This document shows, one piece after another, positions 1 through 64,000 of a stretch of 64,000 bases of DNA. Under the pieces are notes generated by a model. It saw nothing but the letters and a program-made list of their open reading frames with translations, did not search any database and was not told where the DNA came from. Every line of letters starts with the position of its first letter. The stretch's first letter is position 1. Both the position numbers and the translations under genes were made by a program. The stretch is from IMG/VR virus record IMGVR_UViG_3300003877_000001, positions 124,001 to 188,000 of that record; one strand, given 5' to 3'.

Positions 1-2
1 AT

Positions 3-668
3 ACATATGTATTTGAAATTATATATCCTGAAAATCGTATTGTTATTGATTATGGTAAGACTGAAGATTTGGTTCTTTTAGGTGTTATCAATACTGATGG
101 TGGTGATGAAATGTCATATGATGATATGGTGTATAATCACTCTGATGAATTTACTATTGTTGAAAAGTATGATGTAACATCTGATATTTCTAAATTAAAG
201 GAATTAGAAGAAGATAACAAAGAAGGATTTGTTGTACGTTATTCTAATGGCTTCCGTGTAAAAGTAAAATTCGATGAATATTGCAGATTACATAGAATCG
301 TTACTAACGTATCTAATAAGACAATTTGGGAATCATTGAAAAATGGTGAAGGATTGGATGAAGTTATTGATAGAGTTCCTGATGAATTCTACAATTGGGT
401 TAGACGTACTGAAAAGGGTTTAAATGATATGTATATTGAAATTGAAGTTGAAACATTACGTGAATTCGTTAGGGTAACTAATTTAGTTAGTTTGAAAAAT
501 GGATTTGATCCTTTTGAAAGAAAGAAAGAATTTGCTTTAATAGCAAAAGAATTTAAACATTCTGGATTATTATTTTCTATGTATAATAATAAAAATTATT
601 CTGAAGCAATTTGGAAAATGATTAAACCAGACTGGTCAACACCATTTAGAGATGGGTATGAAAATTAG
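3..668 (+). CDS. T4 Rnl1-like RNA ligase, 5'-truncated by window edge
   Basis: Frame is open from base 3 (TYVFEIIYPENRIVIDYG); nucleotidyltransferase motifs EGFVVRY and RVKVKFDEY. Confidence 0.8.
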   Translation, partial: TYVFEIIYPENRIVIDYGKTEDLVLLGVINTDGGDEMSYDDMVYNHSDEFTIVEKYDVTSDISKLKELEEDNKEGFVVRYSNGFRVKVKFDEYCRLHRIVTNVSNKTIWESLKNGEGLDEVIDRVPDEFYNWVRRTEKGLNDMYIEIEVETLREFVRVTNLVSLKNGFDPFERKKEFALIAKEFKHSGLLFSMYNNKNYSEAIWKMIKPDWSTPFRDGYEN

Positions 669-760
669 TAAAAATAAAGGGGCGATAATTCGCTCCTTTT
701 TCATTTTATAGTATTTTACATTAGATATAAAAGTATTTATATTTGTAGATAAATAAAAAA

Positions 761-1069
761 ATGGAACTAACAGAATACACTATATATAAACATAATAATA
801 AAGCATATTTGAGATTTGAAAGTACTGAAAGATTTTTATGGTTCTTCAAAAAACAAGTATATAGATTTATACCAAGAAAGCATCTCTACAATAGTAAGGG
901 AAAGAAAATCCGTAAGTGGACGATACATATGTTCCCAACTGAAATGAGTACATATTATGAGCATTTATTAGTGTGTGGGAATAAAAATGAAAGAGAAAAA
1001 TTTATTGAAAAATACCCACATATTCAACTATATTTAAACGAATTAAACACTTTTATTAAATTTTATTAA
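761..1069 (+). CDS. hypothetical protein
   Basis: 102-aa ORF with A-rich start context. Confidence 0.6.
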   Translation: MELTEYTIYKHNNKAYLRFESTERFLWFFKKQVYRFIPRKHLYNSKGKKIRKWTIHMFPTEMSTYYEHLLVCGNKNEREKFIEKYPHIQLYLNELNTFIKFY

Positions 1070-1074
1070 AAATT

Positions 1075-1102
1075 TGTAACCTTTTTCTTGCATGTTACGT
1101 AT
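1075..1102 (+). promoter_or_regulatory. ECF-like promoter TGTAAC-N17-CGTAT upstream of tRNA array 1 leader
   Basis: One of about 13 intergenic copies of the motif. Confidence 0.7.
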
Positions 1103-1128
1103 TTATAAACGATTTTTGTAAACAATTA

Positions 1129-1194
1129 ATGAAAAAAGATATTATAATAAGTAAAAAAGACATAACTGGTGGTAGTGTAATACCACCAAAATAA
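1129..1194 (+). CDS. short uORF MKKDIIISKKDITGGSVIPPK
   Basis: ATG just after the promoter; contains hairpin TGGTGGTA/TACCACCA. Confidence 0.45.
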   Translation: MKKDIIISKKDITGGSVIPPK

Positions 1195-1204
1195 ATTAGA
1201 AATC

Positions 1205-1288
1205 ATGACAAAAGTTAATACATATAAGAAATATAAAAACTATCCAGATACTGGATCAGGTATTCTATGTACTAACTTTGGTGGCTAA
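1205..1288 (+). CDS. attenuator leader peptide MTKVNTYKKYKNYPDTGSGILCTNFGG (Tyr/Lys-rich)
   Basis: Hand translation; 1253-1270 is complementary to 1305-1322 (antiterminator). Confidence 0.75.
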   Translation: MTKVNTYKKYKNYPDTGSGILCTNFGG

Positions 1289-1310
1289 AGCCATAAAGTT
1301 TAAAATATAG

Positions 1311-1344
1311 AAACCCTGATTCAGAAATGAGTCAGGGTTTTTTT
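1311..1344 (+). terminator. intrinsic terminator of attenuator 1
   Basis: AAACCCTGATTC-agaaat-GAGTCAGGGTTT followed by a T run, 10 nt before tRNA-Tyr. Confidence 0.85.
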
Positions 1345-1353
1345 ATGCCATAT

Positions 1354-1434
1354 TGTACGGTTGAACAGGTGGTGAGTTCCGCACACTGTAAATGTGCTGC
1401 TTCGGCTATGGGGGTTCGATTCCCTTCCGTACAA
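1354..1434 (+). tRNA. tRNA-Tyr(GTA)
   Basis: Acceptor TGTACGG/CCGTACA; anticodon arm GCACA-ctGTAaa-TGTGC; variable arm; TTCGA loop. Confidence 0.85.
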
Positions 1435-1618
1435 CAATTAACATTGTTAATTGAATTAGACTATATTAAAAAGTAATATAGTTCAAAAAACAATATTAAA
1501 ATTGTCATAGAATGGTACATGAAGGACTTATTGATAAAAATAATATAATTCCATTATCAGAATATTTACCTGATAATTGGAAAATTTATTATTATGGATA
1601 ATTTAAAATGATAAAATA

Positions 1619-1966
1619 ATGGTAAGGTTAAGTGAAATATTGCATGGAAGTGGTGTCTTTTCAAAAGACTTCAAAACTAGGATTGCCCAAAAGCAAATCA
1701 GAGTTAATGGAGAAACTATTGAAGGTGACATAGAGATTGACATAGATTTCATTCATAAGGATTTCTTTATGGATATTGGAGATTTAATGTTTAGCTTAAT
1801 GGATAGAGATATTTGGCAATTGCAGTTACAGATTTTCGGTATAGAAAATTTAGCAACATCAAATATTACCAATAGTTTAACTGAAGAATTAAGGAAGTTT
1901 CTAATGGTGAGAACTTCAAAGAAAAATGTTTTTGTAATTAAATTAAATGAAAAGCTGCTGAATTAG
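1619..1966 (+). CDS. S4-like RNA-binding domain protein (putative)
   Basis: N-terminus RLSEILHGSGVFSKDFKTRIAQKQIRVNGE resembles the S4 motif. Confidence 0.45.
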   Translation: MVRLSEILHGSGVFSKDFKTRIAQKQIRVNGETIEGDIEIDIDFIHKDFFMDIGDLMFSLMDRDIWQLQLQIFGIENLATSNITNSLTEELRKFLMVRTSKKNVFVIKLNEKLLN

Positions 1967-2163
1967 TTTGGATGTCCAAAGTAAAAACAAATGAATGGAT
2001 TGATAAAGTAAGAGCAAGATTAGGTGAACAAACACTTTTAAATGAATTTAATGGACAAAGAGATTTGTTCGAAGATAAAGAATTAATATAATGAGAACTA
2101 AATTTAAACATAAACAGTAGACCTTCTACATTTCCCCTTTCGGGTGTGTAGAGGTTCTCCTAT

Positions 2164-2236
2164 GCATCCGTAACTTAACTGGTAAAGTAGGTAACTCTTA
2201 ATTATCGAGATAAGGGTTCGACTCCCTTCGGATGCA
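2164..2236 (+). tRNA. tRNA-Lys(CTT)
   Basis: GCATCCG/CGGATGC; GGTAA-ctCTTaa-TTATC. Confidence 0.9.
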
Positions 2237-2398
2237 CAACACTACACATTGTGTAGTGTATCGCAAATCAAAATAAAAATTTTTAATTTGTTGATTATTA
2301 ATATATTATAATCAAATATCGTGTATTGCGATATGCGATATAGTAATAATTTGAGTAAAGTATTGTTTTTCGGTACTTATCTCTAAAAATTACTAAAT

Positions 2399-2481
2399 AC
2401 ATCGGTGGCAGAGAGGCTTATGCACCTGACTTTTAATCAGGGTTGTTCGCAACAACGTGGGTTCGAATCCCACCCGATGTA
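2399..2481 (+). tRNA. tRNA-Lys(TTT) with long variable arm
   Basis: ACATCGG/CCGATGT; CCTGA-ctTTTaa-TCAGG; V-arm GTTG-ttcg-CAAC. Confidence 0.85.
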
Positions 2482-2532
2482 CAATAATTATCTTTAAATT
2501 GTTTTAATTGTTACAATATAAAGATAAAATAT

Positions 2533-2605
2533 GCCATCATAACTCAATTGGTAGAGTATTCCGCTTTTAACGGAAGAGTTGAGGGTTCAAGTCCCTCTGG
2601 TGGTA
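2533..2605 (+). tRNA. tRNA-Lys(TTT)
   Basis: GCCATCA/TGGTGGT; TTCCG-ctTTTaa-CGGAA. Confidence 0.9.
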
Positions 2606-2654
2606 CTAGTTACTTTTGGTTTTTAAATAGTATTTATATTTAAAAGCTGATAAT

Positions 2655-3092
2655 ATGAAAAAAATATGTAGTAAATGTAAAGATGAAAAAGAGATTGATG
2701 AATTTAGTAAAAACAAATCTCGTAAAGATGGTCACAATAACTATTGTAAAGAATGTATGAGATCACATTCAAAAAAATATTATAGTGAGAATAATGAAAA
2801 AATGAGAAAACAAATAAGTATTGGAAATAAAAGAAGAATTGATGAAAATAGAAAAAAGATATTTGAATATAAATCAACCCATTCATGTGTAGATTGCGGT
2901 GAAGATGATCCAATAGTTTTACAGTTTGATCATCTTAATAATAAAAAATACCAACTTTCAACAATGACAAATGGTGGATACTCTTGGGAAACAATAATGA
3001 AAGAAATTAAAAAATGTGATGTGCGTTGTGCTAATTGTCATATGAGAAGAACAGCAACGCAATATAGTTGGTATGTTAATGAATTAAATTAA
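2655..3092 (+). CDS. HNH endonuclease with Zn-finger
   Basis: CxxC pairs; LQFDH...CANCH. Confidence 0.8.
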   Translation: MKKICSKCKDEKEIDEFSKNKSRKDGHNNYCKECMRSHSKKYYSENNEKMRKQISIGNKRRIDENRKKIFEYKSTHSCVDCGEDDPIVLQFDHLNNKKYQLSTMTNGGYSWETIMKEIKKCDVRCANCHMRRTATQYSWYVNELN

Positions 3093-3097
3093 AAATT

Positions 3098-3319
3098 ATG
3101 GAAACTAGATTATGGGAAATTGAATTTGTATCTTGTGAAGGGAATGATCGATGGTTAGTTGGTCGTTTTCCTGAAGAATATGAAGCATGGGAAGTTGAAT
3201 CTAGATTTAGAGAAACTTCTTATGGTTGTGGTGACGATCCAGCAGAATTTAGATCATGTGAATGGTATTGGGATCAATCTGTTGAAGCAAATGAAGATTG
3301 TTGCCATGATTATACTTGA
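3098..3319 (+). CDS. hypothetical acidic protein
   Basis: ORF with typical start context. Confidence 0.6.
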   Translation: METRLWEIEFVSCEGNDRWLVGRFPEEYEAWEVESRFRETSYGCGDDPAEFRSCEWYWDQSVEANEDCCHDYT

Positions 3320-3391
3320 ATAATGTAAAATATAATTTAATAATTGTTGTGTTTTTGTAACATATATCTTTATTTATACGTAAAAGAATGT

Positions 3392-3679
3392 ATGAAGAAA
3401 AAATTGATATACTACTCGCTATATTCGAATAAAGAACAGGACAGTCTAATTGCAATGGCTTATTCGGAAGAAGATTTAAAAGAACTTTGTTTAGAAAATA
3501 CTGAAGGTGTTCTATTTGAATATGATGTCGAACAAAAGGAAGGTCATATGGACACATTATTAAACGAAAGACTCTATAAAGGTAAGTTAAAATTAGCTAA
3601 AAAAGTAAAAACAAAAAAGAAAACAGAAGAAGATAATGACGAAATAATGCTCAATTCTGAAATAGGTGATTTAAGATAA
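3392..3679 (+). CDS. hypothetical protein
   Basis: ATG at 3392 follows the promoter motif at 3356-3383. Confidence 0.55.
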   Translation: MKKKLIYYSLYSNKEQDSLIAMAYSEEDLKELCLENTEGVLFEYDVEQKEGHMDTLLNERLYKGKLKLAKKVKTKKKTEEDNDEIMLNSEIGDLR

Positions 3680-3776
3680 ATCACTTTTTTTAAATTCTAT
3701 TGTCAAAATCTTGACAATACAAAATAATTGTTATATATTTACAGGATAATAATATTATTTTAATCCCTGTTTAAAA

Positions 3777-4544
3777 ATGACAAAGAAAAAAACGGTAAAA
3801 AAGACAACCACGACAACTGTGGTAACAGAAGAAGTTGTAGCAAGCAAGACCCAAATTGTTTGCATATTAGATGCTTCAAGTTCAATGAACTCAATTATAG
3901 ATGAAGCAAGAGATGGATTTAATAAATTCATTGATGATCAGAAAAAACTTGGTGATGAAGCATCTTTAACTGTTGCAACATTCTCTTCAGGTGGTGAAAA
4001 TAATGGTTATGAATTACTATTCAATGATGTTTCACTTAATAATGTAGAACATTTAACACAAGAAGATTGGTATGGTAATGGTCTGACTGCATTATATGAT
4101 GCAATTGGTAAAGCTATTACTGATATATCTGCTGCACATAAAAAAATGAAGAAAGCAGATAGACCAGATAAGGTTTTATTTGCAATTGTGACTGATGGGC
4201 ATGAAAATGCAAGTAGAGAATTCACTCAGAGTTCAATTAAGACACTTATTAGTAAACAAGAAAAGCAAGATTGGCAATTTCTTTATTTAGCTGCTGATCA
4301 AGATGCAACAGTTGCTTCAAGTGCAATTGGTGTTAGTCGTGGTAGTACGTTAAGCTATACCAATAGTACTACTGGAAATGCAGTAGTATTTGATACACTA
4401 TCAATGGCTTCAACTAATTATAGAGGTATGAGTAAATCTAGTGCAACTTTTACTAGTGATAGTGCAAATCTAATGTCAACAGTCACAGACGGTAGTGGTG
4501 TTGTTGGTGAGAAAAAAATAAATTCAGATAAAATTAAGAAATAA
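3777..4544 (+). CDS. von Willebrand factor A domain protein
   Basis: MIDAS ILDASSSM; TALYDAIG; IVTDGHEN. Confidence 0.85.
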   Translation: MTKKKTVKKTTTTTVVTEEVVASKTQIVCILDASSSMNSIIDEARDGFNKFIDDQKKLGDEASLTVATFSSGGENNGYELLFNDVSLNNVEHLTQEDWYGNGLTALYDAIGKAITDISAAHKKMKKADRPDKVLFAIVTDGHENASREFTQSSIKTLISKQEKQDWQFLYLAADQDATVASSAIGVSRGSTLSYTNSTTGNAVVFDTLSMASTNYRGMSKSSATFTSDSANLMSTVTDGSGVVGEKKINSDKIKK

Positions 4545-4572
4545 AATATTTTTTGTTTAATTGTTTAGGTTT

Positions 4573-4602
4573 AAAGGTGTCGAATTCGACACCTTTTTTT
4601 TT
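4573..4602 (+). terminator. intrinsic terminator
   Basis: AAAGGTGTCG-aatt-CGACACCTTT followed by a T run. Confidence 0.75.
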
Positions 4603-4820
4603 ATAAAAATTTTAATATGGTCATTGCCAGACAATTAAAGTTCTATTGTTTTTTATGAAAAAAATACATTAAAAAATAATTGAAAATAATTGCGTTTCTG
4701 CAAGAATATTTCAATCTTTGTGAGTATTTAAAAATACACCAATTTAATAATATAGGATAAAAGTTAATCAATTCTAACATTGAAATACTTAAATAACTTT
4801 AATAAAATTATATAAAATAC

Positions 4821-7800
4821 ATGGAAGAAACTTTAGAAGAACAACCTAAAGAGGGTAAAGTATATTCTAAATATACAAGAGATGAAATTCACGAAGCCAC
4901 ATTAGCCTATTTTAATGGCGATAATTTAGCAACAGAAGTTTGGATAAACAAATACTGTTTAAAAGATTCAGATGGTAATCTTTACGAAAAAACTCCTGAT
5001 GATATGCATTGGAGATTAGCAAAAGAATTAGCAAGAATAGAAAAGAAATATACAAACCCTTTATTCGCTGAAGAAATATACGAAAAAATCAAACATTTTA
5101 AGAAAATAGTTCCACAAGGTTCACCAATGTCAGGCATTGGAAATGATTTTCAAATTGTATCCATCTCAAATTGTTTTGTAATTGGTAATGAAAATGAAGC
5201 AGATTCATATGGTGGTATTTTTAAATTAGATCAGGAAATTGCACAACTACAAAAAAGAAGAGCAGGTGTTGGTGTAGATTTATCTTTTATAAGACCTGAA
5301 GGTTCACCTGTAAAAAATTCTGCATTAACATCAACAGGTATCGTTCCATTTATGGAAAGGTTCTCAAATACAACAAGAGAAGTTGCACAAGATGGTAGAC
5401 GTGGTGCTTTAATGGAATCTATTTCAATTAAACACCCAGATGCTGAAGCATTTATTGATGCCAAATTAGATGGTACTAAAGTAACAGGTGCAAATGTATC
5501 GGTTAAAATTGATGATGATTTTATGGAAGCTGCTACACAAGGCACAACCTATACACAACAATATCCAATAAATTCTAATAATCCAACATTTACTAAAGAA
5601 GTTAATGCATCTAAAATATGGAAAAAAATTATCCATAATGCATGGGATAAGGCAGAACCGGGTATTTTATATTGGGATACTTTAATTAATGAATCTGTTC
5701 CTGATTGTTATAGTGATTTAGGTTTTAAAACAATATCAACAAACCCTTGTCTTACTTTAGATTCGAACATAATGACAGATAAAGGTAATAAAACTGTTGA
5801 AGAATTGATTGGTGTTAAATTCATCGCAATGGTCGATGGTGGTTTTTATTCATCGACAGATAAAGGTTTTTTTATAACAGGTGAAAATAGAGATGTTTTT
5901 CAAATAACTACAAAAAAAGGATTTAAAATAAAGTCAACAGATAATCATGAATTTAAACAAGTACTTGAAATAAATAGAAATGATAAGAAATATAAATGGA
6001 CTGAATTAAAAAACTTTCAAATTGGTGATACTATTAATCTTAACAACAATATTGGGATGAATTGGAATGGAGAAGGAAATTTTGAAGAAGGTTGGTTAAT
6101 TGGAAGTTTATTAGGTGATGGAACATTCGATAATGAATCCGCAATTTTAAGATATTGGGGTGAAGATAGAAAAGAAACTAAAAATTATGCTATTGAATGT
6201 ATAAAAAATAATTTAAAATATAGATTGGATTTGGGTAACTCTAAAGATGATTTAGAAATCGAACAAGTTAAAAGTGTTAATTTAAAAAAATTATCATACG
6301 AATATGGTGTTTTAAATGATAAAAGAATTAACAATAAAATAGAAAAAGCAAGTAGTAAGTTTTATAAGGGATTCTTATGTGGGTGGTTTGATGCTGATGG
6401 AACTGTAAATAATAATATTGAAAAGGGTGTTAACGTTAGACTAGCATCATCAATTTTGGAAAATTTATATGTGGCACAAAGAATGTTATCTAAAATTGGT
6501 ATTATCTCAACCGTTTATGAAAATAGAAGAGAAGAACAATATAAAAAAATGCCCGATGGTAATGGTGGGTATAAAATGTATAAAACAAAGTCACAACATG
6601 AGTTATCAATATCTAAGGATAATCTATTAATCTTCCAAGAGGAAATAAATTTTATTGAAAATAGTAAAAAAAATAAATTAAAAAATGCTTTAAATAATTT
6701 AGATAGGGGGTTATATAGAGAAAGATTTGTTGATACTATTAAATCTATTGAATATGTTGGTGTTGAGAATGTTTATGATTGTCAAATCCCCGATAAAAAT
6801 GAATTTGATGCAAATGGGATTAGTACACATAATTGTGGTGAAATTCCTTTATGTGCAAATGATAGTTGTAGATTATTAGCTATTAATTTATTTGGTTACG
6901 TTGTAAATCCATTTACTGATAATGCTTTTTTTGATTGGGAATCTTTTAAAATAGATGTTAGAATTGCTGAAAAATTAATGGATGATATTATTGATCTTGA
7001 ATTAGAAAAAATAGATAAAATATTAGCTAAAATAGATTCCGATCCAGAAGATTTACACATTAGAGAAACCGAAAGAAATCTTTGGGTTAGTATTAAAGAT
7101 AAAGCAGAAAGAGGTCGTAGAACAGGATTAGGTATTACAGCAGAAGGTGATATGTTAGCTGCATTAGGTTTAACATATGGTACTGACGAAGCTAATAAAT
7201 TTTCAGAAGAAGTACATAAACAATTAAAACTTGAAGCATATCGTTCATCAGTATATATGGCAAGAGATAGAGGTGCTTTCCCAATGTATGATACTGAAAG
7301 AGAATTAAATAATCCATTTATTCAACGTATAAAAGACGAAGACTCTGATCTATATGATATGATGGTAATGTATGGTAGACGTAATCTAGCACTACTTACA
7401 ATAGCACCTACGGGTACAGTATCTATTATGACTCAAACTACATCAGGTATTGAACCTGTGTTCTTAGTTTATTATACTAGAAGAAGAAAAATAAATCCAA
7501 ATGATAAAAACGTTAGAGTTGATTTTACCGATGAATTAGGTGATACTTGGATGGAATATCCAGTATTTCATCATAATTTTGTTACTTGGTTAGAAGTTAA
7601 TGGTTACGATGTTGAAGATATTATTGAACACTATACTTCAGATCAAATTAACGAATTAGTTAAACTTTCACCATATTACGGTGCAACATCTAATGATGTT
7701 GATTGGGTTAAAAAAGTAGAAATGCAAGGAATGGTTCAAAAACATATTGATCATTCAATATCAGTTACTGTAAATCTCCCTAATGATGTAACTGAAGAAA

Positions 7801-8483
7801 CAGTTGCTAATGTATATGAAGCTGGTTGGAAACATGGATGTAAAGGAATTACTGTTTATCGTGATGGTTCACGTTCTGGTGTTTTAGTTACTGAAACAGA
7901 AAAGAAAAAGAAAGAAAAAGATAAGTTATTTAAAGATAATCATGCACCTAAAAGACCTAAAAGATTAAAAGCTGAAATTATAAGATTTCAAAATAATCTT
8001 GAAAAATGGATTGGTGTTGTTGGTATGATGGATGGAAGACCATATGAAGTTTTTACTGGTCGTATGCAAAATGGTTTATCTGAATTACCTACAAGTCTTA
8101 TTGAATGTGAAGTTGTTAAAGTAAGAGATGAAAATGGTATTAAAAGATATGATATTGAATATGTTGATTCTAATGGTGAAAAAGCTGTACATACAGGATT
8201 AAATCATACATTCAATGAAGAATATTGGAACTATGCTAAAATGATTAGTTCAGTATTACGTCATGGTATGCCAATAATCTATGTATTAGATTTAATACAA
8301 TCACTTAACTTAAATGATGAACATTTAAATACTTGGAAGAATGGTGTAGCTAGAGTAATAAAAAAATACATCAATGATGGTGAAAAGGGAAATGGTACAT
8401 GTCCAAATTGTGGGTCAGATAATTTAGAATATAAAGAAGGTTGCCTTACATGTGTATCATGTGGTAATAGTAAATGTGGATAA
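4821..8483 (+). CDS. nrdJ: class II (adenosylcobalamin-dependent) ribonucleotide reductase with intein
   Basis: SNCFV, TNP[intein]CGE, IAPTGT, KGITVYRDGSR; C-terminal CPxCG...EGC..C..CG. Confidence 0.9.
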   Translation: MEETLEEQPKEGKVYSKYTRDEIHEATLAYFNGDNLATEVWINKYCLKDSDGNLYEKTPDDMHWRLAKELARIEKKYTNPLFAEEIYEKIKHFKKIVPQGSPMSGIGNDFQIVSISNCFVIGNENEADSYGGIFKLDQEIAQLQKRRAGVGVDLSFIRPEGSPVKNSALTSTGIVPFMERFSNTTREVAQDGRRGALMESISIKHPDAEAFIDAKLDGTKVTGANVSVKIDDDFMEAATQGTTYTQQYPINSNNPTFTKEVNASKIWKKIIHNAWDKAEPGILYWDTLINESVPDCYSDLGFKTISTNPCLTLDSNIMTDKGNKTVEELIGVKFIAMVDGGFYSSTDKGFFITGENRDVFQITTKKGFKIKSTDNHEFKQVLEINRNDKKYKWTELKNFQIGDTINLNNNIGMNWNGEGNFEEGWLIGSLLGDGTFDNESAILRYWGEDRKETKNYAIECIKNNLKYRLDLGNSKDDLEIEQVKSVNLKKLSYEYGVLNDKRINNKIEKASSKFYKGFLCGWFDADGTVNNNIEKGVNVRLASSILENLYVAQRMLSKIGIISTVYENRREEQYKKMPDGNGGYKMYKTKSQHELSISKDNLLIFQEEINFIENSKKNKLKNALNNLDRGLYRERFVDTIKSIEYVGVENVYDCQIPDKNEFDANGISTHNCGEIPLCANDSCRLLAINLFGYVVNPFTDNAFFDWESFKIDVRIAEKLMDDIIDLELEKIDKILAKIDSDPEDLHIRETERNLWVSIKDKAERGRRTGLGITAEGDMLAALGLTYGTDEANKFSEEVHKQLKLEAYRSSVYMARDRGAFPMYDTERELNNPFIQRIKDEDSDLYDMMVMYGRRNLALLTIAPTGTVSIMTQTTSGIEPVFLVYYTRRRKINPNDKNVRVDFTDELGDTWMEYPVFHHNFVTWLEVNGYDVEDIIEHYTSDQINELVKLSPYYGATSNDVDWVKKVEMQGMVQKHIDHSISVTVNLPNDVTEETVANVYEAGWKHGCKGITVYRDGSRSGVLVTETEKKKKEKDKLFKDNHAPKRPKRLKAEIIRFQNNLEKWIGVVGMMDGRPYEVFTGRMQNGLSELPTSLIECEVVKVRDENGIKRYDIEYVDSNGEKAVHTGLNHTFNEEYWNYAKMISSVLRHGMPIIYVLDLIQSLNLNDEHLNTWKNGVARVIKKYINDGEKGNGTCPNCGSDNLEYKEGCLTCVSCGNSKCG
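5748..6833 (+). mobile_element. intein (362 aa) with LAGLIDADG endonuclease in nrdJ
   Basis: Begins CLTLDS after NP and ends THN before the catalytic C; motifs LIGSLLGDG and FLCGWFDADG. Confidence 0.92.
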
Positions 8484-8532
8484 ATGATAACACACACATA
8501 TTTAGGTAGAGAGGATTGGTTATATTCTCTCT

Positions 8533-9096
8533 ATGTTTTTGAACAAAAGAAACATGAATAATAAATTAAATTTAGAAATTGGTACTAAGTTTGGAAGGTG
8601 GGAAATTACTTCTGAAAGAACACAAAAAATTAGTAATATTACAAATTGGATTTGTAGATGTGAATGTGGACATGAACAATTTGTACCATTAAATAATCTA
8701 ATGAATGGTTCATCAACTCAATGTAATTCATGTGGTCATATTGAATCAGGTAAAAAAAGAAGAAAAGGATATGAATTAATTTCTGGTGATATGTGGTCAC
8801 AAATAAAAAAAAGAGCTGAAAGAAAAAATATTCCATTTGACTTGCGAATTGAAGAAGCATGGGATATCTTTGTATCACAAGATAGTAAATGTAATTTATC
8901 TAAAATCCCAATTAAATTATCTGGTTATCCATATGATAAAGATAAAACAACAGCTAAATTACAATTATTATTACCAGCATTGGGTTATAAAAAAGATAAT
9001 GTAATATGGGTACATAAAGATATAAGTAAAATGATTGGAAATTATAATGTTGATAAATTTTTAATGATAATGGAAGAGATATATGAAAACAGATAA
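8533..9096 (+). CDS. probable homing endonuclease-like protein
   Basis: GTKFGRW...WICRCECG...SCG N-terminal module; GYKKDNVIWVHK C-terminus. Confidence 0.6.
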   Translation: MFLNKRNMNNKLNLEIGTKFGRWEITSERTQKISNITNWICRCECGHEQFVPLNNLMNGSSTQCNSCGHIESGKKRRKGYELISGDMWSQIKKRAERKNIPFDLRIEEAWDIFVSQDSKCNLSKIPIKLSGYPYDKDKTTAKLQLLLPALGYKKDNVIWVHKDISKMIGNYNVDKFLMIMEEIYENR

Positions 9097-9440
9097 AACA
9101 GAAGAATCAGTAAATTACATGTATATTGAACCTAATTCGCATTTCTATACTGAATTAGAACAAATTAAACATTCATTAGAACTTGGATTACCAAGAGAGC
9201 GTGTAATAATTGGTCTTGAAAATTCCATAAAAATGGGATATCAAATAAATCAAGAACTTGATTGTGAGTGATTTGCTATAATTGTAAATATGATGGTAAT
9301 ATGGATTGGTTCTGGTTAGTTACCAATGAAGATGATTCAACAGTATGTTATTCAACATATGAACTATCATGAGAAGATTATAAAGACGATGATACATTAA
9401 TAGAAATTTATATTTGTCCTAAATGTAATACAGAACAATA

Positions 9441-9526
9441 ATATAGAGCGTTGCCGTAATGAGAAGAGGTTTCGAATCCAGTAAAATGGTAGGTCGTTGC
9501 GTAGGTTCGAATCCTACCCTCTATAT
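9441..9526 (+). ncRNA. tRNA-like element without a recognisable anticodon arm
   Basis: ATATAGAG/CTCTATAT closing stem; T-arm GTAGG-ttcgaat-CCTAC. Confidence 0.4.
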
Positions 9527-9792
9527 TTTTTTAAAAAATCCTAACATATTGTAACAAAATTATATATATTTGCGTATACATAGTTACATATGGATAATTT
9601 AGAAAAAACAAGAGATGAAAATAGTCTTGAAACATTAAGAGAAGGGTTTATAATTTTTTGTGAATTTTATTTCAAAGATGATTTATTAATTCAAGACTAT
9701 ATTAGTGATATTCGATATTTAGAAGATAAAGTTGATACTAAAAAAAGTGTTGATGAAATTATAAATTTTATTAAAGAATTTAATAAAGAAAA

Positions 9793-10461
9793 ATGAAAGT
9801 TACAGTAGATGCAGTCGTATTCTCGTATTATGAAGATGAATTAAAAGTTCTTTTAATTAAAAGAGCATTTGAACCATACTTAGATATGTTTGCTTTAGCA
9901 GGGGGATTTCTTTTAGATAATGAAACAGCAGAGGATGGGGTACTTAGACAATTAAAGGAAGAAACCAATGTTGAGTTGGATTATTTAGAACAACTATGTA
10001 CATTTACTGATGTTGATCGTGATCCTAGAGAGAGAATAATCTCAATAGCACATTATGGATTAATTAATCCCAATAAACATAGTTTAATTACTAATATTCA
10101 TGCAAAAGAAGTTAAATGGTTTCCAACATATGGAATAAAATATATTCCATTAGCCTTTGACCATATGGGAATTTTTGAATATGCATTAGAGAGATTGAGA
10201 AATAAATTACAATACGAACCTATTGGTTTTGAATTATTACCAAAATATTTTACTATGAGTGAACTATTAGCATTATATAATGCAATATTAGGTAAAGAAT
10301 TAGATAGACGTAATTTTAATAAGAAAATATTAAGCTATGGATTACTTACAGAAACAACTTTCAAATCGGTGGGTGGTGTTGGTAAACCAGCAAAACTATA
10401 TGAGTTCAACAAAGAAAAGTACGATGAACTCAAAAAAACAGGATTAAACTTTGAATTGTAA
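9793..10461 (+). CDS. nrtR: NrtR-family regulator (Nudix + winged helix)
   Basis: VTVDAVVF..LLIKR, degenerate Nudix box, RDPRER, LAFDH, FTMSEL..LY..ILGKELDRRNF, GKPAKLY. Confidence 0.85.
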   Translation: MKVTVDAVVFSYYEDELKVLLIKRAFEPYLDMFALAGGFLLDNETAEDGVLRQLKEETNVELDYLEQLCTFTDVDRDPRERIISIAHYGLINPNKHSLITNIHAKEVKWFPTYGIKYIPLAFDHMGIFEYALERLRNKLQYEPIGFELLPKYFTMSELLALYNAILGKELDRRNFNKKILSYGLLTETTFKSVGGVGKPAKLYEFNKEKYDELKKTGLNFEL

Positions 10462-10581
10462 TAAGATAAATGCTCAATTTGTGGATATATTGCACCATTT
10501 GAATTGTTTGGCAATAAATGACCTATTTGTGGATTAGAGTATATTGATGATGACGAAGAAGAATATTACTAAATAAAAATT

Positions 10582-10976
10582 ATGAAAAGTGTAAATAATA
10601 AAATAAAGAAACCATTTGTATCAATAGGATTTGATGCAACAGGAAAATTAACATTTAATGTTGATTTAAACAAAACAAAACAAAAAAACTAAACACCGAA
10701 CAATTAGGTGATTTAGGTGGTGCATTTCAAGATGCATTCAATACCATTAATAATAGTGATAGGAAACCTGTATTACATATTTTTGATTTATATAAGAGAA
10801 AAACAGGAATTAATATTAAACCTATCACTATAATTGAATTGGAAGAAATTAAAACATATATTCGCAATGGTGAAAAATTGATGGCAGTTAAAATCTTTAA
10901 AGATTATACTTCTGAAGGTTTAAGACAATCAAAAGATTTTATTGATTTTTTAATTAACTATATGAAGTATTCATGA
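10582..10976 (+). pseudogene. frameshifted ORF with L7/L12 C-terminal-like motif
   Basis: Frame breaks in the AAAAC repeat near 10670-10690; C-terminus KLMAVKIFKDYTSEGLRQSKDFID. Confidence 0.45.
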
Positions 10977-11566
10977 TAGTACCAATAAGATTATATGGTG
11001 ATGTATGTTTAAAAGAAGAGGCGTATGATGTTGATCTTGAACAAGATGATAATATTGTTGATTTAGTTAAAGATTTATTTGATACATTAAATACATCAGG
11101 TTCTGGTGTTGGTTTAGCTGCTACTCAATTAGGTGTGCCTTTAAGAGTATTTGTTGCAAAACATAATGATTTTCAATCTGAATTCATTAATTCAGTAATT
11201 TTAACTAAAAGTGGTGAATTAGAATCAGCAGAAGAAGGATGCTTATCAATACCAAATGTTGGTATTGATATTGAAAGACCTAAAGCAATTACATTATCAT
11301 ATCAAGTTTTAGATGATGGTGTATTAATTAATAAGACAGAAGAATTTGAAGGTTATATTGCTAGAATAATTCAACACGAAATTGATCATCTTAATGGGAT
11401 ATGTATAACAGATAAAGTTAAAGGGTTAGCAAGAACAATATTACAACCAAAATTGAAAAAGATATTGTTAGGTAGAACACAATATAGATATCCTACACTA
11501 CATAAAACATATCCAGATTATAAAAATGTAAGTGAAGAAATAATTAATAAATATATAAAAGAATGA
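10973..11566 (+). CDS. def: peptide deformylase
   Basis: GVGLAATQ, EGCLS, QHEIDHLNG. Confidence 0.95.
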   Translation: MIVPIRLYGDVCLKEEAYDVDLEQDDNIVDLVKDLFDTLNTSGSGVGLAATQLGVPLRVFVAKHNDFQSEFINSVILTKSGELESAEEGCLSIPNVGIDIERPKAITLSYQVLDDGVLINKTEEFEGYIARIIQHEIDHLNGICITDKVKGLARTILQPKLKKILLGRTQYRYPTLHKTYPDYKNVSEEIINKYIKE

Positions 11567-11952
11567 CGGTACAAAACACAATAATGACTGATCTTAAAAT
11601 AGCCATGAAAAATGGACAAACAAACGCAAAAAATTTATTGCGAGTTGTTATTGGTGAATTTAACAGAGAAGGTAAAACAGTATCTGATGAAAGAGCAATT
11701 GCTATTATGAAAAAAATGGTTGAAAATGCTAAAGATCAAGGAAATGAAATTGAAGTAACTATTCTTGAAGCATATCTTCCACAACAAATGGACGAATTTG
11801 AACTTAAAAGAGTTTTAATGAATCACATTATGAATTTAAATTCACCTTCCATGAAAGATATGGGGAGAGTTATGGGTGAATTAAAAGTAGTATATGGTGG
11901 ACAATATGATGGTAAAATGGCATCTACTATTGTTAGAGAATTATTAAAATAA
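11563..11952 (+). CDS. GatB/YqeY domain protein
   Basis: DLKIAMK, EVTILEAYLPQQM, MKDMGRVMG..DGK. Confidence 0.85.
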   Translation: MTVQNTIMTDLKIAMKNGQTNAKNLLRVVIGEFNREGKTVSDERAIAIMKKMVENAKDQGNEIEVTILEAYLPQQMDEFELKRVLMNHIMNLNSPSMKDMGRVMGELKVVYGGQYDGKMASTIVRELLK

Positions 11953-12351
11953 TGAAATTATTTGATGTAATTATAGATGGTGGTTATAAGGGACATTATG
12001 TTGAAGCTAATGGATATGATGAAGCAGCTAATAAATTGTTAAAATTTTTAAAATTTGAAAATGAAACAAAATCTGTTTTAGATGATGATGGGTCACTTAA
12101 AAAAGATGTGAATGATATTGAAGTGATATCAGTGAAAATAGTTGCTGATTTTATAATAAAATAAAAGAGGGTATTACAAAGCTAGTTGAGAATGTGACGG
12201 TATTAGTGCAGAAGAGGTCAATAGGTAAGGAGTATAATGAAGCAATAGTCATTCAAATTATACAAATCAGTCCGAACAACTAAAAGTGACTTACCCTTTT
12301 TTTATTTAAATAAATAGGTTTTACCCTTAGAAAATAGAAATTACCCTTGGT

Positions 12352-12690
12352 ATGAACAAAAAAAAGAAAATACGACAAAATTTTAGAGATTCCGTGTTTG
12401 CACGTGATAAACATAAGTGTCGTAAATGTGGTGCAGAAAACGTTGATTTAGATGCACATCACATTACAGATAGAAATAAAATGCCAAATGGTGGATATAT
12501 TAAAGAAAATGGTATATCTTTGTGTCAAGAAGAATGTCATATTAAAGCAGAAGAATTTCATTCTTCAAATGGTGAACATTGTGAAAAGGGTTTTCATCCT
12601 AATGATCTTTATGAATTAATTGGATCAAGTGAAAAAGAAGCATTCGATGCATCAATAATGTTAACCAAAAATGGTTTGATAAATATGTAA
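12352..12690 (+). CDS. HNH domain protein
   Basis: RDKHKCRKCG..LDAHHI..NGISLC..CH. Confidence 0.8.
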   Translation: MNKKKKIRQNFRDSVFARDKHKCRKCGAENVDLDAHHITDRNKMPNGGYIKENGISLCQEECHIKAEEFHSSNGEHCEKGFHPNDLYELIGSSEKEAFDASIMLTKNGLINM

Positions 12691-12994
12691 TTCAAGAATG
12701 TGTAGTATCTCAAATTAGATAAAATTATGAAAGCAACAGAAGCAAGAGCATTAGCATATAAAAAAAATATAAATGATACAAATAGTCAATATGCTAAAAT
12801 TATAGAAAAAATAATTTTTGAAGCAAAAAAAGGTAATTATAATATGGATTGGTATGAATCATTTAATGATGTTGTTCGAGAAAAATTAGAATCACAAGGA
12901 TATATTGTTGGAAAAACCCATCACGATCAACGAGATGGTTCTACAACAAAAATAAAATGGTAACCTTTAGGACATCCTAAACGTATATACTAAT

Positions 12995-13627
12995 ATGAAT
13001 TATTTAGAAGCAACAAAATATCCAAAGACAATGCATTTTGATTTCTCTGAATCATTACAAAATGATGATAGAAGATTAACGACATTGGAAGGTTTCATTG
13101 GTAAACGAGTAATCGTTACCGAGAAACTTGATGGAGAAAATTCGACAATTTACAATGACTATTACCATCCAAGATCGGTAATTGATGATGGTCATGAATC
13201 TAGAAATTGGCTTAAAGGGTATATACCCAATTTTCAGTATAAAATTCCTAAATATTGGAGGGTATGTGGTGAAAGTATGTATGCTGAACATTCAATAAAA
13301 TATGAAGAATTAAACACATTCTTCTATGCTTTTAGCATGTGGGATAATTTAAATATGTGTATCTCTTGGGATGAATTTGAACACCATTGTGATATATTAG
13401 ATATTGAACACGTTCCTGTTCTTTATGATGGTGTTTTCGATTATGTTAAAATAAAAGAGATTTATGAAAATTTAGATTTTAATAAACAAGAAGGTATTGT
13501 TGTTAGAGTTGCTTGTAAATTTCGTTATGATGAATTTCAAACACATACTGCCAAAGCAGTTAGACCTGCACATGTATCAACAGATGAACATTGGAAAAAA
13601 ACTTGGAAACCAAATAAATTAAAATAA
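12995..13627 (+). CDS. second RNA ligase family protein
   Basis: KYPKT.H, TEKLDGEN, CGE, EGIVVR. Confidence 0.85.
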   Translation: MNYLEATKYPKTMHFDFSESLQNDDRRLTTLEGFIGKRVIVTEKLDGENSTIYNDYYHPRSVIDDGHESRNWLKGYIPNFQYKIPKYWRVCGESMYAEHSIKYEELNTFFYAFSMWDNLNMCISWDEFEHHCDILDIEHVPVLYDGVFDYVKIKEIYENLDFNKQEGIVVRVACKFRYDEFQTHTAKAVRPAHVSTDEHWKKTWKPNKLK

Positions 13628-13858
13628 TGGATAGAAATTGGATATTTAGAATATTAGGAATTGTAGTGAATTTTGCACTACTCTATATTGTTGGTGCATT
13701 TATTGCTTGGGATGCAAACCCATTGCATTGGTGGATAATAACATCGACATTAGGAAGAGTATTATTTATGTTTTTTGCTTTTGCAAATGTTGCAATAAAT
13801 TTAAGTGAAAATTTAAGTGATAATTAAAATAATAATGAAATTTATAAAAAATGTTTAG

Positions 13859-14323
13859 ATGAATAATAAACACATACGCATTTACATAGACATGGATAAT
13901 GTTTTATGTGATTATCAAAAAGCACATGACGAAGCAATAAAGAATAAACCTGAAATTGTTTATCCACAATCACAATATGGTTTCTTTAGAGATTTAGAAC
14001 CAACTAATTGTGCATTGATGGGATTTACTGTATTATCTAAAAACTTTGATGTTTGGATATTAACAGCACCATCAGTACAAAATCCAATGTGCTATACTGA
14101 AAAAAGAGAATGGGTAGAGAAAAATTTAGGTTTTGATGCTGCTAAACGATTAATATTATCACCAGATAAATCACTTTTAATTGGTGATTATCTTATTGAT
14201 GATATGGTAGAAGGTAGAGCAAAACAAAACGAATTTAATGGAACTCACATTGTTTTTGGGAATGAAGTATATCCTGATTGGTTATCAGTATTGGAATATT
14301 TCAAACAATACTTTAAAACATAA
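13859..14323 (+). CDS. 5'(3')-deoxyribonucleotidase (HAD)
   Basis: IYIDMDNVLCD, ILTAP, K..WV, GDYLIDD. Confidence 0.85.
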   Translation: MNNKHIRIYIDMDNVLCDYQKAHDEAIKNKPEIVYPQSQYGFFRDLEPTNCALMGFTVLSKNFDVWILTAPSVQNPMCYTEKREWVEKNLGFDAAKRLILSPDKSLLIGDYLIDDMVEGRAKQNEFNGTHIVFGNEVYPDWLSVLEYFKQYFKT

Positions 14324-14397
14324 AAACATGAAAAATTACGAAGAACTAACAATACTTTAAAACATAAAAACATGAAAAATTACGAAGAACTAACAAT
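14304..14397 (+). repeat. 44-bp exact tandem duplication spanning a gene junction
   Basis: AACAATACTTTAAAACATAAAAACATGAAAAATTACGAAGAACT twice; ATGs at 14328 and 14372. Confidence 0.85.
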
Positions 14398-14836
14398 TGA
14401 ATTAATTGATTATTATAAAAATAAATATGATGGTGAATTAATTATAAAATCAATTGAATACAAAACAGTATATATTAATGGAAATCATATTAAAAAATTA
14501 GAACATGTCTATGAAATTTATGTTCTTTTAGATTTATTAACCCCAAATGCAAATTCTTGGAATATTCCGAATTTTTTTAAAAGTAAAGTTTCTTTTGAAA
14601 ATGCAATTAAAATGTTTAAAGTTGCTGTAAATGGATATTTAGAAGCCTTATTAATTGAAAAAGAGTTTGTAGAAATAAGTTCAGAGAAAAGACTTTTAGT
14701 TGATTTATTATCAAAAGATATTAATTCTTTAAACGAAGAAGATTTTGATTTCATGATTTCACATTATCTAAAAATAGAAGAATATTTGAAAGTTCAAAAA
14801 TATGAAAATTTAAAAAAAAAATATTATGAAAAATAA
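14372..14836 (+). CDS. hypothetical protein
   Basis: 154-aa ORF overlapping the next start. Confidence 0.6.
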   Translation: MKNYEELTIELIDYYKNKYDGELIIKSIEYKTVYINGNHIKKLEHVYEIYVLLDLLTPNANSWNIPNFFKSKVSFENAIKMFKVAVNGYLEALLIEKEFVEISSEKRLLVDLLSKDINSLNEEDFDFMISHYLKIEEYLKVQKYENLKKKYYEK

Positions 14837-15734
14837 AAAAATAATTCTTCTCTGTGGAATCCCTGCTAGTGGAAAATCTACATGGGCAAATAAATTTATA
14901 TTAAATAATTCTAATTATGTTAGAATTAATAGAGATATGTATCGTTTAATGCTTGATGGTTCTCAAATAATGGATTTTAAGGGAGAAAAGTTAGTAACTG
15001 AATTAGTTAATAATGCAATTGTTTTGGCTACAAAGTCTAAGTATAACGTACTTGTTGACCAAACTAATGTTAACTTAAAGTACTTGAATGAAATGGTTGC
15101 ATTTTGTGAAAAAATTGCAGATGTTGAGTTTAAAATATTCGATATAACAGAAAAAGTCGCCATCGAAAGAGACTCAAATAGAGATGCTAAAGTAGGTGCA
15201 AAAGTAATCAAAAAAATGTACAAAAACTACTTAAATCTATTCTCTTCTAATTTCGATTTCTCAACAAGAAAAAGAAAACCACATATTGCTACCAACATCA
15301 AGTGGGAGCGTGATGGTACTTTACCAGATGCAGTGATTTTTGACATTGATAGTACTATAGCACATACTCAAGGTAAAAGAGGGATATTTGATTGGGATAA
15401 AGTTAATCTTGATATTGTAGATGAAATTGTTCTTGAAACAATTAAATCATATAAGGACTATGGTTATAAGATTATCTTTGTTACGGGTAGAGATGGTGTT
15501 TCACGAAAAATGACAGAAGATTGGTTAATACATAATAAAATACCTTTTGATATGTTATTCACTAAACCTAAAAATGATTTCAGAAAAGATATTATAAATA
15601 AAACAGAAATTTATCATAATTTCATTAAACCAAATTATAATGTATTAGCAGTTTATGATGACCGTAATTCTGTTTGTAAAATGTGGAGAAATTTAGGAGT
15701 AAAATGCTACCAAGTTCAAGAGGGTGATTTTTAA
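14826..15734 (+). CDS. pseT: polynucleotide 5'-kinase/3'-phosphatase
   Basis: P-loop GIPASGKST and RINRD; HAD FDIDST, VTGR, YDDR. Confidence 0.9.
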   Translation: MKNKKIILLCGIPASGKSTWANKFILNNSNYVRINRDMYRLMLDGSQIMDFKGEKLVTELVNNAIVLATKSKYNVLVDQTNVNLKYLNEMVAFCEKIADVEFKIFDITEKVAIERDSNRDAKVGAKVIKKMYKNYLNLFSSNFDFSTRKRKPHIATNIKWERDGTLPDAVIFDIDSTIAHTQGKRGIFDWDKVNLDIVDEIVLETIKSYKDYGYKIIFVTGRDGVSRKMTEDWLIHNKIPFDMLFTKPKNDFRKDIINKTEIYHNFIKPNYNVLAVYDDRNSVCKMWRNLGVKCYQVQEGDF

Positions 15735-15767
15735 TCCTCATTTTTTTTTTATTAAATAATAAATAAT

Positions 15768-16190
15768 ATGATAAAACAATTAGAAGTTTACAAGAAGTTT
15801 CAGATGAAATATCCTAAATCAATTTTAGGTGGTAGTTTTGGATTATTCCTTAGAGGAATTGATTTAAAAAGAAATTTAAAATATTCTGATTTGGATATTA
15901 CGACCCCTGAATTTACACCTAAAGGTGGATTAGATAATGATAAAAGTAGTTCAGAGGATTTTGACTTTACATTATATATACATAACAATAATCATTATCT
16001 TAAAATGGATATACGTGTAGTTGAAGACCATAAATATGATGTTGTAAATTACGAAGGATTTGACTTTAACGTAAAAACAAAGAAAGATATATTATATTGG
16101 AAACAACAATATGCTGAAAAGGGGGTAGAAAAACATATTGATGATTTAATAACAATAGCAACTGGTGTTAGACCCAAACGATCCATATGA
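15768..16190 (+). CDS. nucleotidyltransferase-like protein
   Basis: LGGSFGL...SDLDI motif. Confidence 0.5.
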   Translation: MIKQLEVYKKFQMKYPKSILGGSFGLFLRGIDLKRNLKYSDLDITTPEFTPKGGLDNDKSSSEDFDFTLYIHNNNHYLKMDIRVVEDHKYDVVNYEGFDFNVKTKKDILYWKQQYAEKGVEKHIDDLITIATGVRPKRSI

Positions 16191-16244
16191 TTTACCGTTT
16201 TAATAACTTATAAAATATTTTTAAAAATACTTGACTTTATTATT

Positions 16245-16310
16245 ATAATAGTGTAACTTTGACACATATTAAACGTATTTATAAATGAATTAGTGTATTA
16301 AATACATATA
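16245..16310 (+). promoter_or_regulatory. two candidate NrtR operators overlapping an ECF-like promoter
   Basis: TAGT-GT-aactttg-AC-ACATA and TAGT-GT-attaaat-AC-ATA (GT-N7-AC); TGTAAC-N16-CGTAT at 16252-16278. Confidence 0.6.
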
Positions 16311-16328
16311 GACTAAAATAGTTATATT

Positions 16329-17234
16329 ATGAGAGAAGAAATAAAAGAATATACAATCGGAGTTATAATTGGAAGATTCCAAATACATGAACTTCATGAT
16401 GCACATAAAGAGATGATTAGTGAAGTACTAAGTAGACACCAAAAGGTTATACTATTTTTAGGGGTATCACCTACATTATCAACAAGAAGAAATCCTTTAG
16501 ATTATCGCTCAAGAAAATTAATGATTGAAGAGATATATGGAAATGAAATGATTATCTTACCTATCAACGATAGAAAGTCTGATGAAATCTGGTCAGACCA
16601 AGTAGATAGTAAAATCAGAGAGGTAGAGCCAATTGGTTCTGTTGTATTATATGGATCAAGAGATTCATTTATTCCTCATTATAAAGGAAAGTATGATACT
16701 ATTGAATTAGTTCCTAAATCATTTATTTCTGCAAGCGAAGTAAGAAAAGAAATTTCTAAAAGAGTTGAAAGAAACAAAGATTTTAGAGCAGGAGTTATTT
16801 ACTCAACATATAATACATATCCAACAGTACATCCCGTTATAGATGTTGCCATTTTAAATGAAGATGCAACTGAAGTATTATTGGGAAGAAAAAAAAACGA
16901 ACAACTTTTTAGATTTGTTGGTGGATTTACCGATGTAACTGATGAATCGTATGAACAAACAGTTGTAAGAGAAGCACATGAAGAAACTGGTCTTGCTGTT
17001 GGTGATGTTAAATACATTACTTCAACAAGAGTAGATGATTGGAGATATAGATCAAATAATGAGCGTTCAGTAATGACTTCATTTTTCAAAGCAAAGAAAA
17101 TCTTTGGTATGGCAAAACCCAATGATGATATTGTAGCAGTTAAATGGCATCAAATTTATACTTTACGACCTAATGATGTTGTTGGTGAACACGAAAGATT
17201 GGTTGTTGCATTAAAAGAAAACTTAAAACTATAA
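16329..17234 (+). CDS. nadM: bifunctional NMN adenylyltransferase / Nudix ADP-ribose hydrolase
   Basis: GRFQ..H.AH, RNPL, ISASEVR; Nudix GGF..VREAHEETGL; DD. Confidence 0.9.
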   Translation: MREEIKEYTIGVIIGRFQIHELHDAHKEMISEVLSRHQKVILFLGVSPTLSTRRNPLDYRSRKLMIEEIYGNEMIILPINDRKSDEIWSDQVDSKIREVEPIGSVVLYGSRDSFIPHYKGKYDTIELVPKSFISASEVRKEISKRVERNKDFRAGVIYSTYNTYPTVHPVIDVAILNEDATEVLLGRKKNEQLFRFVGGFTDVTDESYEQTVVREAHEETGLAVGDVKYITSTRVDDWRYRSNNERSVMTSFFKAKKIFGMAKPNDDIVAVKWHQIYTLRPNDVVGEHERLVVALKENLKL

Positions 17235-17238
17235 AATC

Positions 17239-18726
17239 ATGAAAAATATAATAAATTTAATATTAAAAACAGATAGTTATAAATTAGGTCATTGGCAACA
17301 ATATCCAACAGGAATGAGAAAAGTGTATTCTTATATGGAAAGCAGAGGGGGTTTATTTCCTAAAACATTATTTACTGGATTAAACATTTATCTAAAAAAA
17401 TATCTCAAGGGTGCTGTTGTAACAATGGAAGATATTGATTATGCTGAAAAATTTACAGAAGAACATTTAGGTAGAAAACTATTTAATAGAGATAAGTGGG
17501 AATATATTGTTAAACGATATGGTGGTAAATTACCCATAAGAATTAAAGCAGTTAAAGAAGGTTCTTTAGTTCCAGTTAGTAATGTTTTATTGACAATAGA
17601 AAGTACCGACCACAATTGTTATTGGTTAACAAATGTTCTTGAAACTTTATTAATGAAACTATGGTATCCAACAACAGTAGCAACAAATGGATTTTATAGT
17701 AAACTTTTAATTAGTCAATATTTAAATAAAACAGCAGAAAACAAAGATTCTAATATTTGGAAATTACACGACTTTGGTTATAGAGGTGTATCTAGTGAAG
17801 AAACGGCAGGAATTGGTGGTATGGCACATCTTATTAACTTTAAGGGTAGTGACACCATTGAGGGAATTCTTTATGCTAGAGAGTATTATAATGAACATAT
17901 GGCAGGGTTTTCAGTTCCAGCGTCTGAACATTCAGTAGCATCTTCATTTGGTAAAGATTTCGAAGAAGAATATTTTTTAAATATGTTAAAACAATACCCA
18001 ACAGGTTTAGTATCAATAGTATCAGATACATATAGTGTTTTTAATTTTGTAGAAACAATGTCAACGAAATATAGAAAAGAAATCATAGAAAGAGATGGGA
18101 CTGTGGTATTTAGACCAGATAGTGGGCATCCTGTTGAAATAAACTCAAGACTGATTGATTTACTTTGGAATAAATTTGGTGGAACATATGTAAATGGTTA
18201 TAAATTATTAGATTCTCATGTAAGACTAATCCAAGGTGATGGTATTGACATTAAGATGATTAATGATATATTACATATGGGCGAACTTAAAGGATATTCT
18301 GCCGATAATTGGGTGTTTGGTTCAGGTGGTGCATTATTACAAAAGTGGACTAGAGATACTAATGAATTTGCAATTAAAGCATCCTATGGTGAAAGAGAAG
18401 TTGATGGAATTGTTAGTAAATTTTCAATAAGCAAAGACCCTATAACTTCTAAAAGTAAACGCTCAAAGGGTGGGATATTTAAATTAATACCAACAGAAGA
18501 TAGTTCATTCTTAACGATTTCATCTGAAAATTCAAAAGATAAAGGTACTTTTAGTAATTATGTTGATTGTTTAGATGTTGTATTTGAAAATGGTGAAATA
18601 AAAAGAGAGCAAACCATAGAAAATATTCGTAATATTGCAGATAATCATCTTGAAGTTGAATTAAAAGAAAATTACGATGTTATCGATAAACTAAATTTTG
18701 AAAAAAATTATGAAAAATTAAATTAA
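17239..18726 (+). CDS. nadV: nicotinamide phosphoribosyltransferase
   Basis: TDSYK..H, LHDFGYRG, PASEHS, VSDTY, RPDSG, IQGDG, FGSGG. Confidence 0.93.
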   Translation: MKNIINLILKTDSYKLGHWQQYPTGMRKVYSYMESRGGLFPKTLFTGLNIYLKKYLKGAVVTMEDIDYAEKFTEEHLGRKLFNRDKWEYIVKRYGGKLPIRIKAVKEGSLVPVSNVLLTIESTDHNCYWLTNVLETLLMKLWYPTTVATNGFYSKLLISQYLNKTAENKDSNIWKLHDFGYRGVSSEETAGIGGMAHLINFKGSDTIEGILYAREYYNEHMAGFSVPASEHSVASSFGKDFEEEYFLNMLKQYPTGLVSIVSDTYSVFNFVETMSTKYRKEIIERDGTVVFRPDSGHPVEINSRLIDLLWNKFGGTYVNGYKLLDSHVRLIQGDGIDIKMINDILHMGELKGYSADNWVFGSGGALLQKWTRDTNEFAIKASYGEREVDGIVSKFSISKDPITSKSKRSKGGIFKLIPTEDSSFLTISSENSKDKGTFSNYVDCLDVVFENGEIKREQTIENIRNIADNHLEVELKENYDVIDKLNFEKNYEKLN

Positions 18727-18743
18727 AAATTAAATTAAAAATT

Positions 18744-19940
18744 ATGAATTATCAAAATATACAATATAAACCATCTACATTGAATGCAATAATAAATGCA
18801 TTCAATGCTAAAAATTTACGTAATTGGAATGTATTATATTTTTACTTTGATATACACCAAACAATATTATATCCTGACTATAATAATGAAGAAGAATTAA
18901 AATTCTATCCATACATAAAAGAAATATTACAACATCTAAGTAAACAAAATGATATTGTACTTGGAATTTATACGTGTTCATATCCTGATCAAATAAAAAA
19001 ATATTTTAAATTTTTTGAAAAAAATAATATTAATTTTAAATATGTAAATAAAAATCCAGAAGCAATGAATACAAAATATGGGTATTATGTAGATAAACCA
19101 TATTTTAATGTCCTTTTTGACGATAAATGCGGTCTAAATGCTGAGATTGATTGGTATTTCATTGCAGAATATTTTGGTTTAATTAATAATTCTAAAAATG
19201 ATTATTATGTGTATGTATATCTCGATCCAAGAAAAAGTGGCTTTTATAATTCAGAAAGTTTCATTTTCCCAAACGAACCCTTTTATGTTGGTAAGGGTAA
19301 AAATAATAGACATTTTGACCATTTAAAAGAATCCGAACTGAACAAAGAAAACGGTAATATTATAAAACAAAGAAAAATAAAAAAAATATTATCATTAAAT
19401 AAAACTCCTATAATATATAAAATATTTGATAATGTTAACGAAAATTTTGCATACCATGTTGAAAATTTATTAATCCTAGATATTGGTAGAGTTAATAATA
19501 AAACAGGTGTTTTAACTAATCTAAATGACGGTGGATATGGTAACAAAAATTGTGCAATAACCAATAAAACAAAAGAAAAAATTTCTAAGTCGTTAAAAAA
19601 TTATCATATAAATAATCCTATTAGTGACGAAACTAAACAAAAAATTGGTGATGCTAATAGAGGTAGAAAATATTCTAAGGAATATATTAAACATCTTAAA
19701 GAAATAAGAAAAGGAACAAAAATTACCCATAGAAAAAAATATTATTTAATATCACCAACAAATGTTAAACATTCTTTTATAGGTAAAGATAGATTAATTG
19801 AATTTGTTAAAAAGGAAAATTTATCATATATAATTTTAATGAAAAAAATAAACAGTGGAAAAATTTTAAATTCCGATATTTTAAGAAAAACTCAACAAAC
19901 ATTAAATTCAATTGGGTGGGAAATAATAAAATCAAAATAA
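18744..19940 (+). CDS. HAD-like domain fused to GIY-YIG-like/NUMOD3 endonuclease
   Basis: N-terminal FDIHQTI..KPYFNVLFDDK; then YYVYVYLDPR..FYVGKG..R, LTNL.DGG, ETKQKIG. Confidence 0.7.
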   Translation: MNYQNIQYKPSTLNAIINAFNAKNLRNWNVLYFYFDIHQTILYPDYNNEEELKFYPYIKEILQHLSKQNDIVLGIYTCSYPDQIKKYFKFFEKNNINFKYVNKNPEAMNTKYGYYVDKPYFNVLFDDKCGLNAEIDWYFIAEYFGLINNSKNDYYVYVYLDPRKSGFYNSESFIFPNEPFYVGKGKNNRHFDHLKESELNKENGNIIKQRKIKKILSLNKTPIIYKIFDNVNENFAYHVENLLILDIGRVNNKTGVLTNLNDGGYGNKNCAITNKTKEKISKSLKNYHINNPISDETKQKIGDANRGRKYSKEYIKHLKEIRKGTKITHRKKYYLISPTNVKHSFIGKDRLIEFVKKENLSYIILMKKINSGKILNSDILRKTQQTLNSIGWEIIKSK

Positions 19941-19960
19941 AACGATAAGTATTTATTACT

Positions 19961-20239
19961 ATGGGATTTAATAATTTAATTGTAAACGGTAAAAAGGTAA
20001 TTGGTGTAAAACCTTGGACTAATAAACAAAGATTAAAAATTTATTGGTTAATTTGGTCATGGACATTATTTTTCATGTATCTAATAATTAGAATGTTAAT
20101 ATGGGAAGATATTTATCTTATTGCTGGTGAAGGTATATTAATGTTTATGTTATTTGCTTTATCTGTTGTTTTAACAATGGGTTGGTATCGTAAACAAGAA
20201 AGAAAAAACTATATTTACGAAGAAAAAAATAAATATTAA
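19961..20239 (+). CDS. small membrane protein
   Basis: Two hydrophobic segments. Confidence 0.6.
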   Translation: MGFNNLIVNGKKVIGVKPWTNKQRLKIYWLIWSWTLFFMYLIIRMLIWEDIYLIAGEGILMFMLFALSVVLTMGWYRKQERKNYIYEEKNKY

Positions 20240-20258
20240 AAAATACTTGCATGTTTGA

Positions 20259-20285
20259 GTAACCTTTTTTACTTTTGCTACGTAT
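20259..20285 (+). promoter_or_regulatory. ECF-like promoter GTAAC-N17-CGTAT for tRNA array 2
   Basis: Recurrent motif. Confidence 0.7.
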
Positions 20286-20329
20286 TTATGAGAAACCAAA
20301 AAGGTTTAACAAATTATAAAAGAATAAAA

Positions 20330-20455
20330 ATGAAAAATAACAATACATATATTAGTCGAATTTCGAATCTACTCACATCGAGTATATGTGGGAATGGTAC
20401 GTTTAATGGTAGACGTGCTAAGATCGGGTCTAATGTTGATATTGTAATTTCATAA
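20330..20455 (+). CDS. attenuator leader peptide MKNNNTYISRISNLLTSSICGNGTFNGRRAKIGSNVDIVIS
   Basis: Codons mirror the downstream anticodons; 20421-20438 is complementary to 20473-20489. Confidence 0.8.
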   Translation: MKNNNTYISRISNLLTSSICGNGTFNGRRAKIGSNVDIVIS

Positions 20456-20477
20456 AATATAATATAAACAAACAACA

Positions 20478-20511
20478 GAAACCCGATCTCATAAAGAGTT
20501 CGGGTTTTTTT
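20478..20511 (+). terminator. intrinsic terminator of attenuator 2
   Basis: AAACCCGATCTC-ataaa-GAGTTCGGGTTT followed by a T run. Confidence 0.85.
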
Positions 20512-20602
20512 ATTGTTAAAAATGAACAAAAGAGTTTATTTAAAGTTTGATGTTTTAAATAGTGTGGGTACTGACGTATCAGGTAAATGCCCACACTAAT
20601 TA

Positions 20603-20677
20603 GGTCTTGTTAGTTTAGTTGGTTATAATACCACACTGGTACTGTGGAGACTGCGGTTCGAATCCGCAACAGGACTC
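20603..20677 (+). tRNA. tRNA-Thr(GGT), atypical
   Basis: GGTCTTG/CAGGACT; CCACA-ctGGTac-TGTGG. Confidence 0.65.
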
Positions 20678-20807
20678 TTAATAAAAAGTTATTTGACGTA
20701 TTGAACATTAAATGAAATGAAAACTAAGTGAAATTTTAATGTTATTTAGTTTTCAAAAATAATCTATTTTAAATCAGTTTTTATTTCATTTCGTAATATT
20801 TATTATT

Positions 20808-21492
20808 ATGAAATGGAATAAAAACGAAATAGATTACTGTAAAGAAAAATTTTCTAATGGAGAATCTCTAATTGATATTAGTAATGAATTAAATAGAACA
20901 ACAAAAGCAATTCAAATTAAAATGAGTCGATTAGGTGTTTTTAGACCACAAAAAAAATATTATATGACCTATATTTGTGGAAATTGTAAAACAACATTTA
21001 CTGCATTAATAAGTGAGAAAAGAAAATATTGTTCTGAACAATGTGCATCAATAATAAATAATAAAAAAAGAAAAAAAATGTAAACGTTGTAAGCAAACAA
21101 TTAATAATAATAATAACATTTATTGTAGTAAAAAATGTGAAATGTCAAACAAAGAAAATTATTATTTTACTAAAATAGAAAATAATGATTTAAATGATAT
21201 TAATCATAATACAGCAGAAAGATGGGTTAAAAGATATTTAATTCACAAATATGGTGAAAAATGTATGAAATGTGGTTGGAGTGAAATTCATAAAATAACA
21301 AAAAAAGTGCCGATCCAATTAAACCATATTAATGGTGATTCAGATAATAATAATTTATTAAATGTTGAGTTACTTTGCCCTAATTGTCATTCATTAACAC
21401 ATAATTTTGGATCATTAAATTTTGGTAATGGTAGAACAAAAAGAAAATTAGAGAGAAATAAAAGATATAAAAAAGTTAGCGTGTCCGATTGA
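20808..21492 (+). pseudogene. HNH endonuclease split by a frameshift in an A-run (ORFs 20808-21083 and 21142-21492)
   Basis: Second frame is open from 21079 (CKRC..YCSKKC); QLNHING..N...LLCPNCH; stop codon lies inside tRNA-Cys. Confidence 0.7.
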
Positions 21493-21545
21493 TAAGGTGG
21501 ATGGTTGCAACCCATTTTATGCAGGTTTGAATCCTGTCGCTAACT
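21475..21545 (+). tRNA. tRNA-Cys(GCA)
   Basis: GTTAGCG/CGCTAAC, U73; GATGG-ttGCAac-CCATT. Confidence 0.85.
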
Positions 21546-21665
21546 CTAATTATACCGAATTCGGTATAAATAAAATCATAGTAATGTAATGACCTCAAAA
21601 GTCATTTTGTTACTATGAATAAACATCGGGGATGATATACTATTTTATCGTAGTACCCCGTCCAT

Positions 21666-21737
21666 GCGAATATAGTATAATGGCTATTATATGATCCTTC
21701 CAAGTTCGAGATGTCGGTTCGATTCCGACTATTCGCT
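21666..21737 (+). tRNA. tRNA-Gly(TCC)
   Basis: GCGAATA/TATTCGC, U73; loop ctTCCaa. Confidence 0.85.
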
Positions 21738-21807
21738 CAAAGTTGCTATTCATATCTACTTAATGACTTCATAAGTCATTTCAATGATACAAATAACAAC
21801 AAAACAT

Positions 21808-21890
21808 GCCCTATTGGTGGAACAGTAGACACGCTGGTTTTAGAAGCCAGTGTCAGAAATGGCGTGTAGGTGCAAATCCTACATAGGGTA
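21808..21890 (+). tRNA. tRNA-Leu(TAG)
   Basis: CTGGT-ttTAGaa-GCCAG; long V-arm. Confidence 0.88.
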
Positions 21891-21951
21891 CTAATAACGT
21901 AAAATATAATTTACAATAACATACATAATTGTAAATTATATTTAATCATAT

Positions 21952-22034
21952 GCCCATATGATGGAACGGTAGACATGCCACACTAAGAACGTGGTGTTAG
22001 AAATGACGTGTAGGTTCAAATCCTACTATGGGTA
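21952..22034 (+). tRNA. tRNA-Leu(AAG)
   Basis: GCCCATA/TATGGGT; loop ctAAGaa; long V-arm. Confidence 0.82.
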
Positions 22035-22146
22035 CAATCCTGAGTACAGGTTAACTCTGTGATGTTGTGTGACATATAAGTTTAGAGGTTGAGAAATCAA
22101 TACGGCTTCAATGAGAGAATAACGTAATTTATTCAAAGTCACAATT

Positions 22147-22218
22147 GCTCTTGTAGTTCAACGGTTAGAATATGTGGCTTATATCCACCAGACGAAGGTT
22201 CGACTCCTTCCAAGAGTA
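22147..22218 (+). tRNA. tRNA-Ile(TAT)
   Basis: GCTCTTG/CAAGAGT; GTGG-ctTATat-CCAC. Confidence 0.8.
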
Positions 22219-22224
22219 CTAAAG

Positions 22225-22297
22225 GATGGTGTAGCACAAAGGCAGGTGCACTTGACTGTTAATCAAGAATATGTGGGTTCGACCCCCACCGCCATCG
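22225..22297 (+). tRNA. tRNA-Asn(GTT)
   Basis: CTTGA-ctGTTaa-TCAAG; G73. Confidence 0.88.
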
Positions 22298-22302
22298 CAT
22301 AT

Positions 22303-22374
22303 TGTCTCGTAGTATAACGGTTAGTATAATTGCCTGATACGCAATAGATAAGGGTTCGATTCCCTTCGAGACTA
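22303..22374 (+). tRNA. tRNA-Ile(GAT)
   Basis: ATTGC-ctGATac-GCAAT. Confidence 0.85.
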
Positions 22375-22436
22375 CAAAAATTAATTAAAACCTTTAACGA
22401 ATCGAACTTTTTTTATTTTTTTCAGTATTTATATAT

Positions 22437-22850
22437 ATGAAAAAAACATGTACTATTTGTAATATAAAAAAAGATTTTGAAGAATTCTCTTGGAGAAATA
22501 AAAGTAAAAATATTAAACATTCACAATGTAAAGATTGTAAGAAAATTATCGATAATAAACATTATAGTGTTTCGAAAAAAAGAAGAGAAGATATTAGAAT
22601 TAGGTCAAAAATTCATTATAATTTTCTTAGAGAATATATAAAAAGATTAAAATTATTTGGCGAATGTAATGTGTGTGGAGAAAAAAGATGGTATGTTTTA
22701 GATTTTCACCATATAAATGAAAAAAATGAAAATATTAGTTTTTTAGTTAAAAGTGGAGTATCTATTTTTACATTAAAATCTGAAATTAGAAAATGTGAAT
22801 TGGTTTGTTCTAATTGTCATAGAGAAATCCATCATTTTAAAAAAAAATAA
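22437..22850 (+). CDS. HNH endonuclease with Zn-finger (same family as 2655-3092)
   Basis: CxxC; LDFHH...EIRKC.LVCSNCH. Confidence 0.8.
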   Translation: MKKTCTICNIKKDFEEFSWRNKSKNIKHSQCKDCKKIIDNKHYSVSKKRREDIRIRSKIHYNFLREYIKRLKLFGECNVCGEKRWYVLDFHHINEKNENISFLVKSGVSIFTLKSEIRKCELVCSNCHREIHHFKKK

Positions 22851-22853
22851 TTT

Positions 22854-22925
22854 GGGATAGTAACTCACTGGTAGAGTGTCGTTTTGAAGCAGCGAAGGTA
22901 GTAGGTTCGATTCCTACCTGTCCCA
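22854..22925 (+). tRNA. tRNA-Phe(GAA)
   Basis: GGGATAG/CTGTCCC; TCGTT-ttGAAgc-AGCGA. Confidence 0.8.
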
Positions 22926-22982
22926 CAAAGGATGTTTCTTTTATTGAAAAATGATATCAAAGTAAATGAAAGCTAAGTCCAT

Positions 22983-23055
22983 AGTGATGTAGTTTAGAGG
23001 TCAAAACGCCACTCAGAGATAGTGGAAATCGGTAGTTCGATCCTACCCATCACGA
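22983..23055 (+). tRNA. tRNA of undetermined identity (loop caGAGat, A33, short V-arm)
   Basis: GTGATG/CATCAC; CCACT/AGTGG; T-arm GGTAG-ttcgatc-CTACC. Confidence 0.55.
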
Positions 23056-23061
23056 CTAAAA

Positions 23062-23146
23062 GCCGATTTCGCATAGTGATCGATTGCACTGGTCTTGTAA
23101 ACCAGTAGGTTTATACCTCACGTCAGTTTGAATCTGACAATCGGCT
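23062..23146 (+). tRNA. tRNA-Thr(TGT) with long variable arm
   Basis: GCCGATT/AATCGGC; CTGGT-ctTGTaa-ACCAG; V-arm AGG-tttata-CCT. Confidence 0.82.
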
Positions 23147-23174
23147 CAAAAAATTGACTCAATGAGTCAAATAT

Positions 23175-23248
23175 TGTCTCGTAGTTCAACTGGTGAGAGC
23201 ACCACGCTGATAACGTGGAAGTTATGGGTTCGAATCCCATCGAGACAA
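23175..23248 (+). tRNA. tRNA-Ile(GAT)
   Basis: TGTCTCG/CGAGACA; CCACG-ctGATaa-CGTGG. Confidence 0.9.
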
Positions 23249-23321
23249 CTTCATAGATGCAGGTTCGAATCCTGTCTCTTCCTTCGGGGAGTGTGGTGTA
23301 ACTGGAAAGCATAATGGACTT
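23249..23321 (+). ncRNA. circularly permuted tRNA-like RNA (3' half, TTCG, 5' half)
   Basis: TTCAT-agat-GCAGG-ttcgaat-CCTGT-CTCTTCC-ttcg-GGGAGTG-tg-GTGT-aactggaaa-GCAT-a-ATGGA-ctt. Confidence 0.75.
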
Positions 23322-23411
23322 AGAGGGTTGGCAGAGTCTGGCTTATTGTACTAGTCTTGAAAACTAGCATACGTTCATAGCGTATCGTGGGTTCGAATCC
23401 CACACCCTCTG
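23322..23411 (+). tRNA. tRNA-Ser(TGA)
   Basis: AGAGGGT/ACCCTCT, G73; CTAGT-ctTGAaa-ACTAG; long V-arm. Confidence 0.9.
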
Positions 23412-23416
23412 CATTT

Positions 23417-23489
23417 GATTTGGTAGTAATAATGGTAAAACGTCAGCCAGTTAAGTTGATAGATGTAGGTTCGAATCCTACCCAAATCG
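23417..23489 (+). tRNA. tRNA-Asn(GTT), A33 variant
   Basis: GATTTGG/CCAAATC, G73; TCAGC-caGTTaa-GTTGA. Confidence 0.7.
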
Positions 23490-23562
23490 CAAACAAATGT
23501 TTTATTGATAAATAAATATTTTGTTAACGTATAAGTAGACGTACTTATATAGGAGTTGTTTT

Positions 23563-23632
23563 ATGTAAATAGCATAATGGCAATGCAGCACCATAAAAGG
23601 TGTGTATGTAGGTTCGATTCCTATTTTACTAA
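23563..23632 (+). pseudogene. degenerate tRNA (6-nt anticodon loop)
   Basis: D- and T-arms present; GCACC-ataaaa-GGTGT; mispaired top of acceptor. Confidence 0.5.
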
Positions 23633-23650
23633 AACAACTATAACAATTAT

Positions 23651-23723
23651 ATTTTCGTAGTTCAATGGATAAGAACATACAAGTGCGAATTGTAAGATAT
23701 GGGTTCGAATCCCATCGAAAATA
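23651..23723 (+). tRNA. tRNA-Arg(GCG)
   Basis: ATTTTCG/CGAAAAT; TACAA-gtGCGaa-TTGTA. Confidence 0.8.
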
Positions 23724-23771
23724 CTATTTTTTTAAAATTGAAACGTATTTATATGTATAAGCGTTTTAATT

Positions 23772-24461
23772 ATGATTAAATATGAAAAAAAAAGATTAGA
23801 ATTAATTGTTTCTAAATCAGAAACATATAGACAGGTATTGTTAGCATTTGAACGAAACACTTCATCTGCATCATATAAAATTTTAAAAAGAAAATTAAAA
23901 GAATGGAATATTTCCATTGATCATTTTCTTTCTAGTAAAGATGTTGTACATAAATTACAAAAAGAGGGTAAATTAATAAAATATTCTGATGACGATATTT
24001 TTAAAAAATCTAATATTGGTAGAGGTACTGTTAAGAAACGATTTTTAACGAAAGTAGAAAAGAAATGTGTTTTATGTGGGCAAGATGAAAATTGGAATGG
24101 CATGAAAATATCTTTAATAATGGATCATAAAAATGGAATTAATATTGATCATAGATTTGAAAATTTAAGATTACTTTGCCCTAATTGTAATGCAGGAATA
24201 CCTACACATTGTAAAGGTAATATTGGTATTTTAAATAATATAAACAAACAAATTAAATTAAACAATAAAATAGATAAAAGAACCTTATATAATGGAGTTG
24301 GAAAACCTAAACAACGCAAAGTTGAAAGACCATCATACAATGAATTAATTAAAGATATTAACAATTTAGGATATTTAGGTACTGGTAGAAAATACGGTGT
24401 TAGTGACAATTCTATTAGAAAGTGGAAAAATTTTTATGAAAAACAAGCCTCTATGGTGTAA
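23772..24461 (+). CDS. HNH endonuclease with C-terminal HTH
   Basis: CVLCG..MDHKNG..NLRLLCPNCN; GRKYGVSDNSIRKW; 3' end overlaps tRNA-Arg. Confidence 0.85.
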   Translation: MIKYEKKRLELIVSKSETYRQVLLAFERNTSSASYKILKRKLKEWNISIDHFLSSKDVVHKLQKEGKLIKYSDDDIFKKSNIGRGTVKKRFLTKVEKKCVLCGQDENWNGMKISLIMDHKNGINIDHRFENLRLLCPNCNAGIPTHCKGNIGILNNINKQIKLNNKIDKRTLYNGVGKPKQRKVERPSYNELIKDINNLGYLGTGRKYGVSDNSIRKWKNFYEKQASMV

Positions 24462-24518
24462 AGGATAGCATTATTGTCTTCGAAACAAAAGGTCAGGGTT
24501 CAAATCCTTGTGGGGGTA
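24447..24518 (+). tRNA. tRNA-Arg(TCG)
   Basis: GCCTCTA/TGGGGGT; TTGT-ctTCGaa-ACAA. Confidence 0.82.
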
Positions 24519-24523
24519 CAATT

Positions 24524-24565
24524 GCGAGTGTGGTGCTAACGGTAACACATTTCCAATCACTCGCT
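24524..24565 (+). pseudogene. internally deleted tRNA-Gly (acceptor + D-arm only)
   Basis: GCGAGTG/CACTCGC-T with a D-arm and TTCCAA remnant; no T-arm. Confidence 0.55.
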
Positions 24566-24633
24566 CAAATAATATTTCAGCTAGATGAAATTTAAATGTG
24601 GAAACTACGTAACGGTTTAAACAGTTATTTAAT

Positions 24634-24707
24634 GCGAGTAACGCATAAATGGTGGTGCACCTGCTTGCCAAGCAGGAATAGAGTCGGTTCAATCCCGATT
24701 ACTCGCT
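24634..24707 (+). tRNA. tRNA-Gly(GCC)
   Basis: GCGAGTA/TACTCGC; CCTGC-ttGCCaa-GCAGG. Confidence 0.88.
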
Positions 24708-24772
24708 CTAATTCAAGTGTTTAATGATTGCAAATCATAGCAGACCTTCCAAGTCATGGCTTGAGTTTTTAT

Positions 24773-24844
24773 GGTGCAGTAACTCAGGGGTAGAGTGGTT
24801 GATTGAAGATCAACTGGACGTTGGTTCGAATCCAACCTGCACCA
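24773..24844 (+). tRNA. tRNA-Phe(GAA)
   Basis: GGTGCAG/CTGCACC; GTTGA-ttGAAga-TCAAC. Confidence 0.9.
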
Positions 24845-24849
24845 CAAAC

Positions 24850-24922
24850 AGGGGATTAGTGTAATGGATTAGCACATGATTCTTCTAAAATTAGAGTATG
24901 AGTTCGAATCTCATATCCCCTA
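24850..24922 (+). tRNA. tRNA-Arg(TCT)
   Basis: AGGGGAT/ATCCCCT; TGATT-ctTCTaa-AATTA. Confidence 0.82.
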
Positions 24923-24989
24923 CTATGGTTGTTCGATTATACTTTCAAGTATTTTTTATGCATTAGTTAGAAGTAGAGCAAGAAGTAAA

Positions 24990-25100
24990 GCAAAAAAATT
25001 AGGTATGAATAAATGTGTTATATGTGGTTATGATAAACAATGAAAGTAATTTAATTCCTTTGTGTCGTAATGATCATTGGGAATATGATTATAATATGTT
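24990..25100 (+). pseudogene. HNH endonuclease remnant
   Basis: NKCVICGYDKQ* ... NLIPLCRNDHWEYD. Confidence 0.55.
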
Positions 25101-25113
25101 AAATATATAATAT

Positions 25114-25185
25114 GTCCGTATGGTGTAACGAATAGCACATAATGCTTCTAACATTAGAGTCGGGGTTTGATTCCCTGTACGGATA
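25114..25185 (+). tRNA. tRNA-Arg(TCT)
   Basis: GTCCGTA/TACGGAT; TAATG-ctTCTaa-CATTA. Confidence 0.82.
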
Positions 25186-25317
25186 CAAAGTCACGTTAAG
25201 TATGATTTAATGAATAAAAGGACAAGGGTTAACACTTGGTATGTGAGATAATCACATTTTACTGGACTTTTTTTGGAAATTTTGTAACATAAATACATTA
25301 TATGCGTATAACAGCAT

Positions 25318-25734
25318 ATGCCATCAGGAAAAACACATGATATTAGCTCAATAGCATTATTGCCGATTTTATTAATTGGGTTATACTATCTTAAATTGGA
25401 AACTTTACCAATAATTCTAATAATTATAGGGTATTTATTTTCTAGTTTTATGTTTAATGGAGATTTAGACATTAATAGTAGACCATACAATAGATGGTTA
25501 TGGTTAAGAATAATATGGTTACCATACCAAGGATTTTTTTCACATAGAAGTATATGGACACACGGTATTATTATTGGAACAGTAGTAAGGTTACTATATA
25601 TTTCACCAATATTAATACCAATTACAACATATTTTAATTATATAGATTATATAACAATAGAACAAACATTATTTATAGTATTAGGATTAGAATTAGGTTC
25701 TTCATTACATTCAATAATGGATTATTTGTTTTAA
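25318..25734 (+). CDS. DUF2227-like membrane metal-binding protein
   Basis: MPSGKTHD, DLDI.S, W.PY..F.HRS..THG. Confidence 0.75.
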   Translation: MPSGKTHDISSIALLPILLIGLYYLKLETLPIILIIIGYLFSSFMFNGDLDINSRPYNRWLWLRIIWLPYQGFFSHRSIWTHGIIIGTVVRLLYISPILIPITTYFNYIDYITIEQTLFIVLGLELGSSLHSIMDYLF

Positions 25735-25775
25735 AGTAATTTAAAACAAATATTATATAAAACATAAAATAGTGT

Positions 25776-26300
25776 ATGGAATTTAATGAATCAAAAAAAT
25801 CGGGAGATATTATTGAAGAAGAAGTATTAAAAATAATACATCAAAAATATCCTAAAGCAGAAACAACTAAACACTTAGGTAAATTTAGTGATTATGATAT
25901 TTGGATACCTGAAATTAATGATGGTATTGAAGTTAAGGGTGATTATATGTCAGCTAAAACAGGTAATCTTGTTATTGAAGTAGAAATGGGTAGTAAATTA
26001 TCTGCACTGTCAGTAACAAAAGCAAAATATTGGGTTTTTGTTGAAGGGTATAGATATATTTGGATAAGTCCATTAGATATTTATCGTTTTCTTGAACAAC
26101 ATCCATATAATAGAGTACCATTTATTGGTAAAGGTGATACTACTGAAAAATTTGCGTATTTAGTTTCACATAGAAGATTTTGTGATTATGTACTTCAGGT
26201 TGGTAGAATAGAATTTATAGATAAAAATTCTCCATTATATTTCGATAGTTTTAGTAATATGGATGATGAATTAAAATTAAATAATAAAATAAAGCCATAG
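25776..26300 (+). CDS. PD-(D/E)XK nuclease-like protein
   Basis: YDI...IEVKGD..TGNLVIE. Confidence 0.65.
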   Translation: MEFNESKKSGDIIEEEVLKIIHQKYPKAETTKHLGKFSDYDIWIPEINDGIEVKGDYMSAKTGNLVIEVEMGSKLSALSVTKAKYWVFVEGYRYIWISPLDIYRFLEQHPYNRVPFIGKGDTTEKFAYLVSHRRFCDYVLQVGRIEFIDKNSPLYFDSFSNMDDELKLNNKIKP

Positions 26301-26318
26301 GTATTTATAAAATAAAAT

Positions 26319-26405
26319 AGAGGATTGGCAGAGTGGTAATGCAGTAGTTTGCTAAACTATACATCGTGTAAAAGCGGTGCGTGGGTTCGAGTCCCACATC
26401 CTCTA
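26319..26405 (+). tRNA. tRNA-Ser(GCT)
   Basis: AGAGGAT/ATCCTCT; GTAGT-ttGCTaa-ACTAT; long V-arm. Confidence 0.88.
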
Positions 26406-26625
26406 CATGAAAAATAATATTCAATACGTTGATTATAATGAAGCTCAATTTAGATACATGGATAAACTCTATGGTATGAATAAACCACAAAGTTTTATAA
26501 AAAAACTAATCAATGCAGCCAAAGAAAGAGGTAGATTAACAAAAGACCAAGACTATTACTTAATGTACTATCTACAAAAGGGTCAAACACCTTATGATGC
26601 AAAACTCTTGCCAAACAATATATAA

Positions 26626-27480
26626 ATGAATTTAAAAATTATTAATGCCACATATGGGAGTAATAATGTTACTAAACAATTAAATGATTTTATTAAAAAT
26701 AATTTTTTAATTATAAAAGCAAATAACACTATATTTGGTGATTCTGATATTGGTGTTTTAAAAACACTTAAAATTGAATATAGTTATAATAATATAATTT
26801 ATAATGTTAGTATTCTTGAAAATGAAACAATTAAAATACCTCAAAGTAAATCAGATCGTTTAGGTATATTTTATACGAATAATGATATTGATAATAAAAT
26901 TTTAAATAAATCATTAGAATCAATAAAAATCGCAAGTAGTAAAAACAACGTAGAAATTTTAACGTCAGTATGGTTACCAATAAAAAATAACCCTTTTCAT
27001 GAAATAATGTCAATGTATAAAGTATCTTCACATTTTAATATTGCATTTCAAATTCTCACATTACTTTTAAATGCAAAAAAAATCAATAAAGATTTTAAAT
27101 ATGTATCATTTTTAGAACATGATGTTATATATGGTGAAAATTATTTCATGTATGATGATTTTGAATGTGAAGTTATCTCCAATGAAAATTTTATTGGTTT
27201 TAAAGATGGTTTCCAAGATAAAATACAACAAGATCAACCATTACATGAATTGACGATGAATTTTAATTATGCTATTGGACATTTTAGTGAAATATTAATT
27301 GAATATATAATTGGTGAAAATGTATTAGAACCACAAGTTCATTATATAAAATGGTATTCTAAAGAACCATCTGTTCATATAAATCATGGGAAAAATTTTA
27401 CATCACACTATAATATATATTCTAAAAAAATTAATGAGAACAATAAATATTGGGGTAACTACAAAACATTTTTAAATTAA
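26626..27480 (+). CDS. lectin-like N-terminal domain plus glycosyltransferase-like domain
   Basis: IINATYG..N..FGD..G..K.L.I.Y; FLEHDVIY; INHGKNFT. Confidence 0.5.
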   Translation: MNLKIINATYGSNNVTKQLNDFIKNNFLIIKANNTIFGDSDIGVLKTLKIEYSYNNIIYNVSILENETIKIPQSKSDRLGIFYTNNDIDNKILNKSLESIKIASSKNNVEILTSVWLPIKNNPFHEIMSMYKVSSHFNIAFQILTLLLNAKKINKDFKYVSFLEHDVIYGENYFMYDDFECEVISNENFIGFKDGFQDKIQQDQPLHELTMNFNYAIGHFSEILIEYIIGENVLEPQVHYIKWYSKEPSVHINHGKNFTSHYNIYSKKINENNKYWGNYKTFLN

Positions 27481-28478
27481 ATTTATTATATTTGTAATAT
27501 GAAAAGAGAAAACATAGTCCTCACCAATGAAGAAGGTGAATTTGCATTAACAATAATGTATCCAATGTCGGGTGAATATGAAGGAAGAATATTCGTTTTA
27601 TATGAAGATGCATGGGGTGATGCAGACCTTAAAATAATGACCCCTAAAGCAGTTGCAAAGAACTACAATGTTAGTTTAGAGGAAATTAATGTATTTATAG
27701 AGACTGTAAAAAAAGAAAAAACAAATGTAAATGAAAAATAATTTTAAATTAAAGTAATAAATAAACAAGAAGCTGTTGATAAAGCCAATTCTTTAACGTA
27801 TCTTGCAGATATGAAACAGAATAATAAGGGGGAGTGTAATGCACCCCATTAATTTAATTAATATGAAAAAAGTAAGAATCGAAATACCTTTAGATTTTGC
27901 CGTTGAAATTGCAACATACGGTGAATCAGGTACAATCTCAAGATTTGTTCAAATGTCTATTGAAAAAGAATTAACTAGACTTGGTTATAATAAAGAACTA
28001 GATATTGCTAGAGAAGAAAAAACTAAAAAATTGTTTAATTCATTAAATAAAACACTTGGATCAGATTCTGTGAATAAAATTCAAAAGGCAATAAAAATTG
28101 GTACTGATGCAATAAAAGTATCTAATAGAATGAACGACAATAATTAATATTATGGGAAGAGTAAATGATTTAATTTTATGTGAATGTCATTGTGATGAAC
28201 ATCAAATGATTTTTAAATATGATAAAGAACCTGAATGGGAAAATGTTTTTATATCGTATTACTTACAAAGTGACACATTTTGGGGGAGAATAAAAACAGC
28301 AATTAAATATATTTTTGGTTATAAATCAAGATATGGTGATTTTGGGGAAATTATTTTAGAGCCAAATAAAGATACTGTTGAAAAGTTTGAAAATGTTGTA
28401 AAACATTTAAAATTGGTTATGAAAACCCAAGAAGAAAAAAGAGAACGAATTAAAAACAAATTATAGTATGATTATAGT

Positions 28479-29456
28479 ATGATTGTTGTAACTGGTGCTG
28501 GTGGGTTTATTGGATCAAGGTTAGTTGAATATTTAAATAAACAAGAACACGAAGATATTATTGTTGTTGATGATTTTAATATTATTAAGAAAAAACAAAT
28601 TTTAAAACAATTTGAGTTTTTATTATACGTAGATAGGGAAAATTTCATCAATTTTTTAGATAGTAATGTAAAAAAAATTGATATTATTTATCATTTAGGT
28701 GCGAAAACAGATACAATAGAACCAGACAAAGAAATCTTTAATAAATTAAATTTAGAATATTCCAAAGACATCTATAATATTTGTGCAGATTATGGTATTC
28801 CTTTAATATATGCATCATCTGCTGCAACATATGGTAGAGGTGAATTTGGATACGAAGATGATGAAGAAGCTATAAAACATTTAAAACCATTAAATGCTTA
28901 TGGTGAATCAAAACAAGAATTTGATATTTGGTTATTAGAAGAACAAAAAACAAGAAGACCACCATTTGTTATTGGTCTTAAATTCTTCAATGTATATGGT
29001 TATGGTGAATATAATAAAGGTCGTATGGCTTCAGTTGTATATCATGCAATGAATCAAATAATGGAAACAAATAAAATGAATTTATTTAAATCACATAATC
29101 CTGATTATAAGGATGGTGAACAAATGAGAGATTTTATTTATGTTGATGATGTTGTAAAAATTTGTTATGAATTTATGACTAAAGGTTATGGTAATTCTGG
29201 TATATATAATGTAGGAACTGGAAAAGCTAGAACATTTCTGAGTTTAGCAAAAGGAGTATTTAAAGCATTAGATATTAAAGAAAATATTGAATTCATTGAT
29301 ACTCCAAAAGATTTAAGAGAGAATTACCAATATTATACACAAGCAACAACTAATAAGTTAGAAGAAATCGGAATAGATATTGATTTTATTGGTTTAGAAG
29401 ATGGTATCAATCAATATTTAGATACAATACTTTTCTATGAATATGTGAACATGTAA
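28479..29456 (+). CDS. rfaD: ADP-L-glycero-D-manno-heptose-6-epimerase
   Basis: IVVTGAGGFIGS, YASSAATYG, PLNAYGESK, FFNVYG..KGRMASV, RDFIYVDD, YQYYTQA. Confidence 0.9.
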   Translation: MIVVTGAGGFIGSRLVEYLNKQEHEDIIVVDDFNIIKKKQILKQFEFLLYVDRENFINFLDSNVKKIDIIYHLGAKTDTIEPDKEIFNKLNLEYSKDIYNICADYGIPLIYASSAATYGRGEFGYEDDEEAIKHLKPLNAYGESKQEFDIWLLEEQKTRRPPFVIGLKFFNVYGYGEYNKGRMASVVYHAMNQIMETNKMNLFKSHNPDYKDGEQMRDFIYVDDVVKICYEFMTKGYGNSGIYNVGTGKARTFLSLAKGVFKALDIKENIEFIDTPKDLRENYQYYTQATTNKLEEIGIDIDFIGLEDGINQYLDTILFYEYVNM

Positions 29457-29495
29457 CCTTTTTTCTTCGTTTACGTATAATTAGAAAACAAAGAT

Positions 29496-29758
29496 ATGGC
29501 AACATTATTAAAAAAGGATGTAGTTAGAGAAACCCATTTGATATGCTTGAATTCAGAGTTAAAGGTAAGCAACTAAGGTATGATGTACCTTTAGCATCTT
29601 GTATGAACTTAGCTTTCATTCAATTTATGGAAGATAATTATAAAGAAAGAGTTAAGAAATATAAACAAAAAAAAATCTTTAGGTATGAGATCAAGAAAAC
29701 CTAAAAGACCACCTAGAATATATGGTGATAAATGGTATAAAGCATTAAAATTTAAATA
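29496..29758 (+). pseudogene. frameshifted small gene remnant
   Basis: Coding-like segments in changing frames behind an intact promoter motif at 29452-29478. Confidence 0.4.
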
Positions 29759-30034
29759 ATGATTACTGAAAAAGATTTAGAAAATCAAAATACATTCTTC
29801 AAATATGGTCGTGGTGATTCATATGAAGGATATTGGTATGAAGGTAGTTTTGATTGTGGACTTCAAGTATATGATAATGGAATTAGCTTTTTTCTTCATG
29901 ACGAAGTTTATGGTAAAAAATGGCATATTAGAAATGTTGAAAGTCTAGAAGATTTAGAACAATTATATAATATTCTTTATCCTAAAGAGAAATTTGAAAT
30001 AGGTGAAAATAAAAACATTTATTAATTATGTATA

Positions 30035-30973
30035 TTATTTCGAAATTGTAAATCCTTTTATTGTTTTTTTATTTCCATTTAAAACATTATATACTGATGT
30101 TTCATCTAATTTTTTATTTTTACAAAATTCTCTCACATTTTTAAATTCATATTTAATACCTTCTTTATACAATGTGTGTCGATAATTATCAATATTCACT
30201 CTGATTTTTAATTCGGAAATTGTAAAATCTTCCCTTTTAAATGCAGTCCAATTACCAATAAACGTCATTTTAAATTTATTTAACATTAAAGGCATCATCA
30301 TTTTATTATTTAAATTCATTTTTCTGCAAAATTTAGAGAAATTATCAACTCTATAAAATTTATTTTCATTTTTATTATAAAAAATATATTGAAACCATAA
30401 CTTAGTTAAAGAATATTTTTCTTTTATTTCTTGATAATAGTGTGGTTTATTAATTATACTAGAAATAGTTGGTGATGTTAGATTATAATAATGACCAATT
30501 TCAGTATAATTTAAACCGCTATTATATTTAATAAAAATATTTAAAATATCATCATCCGATAAATTTTGTTTCGATTTTGATATTGCATTCTTATGTTTAA
30601 TGGATAACTTTCCATGATTAACAACACCAACAATTGGTGTTGAATTATATCCATCATAATATGCATTATATTTATCTATATAATACTGTTCTTTTTCTTT
30701 ATATTGATTTTTATCAATTTCTTCAAATAAAATAAATTCCCAATAATTAAAATTCATATTATACTTATTAAATGAATTTTGTAATTTAATTGAATGATGA
30801 TTACCCAATTTTAATTGATTTATATGTCTTCTAATCCTAACAATAATTCCACGTTTATTTGTAGAAGACCCAACATAATACTTATTTGTTTTTTTGTTTC
30901 TAATACCATAAACAAAAGAACCCTTTTTATTCTTATTAGTCACACAATTAACATTAACACCAATTATTTTCAT
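30035..30973 (-). CDS. GIY-YIG homing endonuclease
   Basis: VYGIRN..KYYVGSS..RIRRH..H..LQ.SFNKY..EQYYID..GYN; opposite strand to its neighbours. Confidence 0.85.
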   Translation of the reverse strand: MKIIGVNVNCVTNKNKKGSFVYGIRNKKTNKYYVGSSTNKRGIIVRIRRHINQLKLGNHHSIKLQNSFNKYNMNFNYWEFILFEEIDKNQYKEKEQYYIDKYNAYYDGYNSTPIVGVVNHGKLSIKHKNAISKSKQNLSDDDILNIFIKYNSGLNYTEIGHYYNLTSPTISSIINKPHYYQEIKEKYSLTKLWFQYIFYNKNENKFYRVDNFSKFCRKMNLNNKMMMPLMLNKFKMTFIGNWTAFKREDFTISELKIRVNIDNYRHTLYKEGIKYEFKNVREFCKNKKLDETSVYNVLNGNKKTIKGFTISK

Positions 30974-31063
30974 ACTAATAAATACGTAAATAATTTTAAA
31001 AAATTAAAAATATTAAAAAACAATTCTTTTTTTTTGTAACCAAATACATTTATTTACGTATTT

Positions 31064-31807
31064 ATGTATATGCTAATAACAAATACAAAATTTAAAGATT
31101 ATTATGATGGTGCTGTTGGTATGGGTATTGATAAAACCATTGTTTATGAACGTGCTACAAAGGATGTTTATTATAGTGAAGTAAAGGATTTAAATTTAAT
31201 TAAAACTTTACATCATGAAACATTATTCACTTATAGAATACCCAATAAATTGAATTTACCTAATTTTTATACATCATCAAAATCAAAATATGATGATGTT
31301 AGTTTATTTATTATAGGTTTTTGTGGTAAATACTATTTAGGATTTAAATTTATTAGAAAAATTCTGGATAAATGGGGTTACGATAGTCATAAAACTAAAA
31401 CTTTCATAACATATAATGTTGATGAAGCAAAAAAAGAATTATCGTTTGATAATGAATATTCTTGGAAAAAATCTAAAAAGAATCAACAAAAAAATCTAAT
31501 TGCTTTTAATGCTTTTGTTGATAAAATCAAAAATTTAGATGATAGTAAAGTGTTTTCTAATTACCATACTCCAATTTTTTTAATTAAAGAAACGGATATA
31601 GTATTTGAAATTAATCCTGAATTAAAAGAATTTGATTTCTATAAGGTAGTTGATACATATACAGCATTCCAAGAAGTTCAAATGTATATTTCAGGTGTAC
31701 TTGGTACAAATGAAGATGGTCATGATACACCAATGTCAGAGAAAGAAAAAGTGCAACAACATGGTTTTGATCAAAAATATGGATTTAGAACAAGACCAAA
31801 AGATTGA
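31064..31807 (+). CDS. hypothetical phage protein
   Basis: 247-aa ORF (KFKDYYD..., HGFD..YGFR). Confidence 0.7.
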   Translation: MYMLITNTKFKDYYDGAVGMGIDKTIVYERATKDVYYSEVKDLNLIKTLHHETLFTYRIPNKLNLPNFYTSSKSKYDDVSLFIIGFCGKYYLGFKFIRKILDKWGYDSHKTKTFITYNVDEAKKELSFDNEYSWKKSKKNQQKNLIAFNAFVDKIKNLDDSKVFSNYHTPIFLIKETDIVFEINPELKEFDFYKVVDTYTAFQEVQMYISGVLGTNEDGHDTPMSEKEKVQQHGFDQKYGFRTRPKD

Positions 31808-32038
31808 CATTGTAAAATATATTAACTAACTTTGGATTATGAAAACAATAAAATTAAATGAAGAACAAGTAAAATTTTTAATTGGTGCATTAGAAAGTGA
31901 AGGATTTGGTATTTGGGATGATCCTAGTGCATATGGATTTGAAGAAGAAGATTTTGAAAACGATCCACAAGGAGTTGAAAAAAAAATTGAAGCATTTAAA
32001 TATGAAGTTTGTGATAAAGTATTAAAACAATTAAAGTA

Positions 32039-32566
32039 ATGTTAAGAGTAACAAAAGTAAAAGAAGCAGCATATCTTGCAATATCATTGCATGGTACACA
32101 AACATATGATAAACATCCATATTACTATCACTTAGAACAAGTAGTTGATGTATTGAAAGAGTTTGAATTTACTGAAGATAAGTATATTATCTCTGGATAT
32201 CTTCATGATGTAATGGAAGATACTGCAATTTCATATAACGATATTAAAAATCAATTTGGTGAAGAGATTGCTGAAATAGTTTATGCTGTAACTGATGAAC
32301 TTGGTAGAAACAGAAAAGAACGTAAAGCTAAAACATACCCTAAAATTAAAGCAAATGAAGATGCAATAATTGTAAAACTTGCAGATAGAATAGCTAATGT
32401 TAGAAATTCTTTAAAACATAAACCTGAAATGGCTAAAATGTATGCTAAAGAATTTGAAGGATTTAAGGAAGCACTATATACCCCAATGGATCAAATTGGA
32501 TATAGTATAAGTGCACAATCAATGTGGATTATATTAGAGAATATTATATTTAATAAATTAATATGA
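32039..32566 (+). CDS. stand-alone RelA/SpoT-type HD hydrolase (Mesh1/SAH-like)
   Basis: H..Q..PY..HL..V, LHDVMEDT, FG..IA.IV..VTD, VKLADRIAN. Confidence 0.85.
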   Translation: MLRVTKVKEAAYLAISLHGTQTYDKHPYYYHLEQVVDVLKEFEFTEDKYIISGYLHDVMEDTAISYNDIKNQFGEEIAEIVYAVTDELGRNRKERKAKTYPKIKANEDAIIVKLADRIANVRNSLKHKPEMAKMYAKEFEGFKEALYTPMDQIGYSISAQSMWIILENIIFNKLI

Positions 32567-33087
32567 GTTTTTTCGTAGTAGATATAGAAGCTGATAACAC
32601 AACACCTGCATCAGGTTCAATGGTATGTTTTGGTGCTGTTAAAGTAAGCGAAGAACTAGATGAAACGTTCTATGGTGAATTAGCACCCATTGCTCCCATA
32701 TGGAATCCTGATGCATTAAAAATTTCAGGATTTTCTAGAGAAGAAACTGAAGCATTTCCTGAACCAGATAAAGCAATGAAAGATTTTGCAGAATGGGTTT
32801 TAGATGTTAATAAATCAGGTAGACCTATTTTCTTTTCAGATAATTTAGCATTTGATTGGATGTGGATAGCTTTCTATTTTGATTTATGTGGTATTAAAAA
32901 TCCATTTGGATATTCAGGTAGAAGAATTGGTGATATTATTACTGGTTTAGAAAATGATATGTTTGTTAAATGGAAAAAATGGAGAAAAACTAAACATGAT
33001 CACAATCCTGTGAATGATGCTATGGGTAATGCAGAAGTTCTTATTAAATTAAGAGATGATTATAACTTAAATATAAAGTTAAAATGA
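32563..33087 (+). CDS. DEDDh 3'-5' exonuclease
   Basis: VDIEAD, N.AFD, HNPVNDA. Confidence 0.8.
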   Translation: MSFFVVDIEADNTTPASGSMVCFGAVKVSEELDETFYGELAPIAPIWNPDALKISGFSREETEAFPEPDKAMKDFAEWVLDVNKSGRPIFFSDNLAFDWMWIAFYFDLCGIKNPFGYSGRRIGDIITGLENDMFVKWKKWRKTKHDHNPVNDAMGNAEVLIKLRDDYNLNIKLK

Positions 33088-33591
33088 TAATGAATAATTT
33101 AGAAATTATAGAAACTGAATTAGGAAAAATACCTGTCATTGTTAATGAAGTTATTGAGAATGGTGAATTAAGATATGATGGTAGAATGTTATATGAAGAT
33201 ATAAAAATATTCATTCAAACACCTACTAAAGAATCATGTCTAGCAGGACTAAAAAATGGATTTGAAATTCAAATGCATTTTTGGTTATATAAAGAACTAT
33301 TCCCAATAAATATTGATTTAAGAAATGAATAAATTTGAGTTACTTAAACAAGTATATTATAATAGTAATTATGATAGATATTGTGATGGGTATAAAGTAA
33401 TAATTGAAACATTATCACCTGAAAAACGAGAAGAATTAGGTATTGATGATACTGATCTTCAAGAAATTATAAAAGAAGGTGAAAAATATTTATATAGGGT
33501 TGCTAAAGAAAACGGTAAATTTAAATATATGGCAATTTCATTAAAAAGTTTTGAGATTATAAGAAAATATTATGAATATTTTAAAGATATT

Positions 33592-33712
33592 TGATTGGTT
33601 AAGATACGATAAATAAATTGCTGCAACGAAACAGCGACTCCGTAAGGTAAGATTTAGGGACTTACATGGATTAGTTGCATTGGGTGGAGAATCGGGACTC
33701 CCAACAATCAAA
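33592..33712 (+). ncRNA. candidate structured RNA upstream of the suppressor tRNA
   Basis: GC-enriched intergenic segment; TTGATTG/CAATCAA, TGCAAC/GTTGCA, GTAAG/CTTAC and TTGGG/CCCAA pairings. Confidence 0.4.
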
Positions 33713-33716
33713 TTAA

Positions 33717-33786
33717 GTTGCCATAGGTTGGTGTAAAATATTAGTCTCTAAAACTAATAACGAGAGTTCGAATCTCTCTGGCAGCA
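33717..33786 (+). tRNA. amber-suppressor tRNA (anticodon CTA)
   Basis: GTTGCCA/TGGCAGC-A; TTAGT-ctCTAaa-ACTAA; GAGAG-ttcgaat-CTCTC; weak D-arm. Confidence 0.78.
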
Positions 33787-34251
33787 CTTAAATATTAAAA
33801 ATATGAAAGATAATGTAGAATATAAAATAGTTTCTAGTGATTCAACTGATTTCATGGGAAATAGAGTAAGTAAATTAATGTCAGAGGGTTGGGTATTATA
33901 TGGAAGTCCATATTTTAATAGTCAAAAAGAATCTAATTGTCAAGCAATGGTTAGACACCCAAAAACTAAAGAAATTTTAAACGATTAACATGTCAAAAGT
34001 ATATGTTGATTTAAGAGTAGAAGCATTTGAAGAAGATTTAAATGATTTTCTAACATTATTAGGAAAAATTAATTATACAGGACGTATTGGTGCAAGCAGA
34101 AGCATTAAAGTAAATATTGATGGTGATGGTTCTGGTTATATTGGTGTTAAAAGACTAAGTGATAAAAAACCAATACATGAATGGGTAAATTTAGATGAAA
34201 AACAATTAAAAAAAGTGTCTGACGGTGAAGACTTTGACGACCATTATATAG

Positions 34252-35007
34252 GTGAATAATATGAAAGAAGCTGTACAAGTAGTAATACTAAATGAAGATG
34301 GCGAAGTCTTAGCAGTAAGTAGAAAACACGATCATAACGATTTCGGTTTAGTTGGGGGCAAAGTCGATAATGGTGAAAGTCCTATTCAAGCAATTATAAG
34401 AGAAACTAAAGAAGAAACTGGTTTAACGCTATATGAAGGTGGATTATTTCCAATTTTTCAAATGCATAAGAATGGTTATATGAGTTATACTTATCTTGTA
34501 AAAGTTTATGATGGGAACATTCATACAGATGAAAATCATGTAGTTAAATGGACATCATTTAATACAGTTATTGATGGTAGTTTTGGTGAATGGAATTATT
34601 TGGTTGCTGAATCATTGATTAGTATGGGTATTGATTTCGATTATGTATATACTAAAAAGAATAGATTTGAAAACTATTATCAATATGATTGGTCATATTC
34701 AACACCTAAAAAATTTAAATATGGTTCGCAAGGAGACTGGAATGTTACTATTATTACTAAATTAAATCTTGCTTTGGTAGAATCTAATGAAAATACAGAT
34801 GCAGATAGTTATCATACTATTTATGTCCCAATTAAATATGAAAATATTTTTAAAGAAATAATTACTTATAATTCAGAAAAAAAATTATTGTTTGATAAAT
34901 GGAAAATAATATATATTTCTAACAATTTAAATTTTATTTATAGTGATAGATATATGTTTAAAGTAAATATTTTAAACTTTAAAGATAAAAAGGTTGCAAC
35001 TGTGTAA
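34252..35007 (+). CDS. Nudix hydrolase with C-terminal extension
   Basis: GGKVDNGESPIQAIIRETKEETGL. Confidence 0.85.
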   Translation: MNNMKEAVQVVILNEDGEVLAVSRKHDHNDFGLVGGKVDNGESPIQAIIRETKEETGLTLYEGGLFPIFQMHKNGYMSYTYLVKVYDGNIHTDENHVVKWTSFNTVIDGSFGEWNYLVAESLISMGIDFDYVYTKKNRFENYYQYDWSYSTPKKFKYGSQGDWNVTIITKLNLALVESNENTDADSYHTIYVPIKYENIFKEIITYNSEKKLLFDKWKIIYISNNLNFIYSDRYMFKVNILNFKDKKVATV

Positions 35008-35050
35008 CTTTTTTATTATTATTGTGTATATATATTAAAGAAAGAATATT

Positions 35051-35164
35051 ATGAACAAAGACATTATTACTTGGAGAGATTTCGGTGGCTAGACTCAAGA
35101 CCATAAATTAGTTACCATAACTAGACAGGATTTATTTAAAATAGTATTTATATTAAAAGATACT
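35051..35164 (+). other. amber-interrupted 5' fragment of a Pth2-like gene (MNKDIITWRDFGG*TQDHKLVTITRQDL...)
   Basis: TAG at 35090-35092; frame stays open into the ORF at 35165. Confidence 0.6.
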
Positions 35165-35881
35165 ATGAATACATCTGAATTTATTAAAAAAGCACAAAAT
35201 ATTCATGGGGAAAAATATTCTTATGATATTAGTAATTATTTAAATAATAAAACTAAGATAATTATTATTTGCTCTAAACATGGTGAATTTCAACAAACAC
35301 CAAGTAGACATTTAACAGGCGATGGATGTCCCAAATGTGCTAGAGAATTTGTTAGTAAATTAAATACTAAAACAACCAAACAATTTATTGAAGAATCAAA
35401 ATTAATTCATTCTAATAAATATGATTATAAGAAATCTAATTATATTTCAATATACGAACCACTTACAATTATATGTTCAAAACATGGTGATTTTCAACAA
35501 AAACCACATACACATTTAAAAGGTTCTGGTTGTCCATATTGTGGAAATAACTCAAAAGGTGAATCTAAAATAAAAAGAATATTAGATGCTAATAAAATTG
35601 ATTATATTTCACAAAAATATTTTAATAATTGTAAGGGAATTAAAAGAAAATTACCGTTTGATTTTTATTTACCAAAACAAAATATTTTAATAGAATATGA
35701 CGGAGTACAACATTTTAGACCTGTCGATATTTTTGGTGGTCAAATTGGGTTTGAAAAAACTAAAACTAATGATACTATAAAAAATAAATACTCACTAGAT
35801 AATGGTATAAAATTATTTAGAATAAAATATAATGAAAATCTTGAAAATAAACTAAATAGAATAATTATGGAAAATACTTAG
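35165..35881 (+). CDS. DUF723-repeat / PD-(D/E)XK homing endonuclease
   Basis: Two IICSKHG.F.Q.P..HL.G.GCP repeats; FDFYLP..IEYDG.QH. Confidence 0.85.
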   Translation: MNTSEFIKKAQNIHGEKYSYDISNYLNNKTKIIIICSKHGEFQQTPSRHLTGDGCPKCAREFVSKLNTKTTKQFIEESKLIHSNKYDYKKSNYISIYEPLTIICSKHGDFQQKPHTHLKGSGCPYCGNNSKGESKIKRILDANKIDYISQKYFNNCKGIKRKLPFDFYLPKQNILIEYDGVQHFRPVDIFGGQIGFEKTKTNDTIKNKYSLDNGIKLFRIKYNENLENKLNRIIMENT

Positions 35882-36262
35882 ATACATCCAAATTTAATTA
35901 CTATTGTGAGAAGCGATATAAAAGTAGGTATGATGATAGCACAAAGCTGCCATTCTGTTGCAGACTTCGCATATCACAAACCTTACGAATTTAAAAATTG
36001 GAGAGAAAATTCTAATTACAAAATATGTCTTGCATCTAAAGACGAGAAATCTCTAATTAAACTTTACAATAAACTTATCGACAAAGGAGCACAAGTAATT
36101 GCTTTTCATGAACCTGATTTAGGTAATGAAATGACAGCAATGACATTACTTGGTGAACCTGATATTAAAAAACATACGTCTTATTTACCATTAGCTGGTA
36201 AAGAATATGAGAGTGTAGATAATCCCCCGACTCTAATTAAATTAAATAAATATGAAAGATAG
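35867..36262 (+). CDS. peptidyl-tRNA hydrolase (PTH2-like), with an in-frame TAG at codon 5 if started at ATG 35867
   Basis: MENT*IHPNLITIVRSDIKVGMMIAQSCHS..W..KICL..FHEPDLGNEMTA..LPL. Confidence 0.75.
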
Positions 36263-36828
36263 ATAAATAAAAATTCGTGATCCATAATATCGGCTCTAGA
36301 ACCGATAAGTATAGTATATCGGCTGTACAGCCGATAATTAAAATAAAATTAGACTGTTTACTATTGATAGTAAACAATAAAATAAAAATTATGGAAACTT
36401 TAGAAATAGAAAAAATAAAAGAAAATAGTGCAAGTGTACTTGCACAAGCAACAATATGTGGAATTCAATGAATACCAATATAAGAATAATATAAATCCTT
36501 CATTTATAGATGAAGATGAATTAAATGTGGAAATTATGAATTTATCGTTAAACCAAAGAAAGAAACTCAAAAGAGCAATTAATACTTTTAGAATAAAAGG
36601 AAGTTTACAATCAGTAAATAGATTTTATCATTTTATAATGAAGAAAGTATTAAAATCAGATACTAGAATTGGTGTTATTTTTGGTAAAAAGCAATTAGAA
36701 ATTATTGAAAGACGTAAGAAATTCGTTGCTGCTCGTAATGAAATGATTAAAATGCGTAATGAATATCATAATGAAAAAGCAGATTTTTATAAACTAAGAA
36801 TTGTCAAAGGACAAAAAATACAATAATT

Positions 36829-37470
36829 ATGAAAACGAAAGAATTTATAAAAATGCTAAAGGAAGCAGACCCATCAGGTGAAGCATATGTTCGCTTACCT
36901 GATGGTGGTGCACCATATTATGCTGAACACAAAGAAGGTTATTGGGATGGTGCATATCAATACTTAGAAAAAATTGATGGTCATAAACCAACATTAATAA
37001 CATCAACAAGAGGTTCAAAAGTAGATATTACTTCATTACATATTGATGATATTGTTTGGGAAGAAGATGGTAATATTGAACGTATTAAAAATAGACTTCG
37101 TTTTGATATGACATTTTATCCAGATGTTAATAATAATAAAATTAATACATATATGAAATATGTTGAAGAAGAAGCTGAATGGGTACATAAAAAACATATT
37201 GATTCAGTTGAAGATTGGAAAAATAGGGTTTTAGAAAAGTGGTTTAATGAAGAAGATATAATTACTACCGAAATAAGACAACCTTTAGATAAAAAAATTG
37301 GTTGGTTTAATCAAATGACTGCACATCATCTTTTTAAATCTAAACAACATCTTTGTCAAGGTGAATGTATGGCAATTATAGAATCTGGTGAATTTTATCC
37401 TGAAAAGAATAAAAAATATTATATTTGGAGATATAATCCAGAGAAAGGTAAAAAATGGTCGTTAAAATAA
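36829..37470 (+). CDS. hypothetical protein
   Basis: 213-aa ORF followed by a terminator at 37468-37495. Confidence 0.65.
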   Translation: MKTKEFIKMLKEADPSGEAYVRLPDGGAPYYAEHKEGYWDGAYQYLEKIDGHKPTLITSTRGSKVDITSLHIDDIVWEEDGNIERIKNRLRFDMTFYPDVNNNKINTYMKYVEEEAEWVHKKHIDSVEDWKNRVLEKWFNEEDIITTEIRQPLDKKIGWFNQMTAHHLFKSKQHLCQGECMAIIESGEFYPEKNKKYYIWRYNPEKGKKWSLK

Positions 37471-38591
37471 AGGGGTTAATCACCCCCCTTTTCTTGCATT
37501 TCTAATTTCTTTTTATTAAGTTTGTAACCAATAATAATATAATTTAAAACATACACACAAATGTCAGAAGAAAATGAAGAATTAAACCAAGAAGAAGAAG
37601 TAAGTCTTAACATTACACCAGAACTAAATCCTAATCAAGTTGTAGATACACTTGCAGATGGTACAGAAATACTACGTGATGAACTTGAAGAAGTTGATGA
37701 AGAAATTAGTGATGATAATCTACGTAAATTGGTAGAATTCACTACTGGTGAAAAGAACTTAACAGATAAACAATTAGAAACACTTAGAAATGATGATACT
37801 GAATTACAACGATTGATTAGAATATCAATGGTTAAGTCTGCACATTATAAGTATGCACCTAAAAAGAAGTTTGGTGCTAGTTATAAAAAAAATAGACAGC
37901 GTAAAAATCGTGCCGTAAAAGCATCTAGAAGAGCAAATAGATAATATGGCTGAAATAGAAGATAGAAATTGGGAAAAGGTACATGGATACATTACTGAAA
38001 ATGAAGTAGATGTTAGATGGATATTAAGACAACCTGATGATCCAAAAGCACATGGTTCACTTAGAATTGTATCACATCCCGATTTAAAACCGGGTTATCT
38101 TCGTGCATTTGTTTCTTTTGTAACAGGAAGAAGACCTAAAACACCTGAAGAGATTGCATTTGCATTAGATGAATATAAAATGGAAGAAACTGAACTTGAA
38201 ATATATTCAATAGATGAACATATAACAACTGTTGATAGAACATTAGAAGATAGATTTCAAGATTTAGAAAAATTATTTGGTATAAGTATTTTTAAGTAAT
38301 GAAAAAAATAGAAAACGAATCATTAATTTATGTCTTAAAAAAAATGTGTTCATATGTAAATGTTAAATATGAAGATATTGATTTTAAGAAAGATAATTGG
38401 TATTGGGAATATGAATGGACACAAGAACAAGAACAAGATTTTATTGAATGGTTAAGTAATGAAATAAAAACAAACAATAAAATACGAAAGGATATGTCTT
38501 CATTATCATATAGACCTAGTAAAAAAAGATCAAACACCTTTGCAACACATTTTAATATGATGTTTGGATGGAAAACTAAACAAAAAGAAAC

Positions 38592-39011
38592 ATGACAAGT
38601 ACAAAAAGAGCAAAATTAGAAGTAACAGAGAATCAAAAAAATGTTTTAAATGCACAATTAGAACAACTCACAAATCAATTTAAACAAAGACTTGAGCAAT
38701 ATGAAAAACAAAATGGAAAACCATATTCTGTTCAATTAAAAGAAAGCATTGATTATGATTATGTAAATCCACAACATTATGTTCAAAATGATGGTAGACA
38801 AACTTGGGAACATATGGTTGATGAATTTGGTGCATATGAAACGGCAGTTTTCTGTAAGTTAAATGCATATAAATATAAAGATAGAATAGGTAAGAAACCA
38901 AATGAGGATGTTGAACGTGAACAAGCTAAAATAGATTGGTATGAAGCCAAAGCTGTTGAACTATTTGATGAAGTAAATAAAAATTATGAGCAATACAAAA
39001 GAATTAATTGA
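38592..39011 (+). CDS. DUF3310-like protein
   Basis: VNPQHY..FC..NAYKY..R.GKK..K..WY. Confidence 0.75.
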   Translation: MTSTKRAKLEVTENQKNVLNAQLEQLTNQFKQRLEQYEKQNGKPYSVQLKESIDYDYVNPQHYVQNDGRQTWEHMVDEFGAYETAVFCKLNAYKYKDRIGKKPNEDVEREQAKIDWYEAKAVELFDEVNKNYEQYKRIN

Positions 39012-39873
39012 AAAAACAAAAAAAGTTGAATCAATGAAACCAGAAAAGAAAATTACTAGAGGTAAAGGTCTTAGATATAATACCGGTAAATTAAGATATG
39101 ACCTTGTTCAACCAGAAGCACATAAAGACATGGTTTCTGTTTTAACTATGGGTGCTGAAAAATATGCCGATAGAAATTGGGAAGAAGGTATGAACTGGAC
39201 AACAGTAATTGCATCTATGAAAAGACATATTGCAGCAATTGAAGCTGGTGAAGATTTTGATCCTGAAAGTGGAATGTTACATGCAGCACACGTTCAATGT
39301 AATGCCCATTTCCTTAACGCCTATTACCATATATACCCACAAGGGGATGATAGACCCAAGAAGTGGAAGAACATGCCTAAGATCGGCTTAGATATTGATG
39401 AAGTACTTGCAGATTGGGTTAGTGCATGGAGAAAAGAATTTAAAATTGAAGATGTTCCTACTTCATGGTTCTTTGATCGAAAAATAAAAAAACGTTTTGA
39501 GGATTTAAAAGCAAAGGGTAAGTTAGATGATATGTATCTTAATTTAAAACCACTTATTAATTCAGAAGATATCCCTTTTGAACCACATTGTTATATAACA
39601 TCAAGACCTGTAAGCACAAAAGTAACAGAAAAATGGTTAGATAAAAATGAATTCCCAACTAAACCAGTATATACGGTTGGTGTTGGTGAGTCAAAACTTG
39701 AAGTTGCAAAGAAAGCAGGTGTTGAAATTTTCATTGATGATTCATATGATAATTTTGTGGCATTAAATGACGGTGGTGTGTTTTGTTATCTATATGATGC
39801 ACCACATAATCGTAGATATGATGTCGGTCATATGAGAATAAAATCTTTTAAAGAAATTCCACTTTTAACATAA
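38986..39873 (+). CDS. dATP/dGTP diphosphohydrolase-like (DUF5664) domain fused to HAD nucleotidase
   Basis: GKLRYDLV..VLT.GA.KY..NW..RH..DPESG..H.AH; IGLDIDEVLAD, ITSR, FIDD. Confidence 0.8.
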   Translation: MSNTKELIEKTKKVESMKPEKKITRGKGLRYNTGKLRYDLVQPEAHKDMVSVLTMGAEKYADRNWEEGMNWTTVIASMKRHIAAIEAGEDFDPESGMLHAAHVQCNAHFLNAYYHIYPQGDDRPKKWKNMPKIGLDIDEVLADWVSAWRKEFKIEDVPTSWFFDRKIKKRFEDLKAKGKLDDMYLNLKPLINSEDIPFEPHCYITSRPVSTKVTEKWLDKNEFPTKPVYTVGVGESKLEVAKKAGVEIFIDDSYDNFVALNDGGVFCYLYDAPHNRRYDVGHMRIKSFKEIPLLT

Positions 39874-40620
39874 AACATTATGAACAATTTAGAAAATTTA
39901 ATAGAAGAAATACATGAACAATTAAATACTATTAATTATAATGCTGATTTAGGTGATGTTGGTAATGAAATTGGTATTGTAATTGCTAAATATTTTGATG
40001 AAGATGATATGGGTTTTGATAAAGAATCTTTTTTATCGGGTTTAAATCATGGAATATCATTAACTGATGGAACTCATGGATAATAGTATTTATATAAAAC
40101 AAACATAAACAATGGCAAGAAACGAAGACACACCAGAAAACAATGATGATTTAATGGAAAAACTTTTAGATAAAGTAAATAAAATGGAATTAGAAATTGC
40201 TGAATTAAAAAAACAATTAGCTGATGCTCAACCATTTTATAATCCACCACCATTACCTTTTAATGATTTTGATAGATGTATTGATGATAATGGTCATGAA
40301 TATCCAAATCCTTGGCATTCAATATTACCACCTCATTGTAAAAAATGTGGTAAACAAGCACCAGATTATGGTATAACATTTACAACTAATACTAGTGATG
40401 TACCTTGGGATTTTAATAAACATGGTGGTAATGTAATGAATAATCAAAATCCTATTATAACACATAATAGTACCACATCAAATTCAAAATATATTTCAGA
40501 TACATCTGGTATATTTTAATTATCTATACTAACTTTGTAACAAATTTAGAGAATATTACGTATGAATATTACAGAAGAAGGAGAAGACATGGGTAAAATG
40601 TTAGACCATAAAATAAAAAA

Positions 40621-40866
40621 TGATGAACAAACCAGAGGAAATGTCGCTCTGAAAGGAGAGGAACTTCGAGACACCACTGCCAACGGCAGGAGATTAGATT
40701 TTTGGGATCAACCCATTAAATCTAATCGTTAGTACTGCCAAGGGTGCAAGGTAAACAGACTTAGTGGGCAAGCAGCACTATGATAGTTGGGTTACTGCCA
40801 ATAGACAAATGACATTAATGTTTTAAAAACATAACAGAATTTCGGGTACGCTCAGTTTGTTCATTT
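40621..40866 (+). ncRNA. rnpB: compact RNase P RNA
   Basis: P1 ATGAACAAAC/GTTTGTTCAT; P2 AATGTC/GACATT; GAGGAACTTCGAGA and AACAGAATTTCGGGTAC (P4); GCAAG; AGACAAATGA. Confidence 0.75.
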
Positions 40867-42166
40867 TAAATATTATAATTATGAAAGAAATTATAGAAAG
40901 AGAAGTAGTTGAAGCCACATGTGATATTTGTGGTGAAGATTGTATGAAGGATTTGTTTACACCAAATGAAACTTTAAGTGAAGATGTAAAGGAATTTGAA
41001 GGTATGGAATTAAAAGCAGTTTGGGGGTATGCATCTAATAAAGATGGTGAAGTTTGGGATGCTGTTATTTGTGAAAAATGTGTTGATAAACATTTAGCAC
41101 CGTTAATTAAATTCCTAAAAAGTCCATATTTATAAGTTTTTTGAAAATTATTCCGTATTTAAAACTGTAAATAGAATAAATATGGAATTAACAGACTTAT
41201 ATAATTTAATGAAAGAAGAAGTATGTGACAGTATCGTTGGATATATATCATACGAAGGAATTGCAATAAAGTGGGAATATGATAGTTTTAATAATGAATT
41301 TGATGATAATGAAAGTGAATTAGAACATTTACATAGAATATTTGAAGAGGATTTAGAAACAATAGAAGAATTGGTTAATATTGAAAATTGTCATATTAGT
41401 GACCCAACAATAGAAGACACATATATATCATTTTATATTGAACAATAGTGCTTAAAACAGAAGATTTATATACTTATTTAGATAATAAAAAAATACTTAG
41501 TGTTTATCATCGTGATAAAATAATTGATGATATATTAAAACTCCAAGAATTATTACATCCTATGGGTATTATAAAAGATGATGTTGATGTACATGTATTA
41601 AAAGATAGATCACTAGTAATGGTATTAATATGGCAACATGAACTATTCGCAATAAAACATTTTCAAGAAAACAGTAAACAACCACCAACATTTTTAATAG
41701 ATATTTTGTAACATTTAATGGTAATTTAACGTATATTTAAATATGAAAAATGATTATACATACACAGGATTTATTTGTAGTGATAATAAAGGAAAATTTG
41801 TTCTTACTACCAGAAACGATAAACAATTTAATTTTAGTGGTATTGATGGTAATGATTCATTGAAAGATGTTGAATTGGGTGAAAGTGAAGCTATGTTGGT
41901 TTGTGTTAAGTTTTTCGATGGTACTGAATCTATGACAATGGAATATGCACATGAAACAAATTATGAAGAAATAGTTTTTGCTATTGAAAATCATGGGATT
42001 ATTGTAAATGATTACGAAGAATCAATATATGATATGGTTTATAAAAACTACGAAAACTTAGATTTCTTTTGGGGTTTAGTTGAAGAATTTTATGAATCAG
42101 AAGAAGGTATTATATCATTTAATGAGTTTAAAATAAAAAAACATTGGAAAAATAAATAATAAAATT

Positions 42167-43240
42167 ATGGGTGGAAACGCACTAAAAGTACATACAAGAC
42201 GATATGAGAAAGATGAATATCTAAAAATTATGAGTGACGTTCTACGTATGCTTGCTAATTACGATATTGAAGCTGTGATACCAGATAGTTATTCTAATAA
42301 AGAAACTTTTGGTGATCTTGATGTTCTTATAAAATCAAGTACTGTAAAAACAGATATAATGGAAATTATTAATTATCTATTCAATCCGAATGAGATATAT
42401 AATAATAATAACGTCAAATCATTTGACTTTAGAGAATTCCAAATAGATTTTATTCTAGTTGGTGATGAAAATTGGGTGACATCAATTAACTACTTCTCTT
42501 TCAATGATTTAGGTAATTTTATTGGTAGAATTTCTTACCAAATGGGATTTAGATTCGGTGATTATGGACTTAAATTGGTTTATAGACATGAAGATGGTGG
42601 TAGAAAATTTTCAAAGATAATTTCAAAGAAGCCACATAAAATATATGAATTCTTGGGATTTGATTATGGAAAATATCTTGAAGGGTTTGATGAAGTAGAA
42701 GATATTTTTGCATATGTTGTTTCATCTAAATATTTTAATCCTAAAATATTTGAATATGAGCAACTAAATCATCAAAACAAAACAAGAAATAAGAAACGTA
42801 AGAATTATGAACTATTTCTTCAGTATGTTAAAGACAATCCTAAAGGTTCTAATATGACTATTAGTGCTGCTGATGGAAGTGAAAAATCTATTCATTCGTT
42901 TCTACATGAGACTTATGTTTTTGGTAGTAAAGAAGATTTTGTTGATAAAGCAGAAAAATTTTTTAATACTGAAATAAGAAGTGAAATTAATTGTTGGAAA
43001 GAACGTGTTGATCAAGAAAAAAGAGCATCTGCAATTTTTAATGGTAATGTTGTTATGGAACGTTATCCTTTGAGAGGTAAAGAATTGGGTGCTGCAATGA
43101 AGAATTTTAATGATTATTTTAATTCATTTATTCCAGATGCAACCCAAGAAAAAAAGAAACTTTATCGTAGTAGATGGATTCTTGATAATAATATTGAAAA
43201 AATTTTTGACATATTTAGTAAAGTAAATAACTTAAATTAA
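42167..43240 (+). CDS. nucleotidyltransferase (Pol beta-like) domain protein
   Basis: MGGNAL, KETFGDLDVL, FQIDFI, NDLGN. Confidence 0.65.
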   Translation: MGGNALKVHTRRYEKDEYLKIMSDVLRMLANYDIEAVIPDSYSNKETFGDLDVLIKSSTVKTDIMEIINYLFNPNEIYNNNNVKSFDFREFQIDFILVGDENWVTSINYFSFNDLGNFIGRISYQMGFRFGDYGLKLVYRHEDGGRKFSKIISKKPHKIYEFLGFDYGKYLEGFDEVEDIFAYVVSSKYFNPKIFEYEQLNHQNKTRNKKRKNYELFLQYVKDNPKGSNMTISAADGSEKSIHSFLHETYVFGSKEDFVDKAEKFFNTEIRSEINCWKERVDQEKRASAIFNGNVVMERYPLRGKELGAAMKNFNDYFNSFIPDATQEKKKLYRSRWILDNNIEKIFDIFSKVNNLN

Positions 43241-43299
43241 AATGTTGGTGTTGTCCTTGCAAAATTAAATTTAAAGATGATAATTCTGATATAGATAAA

Positions 43300-43470
43300 A
43301 TAATTAATCCGAATGGAATGAAAAAATCAGTTGTATTGTTAAACAAATATAATCTGATAATCAAAGAATATGAATCAATTGCAATTGCAATTGCAGGAAA
43401 AATAAATAATTTATCATCGTCACAAATAAGTAGAATTTGTAATGGTAAAAATAAAAAACAATTTAAATTT
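43300..43470 (+). pseudogene. NUMOD1-type homing endonuclease remnant
   Basis: KKSVV...IKEYESIAIA...SSQISRICNGK. Confidence 0.45.
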
Positions 43471-43477
43471 AAAAATT

Positions 43478-43786
43478 ATGATAACATTAACAAATAAAAA
43501 TTTCGATCAAGAAACAGCAGAAGGTATTGTTTTAATTGATATAAAAGCCGATTGGTGCGGTCCTTGCAAGATGATAGCACCTCTTATTGAAGAATTAGCA
43601 AAAGAGGTAACTGATGCAAAGGTAGTAAAGGTAGATGTAGATGCATCACCAGAAATAGGAGCAAGGTTTCAAGTTAGATCAATTCCAACATTCATAGTAT
43701 TAAAAGATGGTGTTATGGTTGATAAAGTTGTTGGTGCTAAGAACAATAAAGAATTCTATTTGGAACTCATTGAAAAAGCCAAGTAG
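43478..43786 (+). CDS. trxA: thioredoxin
   Basis: WCGPC, VRSIPT. Confidence 0.93.
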   Translation: MITLTNKNFDQETAEGIVLIDIKADWCGPCKMIAPLIEELAKEVTDAKVVKVDVDASPEIGARFQVRSIPTFIVLKDGVMVDKVVGAKNNKEFYLELIEKAK

Positions 43787-44373
43787 TGAAAGTCATATTT
43801 CTTGACATTGATGGTGTTCTAAATTGTGAAAACGGTTATGTAAATGGTTTTTGTAAATATATGGGTTATATTGTTGGTGGTGGAAAACAATTTCACTACC
43901 AACAATTTTACCCACCATCAAAAAAACTCTTAAATAAACTTATCGATGATACAGATGCTAAGATAGTTATATCTTCTAGTTGGAGAAAGTCTGGTTTGGA
44001 ATTTATGAAAGAAGTTTGGAAGAATGAGAATATGAGTGGTGAAATTATAGGAGTAACTGAATCGTTTAAAGCATATACACCAAGTAAAGGTGATACTTTT
44101 TCATTACCAAGAGGTTTGGAAATTAAACAATGGTTGATAGATTCTAAATTTAGAAGAATTAATTGGTCTAAAGAAGAACAAGAAAAATATCAAAAAGAAT
44201 CCAATATTGAAAATTATATTATTATTGATGACGATTCTGATATGCTTTACTGTCAAAAAGAACATTTTGTTCACGTAAAACCATCACCAAGAAACAAAGA
44301 AGGTTTTAATAAAGAATATTATGACGTTGCCTATGGCATCTTAACAAAAAATTTAATAGATTTGTATTATTAA
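43786..44373 (+). CDS. HAD domain protein (RNA-repair-associated family)
   Basis: IFLDIDGVLN, IVISSSWR, RG.EI..WL, YIIIDDD. Confidence 0.8.
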   Translation: MKVIFLDIDGVLNCENGYVNGFCKYMGYIVGGGKQFHYQQFYPPSKKLLNKLIDDTDAKIVISSSWRKSGLEFMKEVWKNENMSGEIIGVTESFKAYTPSKGDTFSLPRGLEIKQWLIDSKFRRINWSKEEQEKYQKESNIENYIIIDDDSDMLYCQKEHFVHVKPSPRNKEGFNKEYYDVAYGILTKNLIDLYY

Positions 44374-44385
44374 AAACAACAAGTT

Positions 44386-45171
44386 ATGGTAAAAATAGAA
44401 AAAGATAAAATAATTGTAAGAGATTATTCTTATGAAGAAAGAGAAATTCCTAATGATGAATTAGCATTTTTCCTTAATAGACCTATCGAATTTGGTGATG
44501 ATGTTACTTTAGAACGATTACTTAATATTGTTATTGAAAATAAAGAATTATTTAATATCATATTTTCAGGACATATGGGTGGATATAAAATCGATTCATA
44601 TATCGAAGAATTTAATAAAGATGCTGATGATGATAATGATTGGATTGATAATATTTCACATTGTGAAGTATATGGTGTATTTGATCATATGATTTATGAT
44701 GATGAAGAGGAAAACTCAATATATTATGGGTTTCATGGTAGAGGTAATGACAAAGACGAAACCAATTATGGATTAATGGGGTCTTCAATTTATAATTATA
44801 AACATCTCCCAATTAAAGTTGATAAGAAAATCAAATTTACTGTTGATACTGGTGGGAAATTACATGGTAAAAACGCAATTAAATTTGAAGATAAGTATAA
44901 AACCATCCACGAAGGTAATTTTGAAATTACTGTTTTTGAATTTATAGGTGCAATCCTACACGAAATAAGTTTCATGGGATTACCTGAAGATAGAGATAAT
45001 GAATTTGATAAACTAGATGAAATTTCTAAAAGAATTGACAATGGTGAAGAAGAACTATATGAAATGTGTTGGGATGATGATGGAGAAGTTTATTTCTTAG
45101 ATAAAGATGGTAATAAAGACTATATGTTTAAAAGACTAAGAGATGAATTCGAAAAAGATTCTGATGAATAA
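44386..45171 (+). CDS. hypothetical acidic protein
   Basis: 261-aa ORF. Confidence 0.65.
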   Translation: MVKIEKDKIIVRDYSYEEREIPNDELAFFLNRPIEFGDDVTLERLLNIVIENKELFNIIFSGHMGGYKIDSYIEEFNKDADDDNDWIDNISHCEVYGVFDHMIYDDEEENSIYYGFHGRGNDKDETNYGLMGSSIYNYKHLPIKVDKKIKFTVDTGGKLHGKNAIKFEDKYKTIHEGNFEITVFEFIGAILHEISFMGLPEDRDNEFDKLDEISKRIDNGEEELYEMCWDDDGEVYFLDKDGNKDYMFKRLRDEFEKDSDE

Positions 45172-45439
45172 GAAGGATTATAAAATATAATATACTAAAG
45201 GTACTTGTATAGGTGGTCAACATAAAAATAAGGTTGAGACATGTGTAACCATTATCCATCTTCCTACTGGCTTTAAAGAAAGATGTAAAGATACTCGTTA
45301 TAAAAGAAAAAGAAATGGGTCAATGGAATATGGTGTTATAAGAACCTACAACTATGCTAGAAATGAAGTTAAACATCATAGGACAGGTAAAAAATATAAT
45401 ATTAAAAAATTTCTTGATGAAAATTTAGATTTATTGTAA
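45164..45439 (+). pseudogene. class I release-factor-like gene, interrupted
   Basis: MNKKDYKI*YTKGTCIGGQHKNKVETCVTIIHLPTG...IRTYNY..N.V..HRTG..FLDENLDLL; in-frame TAA and apparent internal deletion. Confidence 0.8.
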
Positions 45440-45469
45440 CATTAACCACACCATTACGTATAAGAATTT

Positions 45470-46348
45470 ATGCCACAAGTATTAAAAGAAGGAAGTAAAA
45501 ATCACAATTCAGAGAATTGGAAAGTATACCATCCAAAAGGTAAACATATGTTTACTTGCGGTGAAAAAAAAGCTTTGTGGTATCTTGAAAAAAAAGATGA
45601 AAATGGAGAACCATTAGCAGCAAAAATTGGTGATTATGAAATTCAATTTAAGTTTGAACCTAAAGGTGATGGATATCGTGAAGGTGAAATTTTTGGTATT
45701 GCTGGTAGGGAAATGAAATGTGTAGTAAGTGGTGAAAAAGAAGGTCTACAAAGACACCATATTGTACCATATTGCTATCGAACACATTTTCCAAATAAAT
45801 ATAAAAGTAAAAATCATCATGATGTTGTGCTAATCACATATCAAAATCATGAAGTATATGAAGTAGAAGCAACAAAATTTAAAAATAAAGTTTCTGAACT
45901 TTATGATATTAGAACTTTGAATGAACTTAACTTAGAATATACTAAAGTATTATGTGAATTTTCAGATACTAAAGTTAAAACTGTTTCTAAATTATATGCT
46001 TTGTTTGGTAGTTATCATAAAATACCGCATAGTGTTGTATTGGAAAATCTAAGATTTGTTTCAAAAGAATTAGCAATTCCATATAAAAAATTAATAAATT
46101 ATTCATACATTCAACTATATAAGTTGTATTTATTATTGAAAGAAAGTTACGAAATTGACTTCCAAAGAATAAAGAAAGTTAATAGAAAAGAATATGATCA
46201 TGGTTATCATTTAATGAAAAAATTAGATACACATGAAAAAATTGAAGAATTTGTTAAAATGTGGAGAGCACATTTTGTACAAACAATGAAACCAAAATAT
46301 ATGCCCGAAGGTTGGTCAATTGATTTTAGGGTTAAAGTTGAATTATAA
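45470..46348 (+). CDS. HNH-like protein resembling the EXD2 C-terminal region
   Basis: KKALWYL..FEPKG..CVVSG..RHHIVPYCYR.HFP..KS..HHDVV..WR.HFV..M.PKYMP.GWS. Confidence 0.65.
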   Translation: MPQVLKEGSKNHNSENWKVYHPKGKHMFTCGEKKALWYLEKKDENGEPLAAKIGDYEIQFKFEPKGDGYREGEIFGIAGREMKCVVSGEKEGLQRHHIVPYCYRTHFPNKYKSKNHHDVVLITYQNHEVYEVEATKFKNKVSELYDIRTLNELNLEYTKVLCEFSDTKVKTVSKLYALFGSYHKIPHSVVLENLRFVSKELAIPYKKLINYSYIQLYKLYLLLKESYEIDFQRIKKVNRKEYDHGYHLMKKLDTHEKIEEFVKMWRAHFVQTMKPKYMPEGWSIDFRVKVEL

Positions 46349-46625
46349 AATGATGAAAGAAAAATTACAAATGTTTTTATTGACCATAATTTTTATTGGA
46401 ATTGGTTATTTGTGGTATTATACATATACTTACATTAAAACAATTGAAATGGTATATAATGATGGTGTAACAGAAATCACTTACACTATTGCACCTAAAT
46501 TCACTAAATTAATTGTTAGAGATAATGGTGACTCGTCATATGTTTTTTATAATGATAATAGAAAATCACTTATTATTATTAAAATGGAGAAATTAAAATA
46601 TGTTAAATTTATTGAAGAATAAAAT

Positions 46626-47072
46626 ATGAAAAACCAAAATACATCTATGATAATAATTGGTGTTAGTTTATCTAATTTATTTATTAAACTAGATGAAAAT
46701 CTTGATGAAAAAAAACTAATAGCTACCCTTCCAAATAATAAAGAAATTTGCATTTCTAAAACAGTGGATGATAATTCAAGATGGGAATATGATTTTTATA
46801 ATGAATTCAATTTTGATGGTAAATTTTATATTGGTGTTACTGATATCGAAATAGAATTAGAATTATACAAACCAAAAAAGGGGAATGTCAACCTAAATGA
46901 TATAATTATTGGAATTAAAATAGGTTCAATTGCTGAAGATGATGATGATTTGGTAATTAAAATTGACGATGATGAAATTATTAAAATTACAGATGTTGTT
47001 AGAAAACAATTAACACATCAATATAGTTATTTTGATAAAATTAATATATATTTAATGAATTCTTTATTATAA
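46626..47072 (+). CDS. hypothetical protein, paralog of 47091-47594
   Basis: Shared GVS...LF.K..E, KLIATLPN.K..CIS, W.YDFY. Confidence 0.65.
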   Translation: MKNQNTSMIIIGVSLSNLFIKLDENLDEKKLIATLPNNKEICISKTVDDNSRWEYDFYNEFNFDGKFYIGVTDIEIELELYKPKKGNVNLNDIIIGIKIGSIAEDDDDLVIKIDDDEIIKITDVVRKQLTHQYSYFDKINIYLMNSLL

Positions 47073-47090
47073 ATAAAAATAATTAAAATT

Positions 47091-47594
47091 ATGGGATTAG
47101 ATACAAGAGCAACTTTAGTAGTTGGCGTTTCTATGGCTAAATTATTTTCAAAAATTGAAGAAAAATCAAGTTTATTTGATGAACACGATAAATTTGGAAA
47201 TAAAACGGGTAAGCAATTTAATGAAGAGAAATTAATAGCTACGCTTCCAAATGGTAAAGTGAGTTGTATATCCGAAAAAAAATCATCTAGAGGGTTTTGG
47301 GATTATGATTTTTATACTGATATGGGTTTTGATGGTGGAGAATATGTTGGTGATGATTTGAAAATTACCATGTCTATTAATTATGCAGATTATGAAACAA
47401 ATGATTTAAATCAAATGATAATGGGTCTTACTACATCTGAAACAGATTGGATGAATGGTGCTCATAAATTAGTTGTTAAAGTTGATGAAATTGTAACTAA
47501 TGAAGCAATTAATAGAGTTAGAAAAGAACTAGGTGAACTTTTTGGATATACAGGTGATGTTGAATTATATTTATTAAACGATCTTTCTTATTAA
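47091..47594 (+). CDS. hypothetical protein, paralog of 46626-47072
   Basis: Shares the GVS...LF.K..E, KLIATLPN.K..CIS and W.YDFY motifs with 46626-47072. Confidence 0.65.
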   Translation: MGLDTRATLVVGVSMAKLFSKIEEKSSLFDEHDKFGNKTGKQFNEEKLIATLPNGKVSCISEKKSSRGFWDYDFYTDMGFDGGEYVGDDLKITMSINYADYETNDLNQMIMGLTTSETDWMNGAHKLVVKVDEIVTNEAINRVRKELGELFGYTGDVELYLLNDLSY

Positions 47595-47597
47595 AAT

Positions 47598-48717
47598 ATG
47601 CAAGAAACCAATAAAAAGTTTGATTTCGATGATATTGTAATCATTCCAAAAGAATATACTGATATTGAAAGTAGATTTGGAGATATATCTCCATATGTTA
47701 ATGAAATTACTGAAGATAGATTACCTTTATTTACAGCACCTATGGATAGTGTGTTAGATAATAATAATTTTCATGAATTTCAAGAAAATAAAATAAGAGT
47801 AGTATTACCTAGAACAATAGATATACCAGTACTTGATTATGTTGATCCTATATTTCAATCATATAGTCTTGGAGAGTTTGATGATTATTATGTTAGAAAT
47901 TTAGATTTACAATATTCTAAATATGTTTTAATCGATATTGCTAATGGTCATATGTCTAAAATTACTGACTTAGCAACTAAAGCTAAAGAAAGAAGACCAG
48001 ACTTAGTTATTATGGCAGGTAATATAGCTAACCCTGAAACGTACAGATTGTATGCTAAATCAAACGTAATAGATTATGGCAGGTAATATAGCTAACCCTG
48101 AAACGTACAGATTGTATGCTAAATCAAACGTAATAGATTATGTGAGGGTTGGCATAGGAAATGGTAATGGATGCCTTACAACACAGCAAACAGGTGTAGG
48201 TTATCCTAAAGCATCGTTGATTAGAGAATGTTATTTAATTAAAAATCAATTAACAATAGAAGGACATACCAATCTAACTAAAATTGTTGCTGATGGTGGA
48301 ATGAAAGATTATTCAGACATAATTAAAGCGTTGGGTTTAGGTGCTGATTATGTGATGCTTGGATCAATTTTAAATAAAGCATTAGAAAGTTCTGGACAAA
48401 ATTACTTGTGGAATAAAAAAATTTCACCTATGTTTGCAGAACATTGTTTTGACTTAGGATTACCAGTTAAGAAACAATTCTATGGAATGAGTACAAAACT
48501 TGCTCAAAAGAAAATGGGTAAAACCAATTTTAGAACATCAGAAGGTGTTGTACGATATAGAAAAGTAGAATATAAACTCTATGATTGGATTGAAAACTTT
48601 GAGCATTACTTACGTTCTGCAATGAGTTATTCTAATGCAAGAACATTGGATGAATTTATAGGAAATATTGATTATGAGTTCATAACTGAAAGTGCATTTA
48701 ATAGATTTAACAAATAA
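47598..48717 (+). pseudogene. guaC: GMP reductase / IMPDH family gene split by a 64-bp tandem duplication
   Basis: FDFDDI, APMD, IDIANGH, MAGNIA, VGIG.G..C.T, ADGG, GADYVMLG, FYGMS, SEG, LRSAMSY. Confidence 0.8.
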
Positions 48718-49643
48718 AAAACTAAAATTATGACAACAGAAAATTTTGATTTAAAAAAAGACGATGTAATCGTTGGAGAAACAGGATTAGGTAGTAATAT
48801 TGGATATTATATTAAAACTACTACCGATAAAAAAAATATATGGGTTCATTATAGTACTTCTAAAGATATAAGTAGAGGTGTATATGTTGAAAAACTTGAA
48901 AATGTACGTGCTGTTACTAAAGAAGAAATTGCTAAATTTTTAAATTAATGAAATGGTAGGAAAAAAAAGTTAGAGGATGGATAGTTCCATTTTGGTTTAC
49001 TGATATACCATTATTTAGTAAAAGATTTGCATGTCTAACAAAAAAAAGAAAAATTAAATATTGTGAAACAAATACATAATGGATGATTTAGTTAATAAAT
49101 ATAAAAAAGAACTTGATAATGTGAATAAGTCCATGTGGGGACAATATGCTGAAGCATTGGATTTAACAATTAAACATATTAAGTTTAATGAATTTGAAGA
49201 TAAAATAAAAATTCCTTGTGTATATGTTGTTAAAAAAATTCTATTAGATAATGATATATTTGAAATGGTAAATATTACTACATTAATTAATGAATTTATT
49301 AAATATTATGAAGATGAATATGAAAAGTATATGAATGGTTTTGCTTTAATAACAGATCAACACTATGCGGATTTATGTTTCTATGATGAATTTATTAAAA
49401 AGCATCAACAATAACCTTTGCAGCAATAAAATTGTTTTTTCTTAATTCTAATTTATTATATTTACTATTCGATATACCATAAGCAATAAATTTGGTTAAT
49501 TTTTGAGTTAATATGTTTATTTTATGTTGAAGTATTTCTTGTTGTCTTGCTTTTGTAATTACCATAATTGAATGTGATTTTTATTTATTATAAATACTTG
49601 ATTAATTCAAGAAAATTAACTATTTTTGTAAAAAAAAATAAAA

Positions 49644-49934
49644 ATGGAAAAAGAGAATATTGAAATAATTTTTCAAAAAATAAGTGACGAAAGGGATTAT
49701 CAAAATCATCTTTGTATAATTAAAGAAATGCCATTAAGACCAACAGTAGAAGGTGAACTAGTTATGTTAAAAACATATATTGATAAAGCATTACAAGTCT
49801 GGACTAAAAATCCTAACGATATCCCTGCATTATCTGAAATAAGAAAAATTGCAGGTATTGCTATTAGATGTTTGGAAAATAATGGATGTCCTAAAAGAGA
49901 TATGATTAAGGGTTTTACTAAAGGAGAAATTTAA
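49644..49934 (+). CDS. small helical protein, possibly MazG-like
   Basis: I..ERDYQ...EIRKIAGIAIRCLE. Confidence 0.4.
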   Translation: MEKENIEIIFQKISDERDYQNHLCIIKEMPLRPTVEGELVMLKTYIDKALQVWTKNPNDIPALSEIRKIAGIAIRCLENNGCPKRDMIKGFTKGEI

Positions 49935-50388
49935 AATATGGAATATCAAAGTGAAAAATATTTTGTAATTGTTGACGATATTAAAGGTGGTTATTGGGAT
50001 AGAATTGCTAAAAGATTTAGGGGTATTTTATTTGCTACTAAATATGAAGGTAATTCTGTTGAAGAAATAGAAATGATAATTGCTAATGATCCTGATATTA
50101 AGAAGGGTTATTATTCGGTTAGAAGAATTATTCGAAAATCAAAAATAGACTAATATGAAACTATATCATGTACCTAGAAAATCATATATAAAAATCATAG
50201 ATAAAAAAATTAAATTACCTATTGATAATTATATAAAAAAAGAAAATCTACCAATATTATTTTTTGATCATATTGATGGTATATATTCTCTTTGTAAAGA
50301 TATTGAAGGTAATTATATTCATCTTGCTGCTTGGACAGATGTTGAATTAACAACAGAAAAAGAATTTAATTTACAAATTAATTAAATA

Positions 50389-51138
50389 ATGAAGAAAATT
50401 GCAATTTTATTTTCTGGTGGTTTAGATTCAACATATTTAATGTGGAAAGCATTAAAAGGTGGTCATGAAGTATATCCAATTTATATTGAAATTAAAAATA
50501 ATAACACAAAATCACTAATTGAAAAACAACAATCTGAATTAATTATTAATGAACTTAATAAGGAATTTAATAAGAATATATTACTAAATAAAACAATAAC
50601 TATCGATGTGCATAACCACAATAATTTAGGGTTTGCTCAACCATTTTTATGGTCAACATTGGTTAATGTTGGTTTACCAAAGGGTGTTACTGAATTACAA
50701 ATAGGATATGTTTATGGTGATAGTGTAATTGCATATATTCCAGAAATAAAAAATTTATATAATTCTGCAAAACCATTTATGGTGGATCAACCAAAATTAA
50801 CCTTTCCAATAATTAAATCAGATAAAAATGATATTGTATACGAATTACCTAAACAATATAGAAAATTAGTTGTCTCTTGCGAAAATATTCAATTAAAAAA
50901 ATATTCAATAACTAATAAAGAAACTGGTTTTAAATATAGATTTTTCGAACCTTGTGGTGATTGTGAAATATGTAAAAAAATAATTGAAAATAAATATTAT
51001 AATTGTGAGGAAACTAAAAAGAATTATATATCTGCTGAAAAAAACTATAATGAATGGAGATATATTGAATTCAAAAATAAACATAATGGAGAAATTATGT
51101 TAATGAATAAAAGTAAAGAAGTATTATTAAAAAAATAA
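50389..51138 (+). CDS. QueC-like PP-loop ATPase
   Basis: FSGGLDST; SC...PCG.C..C. Confidence 0.7.
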   Translation: MKKIAILFSGGLDSTYLMWKALKGGHEVYPIYIEIKNNNTKSLIEKQQSELIINELNKEFNKNILLNKTITIDVHNHNNLGFAQPFLWSTLVNVGLPKGVTELQIGYVYGDSVIAYIPEIKNLYNSAKPFMVDQPKLTFPIIKSDKNDIVYELPKQYRKLVVSCENIQLKKYSITNKETGFKYRFFEPCGDCEICKKIIENKYYNCEETKKNYISAEKNYNEWRYIEFKNKHNGEIMLMNKSKEVLLKK

Positions 51139-51258
51139 AATTATGGAATTTTTAAAAGAACATTGGATTGATATTTTAGTGTTAACACCTTTTATTATTG
51201 GTGTTTCATTTCTAATATATATTGTTATTAGAAGAGAATTTTTCGAAAAACATTAATC

Positions 51259-51648
51259 ATGGAAGAAAAATCAAAAATATTACTTAAATTTGAGGAATAT
51301 CTTGAGTCAATTGGTGGTTTAGAAAATGGGTTTTATACCAATAAACCACTAATTAAAGATGCATACTTTTTTGATGTTTCTGATGGGTGGATTCCTCTAA
51401 TACAAAACTTAATCGAGGAATTAATCGAAGCTGGTTGGAATAAACAAATATGTCAAGTAAAAGAAAAATTTGGGGGTCTTAGGTTTTACATTAATGATGC
51501 TTCTGACGAAATTTGGAATATCATTGAAAAATATGAATCATTATCCTATGAAACATGCGAACTATGTGGTGAGAAAGCTGAATTACGTAAACATGGTTAT
51601 GGTTGGTGGTTAACCCTATGTAATAAACACCATTTAGAAAATAAATAA
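51259..51648 (+). CDS. hypothetical phage protein
   Basis: GW..L..QVKEKFGGLRFY..S..TCE.CG..GW..TLC..H. Confidence 0.7.
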   Translation: MEEKSKILLKFEEYLESIGGLENGFYTNKPLIKDAYFFDVSDGWIPLIQNLIEELIEAGWNKQICQVKEKFGGLRFYINDASDEIWNIIEKYESLSYETCELCGEKAELRKHGYGWWLTLCNKHHLENK

Positions 51649-51676
51649 ATCGTAAACCAAATAATAAATTAATGTT

Positions 51677-52798
51677 ATGAGTAAATATTCTTTTGATCGA
51701 TACAAAAATAATGTAACTATTGATGAATCTTATGATTTATATAATACACTAAATGTTATAAAAAATATTAATGATCATGTTCATTATTTCTTTAATGGGT
51801 TTAGTGAAATTAAAGACACAAATGAAGTTGTTATTAATTTAATTAAAGCTGATTTAAATTTTAAAGAATATCATAACATAATGTATTATGATAATGGTGC
51901 TGATATAATATTTCTAGAAAAATATGAATTCGTTAATTTTAATAAAATTAAAAATAACGAAATCAAACATGAAATAGCAATGGCTATTAAAGAAAGAAAT
52001 CCATCTGGATTTCATGAGGCATTAATAGAAACATCATCACTAATGTTTAATCCAGTATCATTAAAACCATTTTATACATGGGAAGGTATTGGTCTTAGTG
52101 GTTTTGATTTTAAAAATGAAGGATTATTAGTTGAAAGATTACTAGATGATCTTATTGATAATCTTTCAGAAGAAATAGGTATTCGCAACGCAACAACAGC
52201 TAATTCATTATTTATTGATAATAGTAATAATTTAATTTGTGGTTCTGGAATTACAATTGCAGATAACCCTAATGCTGCTGATGCAATGCTTAGTATGAAT
52301 AGATCAGGAGTTAAAATACCAGATTTAAAACCAGAAACAATTATCCTCAAAAAACACACACATAAAAAAGATGATAAAATTGTTTTAGATGATGATCCAT
52401 ATCCCTTAATTTATGGTGAAGACCTTAGTGATTCATTTAGAACCAATAATAGTTATTTTGGTAGTATTGATTGTGCTTCAAATGATAGTGATCGAAGTAT
52501 GTTATTTAGTAATATTATTAATGATGCTAATATTATTAATGATGCTAATATTATTAATAATTCCACCTCTCCTAATGTAGGAGATTATATTGTGACATCA
52601 CAATATGTTGTGACATCACAATATGTTGCAGACCAAATTAATGGTGTAATGGGAATTCCTAATGTTCATTTTGGTGGAAATAATACTGATATAGTTATTA
52701 GTGTGACATCAGATGATTCAATAAATGTTTTATCAAAAAATAATAAAAAAATTGATAATAAAGTTTGCATGATAGAAGATAAATTAGTAATATTGTAA
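51677..52798 (+). CDS. hypothetical protein with two in-frame 18-bp tandem repeats
   Basis: NIINDA repeated; VTSQYV repeated. Confidence 0.6.
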   Translation: MSKYSFDRYKNNVTIDESYDLYNTLNVIKNINDHVHYFFNGFSEIKDTNEVVINLIKADLNFKEYHNIMYYDNGADIIFLEKYEFVNFNKIKNNEIKHEIAMAIKERNPSGFHEALIETSSLMFNPVSLKPFYTWEGIGLSGFDFKNEGLLVERLLDDLIDNLSEEIGIRNATTANSLFIDNSNNLICGSGITIADNPNAADAMLSMNRSGVKIPDLKPETIILKKHTHKKDDKIVLDDDPYPLIYGEDLSDSFRTNNSYFGSIDCASNDSDRSMLFSNIINDANIINDANIINNSTSPNVGDYIVTSQYVVTSQYVADQINGVMGIPNVHFGGNNTDIVISVTSDDSINVLSKNNKKIDNKVCMIEDKLVIL

Positions 52799-53676
52799 TT
52801 CAAAATTAAACATTAAACATTTATAAAGTAAAATTTAAAACTAAAAATTATGAGCGAAAAAACTAAACAATCGAAATTTGAAAAAAGAGCAGTTGCATTA
52901 CTTAAAGGTGATAAAAACAATGATGTTCTTGCAGAAAGAGGTTATCGTAAAGCGGTGTCAACGGTTAATATCCAAGTAGCACAACTTGAAGGTAGAAAAG
53001 TTGAACTAGAAGCAAAAATTGATGAAGCAAAAGATGCTGTTGAAGGTGCACAATTTGATGTAGATTTCAATCTATCACTATATGATAGTACTACATCAAG
53101 TCTTGAATCTCTTGAAGAACATCTTGAAGATGTAGTTGCTACTTTGGAAAATAGAAGCGAATTACTTAAATCTTGGAAATAAAAGTATTATCTTTGAAAT
53201 GCAAAAGGCTCGAAACGGAATGAACCGATACTAAATTTGCTAAAATTATACATAGATTTAAATCATGAATATAGAATCGAAAAAAGGAGATAAAGTAATA
53301 TTTACAGGTAAAGGTGGATATGATTCTGAAAATGAATACGCTAGAAACCATTTAAAAGTAGACCAAATATATGTGGTAGATTATACAATTATTCATAATT
53401 TTAATACTGAAGTAATATTAGAAGGATTTCCAAAAAAGAAATTCAACTCTGTTCTGTTTGATGATGCAAATGTTGCTGAAGAATATCATAGTGATATAAT
53501 AGAATCTCTTACTAATGAACAACCAAAACCAGAAGACTATATAAATAATTTAGAAGATTATGTCGATGCTTTATTAGTTTATATTGAACGTCTTAAAAAA
53601 GAACAGGAAATTCAATTAGAAATGTATGCAATTGCAATGGATGAAGATCAACAATCAATAAAAAATCAAATCTAAT

Positions 53677-54030
53677 ATGAAAGAACAATTAATAGAATTT
53701 GAAACAGCTATACTTACTAAAGAAAAAGGATTTGAAATAGAAATTAATTCTTATTATGATGGAAATCCTGATGATCTAAGAATTGGTTTTCCACATAAAA
53801 ATAATATGATGCAAAGATTTAGATATTCAGCACCTACACAATCTCTATTGCAAAGATGGTTAAGAGAAGAATATTTTATAGATGTATTTGTAATAGATTC
53901 TATAAAAGAAAATTGCTATGATTGGGAAATAAGACAAGAAGATCAAAAGAAAATAGAATGTGATCAATATTATTATAATTATGAAGCAGCATTAGAAGAT
54001 GGTTTAATTAAAGCACTCAAATTATTATAG
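53677..54030 (+). CDS. hypothetical protein, paralog of 54333-54731
   Basis: I.FETA.L.KEKGF..PTQS.LQ.WLRE..YE.ALE..L. Confidence 0.7.
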   Translation: MKEQLIEFETAILTKEKGFEIEINSYYDGNPDDLRIGFPHKNNMMQRFRYSAPTQSLLQRWLREEYFIDVFVIDSIKENCYDWEIRQEDQKKIECDQYYYNYEAALEDGLIKALKLL

Positions 54031-54332
54031 ATTTTGATGAAAATGAGTTTAATACTCATGATAAATTACCAAGTATATTTGGTAACCTACAAGCAGCAAT
54101 TGATATAAGAGATAAAGTATATAAAAATGGAAAAATATTAGAACTAACAGAACTTAAAGTAATTGTAGAATGAAAAAATGGAACTGGAAATTATTTGGAT
54201 TTATTATGTTAATATCTTGGGTAGGTATACTCACCAATAAAAACTATATAACCTTTTGGGAAGCAGAATTAGTAGCAACTATTATTGGTCTACCAGTAGG
54301 ACTTGCTTTCGCTTGGTTAACTAAAGATTAAT

Positions 54333-54731
54333 ATGAAAGTACTAATAAAGTACGAAACAGCAGAACTAGCTAAAGAAAAAGGATTTCCCCAAAATATACC
54401 CTATGATCATTATATCGTTGGTGAAGATAAAAAATTCATGACTGATTATTTTTATAAATCATCTTTAATTGATGATTATAAAAATAATCTCTTAGGATGT
54501 CCTACTCAAAGTGAACTACAAAAATGGTTAAGAGATGAAAAATCATTATATATTGATATTTATACTGAATGTACTGTAAATGAAATTTTAGGGTTTAATT
54601 ATAAAATTACTAGTTGGTACGTATTACCTCAACAATATAAAAGGGAAAATATTTCTGGATTTGAGTTGACTTATGAACAAGCATTAGAACAAGCATTAAT
54701 TAATGGATTAAACTTAATAAAAATTAATTAA
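54333..54731 (+). CDS. hypothetical protein, paralog of 53677-54030
   Basis: Shares the ETA.L.KEKGF, PTQS.LQ.WLR and YE.ALE motifs with 53677-54030. Confidence 0.7.
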   Translation: MKVLIKYETAELAKEKGFPQNIPYDHYIVGEDKKFMTDYFYKSSLIDDYKNNLLGCPTQSELQKWLRDEKSLYIDIYTECTVNEILGFNYKITSWYVLPQQYKRENISGFELTYEQALEQALINGLNLIKIN

Positions 54732-55003
54732 CTTTATGACTGCTGAAGAATTTATACAAGAAATAGTTCAAGAAGGTTGTACAGCAACCATTAAACCCTT
54801 ATTAGAAGATCAGTTTGTTGAAGGTGGTACTCCCGAAAGTGGTTATAATATAAAGATAGATAAAAATTTAAGATCACAATCTTATGTGTCATTATAAACA
54901 AAAAATATTAGGAATGACTAGATTTCATGAAGTAATTAATAATAAAAAAAATGTTCTACACTATGCTATTATATCTAAATATGAGTATGAAAATAATAAG
55001 TGA

Positions 55004-55861
55004 TTAACCTTGTAAATTCTCTACTCCCTTTTCTTCAGTAGATTTATCTACAAATAATTTTAACCATTCTTTTAATTCTTTGAAATCTCTGAAAGTAGCA
55101 TCACCACTTTCACCAGAATCTAATAATTCCCATTCTATATCGAATTGATTATATACTTCTGATGCTGTGATAACCATATAAACACTACCTAATTTGTTAG
55201 ACTCTATAAAATCAGTATCTATAACAAAATCTTTATCAGCATCTGTACCACCTAACCCTCTTCTGATTCCTGATTCATCATCATTAGCATCTGATAACTT
55301 AACAAGTAACTTAATAATCTGATCTGCTTTACTGCTGTCTTTATAATCTTCTGGAAATACCTTAGTCATATCTAACCATATATATCTACCAGCATCTTTG
55401 ATAGCTTCCGCAGGATATCGATTTGATAAATATCTTAAATATAATTTTGCTCTTAATGTCTGATCAAACATACTATCATTACCTGACTCTACATCCTGCT
55501 CTCCTGTTGCTCCTTCCATTTTAATGTGCTTGATACCCTTTGCCTTTACTTCACTCTCTACAATGTCTGTAACAGTCTGTAATACTGAATTTAAATGCTT
55601 TAGGTCTTTGCCCGTTCTATGTCCTGAATTCTCCTGCTCGGCTACTGAAAATTCTACTTCGTAAACACCAATATCATGATTTCTATCATCATGCCAGATT
55701 CTAACTGTATATCTAATACCTGATGCTTGAAATATATATTGCATACTATCACCATGATCATATTGCTTCATATATTTTAACACCTCTTCATTAATTGTAC
55801 TAACTAATGAATCATGTATTAAAAGTTCTTCTTGTATGATGTCTAGGATGTCCATATACAA
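55004..55861 (-). CDS. hypothetical protein (late-type)
   Basis: 285-aa ORF directly preceded by AGTATTTAT on the - strand. Confidence 0.7.
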   Translation of the reverse strand: MYMDILDIIQEELLIHDSLVSTINEEVLKYMKQYDHGDSMQYIFQASGIRYTVRIWHDDRNHDIGVYEVEFSVAEQENSGHRTGKDLKHLNSVLQTVTDIVESEVKAKGIKHIKMEGATGEQDVESGNDSMFDQTLRAKLYLRYLSNRYPAEAIKDAGRYIWLDMTKVFPEDYKDSSKADQIIKLLVKLSDANDDESGIRRGLGGTDADKDFVIDTDFIESNKLGSVYMVITASEVYNQFDIEWELLDSGESGDATFRDFKELKEWLKLFVDKSTEEKGVENLQG

Positions 55862-56054
55862 ATAAATACTTTTATCTTTTAAAAAATAGTAGCCGATTTT
55901 TTTTGCTTTTCTATATACAATATCCTTTATAATATAGTATCATTTTTTGACATTACCCTCTACATTCTCTTAGAACATCCTAATACTATAAAAAATTATA
56001 AATTATTATAAAAGTATAGAAGGAAAAAAAATCGGTGAATTTTTATGTCATGTA

Positions 56055-56183
56055 GCACCCCGACCCTATATGGGGGGTCATTTAGGGGGGTATTAGTACG
56101 GGGGGATACGGGGGGTTTAAGGGGTCTTAAAGGGGTGGTAAAGGGACGTTCAGGTGGGGTGGTATTAGGAGATAGGACGGGCA
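56055..56183. other. G-rich non-coding tract
   Basis: Nine runs of 3-6 G on the + strand in otherwise very AT-rich sequence. Confidence 0.8.
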
Positions 56184-56276
56184 TAAAGTTTGTTAGAAGT
56201 CCTTAAAATAGGTCTAGGAATTAGGCATAAAAAAAGCAAGTATTAACTTGCTTTTTAACTTTTATTGTTGTATTGC

Positions 56277-57098
56277 CTATTTCATTATATAGGCAAGTAC
56301 TTTGCTATCTATTGCAGCCTTTTTTTCGGGTACTGCTTTTGATTTGTTACCTTTGGCATCAACACCTTTGTAGATGTAGGCATTTATTGCATTGTAAATT
56401 AACCAATCATTAACCACACCACCATTTAAGGTATTTGCTTCATTAATGGCAGTAGCATTAATTTCATTTAATTGAACTTTACTAGGTTTCAATTTTGTAG
56501 CTTCTAAAACAGCTTCGATACGTTCACCATAGTTAGGAATAGAACTGTCAGTAAGTACTTCAAATTTAGCTTTTATCTTATTTTGTAAGCTAAAGAATAC
56601 ATCCATTTTAGCAAACATTTGTTCAAATGAAGCTAAAATACTTTCGGTATGCTTACCTGAAATATGTAAATTAGTTTCTTCGTGTCCTTCTAAGGGTATT
56701 ACTAACCCATTAGAGCAAACTATACGAAAGTAACCAAAAGTTATGCTATACTTAGTTAAGCCATTGTAAGAATGATTAACACTAATCATTGGCTTAATTT
56801 GGTCATTGCCCGAACCAATAGCTAAATTATTATCTTCAAGTATGTATTTGGCATAAAAACGTACATTATCAATAGCATGATAAGCAACTGAAAATTTGTA
56901 ACCATTCTTTTTAAGGTCGGCTTCGATACGTGGAAAAATAACCTCATTAGGTACTAATTCGTAACGGTCAGAACAATAGTTTAAATCCATTGTTTTACCG
57001 TCAACTTCACCCCGAACAATGTAACCATATTCAGAATTTGTGTTTGCAGGATTTTCTACTTTCGATACTGGAAAAATAATATCATTTAAAGTTGTCAT
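56277..57098 (-). CDS. DUF932-like protein
   Basis: SDRYELVPN..NHSYNG..GYFRIVCSNGL..KHT..W..YNA. Confidence 0.75.
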   Translation of the reverse strand: MTTLNDIIFPVSKVENPANTNSEYGYIVRGEVDGKTMDLNYCSDRYELVPNEVIFPRIEADLKKNGYKFSVAYHAIDNVRFYAKYILEDNNLAIGSGNDQIKPMISVNHSYNGLTKYSITFGYFRIVCSNGLVIPLEGHEETNLHISGKHTESILASFEQMFAKMDVFFSLQNKIKAKFEVLTDSSIPNYGERIEAVLEATKLKPSKVQLNEINATAINEANTLNGGVVNDWLIYNAINAYIYKGVDAKGNKSKAVPEKKAAIDSKVLAYIMK

Positions 57099-57189
57099 AA
57101 TTAATTTGTTTAAGTGAATAATTAAATTGATATTTCAAAGGAACAACAAATAAATGAGAATACCAAATTTTTTAATTAAAAATATTAAA

Positions 57190-57789
57190 TTATAACATAC
57201 ATTCATTATAATTTTTTACAGAAATATAAATAGTATTATCGGAATCCATATATAAATCATCTTCATTAAATTCATGTTCACAAATAAAACCTAATACAGA
57301 CCCTAATTTATGTTTATCAGTTAATAAATCATTATCAATAATCCATTCTACAGCATCATTTGAATGAAATGAGATAAAACCATCATAAGAACTATAATTA
57401 ATATTAATATAGTCTTTAAAATCCTCAATATTTTCAATTAAAAATCTATTAATATTATTAATATTATCTTTTGATAATTTATAAGTAACATTAATAGAAT
57501 CATTAGAATAATTATAAAATTTAGGTGAAATAATCTCTTCAAAAATAATATCATTAATAAAATTATTTTCACTCAAATAGGTTTTAATTTTTTCAATTAA
57601 ATAATAACTTACTTGTGTTTTATATTCTTTAAAATCAAATTGAATTTTATCATATTCAATTTCATCTTTACCGTTTAATTTACGTTCTTGATTAATATTA
57701 AATATCTCGCTATCTTCTAAAGAATCACAATCCCAAATTGTATTGTAAAATCCACTAAATAAAGGTAAATAACTTTGAACACTTTCCAT
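57190..57789 (-). CDS. hypothetical protein
   Basis: LPLFSGFYNT..SPKFYNYSND..SYDGFISF. Confidence 0.65.
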   Translation of the reverse strand: MESVQSYLPLFSGFYNTIWDCDSLEDSEIFNINQERKLNGKDEIEYDKIQFDFKEYKTQVSYYLIEKIKTYLSENNFINDIIFEEIISPKFYNYSNDSINVTYKLSKDNINNINRFLIENIEDFKDYININYSSYDGFISFHSNDAVEWIIDNDLLTDKHKLGSVLGFICEHEFNEDDLYMDSDNTIYISVKNYNECML

Positions 57790-58118
57790 AATTGTATTTT
57801 TTTTTTGTTTGTGTACATCAAAAGAACAACTAATAATTAACAATACCTAATATTATTAATTAAATATTTTTTATTTATAATAATTCTAAATAGGACATTC
57901 TAAAAAAATATTATGTAGGTTGGAGTACACTCTCTAGGATTCTTGAGAAATCCAACCCCCCTAAACGGTAACACTAAAGTAAAAAGAATATTTGACAATA
58001 CCAAATATATTAAATAAAATATATTAAATAAAATAAATATTACATTTCGTTTGGTACTGTCAAATATTATAGTTTCCTTTGTATTGTTGTTCAATTAAAC
58101 AAATTAAAAATAATAATT

Positions 58119-58682
58119 ATGAAAAATTTAAAAGAAGTTAAAAGTCGTTTTTCTACTGTTAATGGTGCTAAATTTATTGCCGTTAATGGTTATGAGAGTA
58201 AAAGTAGTGGTGAAGTTGCAAACCATAACATTAACGTGAATATTAGTGTTGAAAATGCAAAAAAAGCAGATTTGGAAACGTTGAAAAACTTTCCTGCAAG
58301 TCAACTTAACGAAATTGCTGCAAAGGTAGGTGCAAGTAAAGAAGATGCAGTAAGGGCAATTGAGGAACTAATTGCAGCAGCCGAAAAAAATCTATCTAAG
58401 GACAAAGCAGATAGAACGGCACAAAGTCAAGCACAAACAGATTCTTACGTATCATTGGGCAAAGGTTTAAGATTACACCTTGACACTATGGAAGTTTATG
58501 TTAGTGGTTTCGCTAACTCTAAGACTATTATCGTAGAAGGCACTTACAAGACAGTAAACAGTAAACCTAAAACATTGGTAAAAAAAGCCATAAACAAAAC
58601 ATTGAAGATGTACAAATTCCGTAACTTCAAGCTAGGACAGGCAGATAGTTTAACCGTAACAGGTAGCACTATCCAACTGTAA
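58119..58682 (+). CDS. hypothetical protein
   Basis: 187-aa ORF, first gene of the rightward early block. Confidence 0.7.
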   Translation: MKNLKEVKSRFSTVNGAKFIAVNGYESKSSGEVANHNINVNISVENAKKADLETLKNFPASQLNEIAAKVGASKEDAVRAIEELIAAAEKNLSKDKADRTAQSQAQTDSYVSLGKGLRLHLDTMEVYVSGFANSKTIIVEGTYKTVNSKPKTLVKKAINKTLKMYKFRNFKLGQADSLTVTGSTIQL

Positions 58683-58991
58683 AGATAGGACAATGGTAAG
58701 GGGTGAAATTCCCTTTGCCGTTTAGTCGTTTGTACAATCTTCATTTTGAATATCCTAAATTAAAAAATATGAAATACTTTGTTAATAATATCCAATACGA
58801 TACTGATGGTGAAGTAATTGAATTACCTGATTCAATTATGGTAAATGTACCAAACCATTTAGAAGATAAAATTGAAATTGATGAATTTATTAGTGATCAA
58901 ATATCTAATGAAACAGGATTTTGTCATAAAGGTTTTAGCAGAAAGAAAATGGTAAGCTAATGGATTAACCACACACATAATAATCTTAAAT

Positions 58992-60315
58992 AAAAATATT
59001 AGTAAGTAAATTGATAGAGAATGTTAGCAGGTGTGTTAACCTTTTTGCTTTAAAATAAATTGGTATTTTATTTGGTATTCTCATTTGTATATTGTACCTT
59101 TGATATACACAAACAGAAACACAATGAAAGACTTACTTAAATTAATTGAAAAGGAATTTGACCTTAGTAAATGTAATACTACATTTGCAGAGATTAGTGC
59201 AGAAATTGATTACATTCAAGAAACATATATACATGATGCTGATGATTTGTTATTAACACTAGCATACATTAATTCTAATAAAGAAGTTCAGTTAGTTTTT
59301 TCTAATTAAAAATATTTCTTTGTGAAGTGTGTAAGAGGTAACAGAAATGTTACCTTTTTTTATTAAAAATTAGGAATTGTCAATTAAACATTGTACCTTT
59401 GAATTACACAAACAGAAATAATCATGAAAAAATATTTACTAATTATTGAATTTAGATATTCAGATGCTCCAAAACACGAAGATGGTTGCGATAGTCGAAA
59501 CAAAAAAATAACAATAGGTGTTTTCGATGATTTTGATGATGCGTGTATTGAGGGTAATAAACTCATGGTAAATCTTGAAAGTAAATTTGATTTACATGTT
59601 TATCCTAATGGTAATGGTGTTGCAAAAAAAGAAAGATTTAGTAAGCATGGTGGTTGTTTTGGTAGTAGTCATACACTGATAACAAACTTAGCATATTTAA
59701 AAACACCATTTGATTTTTATGCTAAAATATCTACATTACATATTGATTCAGTTGATGAAACAATTGAAGATGTTTTAAATTCAGTAAGAAAATATAGAAA
59801 CTATAAAAATCAAGAAAAATAATAATAGTACATTGTTTACTAAACACTTAATTAAAAATATTATGAAAAAACAATTAGAAACTTATTGCACATTACATTG
59901 GTGGAATATGGGTAAAAAGACACTTTCATTTAAAGGAGAATTAAAAGATTTATTAAAAGAACAAAAAATTACTTTTACTAAAAGAAAATCCGAACACGAA
60001 GGTTTATTTATTTTTATATTTAAAAGTGCTTATGATATTACTTTTAAAGTGAGAGGAACAATAAATGATTTTCCACATTATGCAAAGCAATTTATTCAAA
60101 TGGAATTAGTACGCATGGGCGACAAATCACAATTATATGTTACAGGTACTTGGCGTTCTACTGTAAATGTTAACTATTAAAAATATTAGTGGATAAATTG
60201 ATAAAGAAGGTTAGCAGGTGTGTTAACCTTTTTGCTTTAAAATAAATTGGTATTTTATTTGGTATTCTCATTTGTATATTGTACCTTTGATATACACAAA
60301 CAAACAAAGACAATG
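58992..60315 (+). repeat. about 125-bp near-identical intergenic repeat (58992-59125 and 60180-60315)
   Basis: GTTAGCAGGTGTGTTAACCTTTTTGCTTTAAAATAAATTGGTATTTTATTTGGTATTCTCATTTGTATATTGTACCTTTGATATACACAAACA in both copies. Confidence 0.9.
59424..59822 (+). CDS. hypothetical early protein
   Basis: ORF behind a cassette promoter. Confidence 0.65.
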   Translation: MKKYLLIIEFRYSDAPKHEDGCDSRNKKITIGVFDDFDDACIEGNKLMVNLESKFDLHVYPNGNGVAKKERFSKHGGCFGSSHTLITNLAYLKTPFDFYAKISTLHIDSVDETIEDVLNSVRKYRNYKNQEK

Positions 60316-60792
60316 GATTTACGGAAAGCAAAAACAATCGCATTAGAACTAATGACTGAACATGGTATAACCAATGATGGTTGGATTTTCAAGTTCGATA
60401 ATGCTAGAAATCGTGCAGGTGTATGTAGATATAGAAATAAAGTAATTGGTTTATCAAAATATCTTATACCTCACATGAAGGATGAAAAGGTAATTGATAC
60501 CATCTTACATGAAATTGCTCATGCTTTGGTTGGTTCAGGTCATGGTCATGACTATGTATGGCAAAGACAAGCCATTGCAATAGGTTGTAATGGTCAAAGG
60601 TGTTATAGTCCTCATAATGATATGAACAACTATGAAGAAACATTAGCCGTTCAAAGTAAGTACACATATAGTTGTCCTAGTTGTAATAAGAAAACTGCAA
60701 TACACCGTAAACCAAAAAGGTCTAAATCTTGTGGTGAGTGTTGTAGTTATTTTAATCCTGAATTCAAATTAATATTAACAGAAAATTATTAG
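60313..60792 (+). CDS. SprT-like zinc metalloprotein
   Basis: RAGVC..I.LS..DTILHEIAHAL..GH..W; C-terminal CxxC pairs. Confidence 0.85.
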   Translation: MDLRKAKTIALELMTEHGITNDGWIFKFDNARNRAGVCRYRNKVIGLSKYLIPHMKDEKVIDTILHEIAHALVGSGHGHDYVWQRQAIAIGCNGQRCYSPHNDMNNYEETLAVQSKYTYSCPSCNKKTAIHRKPKRSKSCGECCSYFNPEFKLILTENY

Positions 60793-60845
60793 GAATTGTC
60801 AATTAAACATTATACCTTTGAATTACACAAACAAACATAAACACA

Positions 60846-61238
60846 ATGAGTACTAATTCAACAATCACAGTAAGAACGGCAGAGAATGAACGTAAGAGCA
60901 TTTATTGTCATTGGGATGGTTATCCCTCGTATAATGGTAGGCTATTGTTAGAACATTACAATACACTTGCTAAAGCAAAAGCATTAGTAAAATTAGGATG
61001 GTTATCTGTATTGAACGAGAATATTGTCCAACCTAAAGGTGAGGTACATACATTTGAAAAACCTTATAAGAATGTTAATATCTATTATGGTAGAGATAGA
61101 GGTGAAGAAGATGTTGAATGTCAAACATTAAAAAATTCAGATTCTATTGATAAACAAGAATATAACTATCTTTTTAAGAATGGTAAATGGTTTGTTAATG
61201 GTGAAGTATTAACACCTGAAATTTGTGATGAAGATTAA
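60846..61238 (+). CDS. hypothetical phage protein
   Basis: SIYCHWDGYP..G..L..HY..YGRDRGE. Confidence 0.7.
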   Translation: MSTNSTITVRTAENERKSIYCHWDGYPSYNGRLLLEHYNTLAKAKALVKLGWLSVLNENIVQPKGEVHTFEKPYKNVNIYYGRDRGEEDVECQTLKNSDSIDKQEYNYLFKNGKWFVNGEVLTPEICDED

Positions 61239-61868
61239 TATTAAATATGTACAAATCCTTTGTTATTTACTTTAGGATTTGTACATTTGTTATTTACTAA
61301 AGTAAATACAATGAAAGTATATCGAGCAATGGCATATGGTTTTGATTCCACATTGGTTCTTTTTGTATGATGAAAATGAAATGGTATTACTATCTGATTT
61401 ACCTAATGGTTTTGTAGAAAAGTAAGAAATAATTAGGAATTGTCATTTGTACATTGTACCTTTGAATTACACAAAACAAATACAATCATGGCTTATATAA
61501 CAAGTAGATTATTAATAGCACAAATCAATGAAGATGCTTTACCTCATGGTATTGTAGCTGAAATGTTAGGTAGAGAACAATTTTTAGATACTGATTCTAG
61601 TCTAGGTGAAAGAATGTATAGTGCTGATATATTTTCAGATATTCTACATGAAAATAATATTAGAGATAAGTTTGTTGACTTCTTAGATGAAATAATTCAA
61701 GAGGTTAGAACCTATGATTATGTTCAGATTATCAACGTTTATAAAGACCCTAAAACTGAACCTAAAGAAGCAACAGCGTATGATTATGGTATGAGTGAAA
61801 AACACGACAATAATTAGGAATTGTCAATTTTATATAATACCTTTGTTATACACAAAACAAATACAATC

Positions 61869-62327
61869 ATGGGTGGATTTACAAAAATACAACTAAAAGA
61901 TGTTTCACAAGAAAACATTGATTTACAAAATTCTAAATTAGATATAATCGGTTTACGAAAAAAAATTAGATTTTATTCTAAAAAAGATATTGCTTTGGAA
62001 TATGAATACTTTAAAAAGGATGATGGTGTTTTTAATGAAAATTTCTTTCCAAGAAATCTAATACATAGTTTATCTGATTTTAAAAGGTATTGGAGTACAG
62101 AAGCATTAGGAGAAGTTTTTGTACCGCCAATAGGGTCATTAACATTTGATTGCTATTTTGGTCGCACATCCAAACGTGCAATGCATCATATTGGTTTATA
62201 CCTTGTTGATAATCACAAAGAAATTAAATCTGCATCGGGGAGTTATTCTGTATTTATTGAACGTGCAGGATTAAATGAACTTGAATTACTAATATTAGAA
62301 AAAGCCAATAAACTTGATAATTTTTAA
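61869..62327 (+). CDS. hypothetical early protein
   Basis: ATG after a cassette promoter. Confidence 0.6.
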   Translation: MGGFTKIQLKDVSQENIDLQNSKLDIIGLRKKIRFYSKKDIALEYEYFKKDDGVFNENFFPRNLIHSLSDFKRYWSTEALGEVFVPPIGSLTFDCYFGRTSKRAMHHIGLYLVDNHKEIKSASGSYSVFIERAGLNELELLILEKANKLDNF

Positions 62328-64000
62328 ATAAAAATAATATGTTAGGACTATCAATAGATTTATTTCATACAGTTCAAGAAATACTTAATGTAGAATTTGG
62401 TTTTTAAATATATTTGTTTTACCTTTGAATTACACTAAAACAAAAACAATTATGGATGTTTACTTAAAAGATGTGGGAGATTTTATGACAATGGTTCTTA
62501 ACTCCGATACTGCAAAAGAAGTATTAAATTCACAACCACAATCTGTAAGAAGCAAACTATATGCTGGTGGTACTAAGATGAACTTTGCATACGATTACAA
62601 AGCAAAGATCAAAGGATTCCTAAAGAACAAATCACTTTCATTTCAAGAATTTTAAATTAATAAATGAGAAATAATTAGGAATTCTTAATTATTATTTGTA
62701 CCTTTACAATACACTAAAACAAAAACAAGATGGGAAAATTTAAAGTAGTATTAGAATTTCACTATGATAGTGAAGAAGATATTTCAGATTGGAATATTGA
62801 TTGTGAAGTAAAAGCAGTAACAGATGCTGATAAAGCTATTGAAGTTGCACAAGCTGAACTAGAAGCTAACTCACCATACGAATTTTCATTTAATGTTTAT
62901 GATGAAGATGGTGAATTTATAAAAAATTCTTAATAAAAAATATGTACAAGTCCTTTGTTTTTAACATTGGACTTTGTACATTTGTTATACACTAAAACAA
63001 AAACACAATGAAAAAAGTATTATATTATACAGTAGAAAAAGAATTACAAGACATAGACGGTTTTGAAGAAACAACGGGTAATAAAACAATTACTTGTTAT
63101 GATATAATTGATAATAAACCTAAAATCTTTTGTGAAATTGAAACACAAAATACTGAAAATTCAGAGGTTGAAATTCAAGAATATCTTGATAATAATGGGT
63201 ATGAAGATGAAGAATTTGAATTTATAATCCTTTAATTAAAAATATTATGACACGAACATTTGAAAACACATCCTTTGGAGATGTAGAAGTACGTAACGTA
63301 ATGATAGACTTAGATGGTACTAATCTTGAAGAAGGTCTTGAAATTACAGTAGATAACGTTGAGAAACCTATTGAAGTATATGGTTACTATGACGTTGAAG
63401 AAATGACAACAGATGAACTTGAAGATTTACTTGAAGATAATTATTAAATAAAAATATTAGTTGGTTGGATTAAATTCTTATTACCACTAGGTATTTTAAC
63501 GTATTTTATAATAAACAATAACTTTTTACCTTTGTATTAAGTATTTAAAAAAACAAAGAATTATGAAAAAAGTAGTAAAAATCGTAGTAGCATTCATAGT
63601 AATAGCACTAGGTTCATGTACAACTTATGCAAGGGTAGAAACACCTACAACAAATCTTTAATTAAAAATAATAACCATCTGAATTAAAACCTAGCAGAAA
63701 TGTTAGGTTTTTTATTTAAAATGCTAATAGGTTTAGATTAGAATACATTAATAGAATATTAAATGATTAATCTTTAATTAAAAATATTATCTAAAAAAAA
63801 AGGTTACAGAAATGTAATCTTTTTTTTTGTATTGTCAAATATTAGTTTTATCTTTGTTGTGTAGATGTTACTTATAGCCTACATATATTTCACACTAAAC
63901 AAAAACAATATGCGAATATCCTTTAAATTAGGTAATACTCTTCAAGTATTTAGATTAGGTAAAACTTCGAATGGTAAGATTAGTCAAGGTAAAGCTAAAA

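What the first reader, a model, noticed from the sequence alone, without database searches (positions are those of the whole stretch)
21952..23723. Rare anticodons and non-canonical tRNA bodies
Seen: Leu(AAG), Ile(TAT), Arg(GCG); Thr(TGT) with a long V-arm; A33 instead of U33 at 22983 and 23417; unusual bases at 32/37/38 (Phe ttGAAgc, Ile ctGATac). Established: most bacteria use Leu-GAG, lysidine-modified Ile-CAT and Arg-ACG. Inference: anticodon loops altered to avoid host nucleases or dependence on TilS/TadA.
Basis: partly seen in the sequence, partly recalled or inferred. Interest (0 to 1): 0.6.

Follow-up and report, generated by a model that had tools for sequence, protein, structure and literature searches.

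The report
Odd tRNA genes of a jumbo phage
The flagged stretch is the centre of the tRNA gene array of a 326-kb bacteriophage. Its strangest gene, a threonine tRNA with an extra arm, belongs to a widespread phage tRNA family that includes the phage T5 tRNA known to help defeat a bacterial tRNA-cutting defence.

Summary
The window lies in a 325,854-bp phage genome (27% GC) with 46-49 tRNA genes covering all 20 amino acids plus an amber suppressor. The rare anticodons fit the phage's AT-rich codon use (ATA 32.5 per 1000, CTT 12.1, CGT 4.2) and need neither TilS nor TadA, which the phage does not encode. The long-arm Thr(UGU) is not a one-off. A covariance model built from 56 other viral sequences scores it 83.3 bits and phage T5's tRNA-Thr 82.0. 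Published work shows T5 tRNA-Thr, with T5 tRNA-Lys, rescues cells from the PARIS nuclease AriB. The genome also has a long-arm Lys(UUU), three long-arm Met(CAU) and four short-arm 'Leu' tRNAs. Such class-swapped tRNAs recur in more than 100 viral contigs and in T5 and phiCbK. The phage carries Pnkp, Rnl1, Rnl2-type ligases and a CCA-adding enzyme. A33 is real but rare elsewhere, and the array holds decaying copies, so A33 may be drift. Nuclease evasion is supported by homology and context only. The host is unknown and no expression data could be obtained.

The parts
21952..22035 (+). tRNA-Leu(AAG): type II, A34, loop ctAAGaa
   Evidence: CTT is the main CTN codon at 12.1 per 1000
22147..22219 (+). 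tRNA-Ile(UAU), loop ctTATat; reads ATA without lysidine
   Evidence: ATA is 32.5 per 1000; Ile(TAT) 19 against Ile(GAT) 43 in other phage arrays
22225..22298 (+). tRNA-Asn(GUU) copy 1: canonical U33, G73, 3' stem gives U36AAUCA41
22303..22375 (+). tRNA-Ile(GAU), loop ctGATac (C38)
   Evidence: the same loop occurs in 6 of 43 phage Ile(GAT)
22437..22850 (+). HNH homing endonuclease gene inside the array
   Evidence: phrog_2255, E = 2.4e-29
22854..22926 (+). tRNA-Phe(GAA), loop ttGAAgc (G37 in place of the bacterial A37)
   Evidence: G37 in 23 of 45 phage Phe tRNAs, this exact loop in 8; T5 Phe also has G37
22983..23056 (+). Short-arm (type I) tRNA with anticodon GAG, A33 (base 23015), A1.G72 mismatch, A73, C74; identity uncertain
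   Evidence: 53.2 bits; 20 Watson-Crick pairs
23062..23147 (+). Type II tRNA-Thr(UGU): long variable arm (aggt-ttat-acct plus a cac tail), G1-C72, C2-G71, U73; member of the T5 tRNA-Thr family
   Evidence: model R1 scores it 83.3 bits, E = 2.4e-25
23175..23249 (+). tRNA-Ile(GAU) copy 2, canonical loop ctGATaa
   Evidence: 70.1 bits
23256..23285 (+). Isolated T-arm remnant (gcagg-ttcgaat-cctgt); relic of a lost tRNA gene
   Evidence: read directly from the sequence; called by neither program
23322..23412 (+). tRNA-Ser(UGA), canonical type II, G73
23417..23490 (+). tRNA-Asn(GUU) copy 2: A33 (base 23449), G73, weak D-stem, 3' stem gives U36AAGUU41
   Evidence: 51.0 bits; only one other A33 Asn lineage found in IMG/VR
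23562..23633 (+). Degenerate tRNA-like gene: 6-nt anticodon loop, acceptor mismatches, the only one lacking C74
   Evidence: (39 bits)
23651..23724 (+). tRNA-Arg(GCG), loop gtGCGaa (G32); reads CGC and CGU without inosine
   Evidence: 65.7 bits; Arg(GCG) 4 against Arg(ACG) 29 in other phage arrays
23772..24461 (+). Second HNH homing endonuclease gene
   Evidence: phrog_10822, E = 1.5e-35
20604..26406 (+). Whole local tRNA block: 21 tRNA genes from Thr(GGT) to Ser(GCT), including the Rfam-only Cys(GCA) at 21475-21545
2399..2482 (+). Type II tRNA-Lys(UUU), 84 nt, next to a normal Lys(UUU) at 2533-2606; the same pairing occurs in huge phage LR756504
   Evidence: R1 scores it 68.2 bits; 62 distinct relatives in viral contigs
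12995..13627 (+). Rnl2-type RNA ligase
   Evidence: PF09414, 93.8 bits
14826..15734 (+). Polynucleotide kinase-phosphatase (Pnkp)
   Evidence: HAD_PNKP 147.4 bits plus AAA_33 58.8 bits
1..668 (+). 3' part of a T4 RnlA-family RNA ligase gene (whole gene is G000 123571-124668)
   Evidence: PF09511 71.7 bits; TIGR02308 80.7 bits, below its equivalog cut-off
33717..33787 (+). Amber suppressor tRNA(CUA)
   Evidence: no sign that TAG is recoded genome-wide

Best explanation
The interval is the core of the tRNA gene array of a 326-kb tailed phage of a bacterium.

What the array is:
- It is a nearly self-sufficient decoding set (all 20 amino acids) tuned to the phage's extremely AT-rich codons.
- U34, G34 or A34 tRNAs replace the host solutions that need lysidine (TilS) or inosine (TadA).
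- Many isoacceptors come as two structurally different copies.
- Some copies belong to widespread, virus-associated families in which the tRNA class is swapped: a long variable arm on Thr(UGU), Lys(UUU) and Met(CAU), and no long arm on 'Leu'.

How these tRNAs most likely work (inference):
- The class-swapped tRNAs keep the acceptor and anticodon identity elements that host synthetases read, so they are still charged correctly.
- They present a different body to host tRNA-cutting defence nucleases.
- Together with the phage's Pnkp/Rnl repair enzymes and CCA-adding enzyme, they keep translation running when host tRNAs are cleaved or depleted.

Shown versus inferred:
- Shown: gene structures, family membership, codon match, absence of TilS/TadA, presence of repair genes.
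- Inferred: expression, charging and nuclease resistance of this phage's tRNAs.
- The two A33 tRNAs and the degenerate gene are most likely redundant copies drifting or decaying. A33 may alter nuclease or ribosome behaviour, but nothing here shows it.
For: Genome and tRNA set:
- 325,854-bp virus record, CheckV 100% complete, with 46 (ARAGORN) to 49 (Rfam) tRNA genes. Cys was found by Rfam only.
- Baseplate, DNA-polymerase and terminase-like matches (the terminase-like hits sit on a protein whose best match is a DNA helicase) and a bacterial-type long-arm tRNA-Tyr indicate a tailed phage of a bacterium.
- Codon use: ATA 32.5, CTT 12.1, CGT 4.2, CGC 0.2, GAT 62.7 per 1000.
- No TilS, TadA or the aminoacyl-tRNA synthetase families searched.

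Type II Thr family:
- 63 of 80 pattern hits in viral contigs are long-arm Thr(TGT), 58 of them distinct.
- In the alignment, 99.7% of cells are paired and 17 of 20 pairs change on both sides. G1-C72 holds in 55/56 and C2-G71 in 56/56. U73 occurs in 48/58.
- Model R1, built without the window or T5, scores the window gene 83.3 bits and T5 tRNA-Thr 82.0. Ordinary short-arm tRNAs score about 18-56 bits; only other long-arm tRNAs come between (window Lys 68.2, LR756504 Lys 61.6, window Ser 56.7).
- T5 tRNA-Thr is 87 nt with a long arm, and T5 tRNA-Asn is 83 nt.
- T5 tRNA-Lys plus tRNA-Thr (plus tRNA-Asn) rescue PARIS/AriB toxicity (PMC12409363).

Type II Lys family:
- 69 of 82 hits in viral contigs are long-arm Lys(TTT), against about 8 of 80 loci in prokaryote genomes.
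- The variable-arm stems differ in sequence but still pair.

Other context:
- Repair and maturation genes.
- All 45 intact genes, including the odd ones, keep C74 followed by A or T. The degenerate one does not.
Against: - The host is unknown, so no nuclease or host tRNA could be compared.
- No expression or charging data exist.
- Codon matching alone explains the rare anticodons.
- A33 recurs in only one other viral lineage.
- The array visibly contains decaying copies (23256-23285 and 23562-23633).
- Long-arm variants also occur for Gly, Cys, Trp and Val, which are not known nuclease targets.
- Type II and type I Thr(UGU) keep the AriB site equally often.
- The T5 rescue experiments used over-expression and did not test the variable arm. 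The paper never mentions it.
Confidence: 0.6

Rival explanations
1. Pure codon supply. The array only supplements tRNAs for the phage's AT-rich codons in a host with different codon use. The odd bodies and loops are neutral heritage of phage tRNA lineages and have nothing to do with defence.
For: - Anticodons match the phage's preferred codons.
- The set covers all 20 amino acids.
- The same loops and rare anticodons recur in many phage arrays, as shared descent would also give.
Against: - It does not explain duplicate copies of one anticodon with different bodies, such as Lys(UUU) type I plus type II, two Asn, two Phe and two Ile(GAU).
- It does not explain the strong conservation of a variable-arm hairpin across divergent phages.
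- It does not explain the T5 rescue data (PMC12409363).
- The phage carries a tRNA repair kit.
Confidence: 0.2
2. Decay. The non-canonical genes of the interval (the two A33 tRNAs, the short-arm 'Leu'(GAG), and G32 in Arg(GCG)) are redundant duplicates on the way to becoming pseudogenes. The array is shuffled by homing endonucleases.
For: - A T-arm remnant and a degenerate tRNA lie in the same 500 bases.
- Each A33 gene has a redundant partner: Asn copy 1, and Leu(AAG)/Leu(UAG).
- A33 is found in only one other Asn lineage.
- 'Leu'(GAG) lacks a Leu-type D-arm and has a 1-72 mismatch.
- HNH genes flank the genes.
Against: - The A33 genes have intact stems (18-20 Watson-Crick pairs), canonical T-loops and the conserved C74.
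- Non-U33 tRNAs in other phage arrays pair as well as U33 ones: 20.5 against 20.4 pairs, n = 31 and 990.
- Decay cannot apply to Thr(UGU), which belongs to a conserved family.
Confidence: 0.3
3. Recoding or deliberate mistranslation. The long-arm tRNAs are recognised through the arm by SerRS, LeuRS or TyrRS, and so insert Ser, Leu or Tyr at ACA, AAA or AUG codons.
For: - SerRS and LeuRS do not read the anticodon (established knowledge).
- The D-arms of the long-arm Lys and Thr tRNAs resemble bacterial type II D-arms.
Against: - ThrRS identity pairs G1-C72 and C2-G71 are 98-100% conserved, and U73 (not the G73 of Ser or the A73 of Leu and Tyr) occurs in 48 of 58.
- The variable stems are short (3-4 bp) with a 3-4 nt tail, unlike tRNA-Ser.
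- ACA and AAA are among the phage's most used codons.
- T5 tRNA-Thr restores growth when host tRNA-Thr is cleaved (PMC12409363).
Confidence: 0.04
4. Decoys. Some variant tRNAs are not used in translation but bind and titrate host nucleases or other tRNA-binding defence proteins.
For: - Belukhina et al. raise the possibility that over-expressed viral tRNAs inhibit AriB by competition.
- A33 and the uncertain identity of 'Leu'(GAG) would fit a non-translating RNA.
Against: No direct evidence. The identity elements of Asn copy 2 (G73, GUU) and the conserved C74 suggest normal maturation and charging.
Confidence: 0.08

Closest known systems
[quoted passage not shown]
   Same: - A large tRNA array interspersed with small ORFs and homing endonucleases.
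- A long-arm tRNA-Thr(UGU) of the same family (82.0 against 83.3 bits with R1).
- Short-arm Leu tRNAs and G37 in tRNA-Phe.
   Different: - A different, uncultured phage lineage: the DNA polymerase is at most 23.5% identical to any sequenced phage.
- The window's genes end in C74 without CCA, while T5 genes encode CCA.
- The window's long-arm set is Thr, Lys and Met; T5's is Thr and Asn.
- The window Thr has U36AAACC41; T5 Thr has UAAUCA.
- No functional data exist for the window.
Nuclease-insensitive phage tRNAs through anticodon-loop mutations (van den Berg et al. 2023, PMC10264068)
   Same: Phage copies differ from canonical tRNAs in and near the anticodon loop. The idea is to replace host tRNAs that are destroyed during infection.
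   Different: - That work compares phage and host loops at known cleavage sites. Here the host is unknown.
- The best-supported difference here is in the tRNA body (the variable arm), which that paper does not treat.
T4 tRNA repair pathway (Pnkp plus Rnl1) against the anticodon nuclease PrrC
   Same: Pnkp (kinase plus HAD_PNKP phosphatase), a T4 RnlA-family ligase and Rnl2-type ligases are encoded close to the tRNA arrays.
   Different: The RnlA match is below NCBIfam's equivalog cut-off. Activity and target are untested. The phage combines repair with a full replacement set of tRNAs.
tRNA arrays of uncultured huge phages (LR745206.1, LR756504.1) and Caulobacter phages phiCbK and CcrSC
   Same: - Adjacent long-arm plus normal copies of one anticodon: Lys(UUU), Asn(GUU), Arg(UCU).
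- Short-arm Leu tRNAs, C33 variants and the C74-without-CCA gene ends.
- phiCbK has tRNA-Lys of 88 and 91 nt, and CcrSC has Lys(CTT) of 87 nt.
   Different: Only the tRNAs and an HNH gene show similarity. The genomes are otherwise unrelated at DNA level. Public annotations give only the amino acid and do not flag the structure.
Minimal decoding sets of Mycoplasma and organelles: Ile(UAU), unmodified A34, U34 reading four-codon boxes, short-arm tRNA-Leu in animal mitochondria
   Same: AT-rich genome, U34 tRNAs for four-codon boxes, Ile(UAU), A34 tRNAs, and type I Leu (established knowledge).
   Different: These are cellular or organellar systems with their own synthetases. The phage relies on host synthetases.

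Membership tests
tRNA (Rfam RF00005) | Cloverleaf scoring above the curated gathering score (29 bits) | tested here: met
   All genes of the interval score 39-70 bits. The weakest (23563-23632, 39 bits) has a 6-nt loop and is degenerate.
Phage type II tRNA-Thr(UGU) family (T5 tRNA-Thr type) | High score with a covariance model built from other members | tested here: met
   R1 (56 viral sequences, built without the window or T5) scores 23062-23147 at 83.3 bits, E = 2.4e-25, the top hit. T5 scores 82.0; ordinary short-arm tRNAs score about 18-56 bits, with other long-arm tRNAs (Lys 68.2 and 61.6, Ser 56.7) in between.
Phage type II tRNA-Thr(UGU) family (T5 tRNA-Thr type) | Long variable region forming a 3-5 bp hairpin with a 3-4 nt 3' tail | tested here: met
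   The window has aggt-ttat-acct plus cac. In the family, 69% have a hairpin of at least 3 bp against 25% of shuffles.
Phage type II tRNA-Thr(UGU) family (T5 tRNA-Thr type) | Thr identity set (G1-C72, C2-G71, anticodon UGU, U73 or A73) and the 3-bp D-stem with an 11-nt D-loop (GCATAGTGGTCGATTGC) | tested here: met
   The window has G1-C72, C2-G71, U73 and D-arm GCATAGTGATCGATTGC. Family conservation is 55/56 and 56/56.
Phage type II tRNA-Thr(UGU) family (T5 tRNA-Thr type) | Functions in translation and rescues cells from AriB | not testable with these tools
   Shown only for T5 tRNA-Thr when co-expressed with T5 tRNA-Lys (PMC12409363).
Canonical bacterial tRNA-Leu | Long variable arm and Leu-type D-arm (3-bp stem, long loop), plus A73 | tested here: not met
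   22983-23056 has a 5-nt variable loop and a 4-bp D-stem with an 8-nt loop. Only A73 is present. It is therefore not filed as a canonical tRNA-Leu. Leu(AAG) at 21952 does meet these features.
Nuclease-insensitive phage tRNAs (anticodon-loop escape) | Differs from the host's tRNA at the recognition or cleavage site of a host nuclease | not testable with these tools
   Host and its nucleases are unknown. By analogy with E. coli AriB (site U36AAUC|A41): Thr has UAAACC, Lys type I has UAACGG and Asn copy 2 has UAAGUU (all changed); Lys type II and Asn copy 1 have UAAUCA (unchanged) (PMC12409363).
Nuclease-insensitive phage tRNAs (anticodon-loop escape) | Resists cleavage in an assay | not testable with these tools
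   A bench assay is needed.
Lysidine (TilS) dependent AUA decoding | A tRNA-Ile2(CAU) plus TilS | tested here: not met
   No TilS: PF01171 gives only 17.6 bits on a QueC-like protein. AUA is covered by Ile(UAU). None of the five CAT genes was assigned as Ile2 (not examined further).
Inosine (TadA) dependent CGN decoding | tRNA-Arg(ACG) plus TadA | tested here: not met
   The genome has no Arg(ACG) gene. Its deaminase scores 28.9 bits against the TadA model's cut-off of 150 and looks like a dCMP deaminase.
T4-type tRNA repair (Pnkp plus Rnl1) | Kinase-phosphatase and RnlA-family ligase genes | tested here: met
   HAD_PNKP 147.4 bits plus AAA_33 58.8 bits. RNA_lig_T4_1 scores 71.7 bits against a cut-off of 28.3. 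TIGR02308 scores 80.7 bits, below its equivalog cut-off. Activity was not tested.

The most novel reading that the evidence does not exclude
Swapping the tRNA class is a general, body-level way for phages to escape tRNA-targeting immunity.
- A widespread, virus-associated set of long-arm Thr(UGU), Lys(UUU), Asn(GUU) and Met(CAU) tRNAs, and short-arm Leu tRNAs, keeps the elements that host synthetases read.
- These tRNAs are no longer recognised by nucleases such as AriB, PrrC or bacterial Schlafens, which grip the anticodon stem and D-loop region where the extra arm emerges.
- The window's Thr and Lys genes, and T5's PARIS-neutralising Thr and Asn tRNAs, would be members.
- In T5, the two long-arm tRNAs keep the AriB site UAAUC, while the short-arm T5 Lys has it mutated.
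- Across viral contigs, long-arm Lys(UUU) keep UAAUC in 41/67 against 12/46 for short-arm copies.
Probability: 0.3. Interest if true: 0.8.

Novelty: new member of a known kind. Interest (0 to 1): 0.58.

Why it matters
Phage tRNAs are now recognised as counter-measures to bacterial defences that cut tRNAs, such as PrrC, PARIS, retron effectors and Schlafens. How the phage copies escape is known for only a few loop or stem substitutions.

This array shows, in one genome, the whole repertoire:
- modification-independent anticodons;
- duplicated isoacceptors with different bodies;
- a repair kit.

It also led to the observation that the extra-arm Thr and Lys tRNAs form large virus-associated families that include tRNAs of model phages T5 and phiCbK. 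That turns a vague idea into a cheap experiment: remove or graft the arm and test cleavage and charging. I found no paper that discusses this architecture, although my literature search was limited.

For annotation, it warns that long-arm Thr, Lys, Asn or Met tRNAs and short-arm Leu tRNAs in viral contigs are real genes rather than errors.

Tried and rejected
Searches for close relatives:
- No close relative was found, so there is no test of conservation of A33.
- Megablast and blastn of the array against sequenced phages gave only generic tRNA and HNH hits.
- The NAMPT-based locus search found nothing.
- DNA polymerase relatives are about 35% identical and carry few or no tRNAs. One 55-kb record is an identical fragment of the same phage.
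- An exact-pattern search for the Thr D-arm found nothing in viral contigs. It found three unrelated metagenome contigs that again carry long-arm Thr, Lys and Asn.

Ideas tested and set aside:
- Stop-codon recoding, suggested by the tRNA(CUA), is not supported. Reading TAG or TGA through adds only 1-2% of ORF cover. No other genetic code was used.
- The idea that long arms are restricted to tRNAs decoding ANN codons was rejected. Gly, Cys, Trp and Val variants also occur.
- Pairwise identity of the odd tRNAs to 1,435 other phage tRNAs gave no informative nearest relative.
- The scan for recurrence of A33 Asn found 20 hits, of which only one distinct sequence is a true A33 Asn.

Tools not used or unavailable:
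- The costly protein searches, structure prediction and complex prediction were not needed.

Caveats on the counts:
- 'Type II' was taken as an ARAGORN length of at least 80 nt.
- The sequences are phylogenetically related, so the Fisher test is only indicative.


Full report
**1. The observation**

ARAGORN finds 26 tRNA genes in the window and 13 in the flagged interval. Rfam's tRNA model confirms them at 39-70 bits against a cut-off of 29.

- Leu(AAG), 21952-22035
- Ile(TAT), 22147-22219
- Ile(GAT) with loop ctGATac, 22303-22375
- Phe(GAA) with loop ttGAAgc, 22854-22926
- Thr(TGT) of 86 nt with a variable-arm hairpin, 23062-23147
- Arg(GCG), 23651-23724

A33 is present in the genes that start at 22983 and 23417, at bases 23015 and 23449. 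The Infernal alignments show this independently.

- The GAG tRNA with A33 is a 74-nt short-arm tRNA with an A1.G72 mismatch, so it is not a canonical tRNA-Leu.
- 23562-23633 is a degenerate tRNA with a 6-nt anticodon loop.
- About 23256-23285 is a lone T-arm remnant.
- Rfam alone finds a tRNA-Cys(GCA) at 21475-21545.

**2. Context**

The window is bases 124001-188000 of a 325,854-bp IMG/VR virus record judged complete, at about 27% GC.

- The genome encodes baseplate proteins, a DNA polymerase, a protein with terminase-like matches (its best match is a DNA helicase) and a CCA-adding enzyme.
- Its tRNA-Tyr has the bacterial long arm. It is therefore a tailed jumbo phage of a bacterium.
- Its DNA polymerase is at most 23.5% identical to that of any sequenced phage and about 35% identical to other IMG/VR contigs. 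It has no close relatives.
- The genome has 46 (ARAGORN) to 49 (Rfam) tRNA genes, in clusters at about 105, 109-119, 125-126, 144.6-150.4 and 157.7 kb.
- These cover all 20 amino acids plus an amber suppressor.
- Reading TAG or TGA through does not improve ORF cover, so the standard code holds.
- HNH homing-endonuclease genes lie between the tRNA genes, at 22437-22850 and 23772-24461.

**3. The rare anticodons**

Codon use in 255 long ORFs is extremely AT-biased. Rates per 1000 codons:

| Codon | Rate | Note |
|---|---|---|
| ATA | 32.5 | 37% of Ile codons |
| CTT | 12.1 | the main CTN codon |
| CGT | 4.2 | |
| CGC | 0.2 | |
| GAT | 62.7 | |

- Ile(UAU), Leu(AAG), Arg(GCG), and elsewhere in the genome Asp(AUC), match these codons.
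- The genome has no Arg(ACG).
- It has no TilS. The only PP-loop hit is 17.6 bits on a QueC-like protein.
- Its one deaminase is dCMP-deaminase/ComEB-like, scoring 28.9 bits against a cut-off of 150 for TadA.
- No synthetase of the Lys/Asn/Asp, Thr/Ser/Pro/His or Leu/Ile/Val/Met families is encoded. Host enzymes must do the charging.

In 1,435 distinct tRNAs from 159 other viral loci:

| Feature | Count |
|---|---|
| Ile(TAT) against Ile(GAT) | 19 against 43 |
| Arg(GCG) against Arg(ACG) | 4 against 29 |
| Leu(AAG) | 4 |
| G37 in Phe tRNAs | 23 of 45 (loop ttGAAgc in 8) |
| Ile loop ctGATac | 6 of 43 |

So these loops and anticodons are recurrent phage features, not peculiarities of this genome.

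**4. The long-arm Thr**

A pattern for a Thr(UGU) loop followed, 20-30 nt later, by the T-loop found more than 120 places in viral contigs. ARAGORN of the 80 fetched as Thr(TGT) of at least 80 nt, 58 of them distinct.

- Aligned, they share G1-C72 (55/56), C2-G71 (56/56), and a 3-bp D-stem with the loop consensus GCATAGTGGTCGATTGC.
- U73 occurs in 48 of 58.
- The variable hairpin is usually followed by a 3-4 nt tail.
- 99.7% of cells are paired, and 17 of 20 pairs show changes on both sides.
- A covariance model built from 56 of them, without the window, scores the window gene 83.3 bits (the top hit). It scores tRNA-Thr of phage T5 82.0 bits and ordinary short-arm tRNAs about 18-56 bits; only other long-arm tRNAs (two Lys, one Ser) fall between.
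- T5's gene is 87 nt with a long arm. T5 tRNA-Asn is 83 nt with a gtc-gaaa-gac hairpin. T5's Leu(UAA) and Leu(UAG) are short-arm tRNAs.

Belukhina et al. (PMC12409363) showed three things:
- The PARIS nuclease AriB cleaves E. coli tRNA-Lys(UUU), Thr(UGU) and Asn(GUU) at U36AAUC|A41.
- AriB also depends on the D-loop (U16).
- T5's versions of these three tRNAs rescue cells and phages.

Their text never mentions the variable arm.

**5. The same phenomenon elsewhere**

The genome also has:
- a long-arm Lys(UUU) (window 2399-2482) just upstream of a normal one;
- three long-arm Met(CAU) with a 1-72 mismatch;
- four short-arm 'Leu' tRNAs.

Other phages show the same:
- Huge uncultured phages LR745206 and LR756504 have adjacent long and normal copies of Lys(UUU), Asn(GUU) and Arg(UCU), plus short-arm Leu tRNAs and C33 variants.
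- The Lys(UUU) variable stems of the window and of LR756504 differ completely in sequence (ttgt/acaa against gaga/tctc), yet both pair.
- The Lys pattern hit more than 114 viral places, and 69 of 82 are long-arm Lys(TTT), 62 of them distinct.
- The same pattern in 596 Gb of prokaryote genomes gave such a tRNA in only about 8 of 80 loci. Two of those sit in phage-like tRNA arrays of MAG contigs.
- Cultured carriers include phiCbK (tRNA-Lys of 88 and 91 nt, Trp of 84 nt) and CcrSC.
- In the 1,435-tRNA sample, long versions are frequent for Asn(GUU) 14/66, Cys 8/30, Gly(UCC) 9/50, Trp 6/32 and Met 9/74.
- They are absent for Ala(UGC), Phe, Arg(ACG) and Arg(UCU).
- About 35-40% of Leu(UAA/UAG/CAA) genes are short-arm.

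**6. A33 and decay**

- Non-U33 tRNAs make up 38 of 1,421 in the sample: 27 C, 6 A, 5 G.
- They are as well paired as U33 tRNAs.
- A scan for A33 Asn found only one other lineage.
- Both A33 genes here have a redundant partner. They lie beside a T-arm relic and a degenerate gene.
- On the other hand, they have intact stems and keep a feature shared by all 45 intact genes of the genome: C74 followed by A or T, never CCA. The degenerate gene has lost it.
- I cannot decide between a tolerated or useful variant and early decay.

**7. Mechanism**

Shown:
- a complete, codon-matched tRNA set that does not depend on TilS or TadA;
- duplicated isoacceptors with different bodies;
- membership of the Thr gene in the T5 family;
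- Pnkp (window 14826-15734), Rnl2-type ligases (12995-13627 and one more elsewhere), a T4 RnlA-family ligase straddling the window start, and a CCA-adding enzyme.

Inferred:
- The array replaces host tRNAs that are cleaved or depleted during infection, and the repair enzymes mend what is cut.
- The swapped class changes what body-reading nucleases see, while leaving acceptor and anticodon identity intact.

Suggestive but weak:
- In T5, the two long-arm tRNAs keep the AriB site while the short-arm Lys has it mutated.
- Long-arm Lys(UUU) keep UAAUC in 41/67 against 12/46 for short-arm phage copies. Fisher p = 0.0003, with no correction for relatedness.
- Thr shows no such difference.

**8. Known versus new**

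- Phage tRNAs as an answer to tRNA-cutting defences, and loop mutations as the escape route, are published (PMC10264068, PMC12409363, PMC11555353, PMC13056530).
- The window is a new member of that kind, from an unknown phage lineage.
- I found no discussion of the class swap itself in six full-text searches. This is despite its presence in T5 and phiCbK annotations. That search is limited and is not proof of novelty.

**9. Limits**

- The host is unknown.
- There are no reads.
- There is no close relative.
- The counts rest on pattern-ascertained, related sequences.

Noticed in passing
whole genome G000; window genes listed: All 45 intact tRNA genes end N73-C74 followed by A or T, never CCA, in a genome with 14% C. 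Only the degenerate gene at 23562 lacks C74. The arrays of huge phages LR745206 and LR756504 show the same gene ends. This suggests a shared 3'-processing signal, completed by the phage's CCA-adding enzyme (G000 290259-292040, minus strand).
   Followed up: partly
G000 2371-2458 (minus strand), 116501-116587, 118720-118804 (loci L001, L006): Three paralogous long-arm tRNA(CAU) genes, 82-85% identical, each with a mismatch at pair 1-72. This is reminiscent of bacterial initiator tRNA. Similar long-arm Met(CAT) genes occur in other viral contigs (for example L404, with C1.A72).
   Followed up: partly
window 12995-18726 and the gene straddling the window start (G000 123571-124668): A run of likely counter-defence genes lies just upstream of the tRNA block. 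It comprises an Rnl2-type ligase, Pnkp, an NMNAT-like/Nudix protein (16329-17234) and NAMPT (17239-18726), which together form an NAD salvage pair, plus a T4 RnlA-family ligase.
   Followed up: partly
window 4821-8483: The ribonucleotide reductase large subunit is interrupted by an intein with a LAGLIDADG endonuclease domain. A second intein remnant sits at the start of the Rnl2-type ligase at G000 222190-222858.
   Followed up: no
window 33717-33787: An amber suppressor tRNA(CUA) is present, although TAG is not recoded genome-wide. TAG ends 32 of 255 long ORFs.
   Followed up: partly
G000 112265-112337 and 111200-111271 (L006): There is a tRNA-Asp(AUC) with A34, matching GAT at 62.7 per 1000. 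There is also an Asp(GUC) with a pyrimidine at position 37 (loop ttGTCtc). The loops ctGTCta and ttGTCta recur in 10 of 51 phage Asp tRNAs.
   Followed up: partly
G000 105328-105400, minus strand (L006): The second tRNA-His(GUG) has C33 (loop tcGTGac). In other phage arrays C33 is the commonest non-U33 base (27 of 38).
   Followed up: partly
L424 (metagenome contig JACCDZ010063940.1): Long-arm Lys(UUU) (85 nt), Thr(UGU) (86 nt) and Asn(GUU) (80 nt) lie together within 1.3 kb. These are the same three anticodons that AriB targets in E. coli.
   Followed up: no
window 25318-25734: A DUF2227 metal-binding protein gene (128 bits) sits inside the tRNA block. Its function is unknown.
   Followed up: no
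G000 105094-105164 and 3416-3483, minus strand: Two further low-scoring tRNA-like genes, Gln(UUG) and His(GUG), have non-canonical T-loops (agcgtaa and tgtaaga). Rfam finds them; ARAGORN finds them only at a relaxed threshold.
   Followed up: partly

What the first reader, a model, noticed from the sequence alone, without database searches (positions are those of the whole stretch)
23249..23321. Circularly permuted, anticodon-less tRNA with a UUCG-capped acceptor stem
Seen: the interval between the tRNA-Ile discriminator and the tRNA-Ser 5' end is exactly a tRNA 3' half followed by a 5' half. All four stems pair (ATGGA/TTCAT, GTGT/GCAT, GCAGG/CCTGT, GGGAGTG/CTCTTCC with G3-U70). The acceptor ends are joined by a C(UUCG)G loop and the break falls in the anticodon loop. 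Established: permuted tRNA genes are known from some algae and archaea, and G3-U70 is the AlaRS determinant. Inference: processing of the neighbours releases a mimic of anticodon-cut tRNA (nuclease decoy or ligase substrate), or the phage ligases and RNase P mature it.
Basis: partly seen in the sequence, partly recalled or inferred. Interest (0 to 1): 0.85.

Follow-up and report, generated by a model that had tools for sequence, protein, structure and literature searches.

The report
Minimal Y-RNA-like tRNA mimic in phage
The 73 bases between two tRNA genes of this jumbo phage fold as a tRNA whose acceptor end is sealed by a UUCG loop and whose ends fall in the anticodon loop; this shape is already known from bacterial and phage Y RNAs (YrlA), but this copy is an unusually stripped-down version with no Ro60-binding stem, placed so that ordinary tRNA processing would cut it out.

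Summary
Window 23249-23321 is a complete, circularly permuted cloverleaf: closing stem, T arm, 7-bp acceptor hairpin capped cUUCGg, D arm. All canonical tertiary nucleotides are present and its G+C matches the tRNAs.

It is not a new kind of RNA. Rfam YrlA aligns weakly to exactly this interval, covering only the tRNA-like module. [quoted passage not shown]

An architecture search of viral contigs found over 100 such modules. Their acceptor strands pair without being required to, about half lie next to a Ro60/TROVE gene, and many sit inside phage tRNA arrays. A covariance model built without the window copy scores it 49.3 bits, the best hit in the window.

The unusual points are these:
- There is no Ro60-binding or distal helix, and no TROVE gene in 64 kb.
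- The element sits flush between tRNA-Ile and tRNA-Ser. Only one other of 164 modules does this.
- Relatives lack it at the orthologous junction.

It cannot mature into a decoding tRNA, because three anticodon-loop bases are missing. G3:U70 is not a class feature.

Best reading: a stand-alone, non-chargeable tRNA mimic excised by tRNA processing. A relic remains possible. Verdict: new variant of a known kind.

The parts
23175..23248 (+). tRNA-Ile(GAU), upstream neighbour. No encoded CCA. Its 3' processing would create the 5' end of the element.
   Evidence: ARAGORN and Rfam tRNA, 70.1 bits.
23249..23249 (+). Single C left 5' of the closing stem (tRNA position 38 equivalent).
   Evidence: Sequence.
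23250..23254 (+). Closing (anticodon-stem-like) helix, 5' strand UUCAU (tRNA 39-43). Pairs 5/5 with 23314-23318.
   Evidence: (present in the MFE).
23255..23258 (+). Variable region AGAU. U48 can form the Levitt pair with A15.
23259..23275 (+). T arm: GCAGG / UUCGAAU / CCUGU, with G53:C61, U54:A58, U55 and C56.
23276..23293 (+). Closed acceptor hairpin: CUCUUCC - UUCG - GGGAGUG. 7 positions, 6 paired, U6:U67 mismatch, G3:U70 wobble, cUUCGg tetraloop.
   Evidence: The same cap and 7-bp stem occur in over 100 viral modules.
23294..23313 (+). U8 G9, D arm GUGU / AACUGGAAA / GCAU (A14, A15, G18, G19, A21), and A26.
23314..23318 (+). Closing helix, 3' strand AUGGA (tRNA 27-31).
23319..23321 (+). 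CUU 3' overhang (tRNA 32-34 equivalent). It ends where RNase P would cut to make the tRNA-Ser 5' end.
   Evidence: Sequence. The RNase P site is inferred from the tRNA-Ser 5' end.
23322..23411 (+). tRNA-Ser(UGA), downstream neighbour.
12995..13627 (+). Context only: RNA ligase gene (210 aa).
   Evidence: Pfam PF09414, 1.8e-26. PHROG RNA ligase, 2.8e-61.
14826..15734 (+). Context only: T4-type polynucleotide kinase-phosphatase (Pnkp).
   Evidence: Pfam HAD_PNKP 4e-43 plus a kinase domain. PHROG polynucleotide kinase, 1e-83.

Best explanation
The element is a stand-alone tRNA mimic of the YrlA (bacterial/phage Y RNA) type. It is a tRNA body read in permuted order (T arm, acceptor stem sealed by a cUUCGg loop, D arm) and closed by a 5-bp anticodon-stem-like helix.

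It has no anticodon loop, no free CCA end and no Ro60-binding helix.

It is transcribed with the phage tRNA array. It would be released as an RNA of about 73 nt by the enzymes that mature its neighbours:
- a cut after the tRNA-Ile discriminator gives its 5' end;
- RNase P cutting at the tRNA-Ser 5' end gives its 3' end.

It folds into the tRNA L-shape but can neither be charged nor decode. It most likely acts by occupying a protein that recognises the tRNA elbow or body.

Shown: the structure, class membership at the level of the tRNA-like module, absence of the Ro60 parts, and tRNA-like composition.

Inferred: expression, processing, stability and the binding target.
For: Structure and tertiary nucleotides are complete.

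Rfam YrlA aligns to 23248-23321 over model positions 19-90 only, the tRNA-like module.

The class is real and widespread:
- 109 of 121 pattern hits have >=6/7 acceptor pairs that the pattern did not require.
- All 7 acceptor pairs covary; 94% of cells are paired against 38-51% when partners are slid.
- 61 of about 120 module loci carry a TROVE gene, against 4 of 117 control loci.
- A Ro-strand motif lies 22-25 nt upstream in 45 of 109 modules, against 3% of controls.

Model R1, built without the window copy, scores it 49.3 bits, the top hit in the window.

The closest homologue, L046, is 80% identical, with compensatory changes in the T and acceptor stems.

The element is 46.6% G+C, against a tRNA mean of 44%, spacers at 25% and ORFs at 21-26%.

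Its halves are not copies of any resident tRNA.

A second, unrelated phage (L032) has the same flush arrangement.

Literature: YrlA modules fold like tRNA, are modified by TruB and DusA, and are described as resembling circularly permuted tRNAs with closed acceptor stems (PMC4201824; 10.1101/312249).
Against: There is no expression or processing data.

The element is absent from the orthologous Ile(GAU)-Ser(UGA) junction in three relatives, so it is not conserved within the lineage. The one relative with a module (L125) has it at another junction, in a more complex, partly duplicated form.

The acceptor stem has a U:U mismatch.

Its D-stem sequence (GUGU/GCAU) differs from the conserved YrlA GCUC/GAGC.

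The Rfam score (15.9 bits) is far below the gathering score of 69.

R1 also gives up to 40 bits to true tandem-tRNA junctions.

No binding partner is known, even for canonical YrlA modules.
Confidence: 0.55

Rival explanations
1. Non-functional relic. Either the leftover core of a full-length Y-RNA-like gene whose distal helix was lost when tRNA cassettes were shuffled by the array's homing endonucleases, or a half-register copy of a tandem tRNA pair. It is transcribed and degraded, or simply tolerated.
For: - Absent at the orthologous junction in L332, L333 and L337.
- The arrays are heavily shuffled and carry three HNH genes and one GIY-YIG gene.
- The closest homologue, L046, is a longer RNA with a distal helix.
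- The flush minimal form is rare, 2 of 164.
- There is a U:U mismatch in the acceptor stem.
- Tandem duplicates can show cross-pairing.
- The same array holds other irregular tRNA-like genes.
Against: - G+C is at tRNA level in a 27% G+C genome, while neighbouring spacers are at 25%.
- All four helices and all tertiary nucleotides are intact.
- A perfect 5-bp closing stem replaces the distal helix.
- The boundaries coincide to within 0-3 nt with tRNA processing sites.
- The halves do not match any resident tRNA.
Confidence: 0.3
2. Substrate of the phage's own RNA repair enzymes. The excised RNA carries a 5'-phosphate and a 3'-OH on a broken anticodon-loop-like end. The phage RNA ligase would seal it into a covalently closed, exonuclease-resistant circular tRNA mimic, or it would act as a competitor or decoy for enzymes that cut or sense broken tRNAs.
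For: Pnkp and an RNA ligase are encoded 8-10 kb upstream in the same window. The predicted ends, from established RNase P and RNase Z chemistry, would be ligatable without end healing. The end geometry resembles an anticodon-loop break.
Against: Purely inferential. Closure would leave a 4-nt loop. The ligase belongs to the PF09414 family, whose preference for such a substrate is unknown. Class members with distal helices cannot work this way.
Confidence: 0.12
3. RNase P opens the acceptor loop and CCA is added, as reported for M. smegmatis YrlA. This would give a two-piece tRNA-like molecule that could be charged (G3:U70 suggesting alanine).
For: The acceptor stem has 7 positions, the feature linked to RNase P cleavage of M. 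smegmatis YrlA, which is cut and CCA-tailed in vivo (PMC4201824). G3:U70 is present.
Against: - The loop is a hyperstable cUUCGg tetraloop with no single-stranded leader.
- G1:C72 closing a UUCG loop is the rule in the class (85 of 108), which argues for a sealed end.
- G3:U70 occurs in only 10 of 108 members.
- The discriminator would be U, not A.
- There is a U:U mismatch at 6:67.
Confidence: 0.06
4. A true circularly permuted tRNA gene, as in Cyanidioschyzon or Thermofilum, whose halves are joined and processed into a decoding tRNA.
For: The order is 3' half then 5' half, with the break in the anticodon loop. With a 3-nt filler it scores as a tRNA in 64 of 64 cases.
Against: The natural join has a 4-nt loop and is not recognised as a tRNA. 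There is no leader/trailer helix or bulge-helix-bulge motif, because the element abuts its neighbours. The literature search found no report of permuted tRNA genes in bacteriophages.
Confidence: 0.02
5. Tandem-tRNA junction artefact: the T arm of one real tRNA and the D arm of the next, read as one unit.
For: Such junctions score up to 40 bits with R1. The YrlA authors warn about them.
Against: No tRNA 5' half lies upstream of the T arm and no 3' half lies downstream of the D arm. tRNA-Ile and tRNA-Ser occupy those positions completely.
Confidence: 0.01

Closest known systems
YrlA Y RNAs of bacteria and phages (Rfam RF02553; Chen et al. 2014, PMC4201824; structure PDB 6cu1, bioRxiv 10.1101/312249)
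   Same: - The same permuted order: closing stem, T arm, loop-closed acceptor-like stem, D arm.
- The same tRNA tertiary nucleotides.
- Occurrence in phages and next to tRNA genes.
- Rfam YrlA aligns to exactly this interval.
- TROVE-linked phage copies share the 7-bp stem with a cUUCGg cap.
   Different: - No Ro60-binding helix or conserved 5'-strand motif.
- No TROVE gene in 64 kb.
- The D stem is GUGU/GCAU rather than GCUC/GAGC.
- The ends are set by abutting tRNAs.
- The Rfam score is far below the family threshold.
Full-length Y-RNA-like genes embedded in phage tRNA arrays (found here: L046, and the TTGGTC-loop subfamily L226...L316)
   Same: L046 is 80% identical over the module, with compensatory stem changes. 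These genes have the same D-arm type (GTGTA..TGG) and the same setting among tRNA genes.
   Different: They carry an 8-9 bp distal helix with covariation and extra hairpins, and lie 50-90 nt from neighbouring tRNAs. The window copy has none of this.
Circularly permuted tRNA genes of Cyanidioschyzon merolae and Thermofilum pendens (from general knowledge; reviewed in PMC4238349 and PMC3400036, which were found but not read)
   Same: The 3' half lies upstream of the 5' half, the acceptor ends are joined by a short intervening sequence, and the break is in the anticodon loop.
   Different: Those genes encode complete tRNAs, matured through a bulge-helix-bulge cut and a circular intermediate. Here three loop bases are missing and no such motif or enzyme system is evident.
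tmRNA tRNA-like domain, including two-piece permuted tmRNAs (general knowledge)
   Same: A tRNA mimic with a T arm, G3:U70 and no anticodon arm.
   Different: tmRNA has a free CCA end, a tag reading frame and pseudoknots. ARAGORN finds no tmRNA here, and the acceptor end is sealed.

Membership tests
YrlA (Y RNA-like, RF02553) | tRNA-like module: T arm, loop-closed acceptor-like stem and D arm in permuted order, closed by an anticodon-stem-like helix | tested here: met
   (49.3 bits with an independent model of the module).
YrlA (Y RNA-like, RF02553) | tRNA tertiary-interaction nucleotides that give the L-shape (U8, A14, R15:Y48, G18, G19, U54:A58, U55, C56, G53:C61) | tested here: met
   The fold itself was not tested.
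YrlA (Y RNA-like, RF02553) | Ro60-binding helix with a conserved 5' strand (GNCGAAN0-1G; in phages GGTTACTTC-like) | tested here: not met
   tRNA-Ile and tRNA-Ser abut the module. The YrlA alignment covers model positions 19-90 only. The motif is absent from the window.
YrlA (Y RNA-like, RF02553) | Encoded within about 4 kb of a Ro60/TROVE gene | tested here: not met
   A TROVE profile built from 40 phage proteins finds nothing in six-frame pieces of the 64-kb window at E<=10. The other 262 kb of the contig could not be read.
YrlA (Y RNA-like, RF02553) | Rfam gathering score (69 bits) | tested here: not met
   15.9 bits. TROVE-adjacent phage copies in L005-L007 also score only 33-44 bits, so the threshold is strict for phage variants.
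YrlA (Y RNA-like, RF02553) | Conserved D- and T-stem sequences (GCUC/GAGC D stem) | tested here: not met
   The D stem is GUGU/GCAU. A minority subtype with GUGU occurs in TROVE-linked loci L007 and L017.
YrlA (Y RNA-like, RF02553) | Binds Ro60; modified by TruB and DusA | not testable with these tools
   Biochemical.
Circularly permuted tRNA gene | 3' half upstream of 5' half, with the acceptor ends joined by an intervening sequence | tested here: met
Circularly permuted tRNA gene | The joined halves give a complete tRNA with a 7-nt anticodon loop | tested here: not met
   The natural join has a 4-nt loop and ARAGORN finds no tRNA. A tRNA is called only with a 3-nt filler.
Circularly permuted tRNA gene | Leader/trailer helix (bulge-helix-bulge) for endonuclease cutting and circularisation | tested here: not met
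   There is no leader or trailer. The flanks are mature tRNA ends, and pairing does not extend beyond the 5-bp stem.
Tandem-tRNA junction (false YrlA) | The T arm and the D arm each belong to a complete neighbouring tRNA | tested here: not met
tmRNA / two-piece tmRNA | Free CCA acceptor end, tag reading frame, pseudoknots | tested here: not met
   ARAGORN reports no tmRNA. The acceptor is sealed.

The most novel reading that the evidence does not exclude
Phage tRNA arrays carry a family of sealed-acceptor tRNA mimics that act as counter-defence decoys. This minimal copy, excised by RNase P and the 3' tRNA processing enzyme and possibly circularised by the phage's own RNA ligase, would imitate an anticodon-cut tRNA. 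It would titrate a host tRNA-directed nuclease or a sensor of damaged tRNA.

It would also be a living example of how Y RNAs arise from, or decay back to, half-register tRNA cassettes.
Probability: 0.2. Interest if true: 0.8.

Novelty: new variant of a known kind. Interest (0 to 1): 0.5.

Why it matters
No effector is known for the tRNA-like module of bacterial and phage Y RNAs. A natural copy that consists of the module alone would be a clean reagent for finding what the module binds.

- It has no Ro60 tether.
- It sits in a phage that also carries 27 tRNA genes, Pnkp, an RNA ligase and NAD-salvage genes.
- It is placed so that tRNA processing would release it.

The wider result is that sealed-acceptor tRNA mimics are common inside phage tRNA arrays, often with no Ro60 gene within the DNA fetched (usually less than 15 kb). 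The papers found here tie these RNAs to Ro60 loci and do not describe array-embedded copies without Ro60. This suggests these RNAs belong to the tRNA-centred arms race between phages and hosts.

Tried and rejected
- GenBank phages: only tRNA-level matches, no relative.
- Exact 27-nt search of viral contigs: only the source contig.
- DUF2227 and 284-aa protein anchors in viral contigs: one tRNA-free relative.
- Metagenome scan with the 284-aa protein family: 80 relatives, almost none reaching a tRNA array. The R1 hits there (L134, L171) were true tandem-tRNA junctions.
- MFE folding: z = +1.0, uninformative.
- Strict GNCGAAN0-1G motif: rare even in TROVE-linked phage copies, 8 of 109. I replaced it with the phage variant [TA]ACTTC.
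- Promoter and terminator scan: at background level.
- TROVE in relatives' loci: none, but these loci all sample one neighbourhood.
- TAG recoding: not evident in this window. TAG ends 10 of 65 long ORFs.
- The G3:U70 / AlaRS idea: rejected as a class feature.
- Recent origin from a resident tRNA: rejected.
- I did not use the last viral scan to look for TROVE on the source contig. Only the best 80 hits are returned, so a diverged AT-rich copy would probably be missed.

Full report
WHAT IS THERE

The window is part of IMG/VR contig UViG_3300003877_000001, a 326-kb jumbo phage with 27% G+C. Window base 1 is contig base 124001. It holds 27 tRNA genes (26 from ARAGORN plus one that only Rfam finds), most of them in an array at 20.6-26.4 kb. 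Three HNH genes lie among these tRNAs and a GIY-YIG gene lies just upstream of the array.

tRNA-Ile(GAU) ends at its discriminator, A23248. tRNA-Ser(UGA) starts at 23322. The 73 nt between them read, in order:
- C
- UUCAU
- AGAU
- GCAGG-UUCGAAU-CCUGU
- CUCUUCC-UUCG-GGGAGUG
- UG
- GUGU-AACUGGAAA-GCAU
- A
- AUGGA
- CUU

All canonical tertiary positions are present: U8, A14, A15:U48, G18, G19, A21, U54:A58, U55, C56, G53:C61, U33.

IS IT MORE THAN CHANCE?

- Rearranged in silico, the natural join (4-nt loop) is not called a tRNA. Any 3-nt filler gives a tRNA call, 64 of 64.
- The Rfam tRNA model scores the halves separately at 19.6 and 13.9 bits.
- In 648 real tandem-tRNA junctions, cross-pairing of >=6/7 acceptor positions together with 5/5 anticodon-stem positions occurs in 0.46%. 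Those cases involve complete tRNAs. Here neither half has its partner half, because the flanking positions are occupied by intact tRNA-Ile and tRNA-Ser.
- The halves are no closer to any resident tRNA than genuine tRNAs are to each other, and the best matches for the two halves are different tRNAs.
- Thermodynamic folding alone is uninformative (z = +1.0).

WHAT KIND OF THING IS IT?

A degenerate architecture pattern (T loop, 10 nt, TTCG, 7 nt, TGG) found three other viral contigs. In all three the two 7-mers were complementary, although the pattern did not require it.

A permissive Rfam scan placed YrlA (RF02553, "Y RNA-like") on window 23248-23321. The hit covers model positions 19-90 of 114, which is the tRNA-like module, at 15.9 bits. 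The same scan found tandem YrlA hits of 33-44 bits in the three contigs. One of these contigs encodes a TROVE (Ro60) protein next to the RNAs.

A broader pattern gave 119 or more loci:
- 109 of 121 hits had >=6/7 acceptor pairs, and 88 were perfect.
- 61 of about 120 loci encode a TROVE protein, usually adjacent. Only 4 of 117 loci fetched by an unrelated pattern do.
- 45 of 109 modules have the motif [TA]ACTTC 22-25 nt upstream of the T arm, against 3% of controls. This motif corresponds to the Ro60-binding strand.

On 47 independent copies the permuted cloverleaf is strongly supported. 94% of cells are paired, against 38-51% when the partners are slid, and all seven acceptor pairs change on both sides. 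I had preselected these rows for pairing, so the unfiltered 109 of 121 is the cleaner statistic.

The covariance model built from these 47 copies, which excludes the window copy, scores the element 49.3 bits (E about 1e-11). This is the best hit in the window. The next hits (<=31.6 bits) are tandem-tRNA junctions without an acceptor hairpin.

The literature describes this shape. YrlA RNAs combine a Ro60-binding helix with a domain that mimics the tRNA T arm, D arm and acceptor stem. M. smegmatis YrlA, which has a 7-bp acceptor stem, is cut by RNase P and CCA-tailed. The authors discard tandem tRNAs as false positives (PMC4201824). [quoted passage not shown]

HOW THIS COPY DIFFERS

- It has no room for a Ro60-binding or distal helix. 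It starts 0-1 nt after tRNA-Ile and ends 3 nt before tRNA-Ser.
- No TROVE gene is detectable in the 64-kb window at E<=10, nor in about 780 kb from relatives. The relatives' loci all sample one neighbourhood, and the rest of the source contig could not be read.
- In a structure-based scan of everything fetched, I found 164 distinct orphan modules. 18 lie between two tRNAs within 100 nt. Only two are flush on both sides: this one and L032, from an unrelated phage.
- The closest homologue, L046, is 80% identical, with compensatory changes in the T and acceptor stems. It is the core of a longer RNA with an 8-bp distal helix, extra hairpins and its own promoter-like site, upstream of tRNA-Glu and tRNA-Asp.

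The window copy therefore looks like the core module alone, with its own perfect 5-bp closing stem in place of the distal helix.

CONSERVATION

Relatives of this phage exist. 239 homologues of a neighbouring protein were found, and L125, L333 and L337 share 7-19 ORFs with the window at about 50% identity.

At the orthologous Ile(GAU)-Ser(UGA) junction:
- L333 has 6 nt.
- L332 has 31 AT-rich nt.
- L337 has 53 nt with an unrelated hairpin.

L125 has a module (40.1 bits) at another junction, between tRNA-Phe and tRNA-Gly. It is part of a 147-nt unit with a duplicated T arm that spans from one tRNA to the next.

So the element is a lineage-specific cassette in arrays that are extensively shuffled. 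This neither proves nor excludes function.

Two points argue for maintenance:
- Its G+C is 46.6%, like the tRNAs (mean 44%) and unlike the spacers (25%) or ORFs (21-26%).
- Every helix and every tertiary contact is intact.

HOW IT MOST LIKELY WORKS

Shown: the fold potential, the sealed acceptor end, and the lack of an anticodon loop, a CCA end and any Ro60 parts.

Inferred from established tRNA processing:
- Because the array's tRNA genes lack an encoded CCA, an endonucleolytic cut after the tRNA-Ile discriminator would define the 5' end.
- RNase P acting at tRNA-Ser would define the 3' end.
- Together these would release a 73-nt RNA with a 5'-phosphate and a 3'-OH.

Such an RNA cannot be charged or decode. 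It would present the tRNA elbow and body to proteins that recognise them.

The window also encodes Pnkp and an RNA ligase, which together form the phage repair pair for anticodon breaks. It also encodes QueC-like and NAD-salvage genes. A role in the tRNA-centred conflict with the host is therefore plausible but unproven. This could be as a decoy for a tRNA-directed nuclease or sensor, or as a ligase substrate that becomes a circle.

The cUUCGg cap with a G1:C72 closing pair is the rule in the class, 85 of 108. G3:U70 is not, at 10 of 108. I therefore favour a permanently sealed end over RNase P opening and alanylation.

VERDICT

The finding is real and correctly described, but the kind is known. 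It is a YrlA-type tRNA mimic in a minimal form: it lacks the Ro60-binding helix and abuts tRNAs on both sides. It is a new variant of a known kind, not a permuted tRNA gene.

Function versus relic is unresolved. I put 0.55 on a functional stand-alone mimic and 0.3 on a relic.

Noticed in passing
L226, L231, L236, L240, L244, L245, L252, L279, L284, L285, L287, L295, L310, L316 (coordinates): A conserved subfamily of sealed-acceptor tRNA mimics inside phage tRNA arrays (7-24 tRNAs per locus; L226 and L231, short or partial loci, show 1-2).
- 9-bp distal helix with covariation at 5 pairs.
- Conserved TTCAGCAA after the 5' strand.
- Acceptor loop TTGGTC(A).
- D arm GTGTAATGGTAGCAC.
- Upstream of the T arm, a hairpin with a 7-nt loop of the form CU-NNN-AA. 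Its middle triplet varies between close relatives (GAA, GTA, GCA, GGA, ACG, ATG), like an anticodon arm under diversifying change.
- TROVE lies within 1-5 kb in two of the loci.
   Followed up: partly
L338 4496-4571 (-); L330 16694-16765 (+); L339 8979-9049 and 10348-10408 (+): Further orphan modules in HNH-bearing tRNA arrays.
- L338 has the same D loop as the window copy (AACTGGAAA) and a hairpin after its D arm.
- L330 has a canonical-looking anticodon arm (CAATT-CTTGAAA-AATTG) after its D arm.
- So the permutation break point differs between members (anticodon loop, variable region, position 26/27).
   Followed up: partly
L125 2911-3057: In the closest syntenic relative, the whole 147-nt gap between tRNA-Phe and tRNA-Gly folds as one unit (z = -3.6). 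It has two near-identical T arms, a 7-bp acceptor hairpin with a 10-nt loop (TTGGTGACAA), A8 instead of U8, and a GTGT D stem.
   Followed up: partly
window 23563-23632: A tRNA-like gene (Rfam 39 bits) with a 6-nt anticodon loop and two non-standard pairs at the end of the acceptor stem. ARAGORN reports a 2-nt anticodon. It is unlikely to decode normally.
   Followed up: partly
window 21475-21545: A Cys(GCA)-like tRNA found by Rfam (50 bits) but not by ARAGORN. The D loop lacks G18-G19 and the T loop has U at position 56. It overlaps the last 18 nt of the HNH ORF 21142-21492.
   Followed up: partly
window 33717-33787; L124 11653-11726; L333 12482; L337 15394: A tRNA with a CUA anticodon (amber suppressor type) is conserved in this phage lineage. 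TAG still ends 10 of 65 long ORFs in the window, so recoding is not evident here. Three same-frame ORF pairs are separated by a single TAG (28134-29453, 35093-36259, 61437-62324).
   Followed up: partly
window 9793-18726 and 50389-51138: A cluster of tRNA-repair and metabolic counter-measure genes:
- NrtR-like NUDIX regulator
- peptide deformylase
- YqeY
- RNA ligase
- NT5C nucleotidase
- Pnkp
- NMNAT/NUDIX
- NAMPT (NAD salvage)
- further on, a QueC-like gene
   Followed up: partly
window 4821-8483: Ribonucleotide reductase large subunit interrupted by an intein with a LAGLIDADG endonuclease domain.
   Followed up: no
window 23154-23170: A perfect 7-bp hairpin (TTGACTC-AAT-GAGTCAA) fills the 26-nt spacer between tRNA-Thr and tRNA-Ile, just upstream of the element's transcription context. 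It is preceded by an A run, which reads as a T run on the minus strand. It could be a processing or termination signal.
   Followed up: no
window 21546-21665, 22035-22146, 24519-24633, 24708-24772: Four array spacers have 31-34% G+C, above the 25% spacer average, with weak R1 hits nearby (such as 24484-24554). They may hold degraded tRNA-like sequences or other small RNAs.
   Followed up: no
L105, L111, L009, L017, L023, L042, L052, L057: In several TTCG-capped modules ARAGORN calls a tRNA that overlaps the module's T arm and uses upstream sequence as a 5' half. So some Y-RNA-like genes may be annotated as tRNAs in phage genomes.
   Followed up: no
L124 3933-6191, L125 7008-9260, L126 2173-4425: Relatives carry a 750-aa VWA-domain protein two genes upstream of the 284-aa anchor gene. 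The window has no homologue of it. It is not hit by the TROVE profile.
   Followed up: partly

Follow-up and report, generated by a model that had tools for sequence, protein, structure and literature searches.

Our analysis of a complete 326-kb phage genome that is read in the ordinary genetic code (code 11) revealed an amber-suppressor-type tRNA, anticodon CUA, preceded at a distance of 3 nt by a 125-nt RNA element that belongs to a widespread, strongly conserved and so far unannotated family found in phage tRNA gene arrays. The stretch analysed here (the window) comprises 64,000 nt, bases 124001-188000 of a single-contig virus record of 325,854 bp that CheckV rates as complete; the genome has 27.5% GC and 46 tRNA genes by ARAGORN. 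A preliminary description, made from the sequence alone, had noted a CTA-anticodon tRNA with a weak D-arm outside the main arrays, 5 nt after a structured segment of about 120 nt, in a genome that is not globally recoded, and had inferred selective read-through of a few regulatory ambers. What it described is confirmed by our data, except that the true limits of the segment are 33589-33713 and the gap is 3 nt. The interpretation drawn from it is only partly supported: the tRNA is of the amber-suppressor type, TAG is used as an ordinary stop and the upstream segment is a genuine structured RNA, but the inference of regulatory ambers is not supported. Both RNA genes lie head to tail on the + strand, inside a run of small + strand ORFs, and are composed of the following parts (window coordinates).

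33589-33713 (+), the whole four-way-junction RNA element (125 nt), a member of the ACGAU / UGGAGAAUCGGGA family; the outer limits come from a helix parse
33589-33597 (+), P1 5' strand AUUUGAUUG, pairing with 33705-33713 (9 bp) and overlapping the TGA stop (33592-33594) of the upstream ORF 33325-33594
33606-33617 (+), 5' box ACGAUAAAUAAA, in the loop that P2 closes in most members; P2 itself is degenerate here, its columns being gapped or unpaired in the covariance-model alignment
33622-33627 (+), P3 5' strand UGCAAC, pairing with GUUGCA at 33674-33679
33640-33641 (+), CC of the conserved CC-NUAA motif, in a tentative pseudoknot with G33658-G33659 of the P3b loop
33647-33665 (+), P3b hairpin: GUAAG, loop AUUUAGGGA, CUUAC; it also folds in the minimum-free-energy (MFE) structure
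33674-33679 (+), P3 3' strand GUUGCA
33680-33704 (+), P4 hairpin: UUGGG, loop U-GGAGAAUCGGGA-CU, CCCAA; its 3' strand abuts the P1 3' strand with no nucleotide between
33705-33713 (+), P1 3' strand CAAUCAAAU
33717-33786 (+), tRNA with anticodon CUA (33748-33750), discriminator A33786 and no encoded CCA

The upstream segment would not have been recognized by thermodynamics alone, since its MFE is not significant (z = -0.94), although its GC content of 38-45% exceeds the 27% of the genome. The decisive result was that a 20-mer from it recurs exactly in four unrelated viral contigs, whose alignment showed a conserved 5' box, a variable middle and a conserved 3' box. Degenerate pattern scans returned at least 118 viral, 63 genome-collection and 58 metagenome loci, whereas a scan with a mis-spaced pattern returned only chance hits and serves as a crude negative control. 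By eye and by a helix parse, the members share a closing helix P1, a short P2 enclosing A-rich ACGAUCAAUAAAAU, a P3 arm holding the CC-NUAA motif and the hairpin P3b, and a P4 hairpin with the 15-nt loop U-GGAGAAUCGGGA-NU, whose 3' strand runs straight into P1. A covariance model (R1), built from an alignment of 13 sequences of one subgroup that does not include the window (A4), recovers 67 full-length members in 100 loci and 57 of 58 metagenome loci of a different subgroup at E<=0.01, that is, 124 full-length members in viral, metagenome and MAG contigs. The window element is among them, at 33591-33711, with 42.8 bits, E 3.8e-6, model positions 1-128 and both boxes present.

Five helices covary strongly in two independent sets. 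In the first, 90.3% of 1820 cells are standard pairs, against 46.4% after shuffling and 35-47% with partners slid, with 861 double-change cells against 268; in the metagenome set, the figures are 89.0% against 50.0% and 603 against 197 (33-47% slid over both sets). P1 is 96% paired and all 7 modelled pairs covary; P3 is 76% paired, with changes on both sides in 7 of 7 pairs; P3b (helix 4 of the model) is 92% paired, with 6 of 6 pairs covarying; and P4 is 97% paired, with 5 of 5. In an unbiased mutual-information scan the top 25 column pairs are all model pairs, and G.U cells outnumber A.C cells 132 to 31, so the + strand transcript is the folded molecule. The 2-bp pseudoknot has modest support (alignment columns 122-123 with 151-152, 86% paired against 77% shuffled, 9 double changes against 3.2). 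The two loop sequences, ACGAU..A..AAA and UGGAGAAUCGGGA, do not vary. Part of the invariance of the boxes elsewhere was imposed by our search patterns, and for the 3' box only GAAUCGGGA, GGAGAAUCGGGA or UGGAG..GGGA was imposed, but both boxes stay invariant when their positions are left free in the scan. While this indicates strong constraint, it also places the possible loop-loop pairing of CGAU with AUCG beyond the reach of covariation analysis.

Members of the family sit in tRNA arrays on the same strand as the tRNAs. Of 58 unique viral members, 42 have a tRNA within 1.5 kb, and all but one of those tRNAs are co-oriented; 14 of these members have a tRNA ending within 60 nt upstream and 13 have one starting within 60 nt downstream. 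In the metagenome set, 98 of 98 nearby tRNAs are on the same strand. Measured from the P1 ends, the gaps to flanking tRNAs are 0-11 nt upstream and 1-27 nt downstream, so that the element fills a slot in the array, and one member lies inside a run of 25 tRNAs. No protein family recurs beside it in 106 loci. About half of the members, however, have no tRNA within 60 nt. The element also occurs in 22 MAG contigs, including long chromosomal contigs of Eremiobacterota, where it sits among ordinary genes such as ribBA, ribH and fabH with no tRNA near. A housekeeping role in this phylum was rejected, since it is patchy within the family, being present in 1 of 41 genomes of the family sample and 1 of 151 of the phylum sample, although not all candidates were scored. 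One Eremiobacterota MAG (contig positions 414421-414549 (+) and 416068-416195 (-)) has two inverted copies 1.5 kb apart around a 291-aa ORF with no Pfam or PHROG match, which could mark a small mobile unit. Seven of the 63 genome-collection loci came from named strains or a complete isolate genome; the covariance model confirmed none of the six to which it was applied. BLAST searches for cultured phages carrying the element found only uncultured records. Within the phage genome the element is unique by blastn, nhmmer and covariance-model search, and Rfam searches of the window, four homologous loci and a canonical member, at the gathering threshold and at E<=10, returned tRNAs only. Literature searches by sequence words and by topic found nothing relevant in the open text that could be searched.

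The tRNA itself is sound. ARAGORN calls it at 33717-33787, and the Rfam tRNA model (RF00005, gathering threshold 29 bits) scores 52.2 bits at 33717-33786 over model positions 1-71, within the 39-71 bit range of the window's other 26 tRNAs; its MFE z is -2.6. The acceptor, anticodon and T stems are intact, the 7-nt anticodon loop CUCUAAA has U33 and a purine at position 37, and the T-loop UUCGAAU is canonical. The D-arm is weak, with two non-standard stem pairs and a 6-nt loop, GGUGUA, and the MFE structure instead extends the anticodon stem to 7 bp. The gene lies 7.3 kb beyond the last array tRNA (26319-26406). At window 23562-23633 and 21475-21545 (+), ARAGORN reports a tRNA with a 2-base anticodon ('???', 39 bits in Rfam), and Rfam finds one more tRNA (50 bits) that ARAGORN misses. 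The label "Pyl" that ARAGORN assigns to the CUA tRNA follows from the anticodon only: tRNA-Pyl goes with a PylS-type synthetase, a G73 discriminator and a non-canonical T-loop, whereas here the discriminator is A, the T-loop is canonical and the phage has no match to tRNA-synt_2d (PF01409), the family that includes PylS. Four other aaRS Pfam families likewise gave no match, and we infer that a host enzyme would have to charge the tRNA. Among 662 tRNAs gathered in this analysis, the most similar is the phage's own tRNA-Trp(CCA), which shares an anticodon stem-loop identical except for C35U; the similarity is weak, and acceptor stem and discriminator differ.

The genome is not recoded. Stop-to-stop ORFs of 100 aa or more cover 0.828 of it under code 11, 0.854 with TAG read as sense and 0.856 with TGA read as sense as a control, which falls short of a coding density at least 5% higher with TAG as sense, the criterion applied to contigs over 100 kb (PMC10879173), and is not specific to TAG. 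In a greedy call of 464 genes the stops are TAA 345, TAG 60 and TGA 59, TAG thus ending about 13% of genes, and the run-on to the next in-frame stop has a median of 6 codons after TAG, 6 after TAA and 5 after TGA. The coding-potential score of run-on after TAG does not differ from that after TAA. Between genome positions 200000 and 222000, outside the window, ORF cover under code 11 is only 0.45-0.6 and opening TAG or TGA helps equally little; this stretch probably holds many very small genes or non-coding DNA.

A genome-wide scan for conserved in-frame TAG codons, proposed beforehand as a test, did not support programmed read-through. Same-frame ORF pairs split by TAG are fewer than the TGA control (6 against 13 with segments of 60 aa or more; 26 against 75 at 35 aa or more). 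Five of the six larger candidates are separate genes: one pair has an intrinsic terminator between the genes, in another the downstream gene starts with its own Rossmann N-terminus, a third is an HNH endonuclease followed by PTH2, a fourth has a repeated promoter-like spacer, and the fifth is a low-complexity antisense pair. A repeated intergenic motif of about 55 nt (TAGGAATTGTCA...ACACAAAACAAATACAATCATGG) directly precedes two consecutive genes at window 61434-61490 and 61815-61870 (+), and is probably a phage promoter with its ribosome-binding region. A further candidate (genome 209688-210215) ends at the TAG in all 12 homologues from other contigs. The single real case is a LAGLIDADG homing endonuclease (genome 122955-123590), in which the TAG at genome position 123360 aligns with an invariant Trp (TGG) in nine homologues that continue through the HTH domain encoded by the 75 codons after the TAG; these codons are still open and 83% identical to the closest homologue. 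Homology to that homologue starts at its residue 53, however, so the first 52 residues and the first LAGLIDADG motif are missing, and TGG to TAG is a single transition. We read this as a decaying gene whose C-terminus suppression could rescue, but nothing marks it as regulatory.

This remnant is wedged between genes for an IF3 homologue (genome 122500-122901) and a T4-type RNA ligase (genome 123571-124668, window 1-668). The phage encodes translation-related proteins, among them also a PTH2-type peptidyl-tRNA hydrolase (window 35906-36262), just after an HNH endonuclease and 2.1 kb downstream of the tRNA-CUA. The genes around the element and the tRNA-CUA are phage-like, with an HD phosphohydrolase, NUDIX, HNH and GIY-YIG homing endonucleases, and PTH2. 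A mini release-factor-like gene (window 45164-45439 (+); Pfam RF-1, 35.7 bits; GGQ motif and the IRTYN..HR segment) has an in-frame TAA at codon 9 and no canonical start codon between that stop and the GGQ motif; it could be a pseudogene, a non-canonical start or a programmed event at the stop. No close relative of the phage locus or of the tRNA was found in phage records, IMG/VR or metagenomes.

Is the element linked to suppressor tRNAs? It is not a private leader of this tRNA, since neighbouring tRNAs in the family are of many kinds (directly downstream: Leu, Lys, Arg, Phe, Tyr, Asn, Gly, Ala) and the element precedes or follows tRNAs or stands alone. Even so, the module of element, 3-7 nt and tRNA-CUA recurs in three other contigs carrying the element (L084, L283 and L321), all of which read in code 11 locally, and in two more (L192 and L319) a tRNA-CUA follows within 300 nt. 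With the window excluded, 3 of 21 directly downstream tRNAs are CUA, against 6 of 326 other nearby tRNAs (Fisher p 0.013), but L283 and L321 carry near-identical elements, so that the enrichment rests on about three lineages. The suppressor tRNAs of these modules are not orthologous to each other. Two further IMG/VR contigs with the element gain open frame mainly or most strongly when TAG is read as sense (L034, 0.72 to 0.96 against 0.80 for TGA; L031, 0.51 to 0.79 against 0.70) and carry tRNA-CUA; they are probably TAG-recoded phages, so the element occurs in both recoded and standard-code phages.

On the basis of these data, we propose, as a tentative model that we hold at somewhat less than even confidence, that the element is a stable, trans-acting, tRNA-shaped RNA cut out by tRNA-processing enzymes. 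The analysis establishes the fold, the family, its strand and its tRNA-array context, and we are highly confident that this is a bona fide structured RNA family; everything beyond this, including expression, the ends and stability of the RNA, its function, and the charging and read-through activity of the tRNA, is inferred, the only sequencing runs that contain the phage being DNA runs from a hydrothermal-vent metagenome. In this view, both RNAs would be co-transcribed with the flanking ORFs, no promoter or terminator signal standing out, and cut from one precursor by host enzymes: RNase P would cut at the 5' end of the tRNA, 3 nt past P1, and a 3' tRNA-end nuclease would cut at the upstream boundary in arrays, leaving a discrete, helix-capped small RNA. 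The layout mimics a cloverleaf with swollen loops: a closing helix of about 7-10 bp, a U-R linker (mode 2 nt, UG or UA), a second stem of 4-5 bp (P2 median 5 bp), a long arm, and a last stem of 5 bp (P4 median) that abuts the closing helix, with a P4-to-P1 junction of 0 nt in 51 of 67 members. The two invariant loops could pair with each other, like a D-loop/T-loop elbow. We therefore hypothesize that the RNA binds a universally conserved component of the tRNA or translation machinery, or decoys a tRNA-targeting factor, although the resemblance is geometric only, P1 is often 8-10 bp, the partner is pure inference, and invariant loops with variable stems fit a ribozyme or an aptamer equally well. 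Members without adjacent tRNAs favour action in trans, while the CUA enrichment hints at a cis link that a purely trans model does not explain. The tRNA-CUA would give unprogrammed read-through of UAG, tolerated because UAG-ended genes run on for a median of only 6 codons.

Other explanations appear less likely. The element may be a self-cleaving or otherwise catalytic RNA that helps to cut tRNA-array transcripts, doing in another fold what HDV-like theta ribozymes do next to phage tRNAs, many of them suppressors. About 25 invariant nucleotides sit in loops and junctions while all the stems vary, there is at least one candidate pseudoknot, and P1 starts 0-6 nt after the (often CCA-encoding) 3' end of an upstream tRNA in 11 of 12 such cases and ends 1-12 nt before a downstream tRNA in 10 of 11. 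Yet no ribozyme family of Rfam 15 matches even at E<=10, the topology is not the HDV double pseudoknot, and about half of the members have no adjacent tRNA, some being solitary in bacterial MAG chromosomes; we consider this reading unlikely. Still more doubtful is a cis-acting gate, in which the long P1 helix, ending 3-7 nt before the first base of the tRNA, would control 5' maturation by RNase P and hence the timing or dose of the downstream tRNA, in particular of a potentially harmful amber suppressor. The recurring module and the CUA enrichment are consistent with it, but the downstream tRNAs are of many kinds, many members have only an upstream tRNA or none, and no sensing mechanism is evident.

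It is conceivable, though also unlikely, that the tRNA-CUA is a passenger, picked up with the element as a small mobile cassette from a phage lineage in which suppressors matter and kept because it does little harm. It stands alone 7 kb from the arrays, the same two-gene module occurs in unrelated contigs, neither the phage nor the tRNA has a close relative in the collections searched, and there are no programmed ambers; on the other hand, the tRNA is structurally sound, and those of the other modules differ from it in acceptor stem and discriminator, so this is not one travelling cassette. The least likely reading is that of the preliminary description, that the suppressor exists to read through programmed ambers. 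The Trp codon replaced in the endonuclease and the similarity to tRNA-Trp are in its favour, but that gene is truncated, no other candidate survives, and TAG is a normal stop in 60 genes. More speculatively, and with a probability that we put well below even, the element may represent a new class of functional RNA, either a new self-cleaving or tRNA-processing ribozyme or a tRNA-shaped RNA that binds a universal component of the translation apparatus, carried by phages of many hosts in their tRNA arrays and recurring immediately upstream of amber-suppressor tRNAs in phages that keep the standard code, where it could control when the suppressor becomes active.

What is the relevance of this family? 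RNA families of this size are rare finds when they combine five covarying helices, about 25 invariant loop and junction nucleotides and a distribution across phages of very different GC content and habitat, and in the past such families have turned out to be ribozymes, riboswitches or parts of core machinery. This one is absent from Rfam 15 and appears to be undescribed. Its context bears on what phages do with the non-tRNA RNAs in their tRNA clusters, a question that dates back to the T4 species 1 and 2 RNAs, and on why phages that are not recoded keep suppressor tRNAs and how they control them. The covariance model and alignments made here (R1, A5 and A7) allow a database-wide census and the design of constructs.

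Among known systems, the phage T4 stable RNAs rnaC and rnaD (species 1 and 2) are likewise small RNAs of about 120-140 nt without an assigned function, encoded among phage tRNA genes on the same strand, a few bases from the neighbouring tRNA, and classically released by tRNA-precursor processing; R1 finds nothing in the T4 cluster at E<=10, however, and the boxes are absent. The ROOL and GOLLD RNAs of phages and prophages are conserved, complex-folded RNAs of unknown biochemical function, often found beside tRNA genes, but they are 500-800 nt long, and no partial Rfam match to them was obtained here. tRNA and tRNA mimics such as bacterial Y RNA (YrlA) resemble the element in the order and length of stems and junctions, whereas T-loop, D-loop and anticodon-loop sequences and an encoded CCA are lacking from the element, and neither ARAGORN nor the Rfam tRNA, tmRNA or Y-RNA models call it. 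The suppressor tRNAs of stop-codon-recoded phages (code 15, TAG=Gln) share the CUA anticodon with the tRNA described here, which belongs to a genome that is not recoded. HDV-like theta ribozymes are also small structured RNAs that abut phage tRNAs, lying within 5 nt of them, and 20% of those tRNAs are suppressors (PMC10879173), compared with about 14-18% of directly downstream tRNAs here. The theta fold is a minimal HDV-like nested double pseudoknot, in which the 5' end pairs with an internal strand, with its cleavage site within 5 nt of the tRNA; the element is a four-way junction of about 125 nt closed by its own ends, with no HDV-type hit in Rfam. Theta-associated phages are mostly code 15, whereas the loci carrying the element-tRNA-CUA module (L084, L283 and L321) read in code 11.

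What the first reader, a model, noticed from the sequence alone, without database searches (positions are those of the whole stretch)
40536..40866. Phage-encoded minimal RNase P RNA
Seen: about 245-nt non-coding unit behind its own promoter motif, with P1, P2, a short P3, a P4 pseudoknot with compensatory changes (GAACTTCGAGA / TTTCGGGTAC) and the conserved GAGGAA, GCAAG, AGACAAATG and AACAGAA blocks. It is far shorter than typical bacterial rnpB, so most of the specificity domain seems absent. Inference: a ribozyme with relaxed T-loop/elbow recognition that matures the atypical phage tRNAs, probably using host RnpA.
Basis: partly seen in the sequence, partly recalled or inferred. Interest (0 to 1): 0.82.

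Follow-up and report, generated by a model that had tools for sequence, protein, structure and literature searches.

The report
Phage-encoded minimal RNase P ribozyme gene
A very large bacteriophage carries its own stripped-down copy of the RNase P ribozyme, the RNA enzyme that trims transfer RNAs; it keeps the bacterial catalytic half, has lost the substrate-recognition half, and I found no earlier report of a virus encoding this RNA.

Summary
Window 40622-40865 (+) is a 244-nt structured RNA gene in a 326-kb phage contig. It has the catalytic (C) domain of bacterial type A RNase P RNA: P1, a 7-bp P2, P3, the P4 pseudoknot with the bulged U, P5, the P6 pseudoknot, P15-P17 with the GGU loop, and the GAGGAA, GCAAG, UAGAnAAAUGA and ACAGAA blocks. 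A 36-nt hairpin replaces the specificity domain and P18 is absent.

Rfam misses the window copy (best 9.6 bits, E 0.81). I found about 40 homologues in other huge-phage contigs. Some match the class A model full-length at 38-40 bits (E about 1e-9 to 1e-11). On 30 distinct sequences, 94.5% of cells pair against 35-43% in controls, and 28 pairs change on both sides.

In relatives the gene lies inside the phage tRNA cluster. The phage's own tRNA genes carry A(-2)U(-1) leaders and an encoded C74, which fits this enzyme.

Most likely it is the catalytic subunit that matures phage tRNAs. The partner protein (host RnpA?) and the activity are untested, and the claim that the phage tRNAs are "atypical" is not supported.

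It is a new variant of a known kind. No prior description turned up in the searchable literature.

The parts
40534..40567 (+). Recurrent bipartite promoter-like motif (TTTGTAAC-N16-ACGTAT...), upstream of the RNA
   Evidence: TTTGTAAC-N15-17-CGTA occurs 6 times in the window, all on the + strand and in intergenic positions, against 0.03 expected. It is conserved in the close relative L029. The same motif follows the RNA in other loci. It is not a sigma-70 match. Promoter function is inferred.
40568..40621 (+). Presumed 5' leader, which overlaps the start of a spurious 56-aa ORF (40562-40732)
   Evidence: The differences between the window and L029 here are mostly non-synonymous in the ORF frame. 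The ORF has no Pfam match. More distant relatives have indels across it.
40622..40865 (+). The RNA gene: minimal RNase P RNA, 244 nt
40622..40639 (+). P1 5' strand (40622-32) plus the conserved CAGAGGA. The GAGG of that block pairs with C(G)CUC at 40849-53 (inner P1)
   Evidence: Every member has a complementary P1 of 8-21 bp whose sequence varies. In one search, 9 of the 15 P1 pairs change on both sides. The inner pairing follows the RF00010 alignment.
40640..40646 (+). P2 5' strand (AAUGUCG), pairs with 40810-40816
   Evidence: A 7-bp helix that occurs in 6 sequence versions, all complementary. L029 shows two compensatory pairs.
40647..40658 (+). P3: 4-bp hairpin with a GAAA tetraloop
   Evidence: A hairpin of 12-57 nt occupies this site in all members. 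In L029 U.G becomes U-A.
40658..40671 (+). CR-I: GAGGAA plus the P4 5' strand, with bulged U40666 (equivalent to E. coli U69)
   Evidence: 12 of 18 bases match E. coli 61-78 without gaps, and the P4 pairs fall in the E. coli register. P4 is 99.6% paired, with 4 of 8 pairs compensatory. Nine sequence versions are seen.
40672..40675 (+). P5 5' strand (CACC), pairs with 40743-40746
   Evidence: Invariant in the 30 sequences. The megaphage copy L081 has CUAC/GUAG instead.
40677..40680 (+). P6 pseudoknot 5' strand (CUGC), pairs with 40772-40775 in the P17 loop
   Evidence: 100% paired. Other versions are UUGCU/AGCAA, UUGCA/UGCAA (L023) and GAACC/GGUUC (L081).
40685..40689 (+). P7-like helix 5' strand (GGCAG), pairs with 40735-40739. 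It closes the S-domain site
   Evidence: The first pair occurs as G-C, C-G or U-A and the fourth as A-U or G-C (helix 8). L081 has CGUGG/CCACG.
40692..40727 (+). 36-nt hairpin at the position of the specificity domain
   Evidence: This site holds 13 to 97 nt across members, always closed by GA/UC. The RF00010 model skips the whole S-domain when aligning members.
40746..40750 (+). J5/15 GCAAG. A40748 is equivalent to E. coli A248
   Evidence: 8 of 10 bases match E. coli 243-252. The block is invariant in the family.
40750..40796 (+). P15 (40750-54/40792-96), P16 (40759-61/40785-87) and P17 (40763-66/40776-79). The L15 3' strand GGGU is 40789-92 (equivalent to E. coli G291-U294)
   Evidence: P15, P16 and P17 each have 2 pairs with changes on both sides. 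GGGU is invariant and aligns to the CGGGU of RF00010. The fifth P15 pair (A40754-U40792) never co-varies, so it is uncertain.
40797..40816 (+). J15/2 (the UAGACAAAUGA block; there is no P18) and the P2 3' strand
   Evidence: 11 of 15 bases match E. coli 327-341. P18 goes from 24 model positions to 0 in the RF00010 alignment.
40817..40833 (+). Small optional hairpin in J2/4 (P19-like position)
   Evidence: Absent in L029 and most members. L058 and L061 carry other hairpins at the same site.
40834..40865 (+). CR-V ACAGAA (40834-39), P4 3' strand (40840-47), UACGCUCA, and P1 3' strand (40855-65)
   Evidence: ACAGAA matches E. coli 347-352 at 6 of 6.

Best explanation
Window 40622-40865 (+) is a functional gene for a minimal RNase P RNA carried by a huge AT-rich phage (326-kb contig).

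Shown: it descends from the catalytic domain of bacterial type A RNase P RNA and keeps every catalytic-core element. These are P1-P2-P3, the P4 pseudoknot with the bulged U flanked by GAGGAA and ACAGAA, P5, the P6 pseudoknot, J5/15 GCAAG, and P15-P17 with the GGU loop. The specificity domain is reduced to a 36-nt hairpin and P18 is gone.

Inferred: after transcription from a phage promoter-like motif and removal of a ~50-nt leader, the RNA folds and binds a small basic protein cofactor, most simply the host's RnpA, whose contacts lie in the C-domain. It then cleaves the 5' leaders of the phage's many pre-tRNAs. Substrate positioning would rely on acceptor-stem and leader contacts: U(-1) with the J5/15 adenosine, and discriminator plus C74 with the GGU of L15. 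It would not rely on the T-loop/D-loop elbow. This gives the phage processing capacity for its own tRNAs, including the amber suppressor, that does not depend on the host ribozyme.
For: Homology:
- The window matches RF00373 full-length, weakly (9.6 bits, E 0.81).
- Family members match RF00010 over model positions 1-367 at 38.6-40.4 bits. E is 1e-9 to 5e-9 and 2e-11.
- Those members are linked to the window RNA by nhmmer at E 1e-18 to 1.7e-20.
- Blocks match E. coli rnpB without gaps: 12/18, 8/10, 11/15 and 6/6. P4 is isosteric, with the bulged U at the U69 position.

Selection for structure:
- On 30 distinct sequences, 94.5% of cells pair against 35-43% in slid controls, and 28 pairs change on both sides against 2-8. 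None of 500 shuffles reaches the observed covariation score.
- Per-helix complementarity holds in every full-length member.
- A distant copy in the 635-kb phage LR745206.1 changes whole helices (P5, P6, P7) and keeps the pairing.

Context:
- 26 tRNA genes lie in the window.
- In relatives the RNA sits between tRNA-Gly(GCC) and tRNA-Ser(GCT) on the tRNA strand. In L023 it ends 3 nt before tRNA-Ser.
- The phage tRNA genes have U(-1) in 19 of 25, A(-2) in 21 of 25 and C74 in 25 of 25, with C at 10.9% overall.

Feasibility:
- The E. coli C-domain alone is catalytic. It needs a P6-type interaction and does not need P18 (PMC5839562). The phage RNA keeps P6 and lacks P18, which is exactly that combination.
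- Archaeal type T RNase P shows that natural loss of the S-domain is viable (PMC3579882).
Against: - No activity data exist.
- The window copy on its own is not significant against any Rfam RNase P model, and no member reaches a gathering score.
- No RnpA-like gene was found in the window or beside the RNA in relatives, so the holoenzyme is undefined.
- No sigma-70 promoter on the RNA's strand and no intrinsic terminator flank the gene, and the RNA ends are unknown.
- The host already has RNase P, so the benefit to the phage is inferred.
- In the window the gene lies 7 kb from the nearest tRNA rather than inside the cluster.
- Some members read ACAAAA instead of ACAGAA.
Confidence: 0.72

Rival explanations
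1. It is an RNase P-derived ribozyme that has been retargeted. The conserved C-domain cleaves something other than ordinary pre-tRNA 5' leaders. Candidates are spacers and small RNAs in the phage tRNA operon, phage mRNAs with tRNA-like or hairpin-RCCA-like sites, or host RNAs.
For: Loss of the S-domain removes the elbow 'ruler' and should broaden or change substrate choice; C-domain constructs cleave model hairpins (PMC5839562). The S-site is a hot spot that accepts unrelated inserts of 13-97 nt. One of these is a module that also exists as a free-standing RNA between tRNA genes in cultured phages.
Against: The features kept are those used for pre-tRNA: the L15 GGU, the J5/15 adenosines and the 7-bp P2. 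The phage tRNA flanks (U-1, C74) match them. Placement inside tRNA clusters is explained most simply by tRNA maturation.
Confidence: 0.12
2. It is a non-catalytic decoy. The RNA binds and titrates host RnpA, or competes with host RNase P RNA, to reprogramme or shut down host tRNA maturation.
For: No phage RnpA gene is seen. The C-domain is where the bacterial protein binds (established structural knowledge, not tested here). The missing S-domain would lower catalytic efficiency.
Against: A decoy would not need the bulged U in P4, ACAGAA, the J5/15 adenosines, the P6 pseudoknot or the CCA-binding GGU. All of these are conserved or co-vary across about 40 sequences. Sequestering RnpA would also hurt maturation of the phage's own 26+ tRNAs.
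Confidence: 0.07
3. It is a decaying fragment of a host rnpB gene picked up by the phage (a pseudogene), or the region codes for the 56-aa ORF at 40562-40732.
For: The RNA is truncated relative to bacterial rnpB and falls below the Rfam thresholds. An ORF with an upstream purine-rich stretch overlaps it.
Against: Compensatory substitutions in every helix across 30+ distinct phage contigs show purifying selection on RNA structure. The ORF is not conserved, with indels in P3 and the S-site in relatives and non-synonymous changes in L029, and it has no Pfam match. The pattern scan found no copy in 185,579 bacterial and archaeal genomes; its 5 hits were chance matches in GC-rich coding DNA.
Confidence: 0.02

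Closest known systems
Bacterial RNase P RNA, class A (Rfam RF00010; E. coli M1 RNA / rnpB)
   Same: C-domain architecture and order of elements: P1, 7-bp P2, P3, P4 pseudoknot with the bulged U at the U69 position, P5, P6 pseudoknot with the P17 loop, and P15-P16-P17 with GGU in L15. The conserved blocks GAGGAA, GCAAG, UAGAnnAAUGA and ACAGAA are present.
   Different: It is 244 nt against 377 nt. The whole S-domain (P8-P14, CR-II/III) is replaced by a hairpin and P18 is missing. It is AT-rich and encoded by a phage. It scores 0-40 bits against a gathering score of 100.
[quoted passage not shown]
   Same: [quoted passage not shown] It was likewise invisible to the pre-existing covariance model; RF00373 gave 'not detected' to 10.2 bits on type T, and the window scores 9.6 bits.
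   Different: Type T has an archaeal C-domain with a 3-bp P2, a contracted P5/P15 linker, 61-78% GC and archaeal protein partners. The phage RNA has a bacterial 7-bp P2, P6/P16/P17, the L15 GGU and about 40% GC. The two are an independent, convergent reduction. No RF02357 match was reported.
Engineered C-domain-only ('CP') E. coli RNase P RNA (Mao et al. 2018, PMC5839562; Kikovska et al. 2012)
   Same: C-domain without the S-domain. Activity depends on a P6-type pairing and P18 is dispensable. The natural phage RNA keeps P6 and has dropped P18.
   Different: Those are laboratory deletions with reduced efficiency. The phage RNA is a natural, evolving family with its own peripheral elements: variable P3, the S-site hairpin and the J2/4 hairpin.
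Reduced RNase P RNAs of CPR bacteria (Lui et al. 2021, PMC8172020)
   Same: Diverged bacterial RNase P RNAs that are found only below the Rfam thresholds and lack P12, P13, P14 and P18.
   Different: The CPR RNAs are cellular and, as described, lose only individual S-domain helices (P12, P13, P14) and P18. Some lose the L15 UGG/GGU motif, which the phage RNA retains.

Membership tests
Bacterial RNase P RNA class A (RF00010) | P4 long-range pseudoknot with a single bulged U, flanked by CR-I (GAGGAAAG) and CR-V (ACAGAA) | tested here: met
   The window P4 is 8 bp plus bulged U40666, in the E. coli register. It is 99.6% paired, with 4 of 8 pairs compensatory.
Bacterial RNase P RNA class A (RF00010) | P1-P2-P3 with a 7-bp P2 (the bacterial length) | tested here: met
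   The 7 bp in bacteria against 6 in archaea and 3 in type T comes from PMC3579882.
Bacterial RNase P RNA class A (RF00010) | P15-P16-P17 with the GGU of L15 and a P6 pseudoknot to the P17 loop | tested here: met
   GGGU at 40789-92 is invariant. P15, P16, P17 and P6 co-vary.
Bacterial RNase P RNA class A (RF00010) | Specificity domain (P7-P14 with CR-II/CR-III, T-loop recognition) | tested here: not met
   Only a P7-like helix and a 36-nt hairpin (40685-40739) are present. The CM skips the S-domain in all members.
Bacterial RNase P RNA class A (RF00010) | P18 | tested here: not met
   24 model positions are aligned to 0 nt. The window has 13 nt between P15 and P2.
Bacterial RNase P RNA class A (RF00010) | Score at or above the Rfam gathering threshold (100 bits) | tested here: not met
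   The window has no hit. The best relatives score 38.6-40.4 bits, significant by E-value but below threshold.
Bacterial RNase P RNA class A (RF00010) | Endonucleolytic removal of pre-tRNA 5' leaders; association with RnpA | not testable with these tools
   There is no assay. No RnpA gene is found in the window.
Archaeal RNase P RNA (RF00373) / type T (RF02357) | Archaeal C-domain signature (short P2, contracted P5/P15 linker) and a score above the gathering threshold | tested here: not met
   RF00373 gives 9.6 bits for the window and 16.6-30.7 bits for relatives, against a gathering score of 84. No RF02357 hit was reported. P2 is 7 bp.
Protein-coding gene (56-aa ORF 40562-40732) | Conserved reading frame, synonymous-biased substitution, or a family match | tested here: not met

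The most novel reading that the evidence does not exclude
Huge phages carry a self-sufficient, modular tRNA-processing ribozyme. It consists of a bacterial-type catalytic core with a 'socket' at the S-domain position that accepts interchangeable RNA modules.

One such module is a ~95-nt pseudoknotted RNA. It also exists as a free-standing, unannotated small RNA between tRNA genes in many cultured phages (T4-like, T5-like, RaK2-like, Erwinia, Cellulophaga). It could be a portable substrate-recognition element that binds tRNA, acting in cis in some phages and in trans in others.

The window's copy would then be the fully stripped form, working without any specificity module. If so, these phages would be the first viruses known to encode this ribozyme, and an unexplained class of phage tRNA-operon small RNAs would gain a testable function.
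Probability: 0.2. Interest if true: 0.92.

Novelty: new variant of a known kind. Interest (0 to 1): 0.8.

Why it matters
RNase P RNA is regarded as a hallmark of cellular life. Seven full-text searches, and a search of the text of the main huge-phage survey, turned up no report of a virus-encoded copy.

- **Translation genes in huge phages.** A phage-borne copy would extend the known set of translation-related genes in these phages from tRNAs, tmRNA and factors to a ribozyme.
- **A natural minimal enzyme.** It supplies a bacterial-type counterpart to archaeal type T and to engineered C-domain constructs. That makes the question of how much RNase P RNA is enough, and what the S-domain and P18 really contribute, testable on about 40 natural sequences of graded size.
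- **A detection gap.** Current covariance models miss this family.
- **Biology.** It points to phage control over maturation of its own tRNAs, including the amber suppressor used for stop-codon recoding.

Tried and rejected
- **Rfam at curated thresholds** on the whole window returned only tRNAs. A permissive scan of 801 nt returned only noise.
- **blastn and megablast of the window** against 50,697 deposited phage records found nothing.
- **The first DNA pattern** hit only the window's own contig.
- **The genome-contig scan** gave 5 hits, all chance matches in GC-rich coding DNA. About 15 of the metagenome hits were likewise chance.
- **An RnpA partner** was not found. There is no RNR motif, no Ribonuclease_P Pfam hit among 53 ORFs of 85-165 aa and none among genes next to the RNA in relatives. 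Those neighbours have no homologue in the window.
- **A sigma-70 promoter or intrinsic terminator**: no promoter on the RNA's strand and no terminator were found.
- **The idea that the ~95-nt module equals T4 rnaC or rnaD** was rejected. They do not align convincingly.
- **A canonical S-domain identity for the module** is not supported. RF00010 does not align it and it has no Rfam hit on its own. A faint resemblance (GUGAAA, CAAACC) is only an impression.
- **The 56-aa ORF** was rejected.
Full report
**1. What is at the coordinates**

The stretch 40536-40866 lies between two small + strand ORFs (40112-40519 and 40884-41135) in an AT-rich genome. GC rises from about 25% to 46% over 40650-40799. 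The RNA folds better than all 200 dinucleotide shuffles, with z = -3.0.

The window belongs to IMG/VR contig IMGVR_UViG_3300003877_000001, which is 325,854 bp. Its genes are those of a large lytic phage:
- an intein-containing ribonucleotide reductase;
- NAMPT and an NMNAT-NUDIX protein;
- a T4-type polynucleotide kinase/phosphatase;
- a GIY-YIG homing endonuclease, a thioredoxin, PTH2 and YqeY.

The window also has 26 tRNA genes, including a CUA suppressor.

**2.

Rfam at gathering thresholds finds only tRNAs. A permissive scan of 801 nt finds nothing relevant. Restricted to 261 nt, the best E-value of all 4,227 families is archaeal RNase P (RF00373), at 9.6 bits and E 0.81 against a gathering score of 84. 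It aligns end to end and places P2, P3, GAGGAA, P5, GCAAG, P15, the UAGAnAAAUGA block and ACAGAA in order. On its own this is suggestive and not significant.

**3. Homologues**

No deposited phage matches the window by blastn. I then used two routes:
- the neighbouring dATP/dGTP-diphosphohydrolase-NT5C gene as an anchor, followed by nhmmer;
- DNA patterns built from conserved blocks.

Together these gave about 40 distinct homologous sequences from other large viral and metagenomic contigs. Two of the records are activated-sludge assemblies. The five hits in 185,579 bacterial and archaeal genomes were chance matches in GC-rich coding DNA. A more distant copy lies in the 634,780-bp uncultured phage LR745206.1, at about L081 1402-1637 (nhmmer E 8e-8).

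**4. Homology to RNase P is statistically established through the family**

| Members | Rfam model | Score | E-value |
|---|---|---|---|
| L052, L025, L061 (large insert) | RF00010, positions 1-367 | 38.6-40.4 bits | 1e-9 to 5e-9 |
| L025 alone | RF00010 | 40.2 bits | 2e-11 |
| Six shorter members | RF00373 | 16.6-30.7 bits | 1.6e-5 to 0.39 |

The three RF00010-matching loci are linked to the window RNA at nhmmer E 1e-18 to 1.7e-20. The RF00010 alignment covers P1, P2, P3, CR-I, P5, GCAAG, P15/16, CGGGU, UAGAUAAAUGA and AACAGAA. It skips the entire S-domain and P18.

**5. Structure and covariation**

A script found the following in every full-length member:
- a complementary P1 of 8-21 bp with variable sequence;
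- the conserved CAGAGGA, which per the RF00010 alignment forms the inner part of P1 with C(G)CUC;
- a 7-bp P2 in five sequence versions, with a sixth in L081;
- a P3 hairpin of 12-57 nt.

P4 occurs in nine versions. AAC...GGGU and AAG...GGCU are strictly correlated.

I wrote the full structure, including the P4 and P6 pseudoknots, onto an alignment of 30 distinct sequences (A3). The counts are:

| Measure | Proposed structure | Slid-partner controls |
|---|---|---|
| Cells forming a standard pair | 94.5% | 35-43% |
| Pairs with changes on both sides | 28 | 2-8 |
| Covariation score | 0.218 | 0.03-0.05 |

None of 500 shuffles reaches the observed value on four of the five measures. The per-helix results are:

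| Helix | Cells paired | Pairs changed on both sides |
|---|---|---|
| P4 | 99.6% | 4 of 8 |
| P7-like | 96% | 2 of 5 |
| P15 | 98% | 2 |
| P16 | 100% | 2 |
| P17 | 91.7% | 2 |
| P6 | 100% | 1 |

The close relative L029 has the same gene order. Its differences inside the RNA are mostly structure-preserving: a double compensatory change in P2, U.G to U-A in P3, and G.U to A-U in P1. L081 changes whole helices and keeps the pairing: P5 CUAC/GUAG, P6 GAACC/GGUUC and P7 CGUGG/CCACG.

The 5' part of the L007 group is misaligned in A3, so the counts are conservative. A covariance model could not be calibrated within the tool's time limit.

**6. Mapping to the textbook enzyme**

I used E. coli rnpB fetched from the annotated genome. 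Ungapped block identities are:

| Block | E. coli | Window | Identity |
|---|---|---|---|
| CR-I / P4 5' strand | 61-78 | 40658-75 | 12/18 |
| J5/15 | 243-252 | 40743-52 | 8/10 |
| J18/2 and P2 3' strand | 327-341 | 40802-16 | 11/15 |
| ACAGAA | 347-352 | 40834-39 | 6/6 |

In the E. coli register:
- P4 is A40663-U40847, C40664-G40846, U40665.G40845, bulged U40666 (= U69), then C40667-G40844 through A40671-U40840.
- A40748 corresponds to A248.
- G40790, G40791 and U40792 correspond to G292, G293 and U294.

The roles of these E. coli residues are established knowledge and were not tested here: metal binding around U69, the contact of A248 with N(-1), and pairing of G292/G293/U294 with the RCCA 3' end.

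**7. What is missing**

The S-domain position is closed by a P7-like helix with a conserved GA/GUUAGUA internal loop. It holds only a 36-nt hairpin (40692-40727). Across the family this site holds 13, 21, 35-36, 40-46, 54, 78 or 94-97 nt. P18 is absent. The window has an extra small hairpin in J2/4 (40817-40833) that L029 lacks.

So the RNA is a C-domain-only bacterial-type RNase P RNA. It meets the C-domain criteria of class A. It fails the S-domain, P18 and gathering-score criteria. I therefore do not file it as a canonical class A member and treat it as a new reduced variant derived from that class.

**8. Context bearing on function**

In relatives the gene sits in the tRNA cluster on the tRNA strand. 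The conserved order is tRNA-Arg(s) - tRNA-Gly(GCC) - RNA - (1-3 genes) - tRNA-Ser(GCU) - suppressor tRNA(CUA). In L023 the RNA ends 3 nt before tRNA-Ser, which implies co-transcription and release by tRNA-processing cuts.

In the window the gene has moved about 7 kb beyond the suppressor tRNA. There it follows a recurrent bipartite motif, TTTGTAAC-N16-ACGTAT. The core pattern (TTTGTAAC-N15-17-CGTA) occurs 6 times, all on the + strand, against 0.03 expected. With its TTTG and TAnnTTTG-like halves it resembles the Bacteroidota -33/-7 promoter type. That is my recollection of the consensus and an inference, not a test.

All 25 normal tRNA genes of the window encode C immediately after the discriminator, followed by A or T. 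So there is no CCA, but C74 is 25/25 where C makes up 10.9% of bases. U(-1) occurs in 19/25 and A(-2) in 21/25. These are the flank features that a bacterial-type RNase P RNA reads through J5/15 and L15. That fits the retention of those elements and a recognition mode centred on the acceptor end.

**9. Mechanism**

Shown: the RNA is a conserved, structurally constrained homologue of the RNase P catalytic domain, it is encoded by huge phages, and it is associated with their tRNA genes.

Inferred: it is the catalytic subunit of an RNase P that matures phage pre-tRNAs without elbow recognition, with a protein cofactor that is most simply host RnpA.

The inference is feasible on published experimental evidence. 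The E. coli C-domain alone cleaves substrates, depends on a P6-type pairing and does not need P18 (PMC5839562). Archaeal type T enzymes live without most of the S-domain (PMC3579882).

No RnpA-like gene was found in the window or beside the RNA in relatives. About 260 kb of the genome was not examined.

The rival readings are a retargeted ribozyme, an RnpA decoy, and a pseudogene or ORF. They are weighed in the dedicated fields. The conservation of catalytic and substrate-contact residues argues against a decoy or a pseudogene.

**10. Novelty**

Seven full-text searches found no description of a virus-encoded RNase P RNA. A term search of the huge-phage survey, which lists tRNAs and tmRNAs, found no mention of RNase P. 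The nearest published cases are the diverged CPR RNase P RNAs (PMC8172020) and type T. The library does not cover subscription journals, so prior description cannot be excluded.

**11. Side finding**

The 94-97-nt module that many relatives carry at the S-site is absent from the window. It has its own covarying fold, with 8 compensatory pairs. By eye it also has a pseudoknot, GUGGAC/GUCCAC crossing AAGGUUA/UAACCUU.

At about 76-87% identity it matches unannotated DNA in dozens of deposited phage genomes (36 and 49 records in the two searches). There it is a free-standing ~80-95-nt element on the tRNA strand:
- between tRNA-Met and tRNA-Arg in the T4-like phage mogra;
- between tRNA-Glu and tRNA-Ile in the T5-like Proteus phage Stubb;
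- right after an unannotated tRNA-Gly in Klebsiella jumbo phage RaK2.

It has no Rfam match and does not align with T4 rnaC or rnaD. The same RNA appears both free in tRNA operons and in cis at the specificity-domain socket of a phage RNase P RNA. That suggests a tRNA-related or RNase P-related role, which remains unexplained.

Noticed in passing
L027:4707-4802, L016:240-334 and other members; L079 (RaK2) ~1493-1583; L083 (mogra) 1501-1580; L084 (Stubb) 1501-1578; L080 (Nekkels_1) ~1495-1570: A ~80-95-nt pseudoknotted RNA element is inserted at the S-domain site of many family members. It also occurs free-standing and unannotated between tRNA genes in dozens of deposited phage genomes (36 and 49 records in two searches): T4-like, T5-like, RaK2-like, Erwinia and Cellulophaga. 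It has no Rfam match and is not alignable to T4 rnaC or rnaD. Its function is unknown.
   Followed up: partly
window, the 25 normal tRNA genes between 1354 and 33787: Every tRNA gene encodes C at position 74 followed by A/T (no CCA): 25/25 where C is 10.9% of bases. Leaders are A(-2) in 21/25 and U(-1) in 19/25.
   Followed up: partly
window 33717-33787; also L003, L007, L021, L024, L028, L035, L047, L053-L055: A suppressor tRNA with anticodon CUA is conserved in the window and its relatives, and L035 has two copies.
   Followed up: no
window 1073, 3354, 25281, 31033, 40534, 41705 (+ strand): A bipartite motif TTTGTAAC-N15-17-CGTA(T) lies a few nt upstream of start codons. It is likely the phage's promoter and resembles the Bacteroidota -33/-7 type, which hints at a Bacteroidota host and very short 5' UTRs.
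   Followed up: partly
L007:1765-1830 (and the identical L008-L010, L012-L015): Directly after the RNA's P1 there is a second, orphan copy of the 3' end of an L016-type RNA (AAAAUUCUGGGUACGCUCACGUUAUUUUU). It looks like a scar left when one RNase P RNA variant replaced another by recombination.
   Followed up: no
window 23062-23147 and 2399-2482; L003 513-597; L016 4924-5010; L022 6189-6378: ARAGORN calls tRNA-Thr(UGU/CGU) and tRNA-Lys(UUU) genes of 84-87 nt, a length that fits a long extra arm. That would be unusual for these specificities. The identities were not verified.
   Followed up: no
window 4821-8483: The ribonucleotide reductase large subunit is interrupted by an intein with a LAGLIDADG homing endonuclease domain. 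A GIY-YIG/NUMOD3 homing endonuclease lies at 18744-19940.
   Followed up: no
window 14826-15734; L035 4617-4973: The window encodes a T4-type polynucleotide kinase/phosphatase (tRNA repair). Relatives encode a ribosomal protein L7/L12-like protein between the RNase P RNA and tRNA-Ser. The window also has PTH2-like and YqeY-like ORFs.
   Followed up: no
L081 ~1402-1637 (LR745206.1 ~502058-502293): An unannotated, more divergent ~215-235-nt member of the same minimal RNase P RNA family lies in a deposited 635-kb megaphage genome. It has an 18-nt UUCG hairpin at the S-site.
   Followed up: partly
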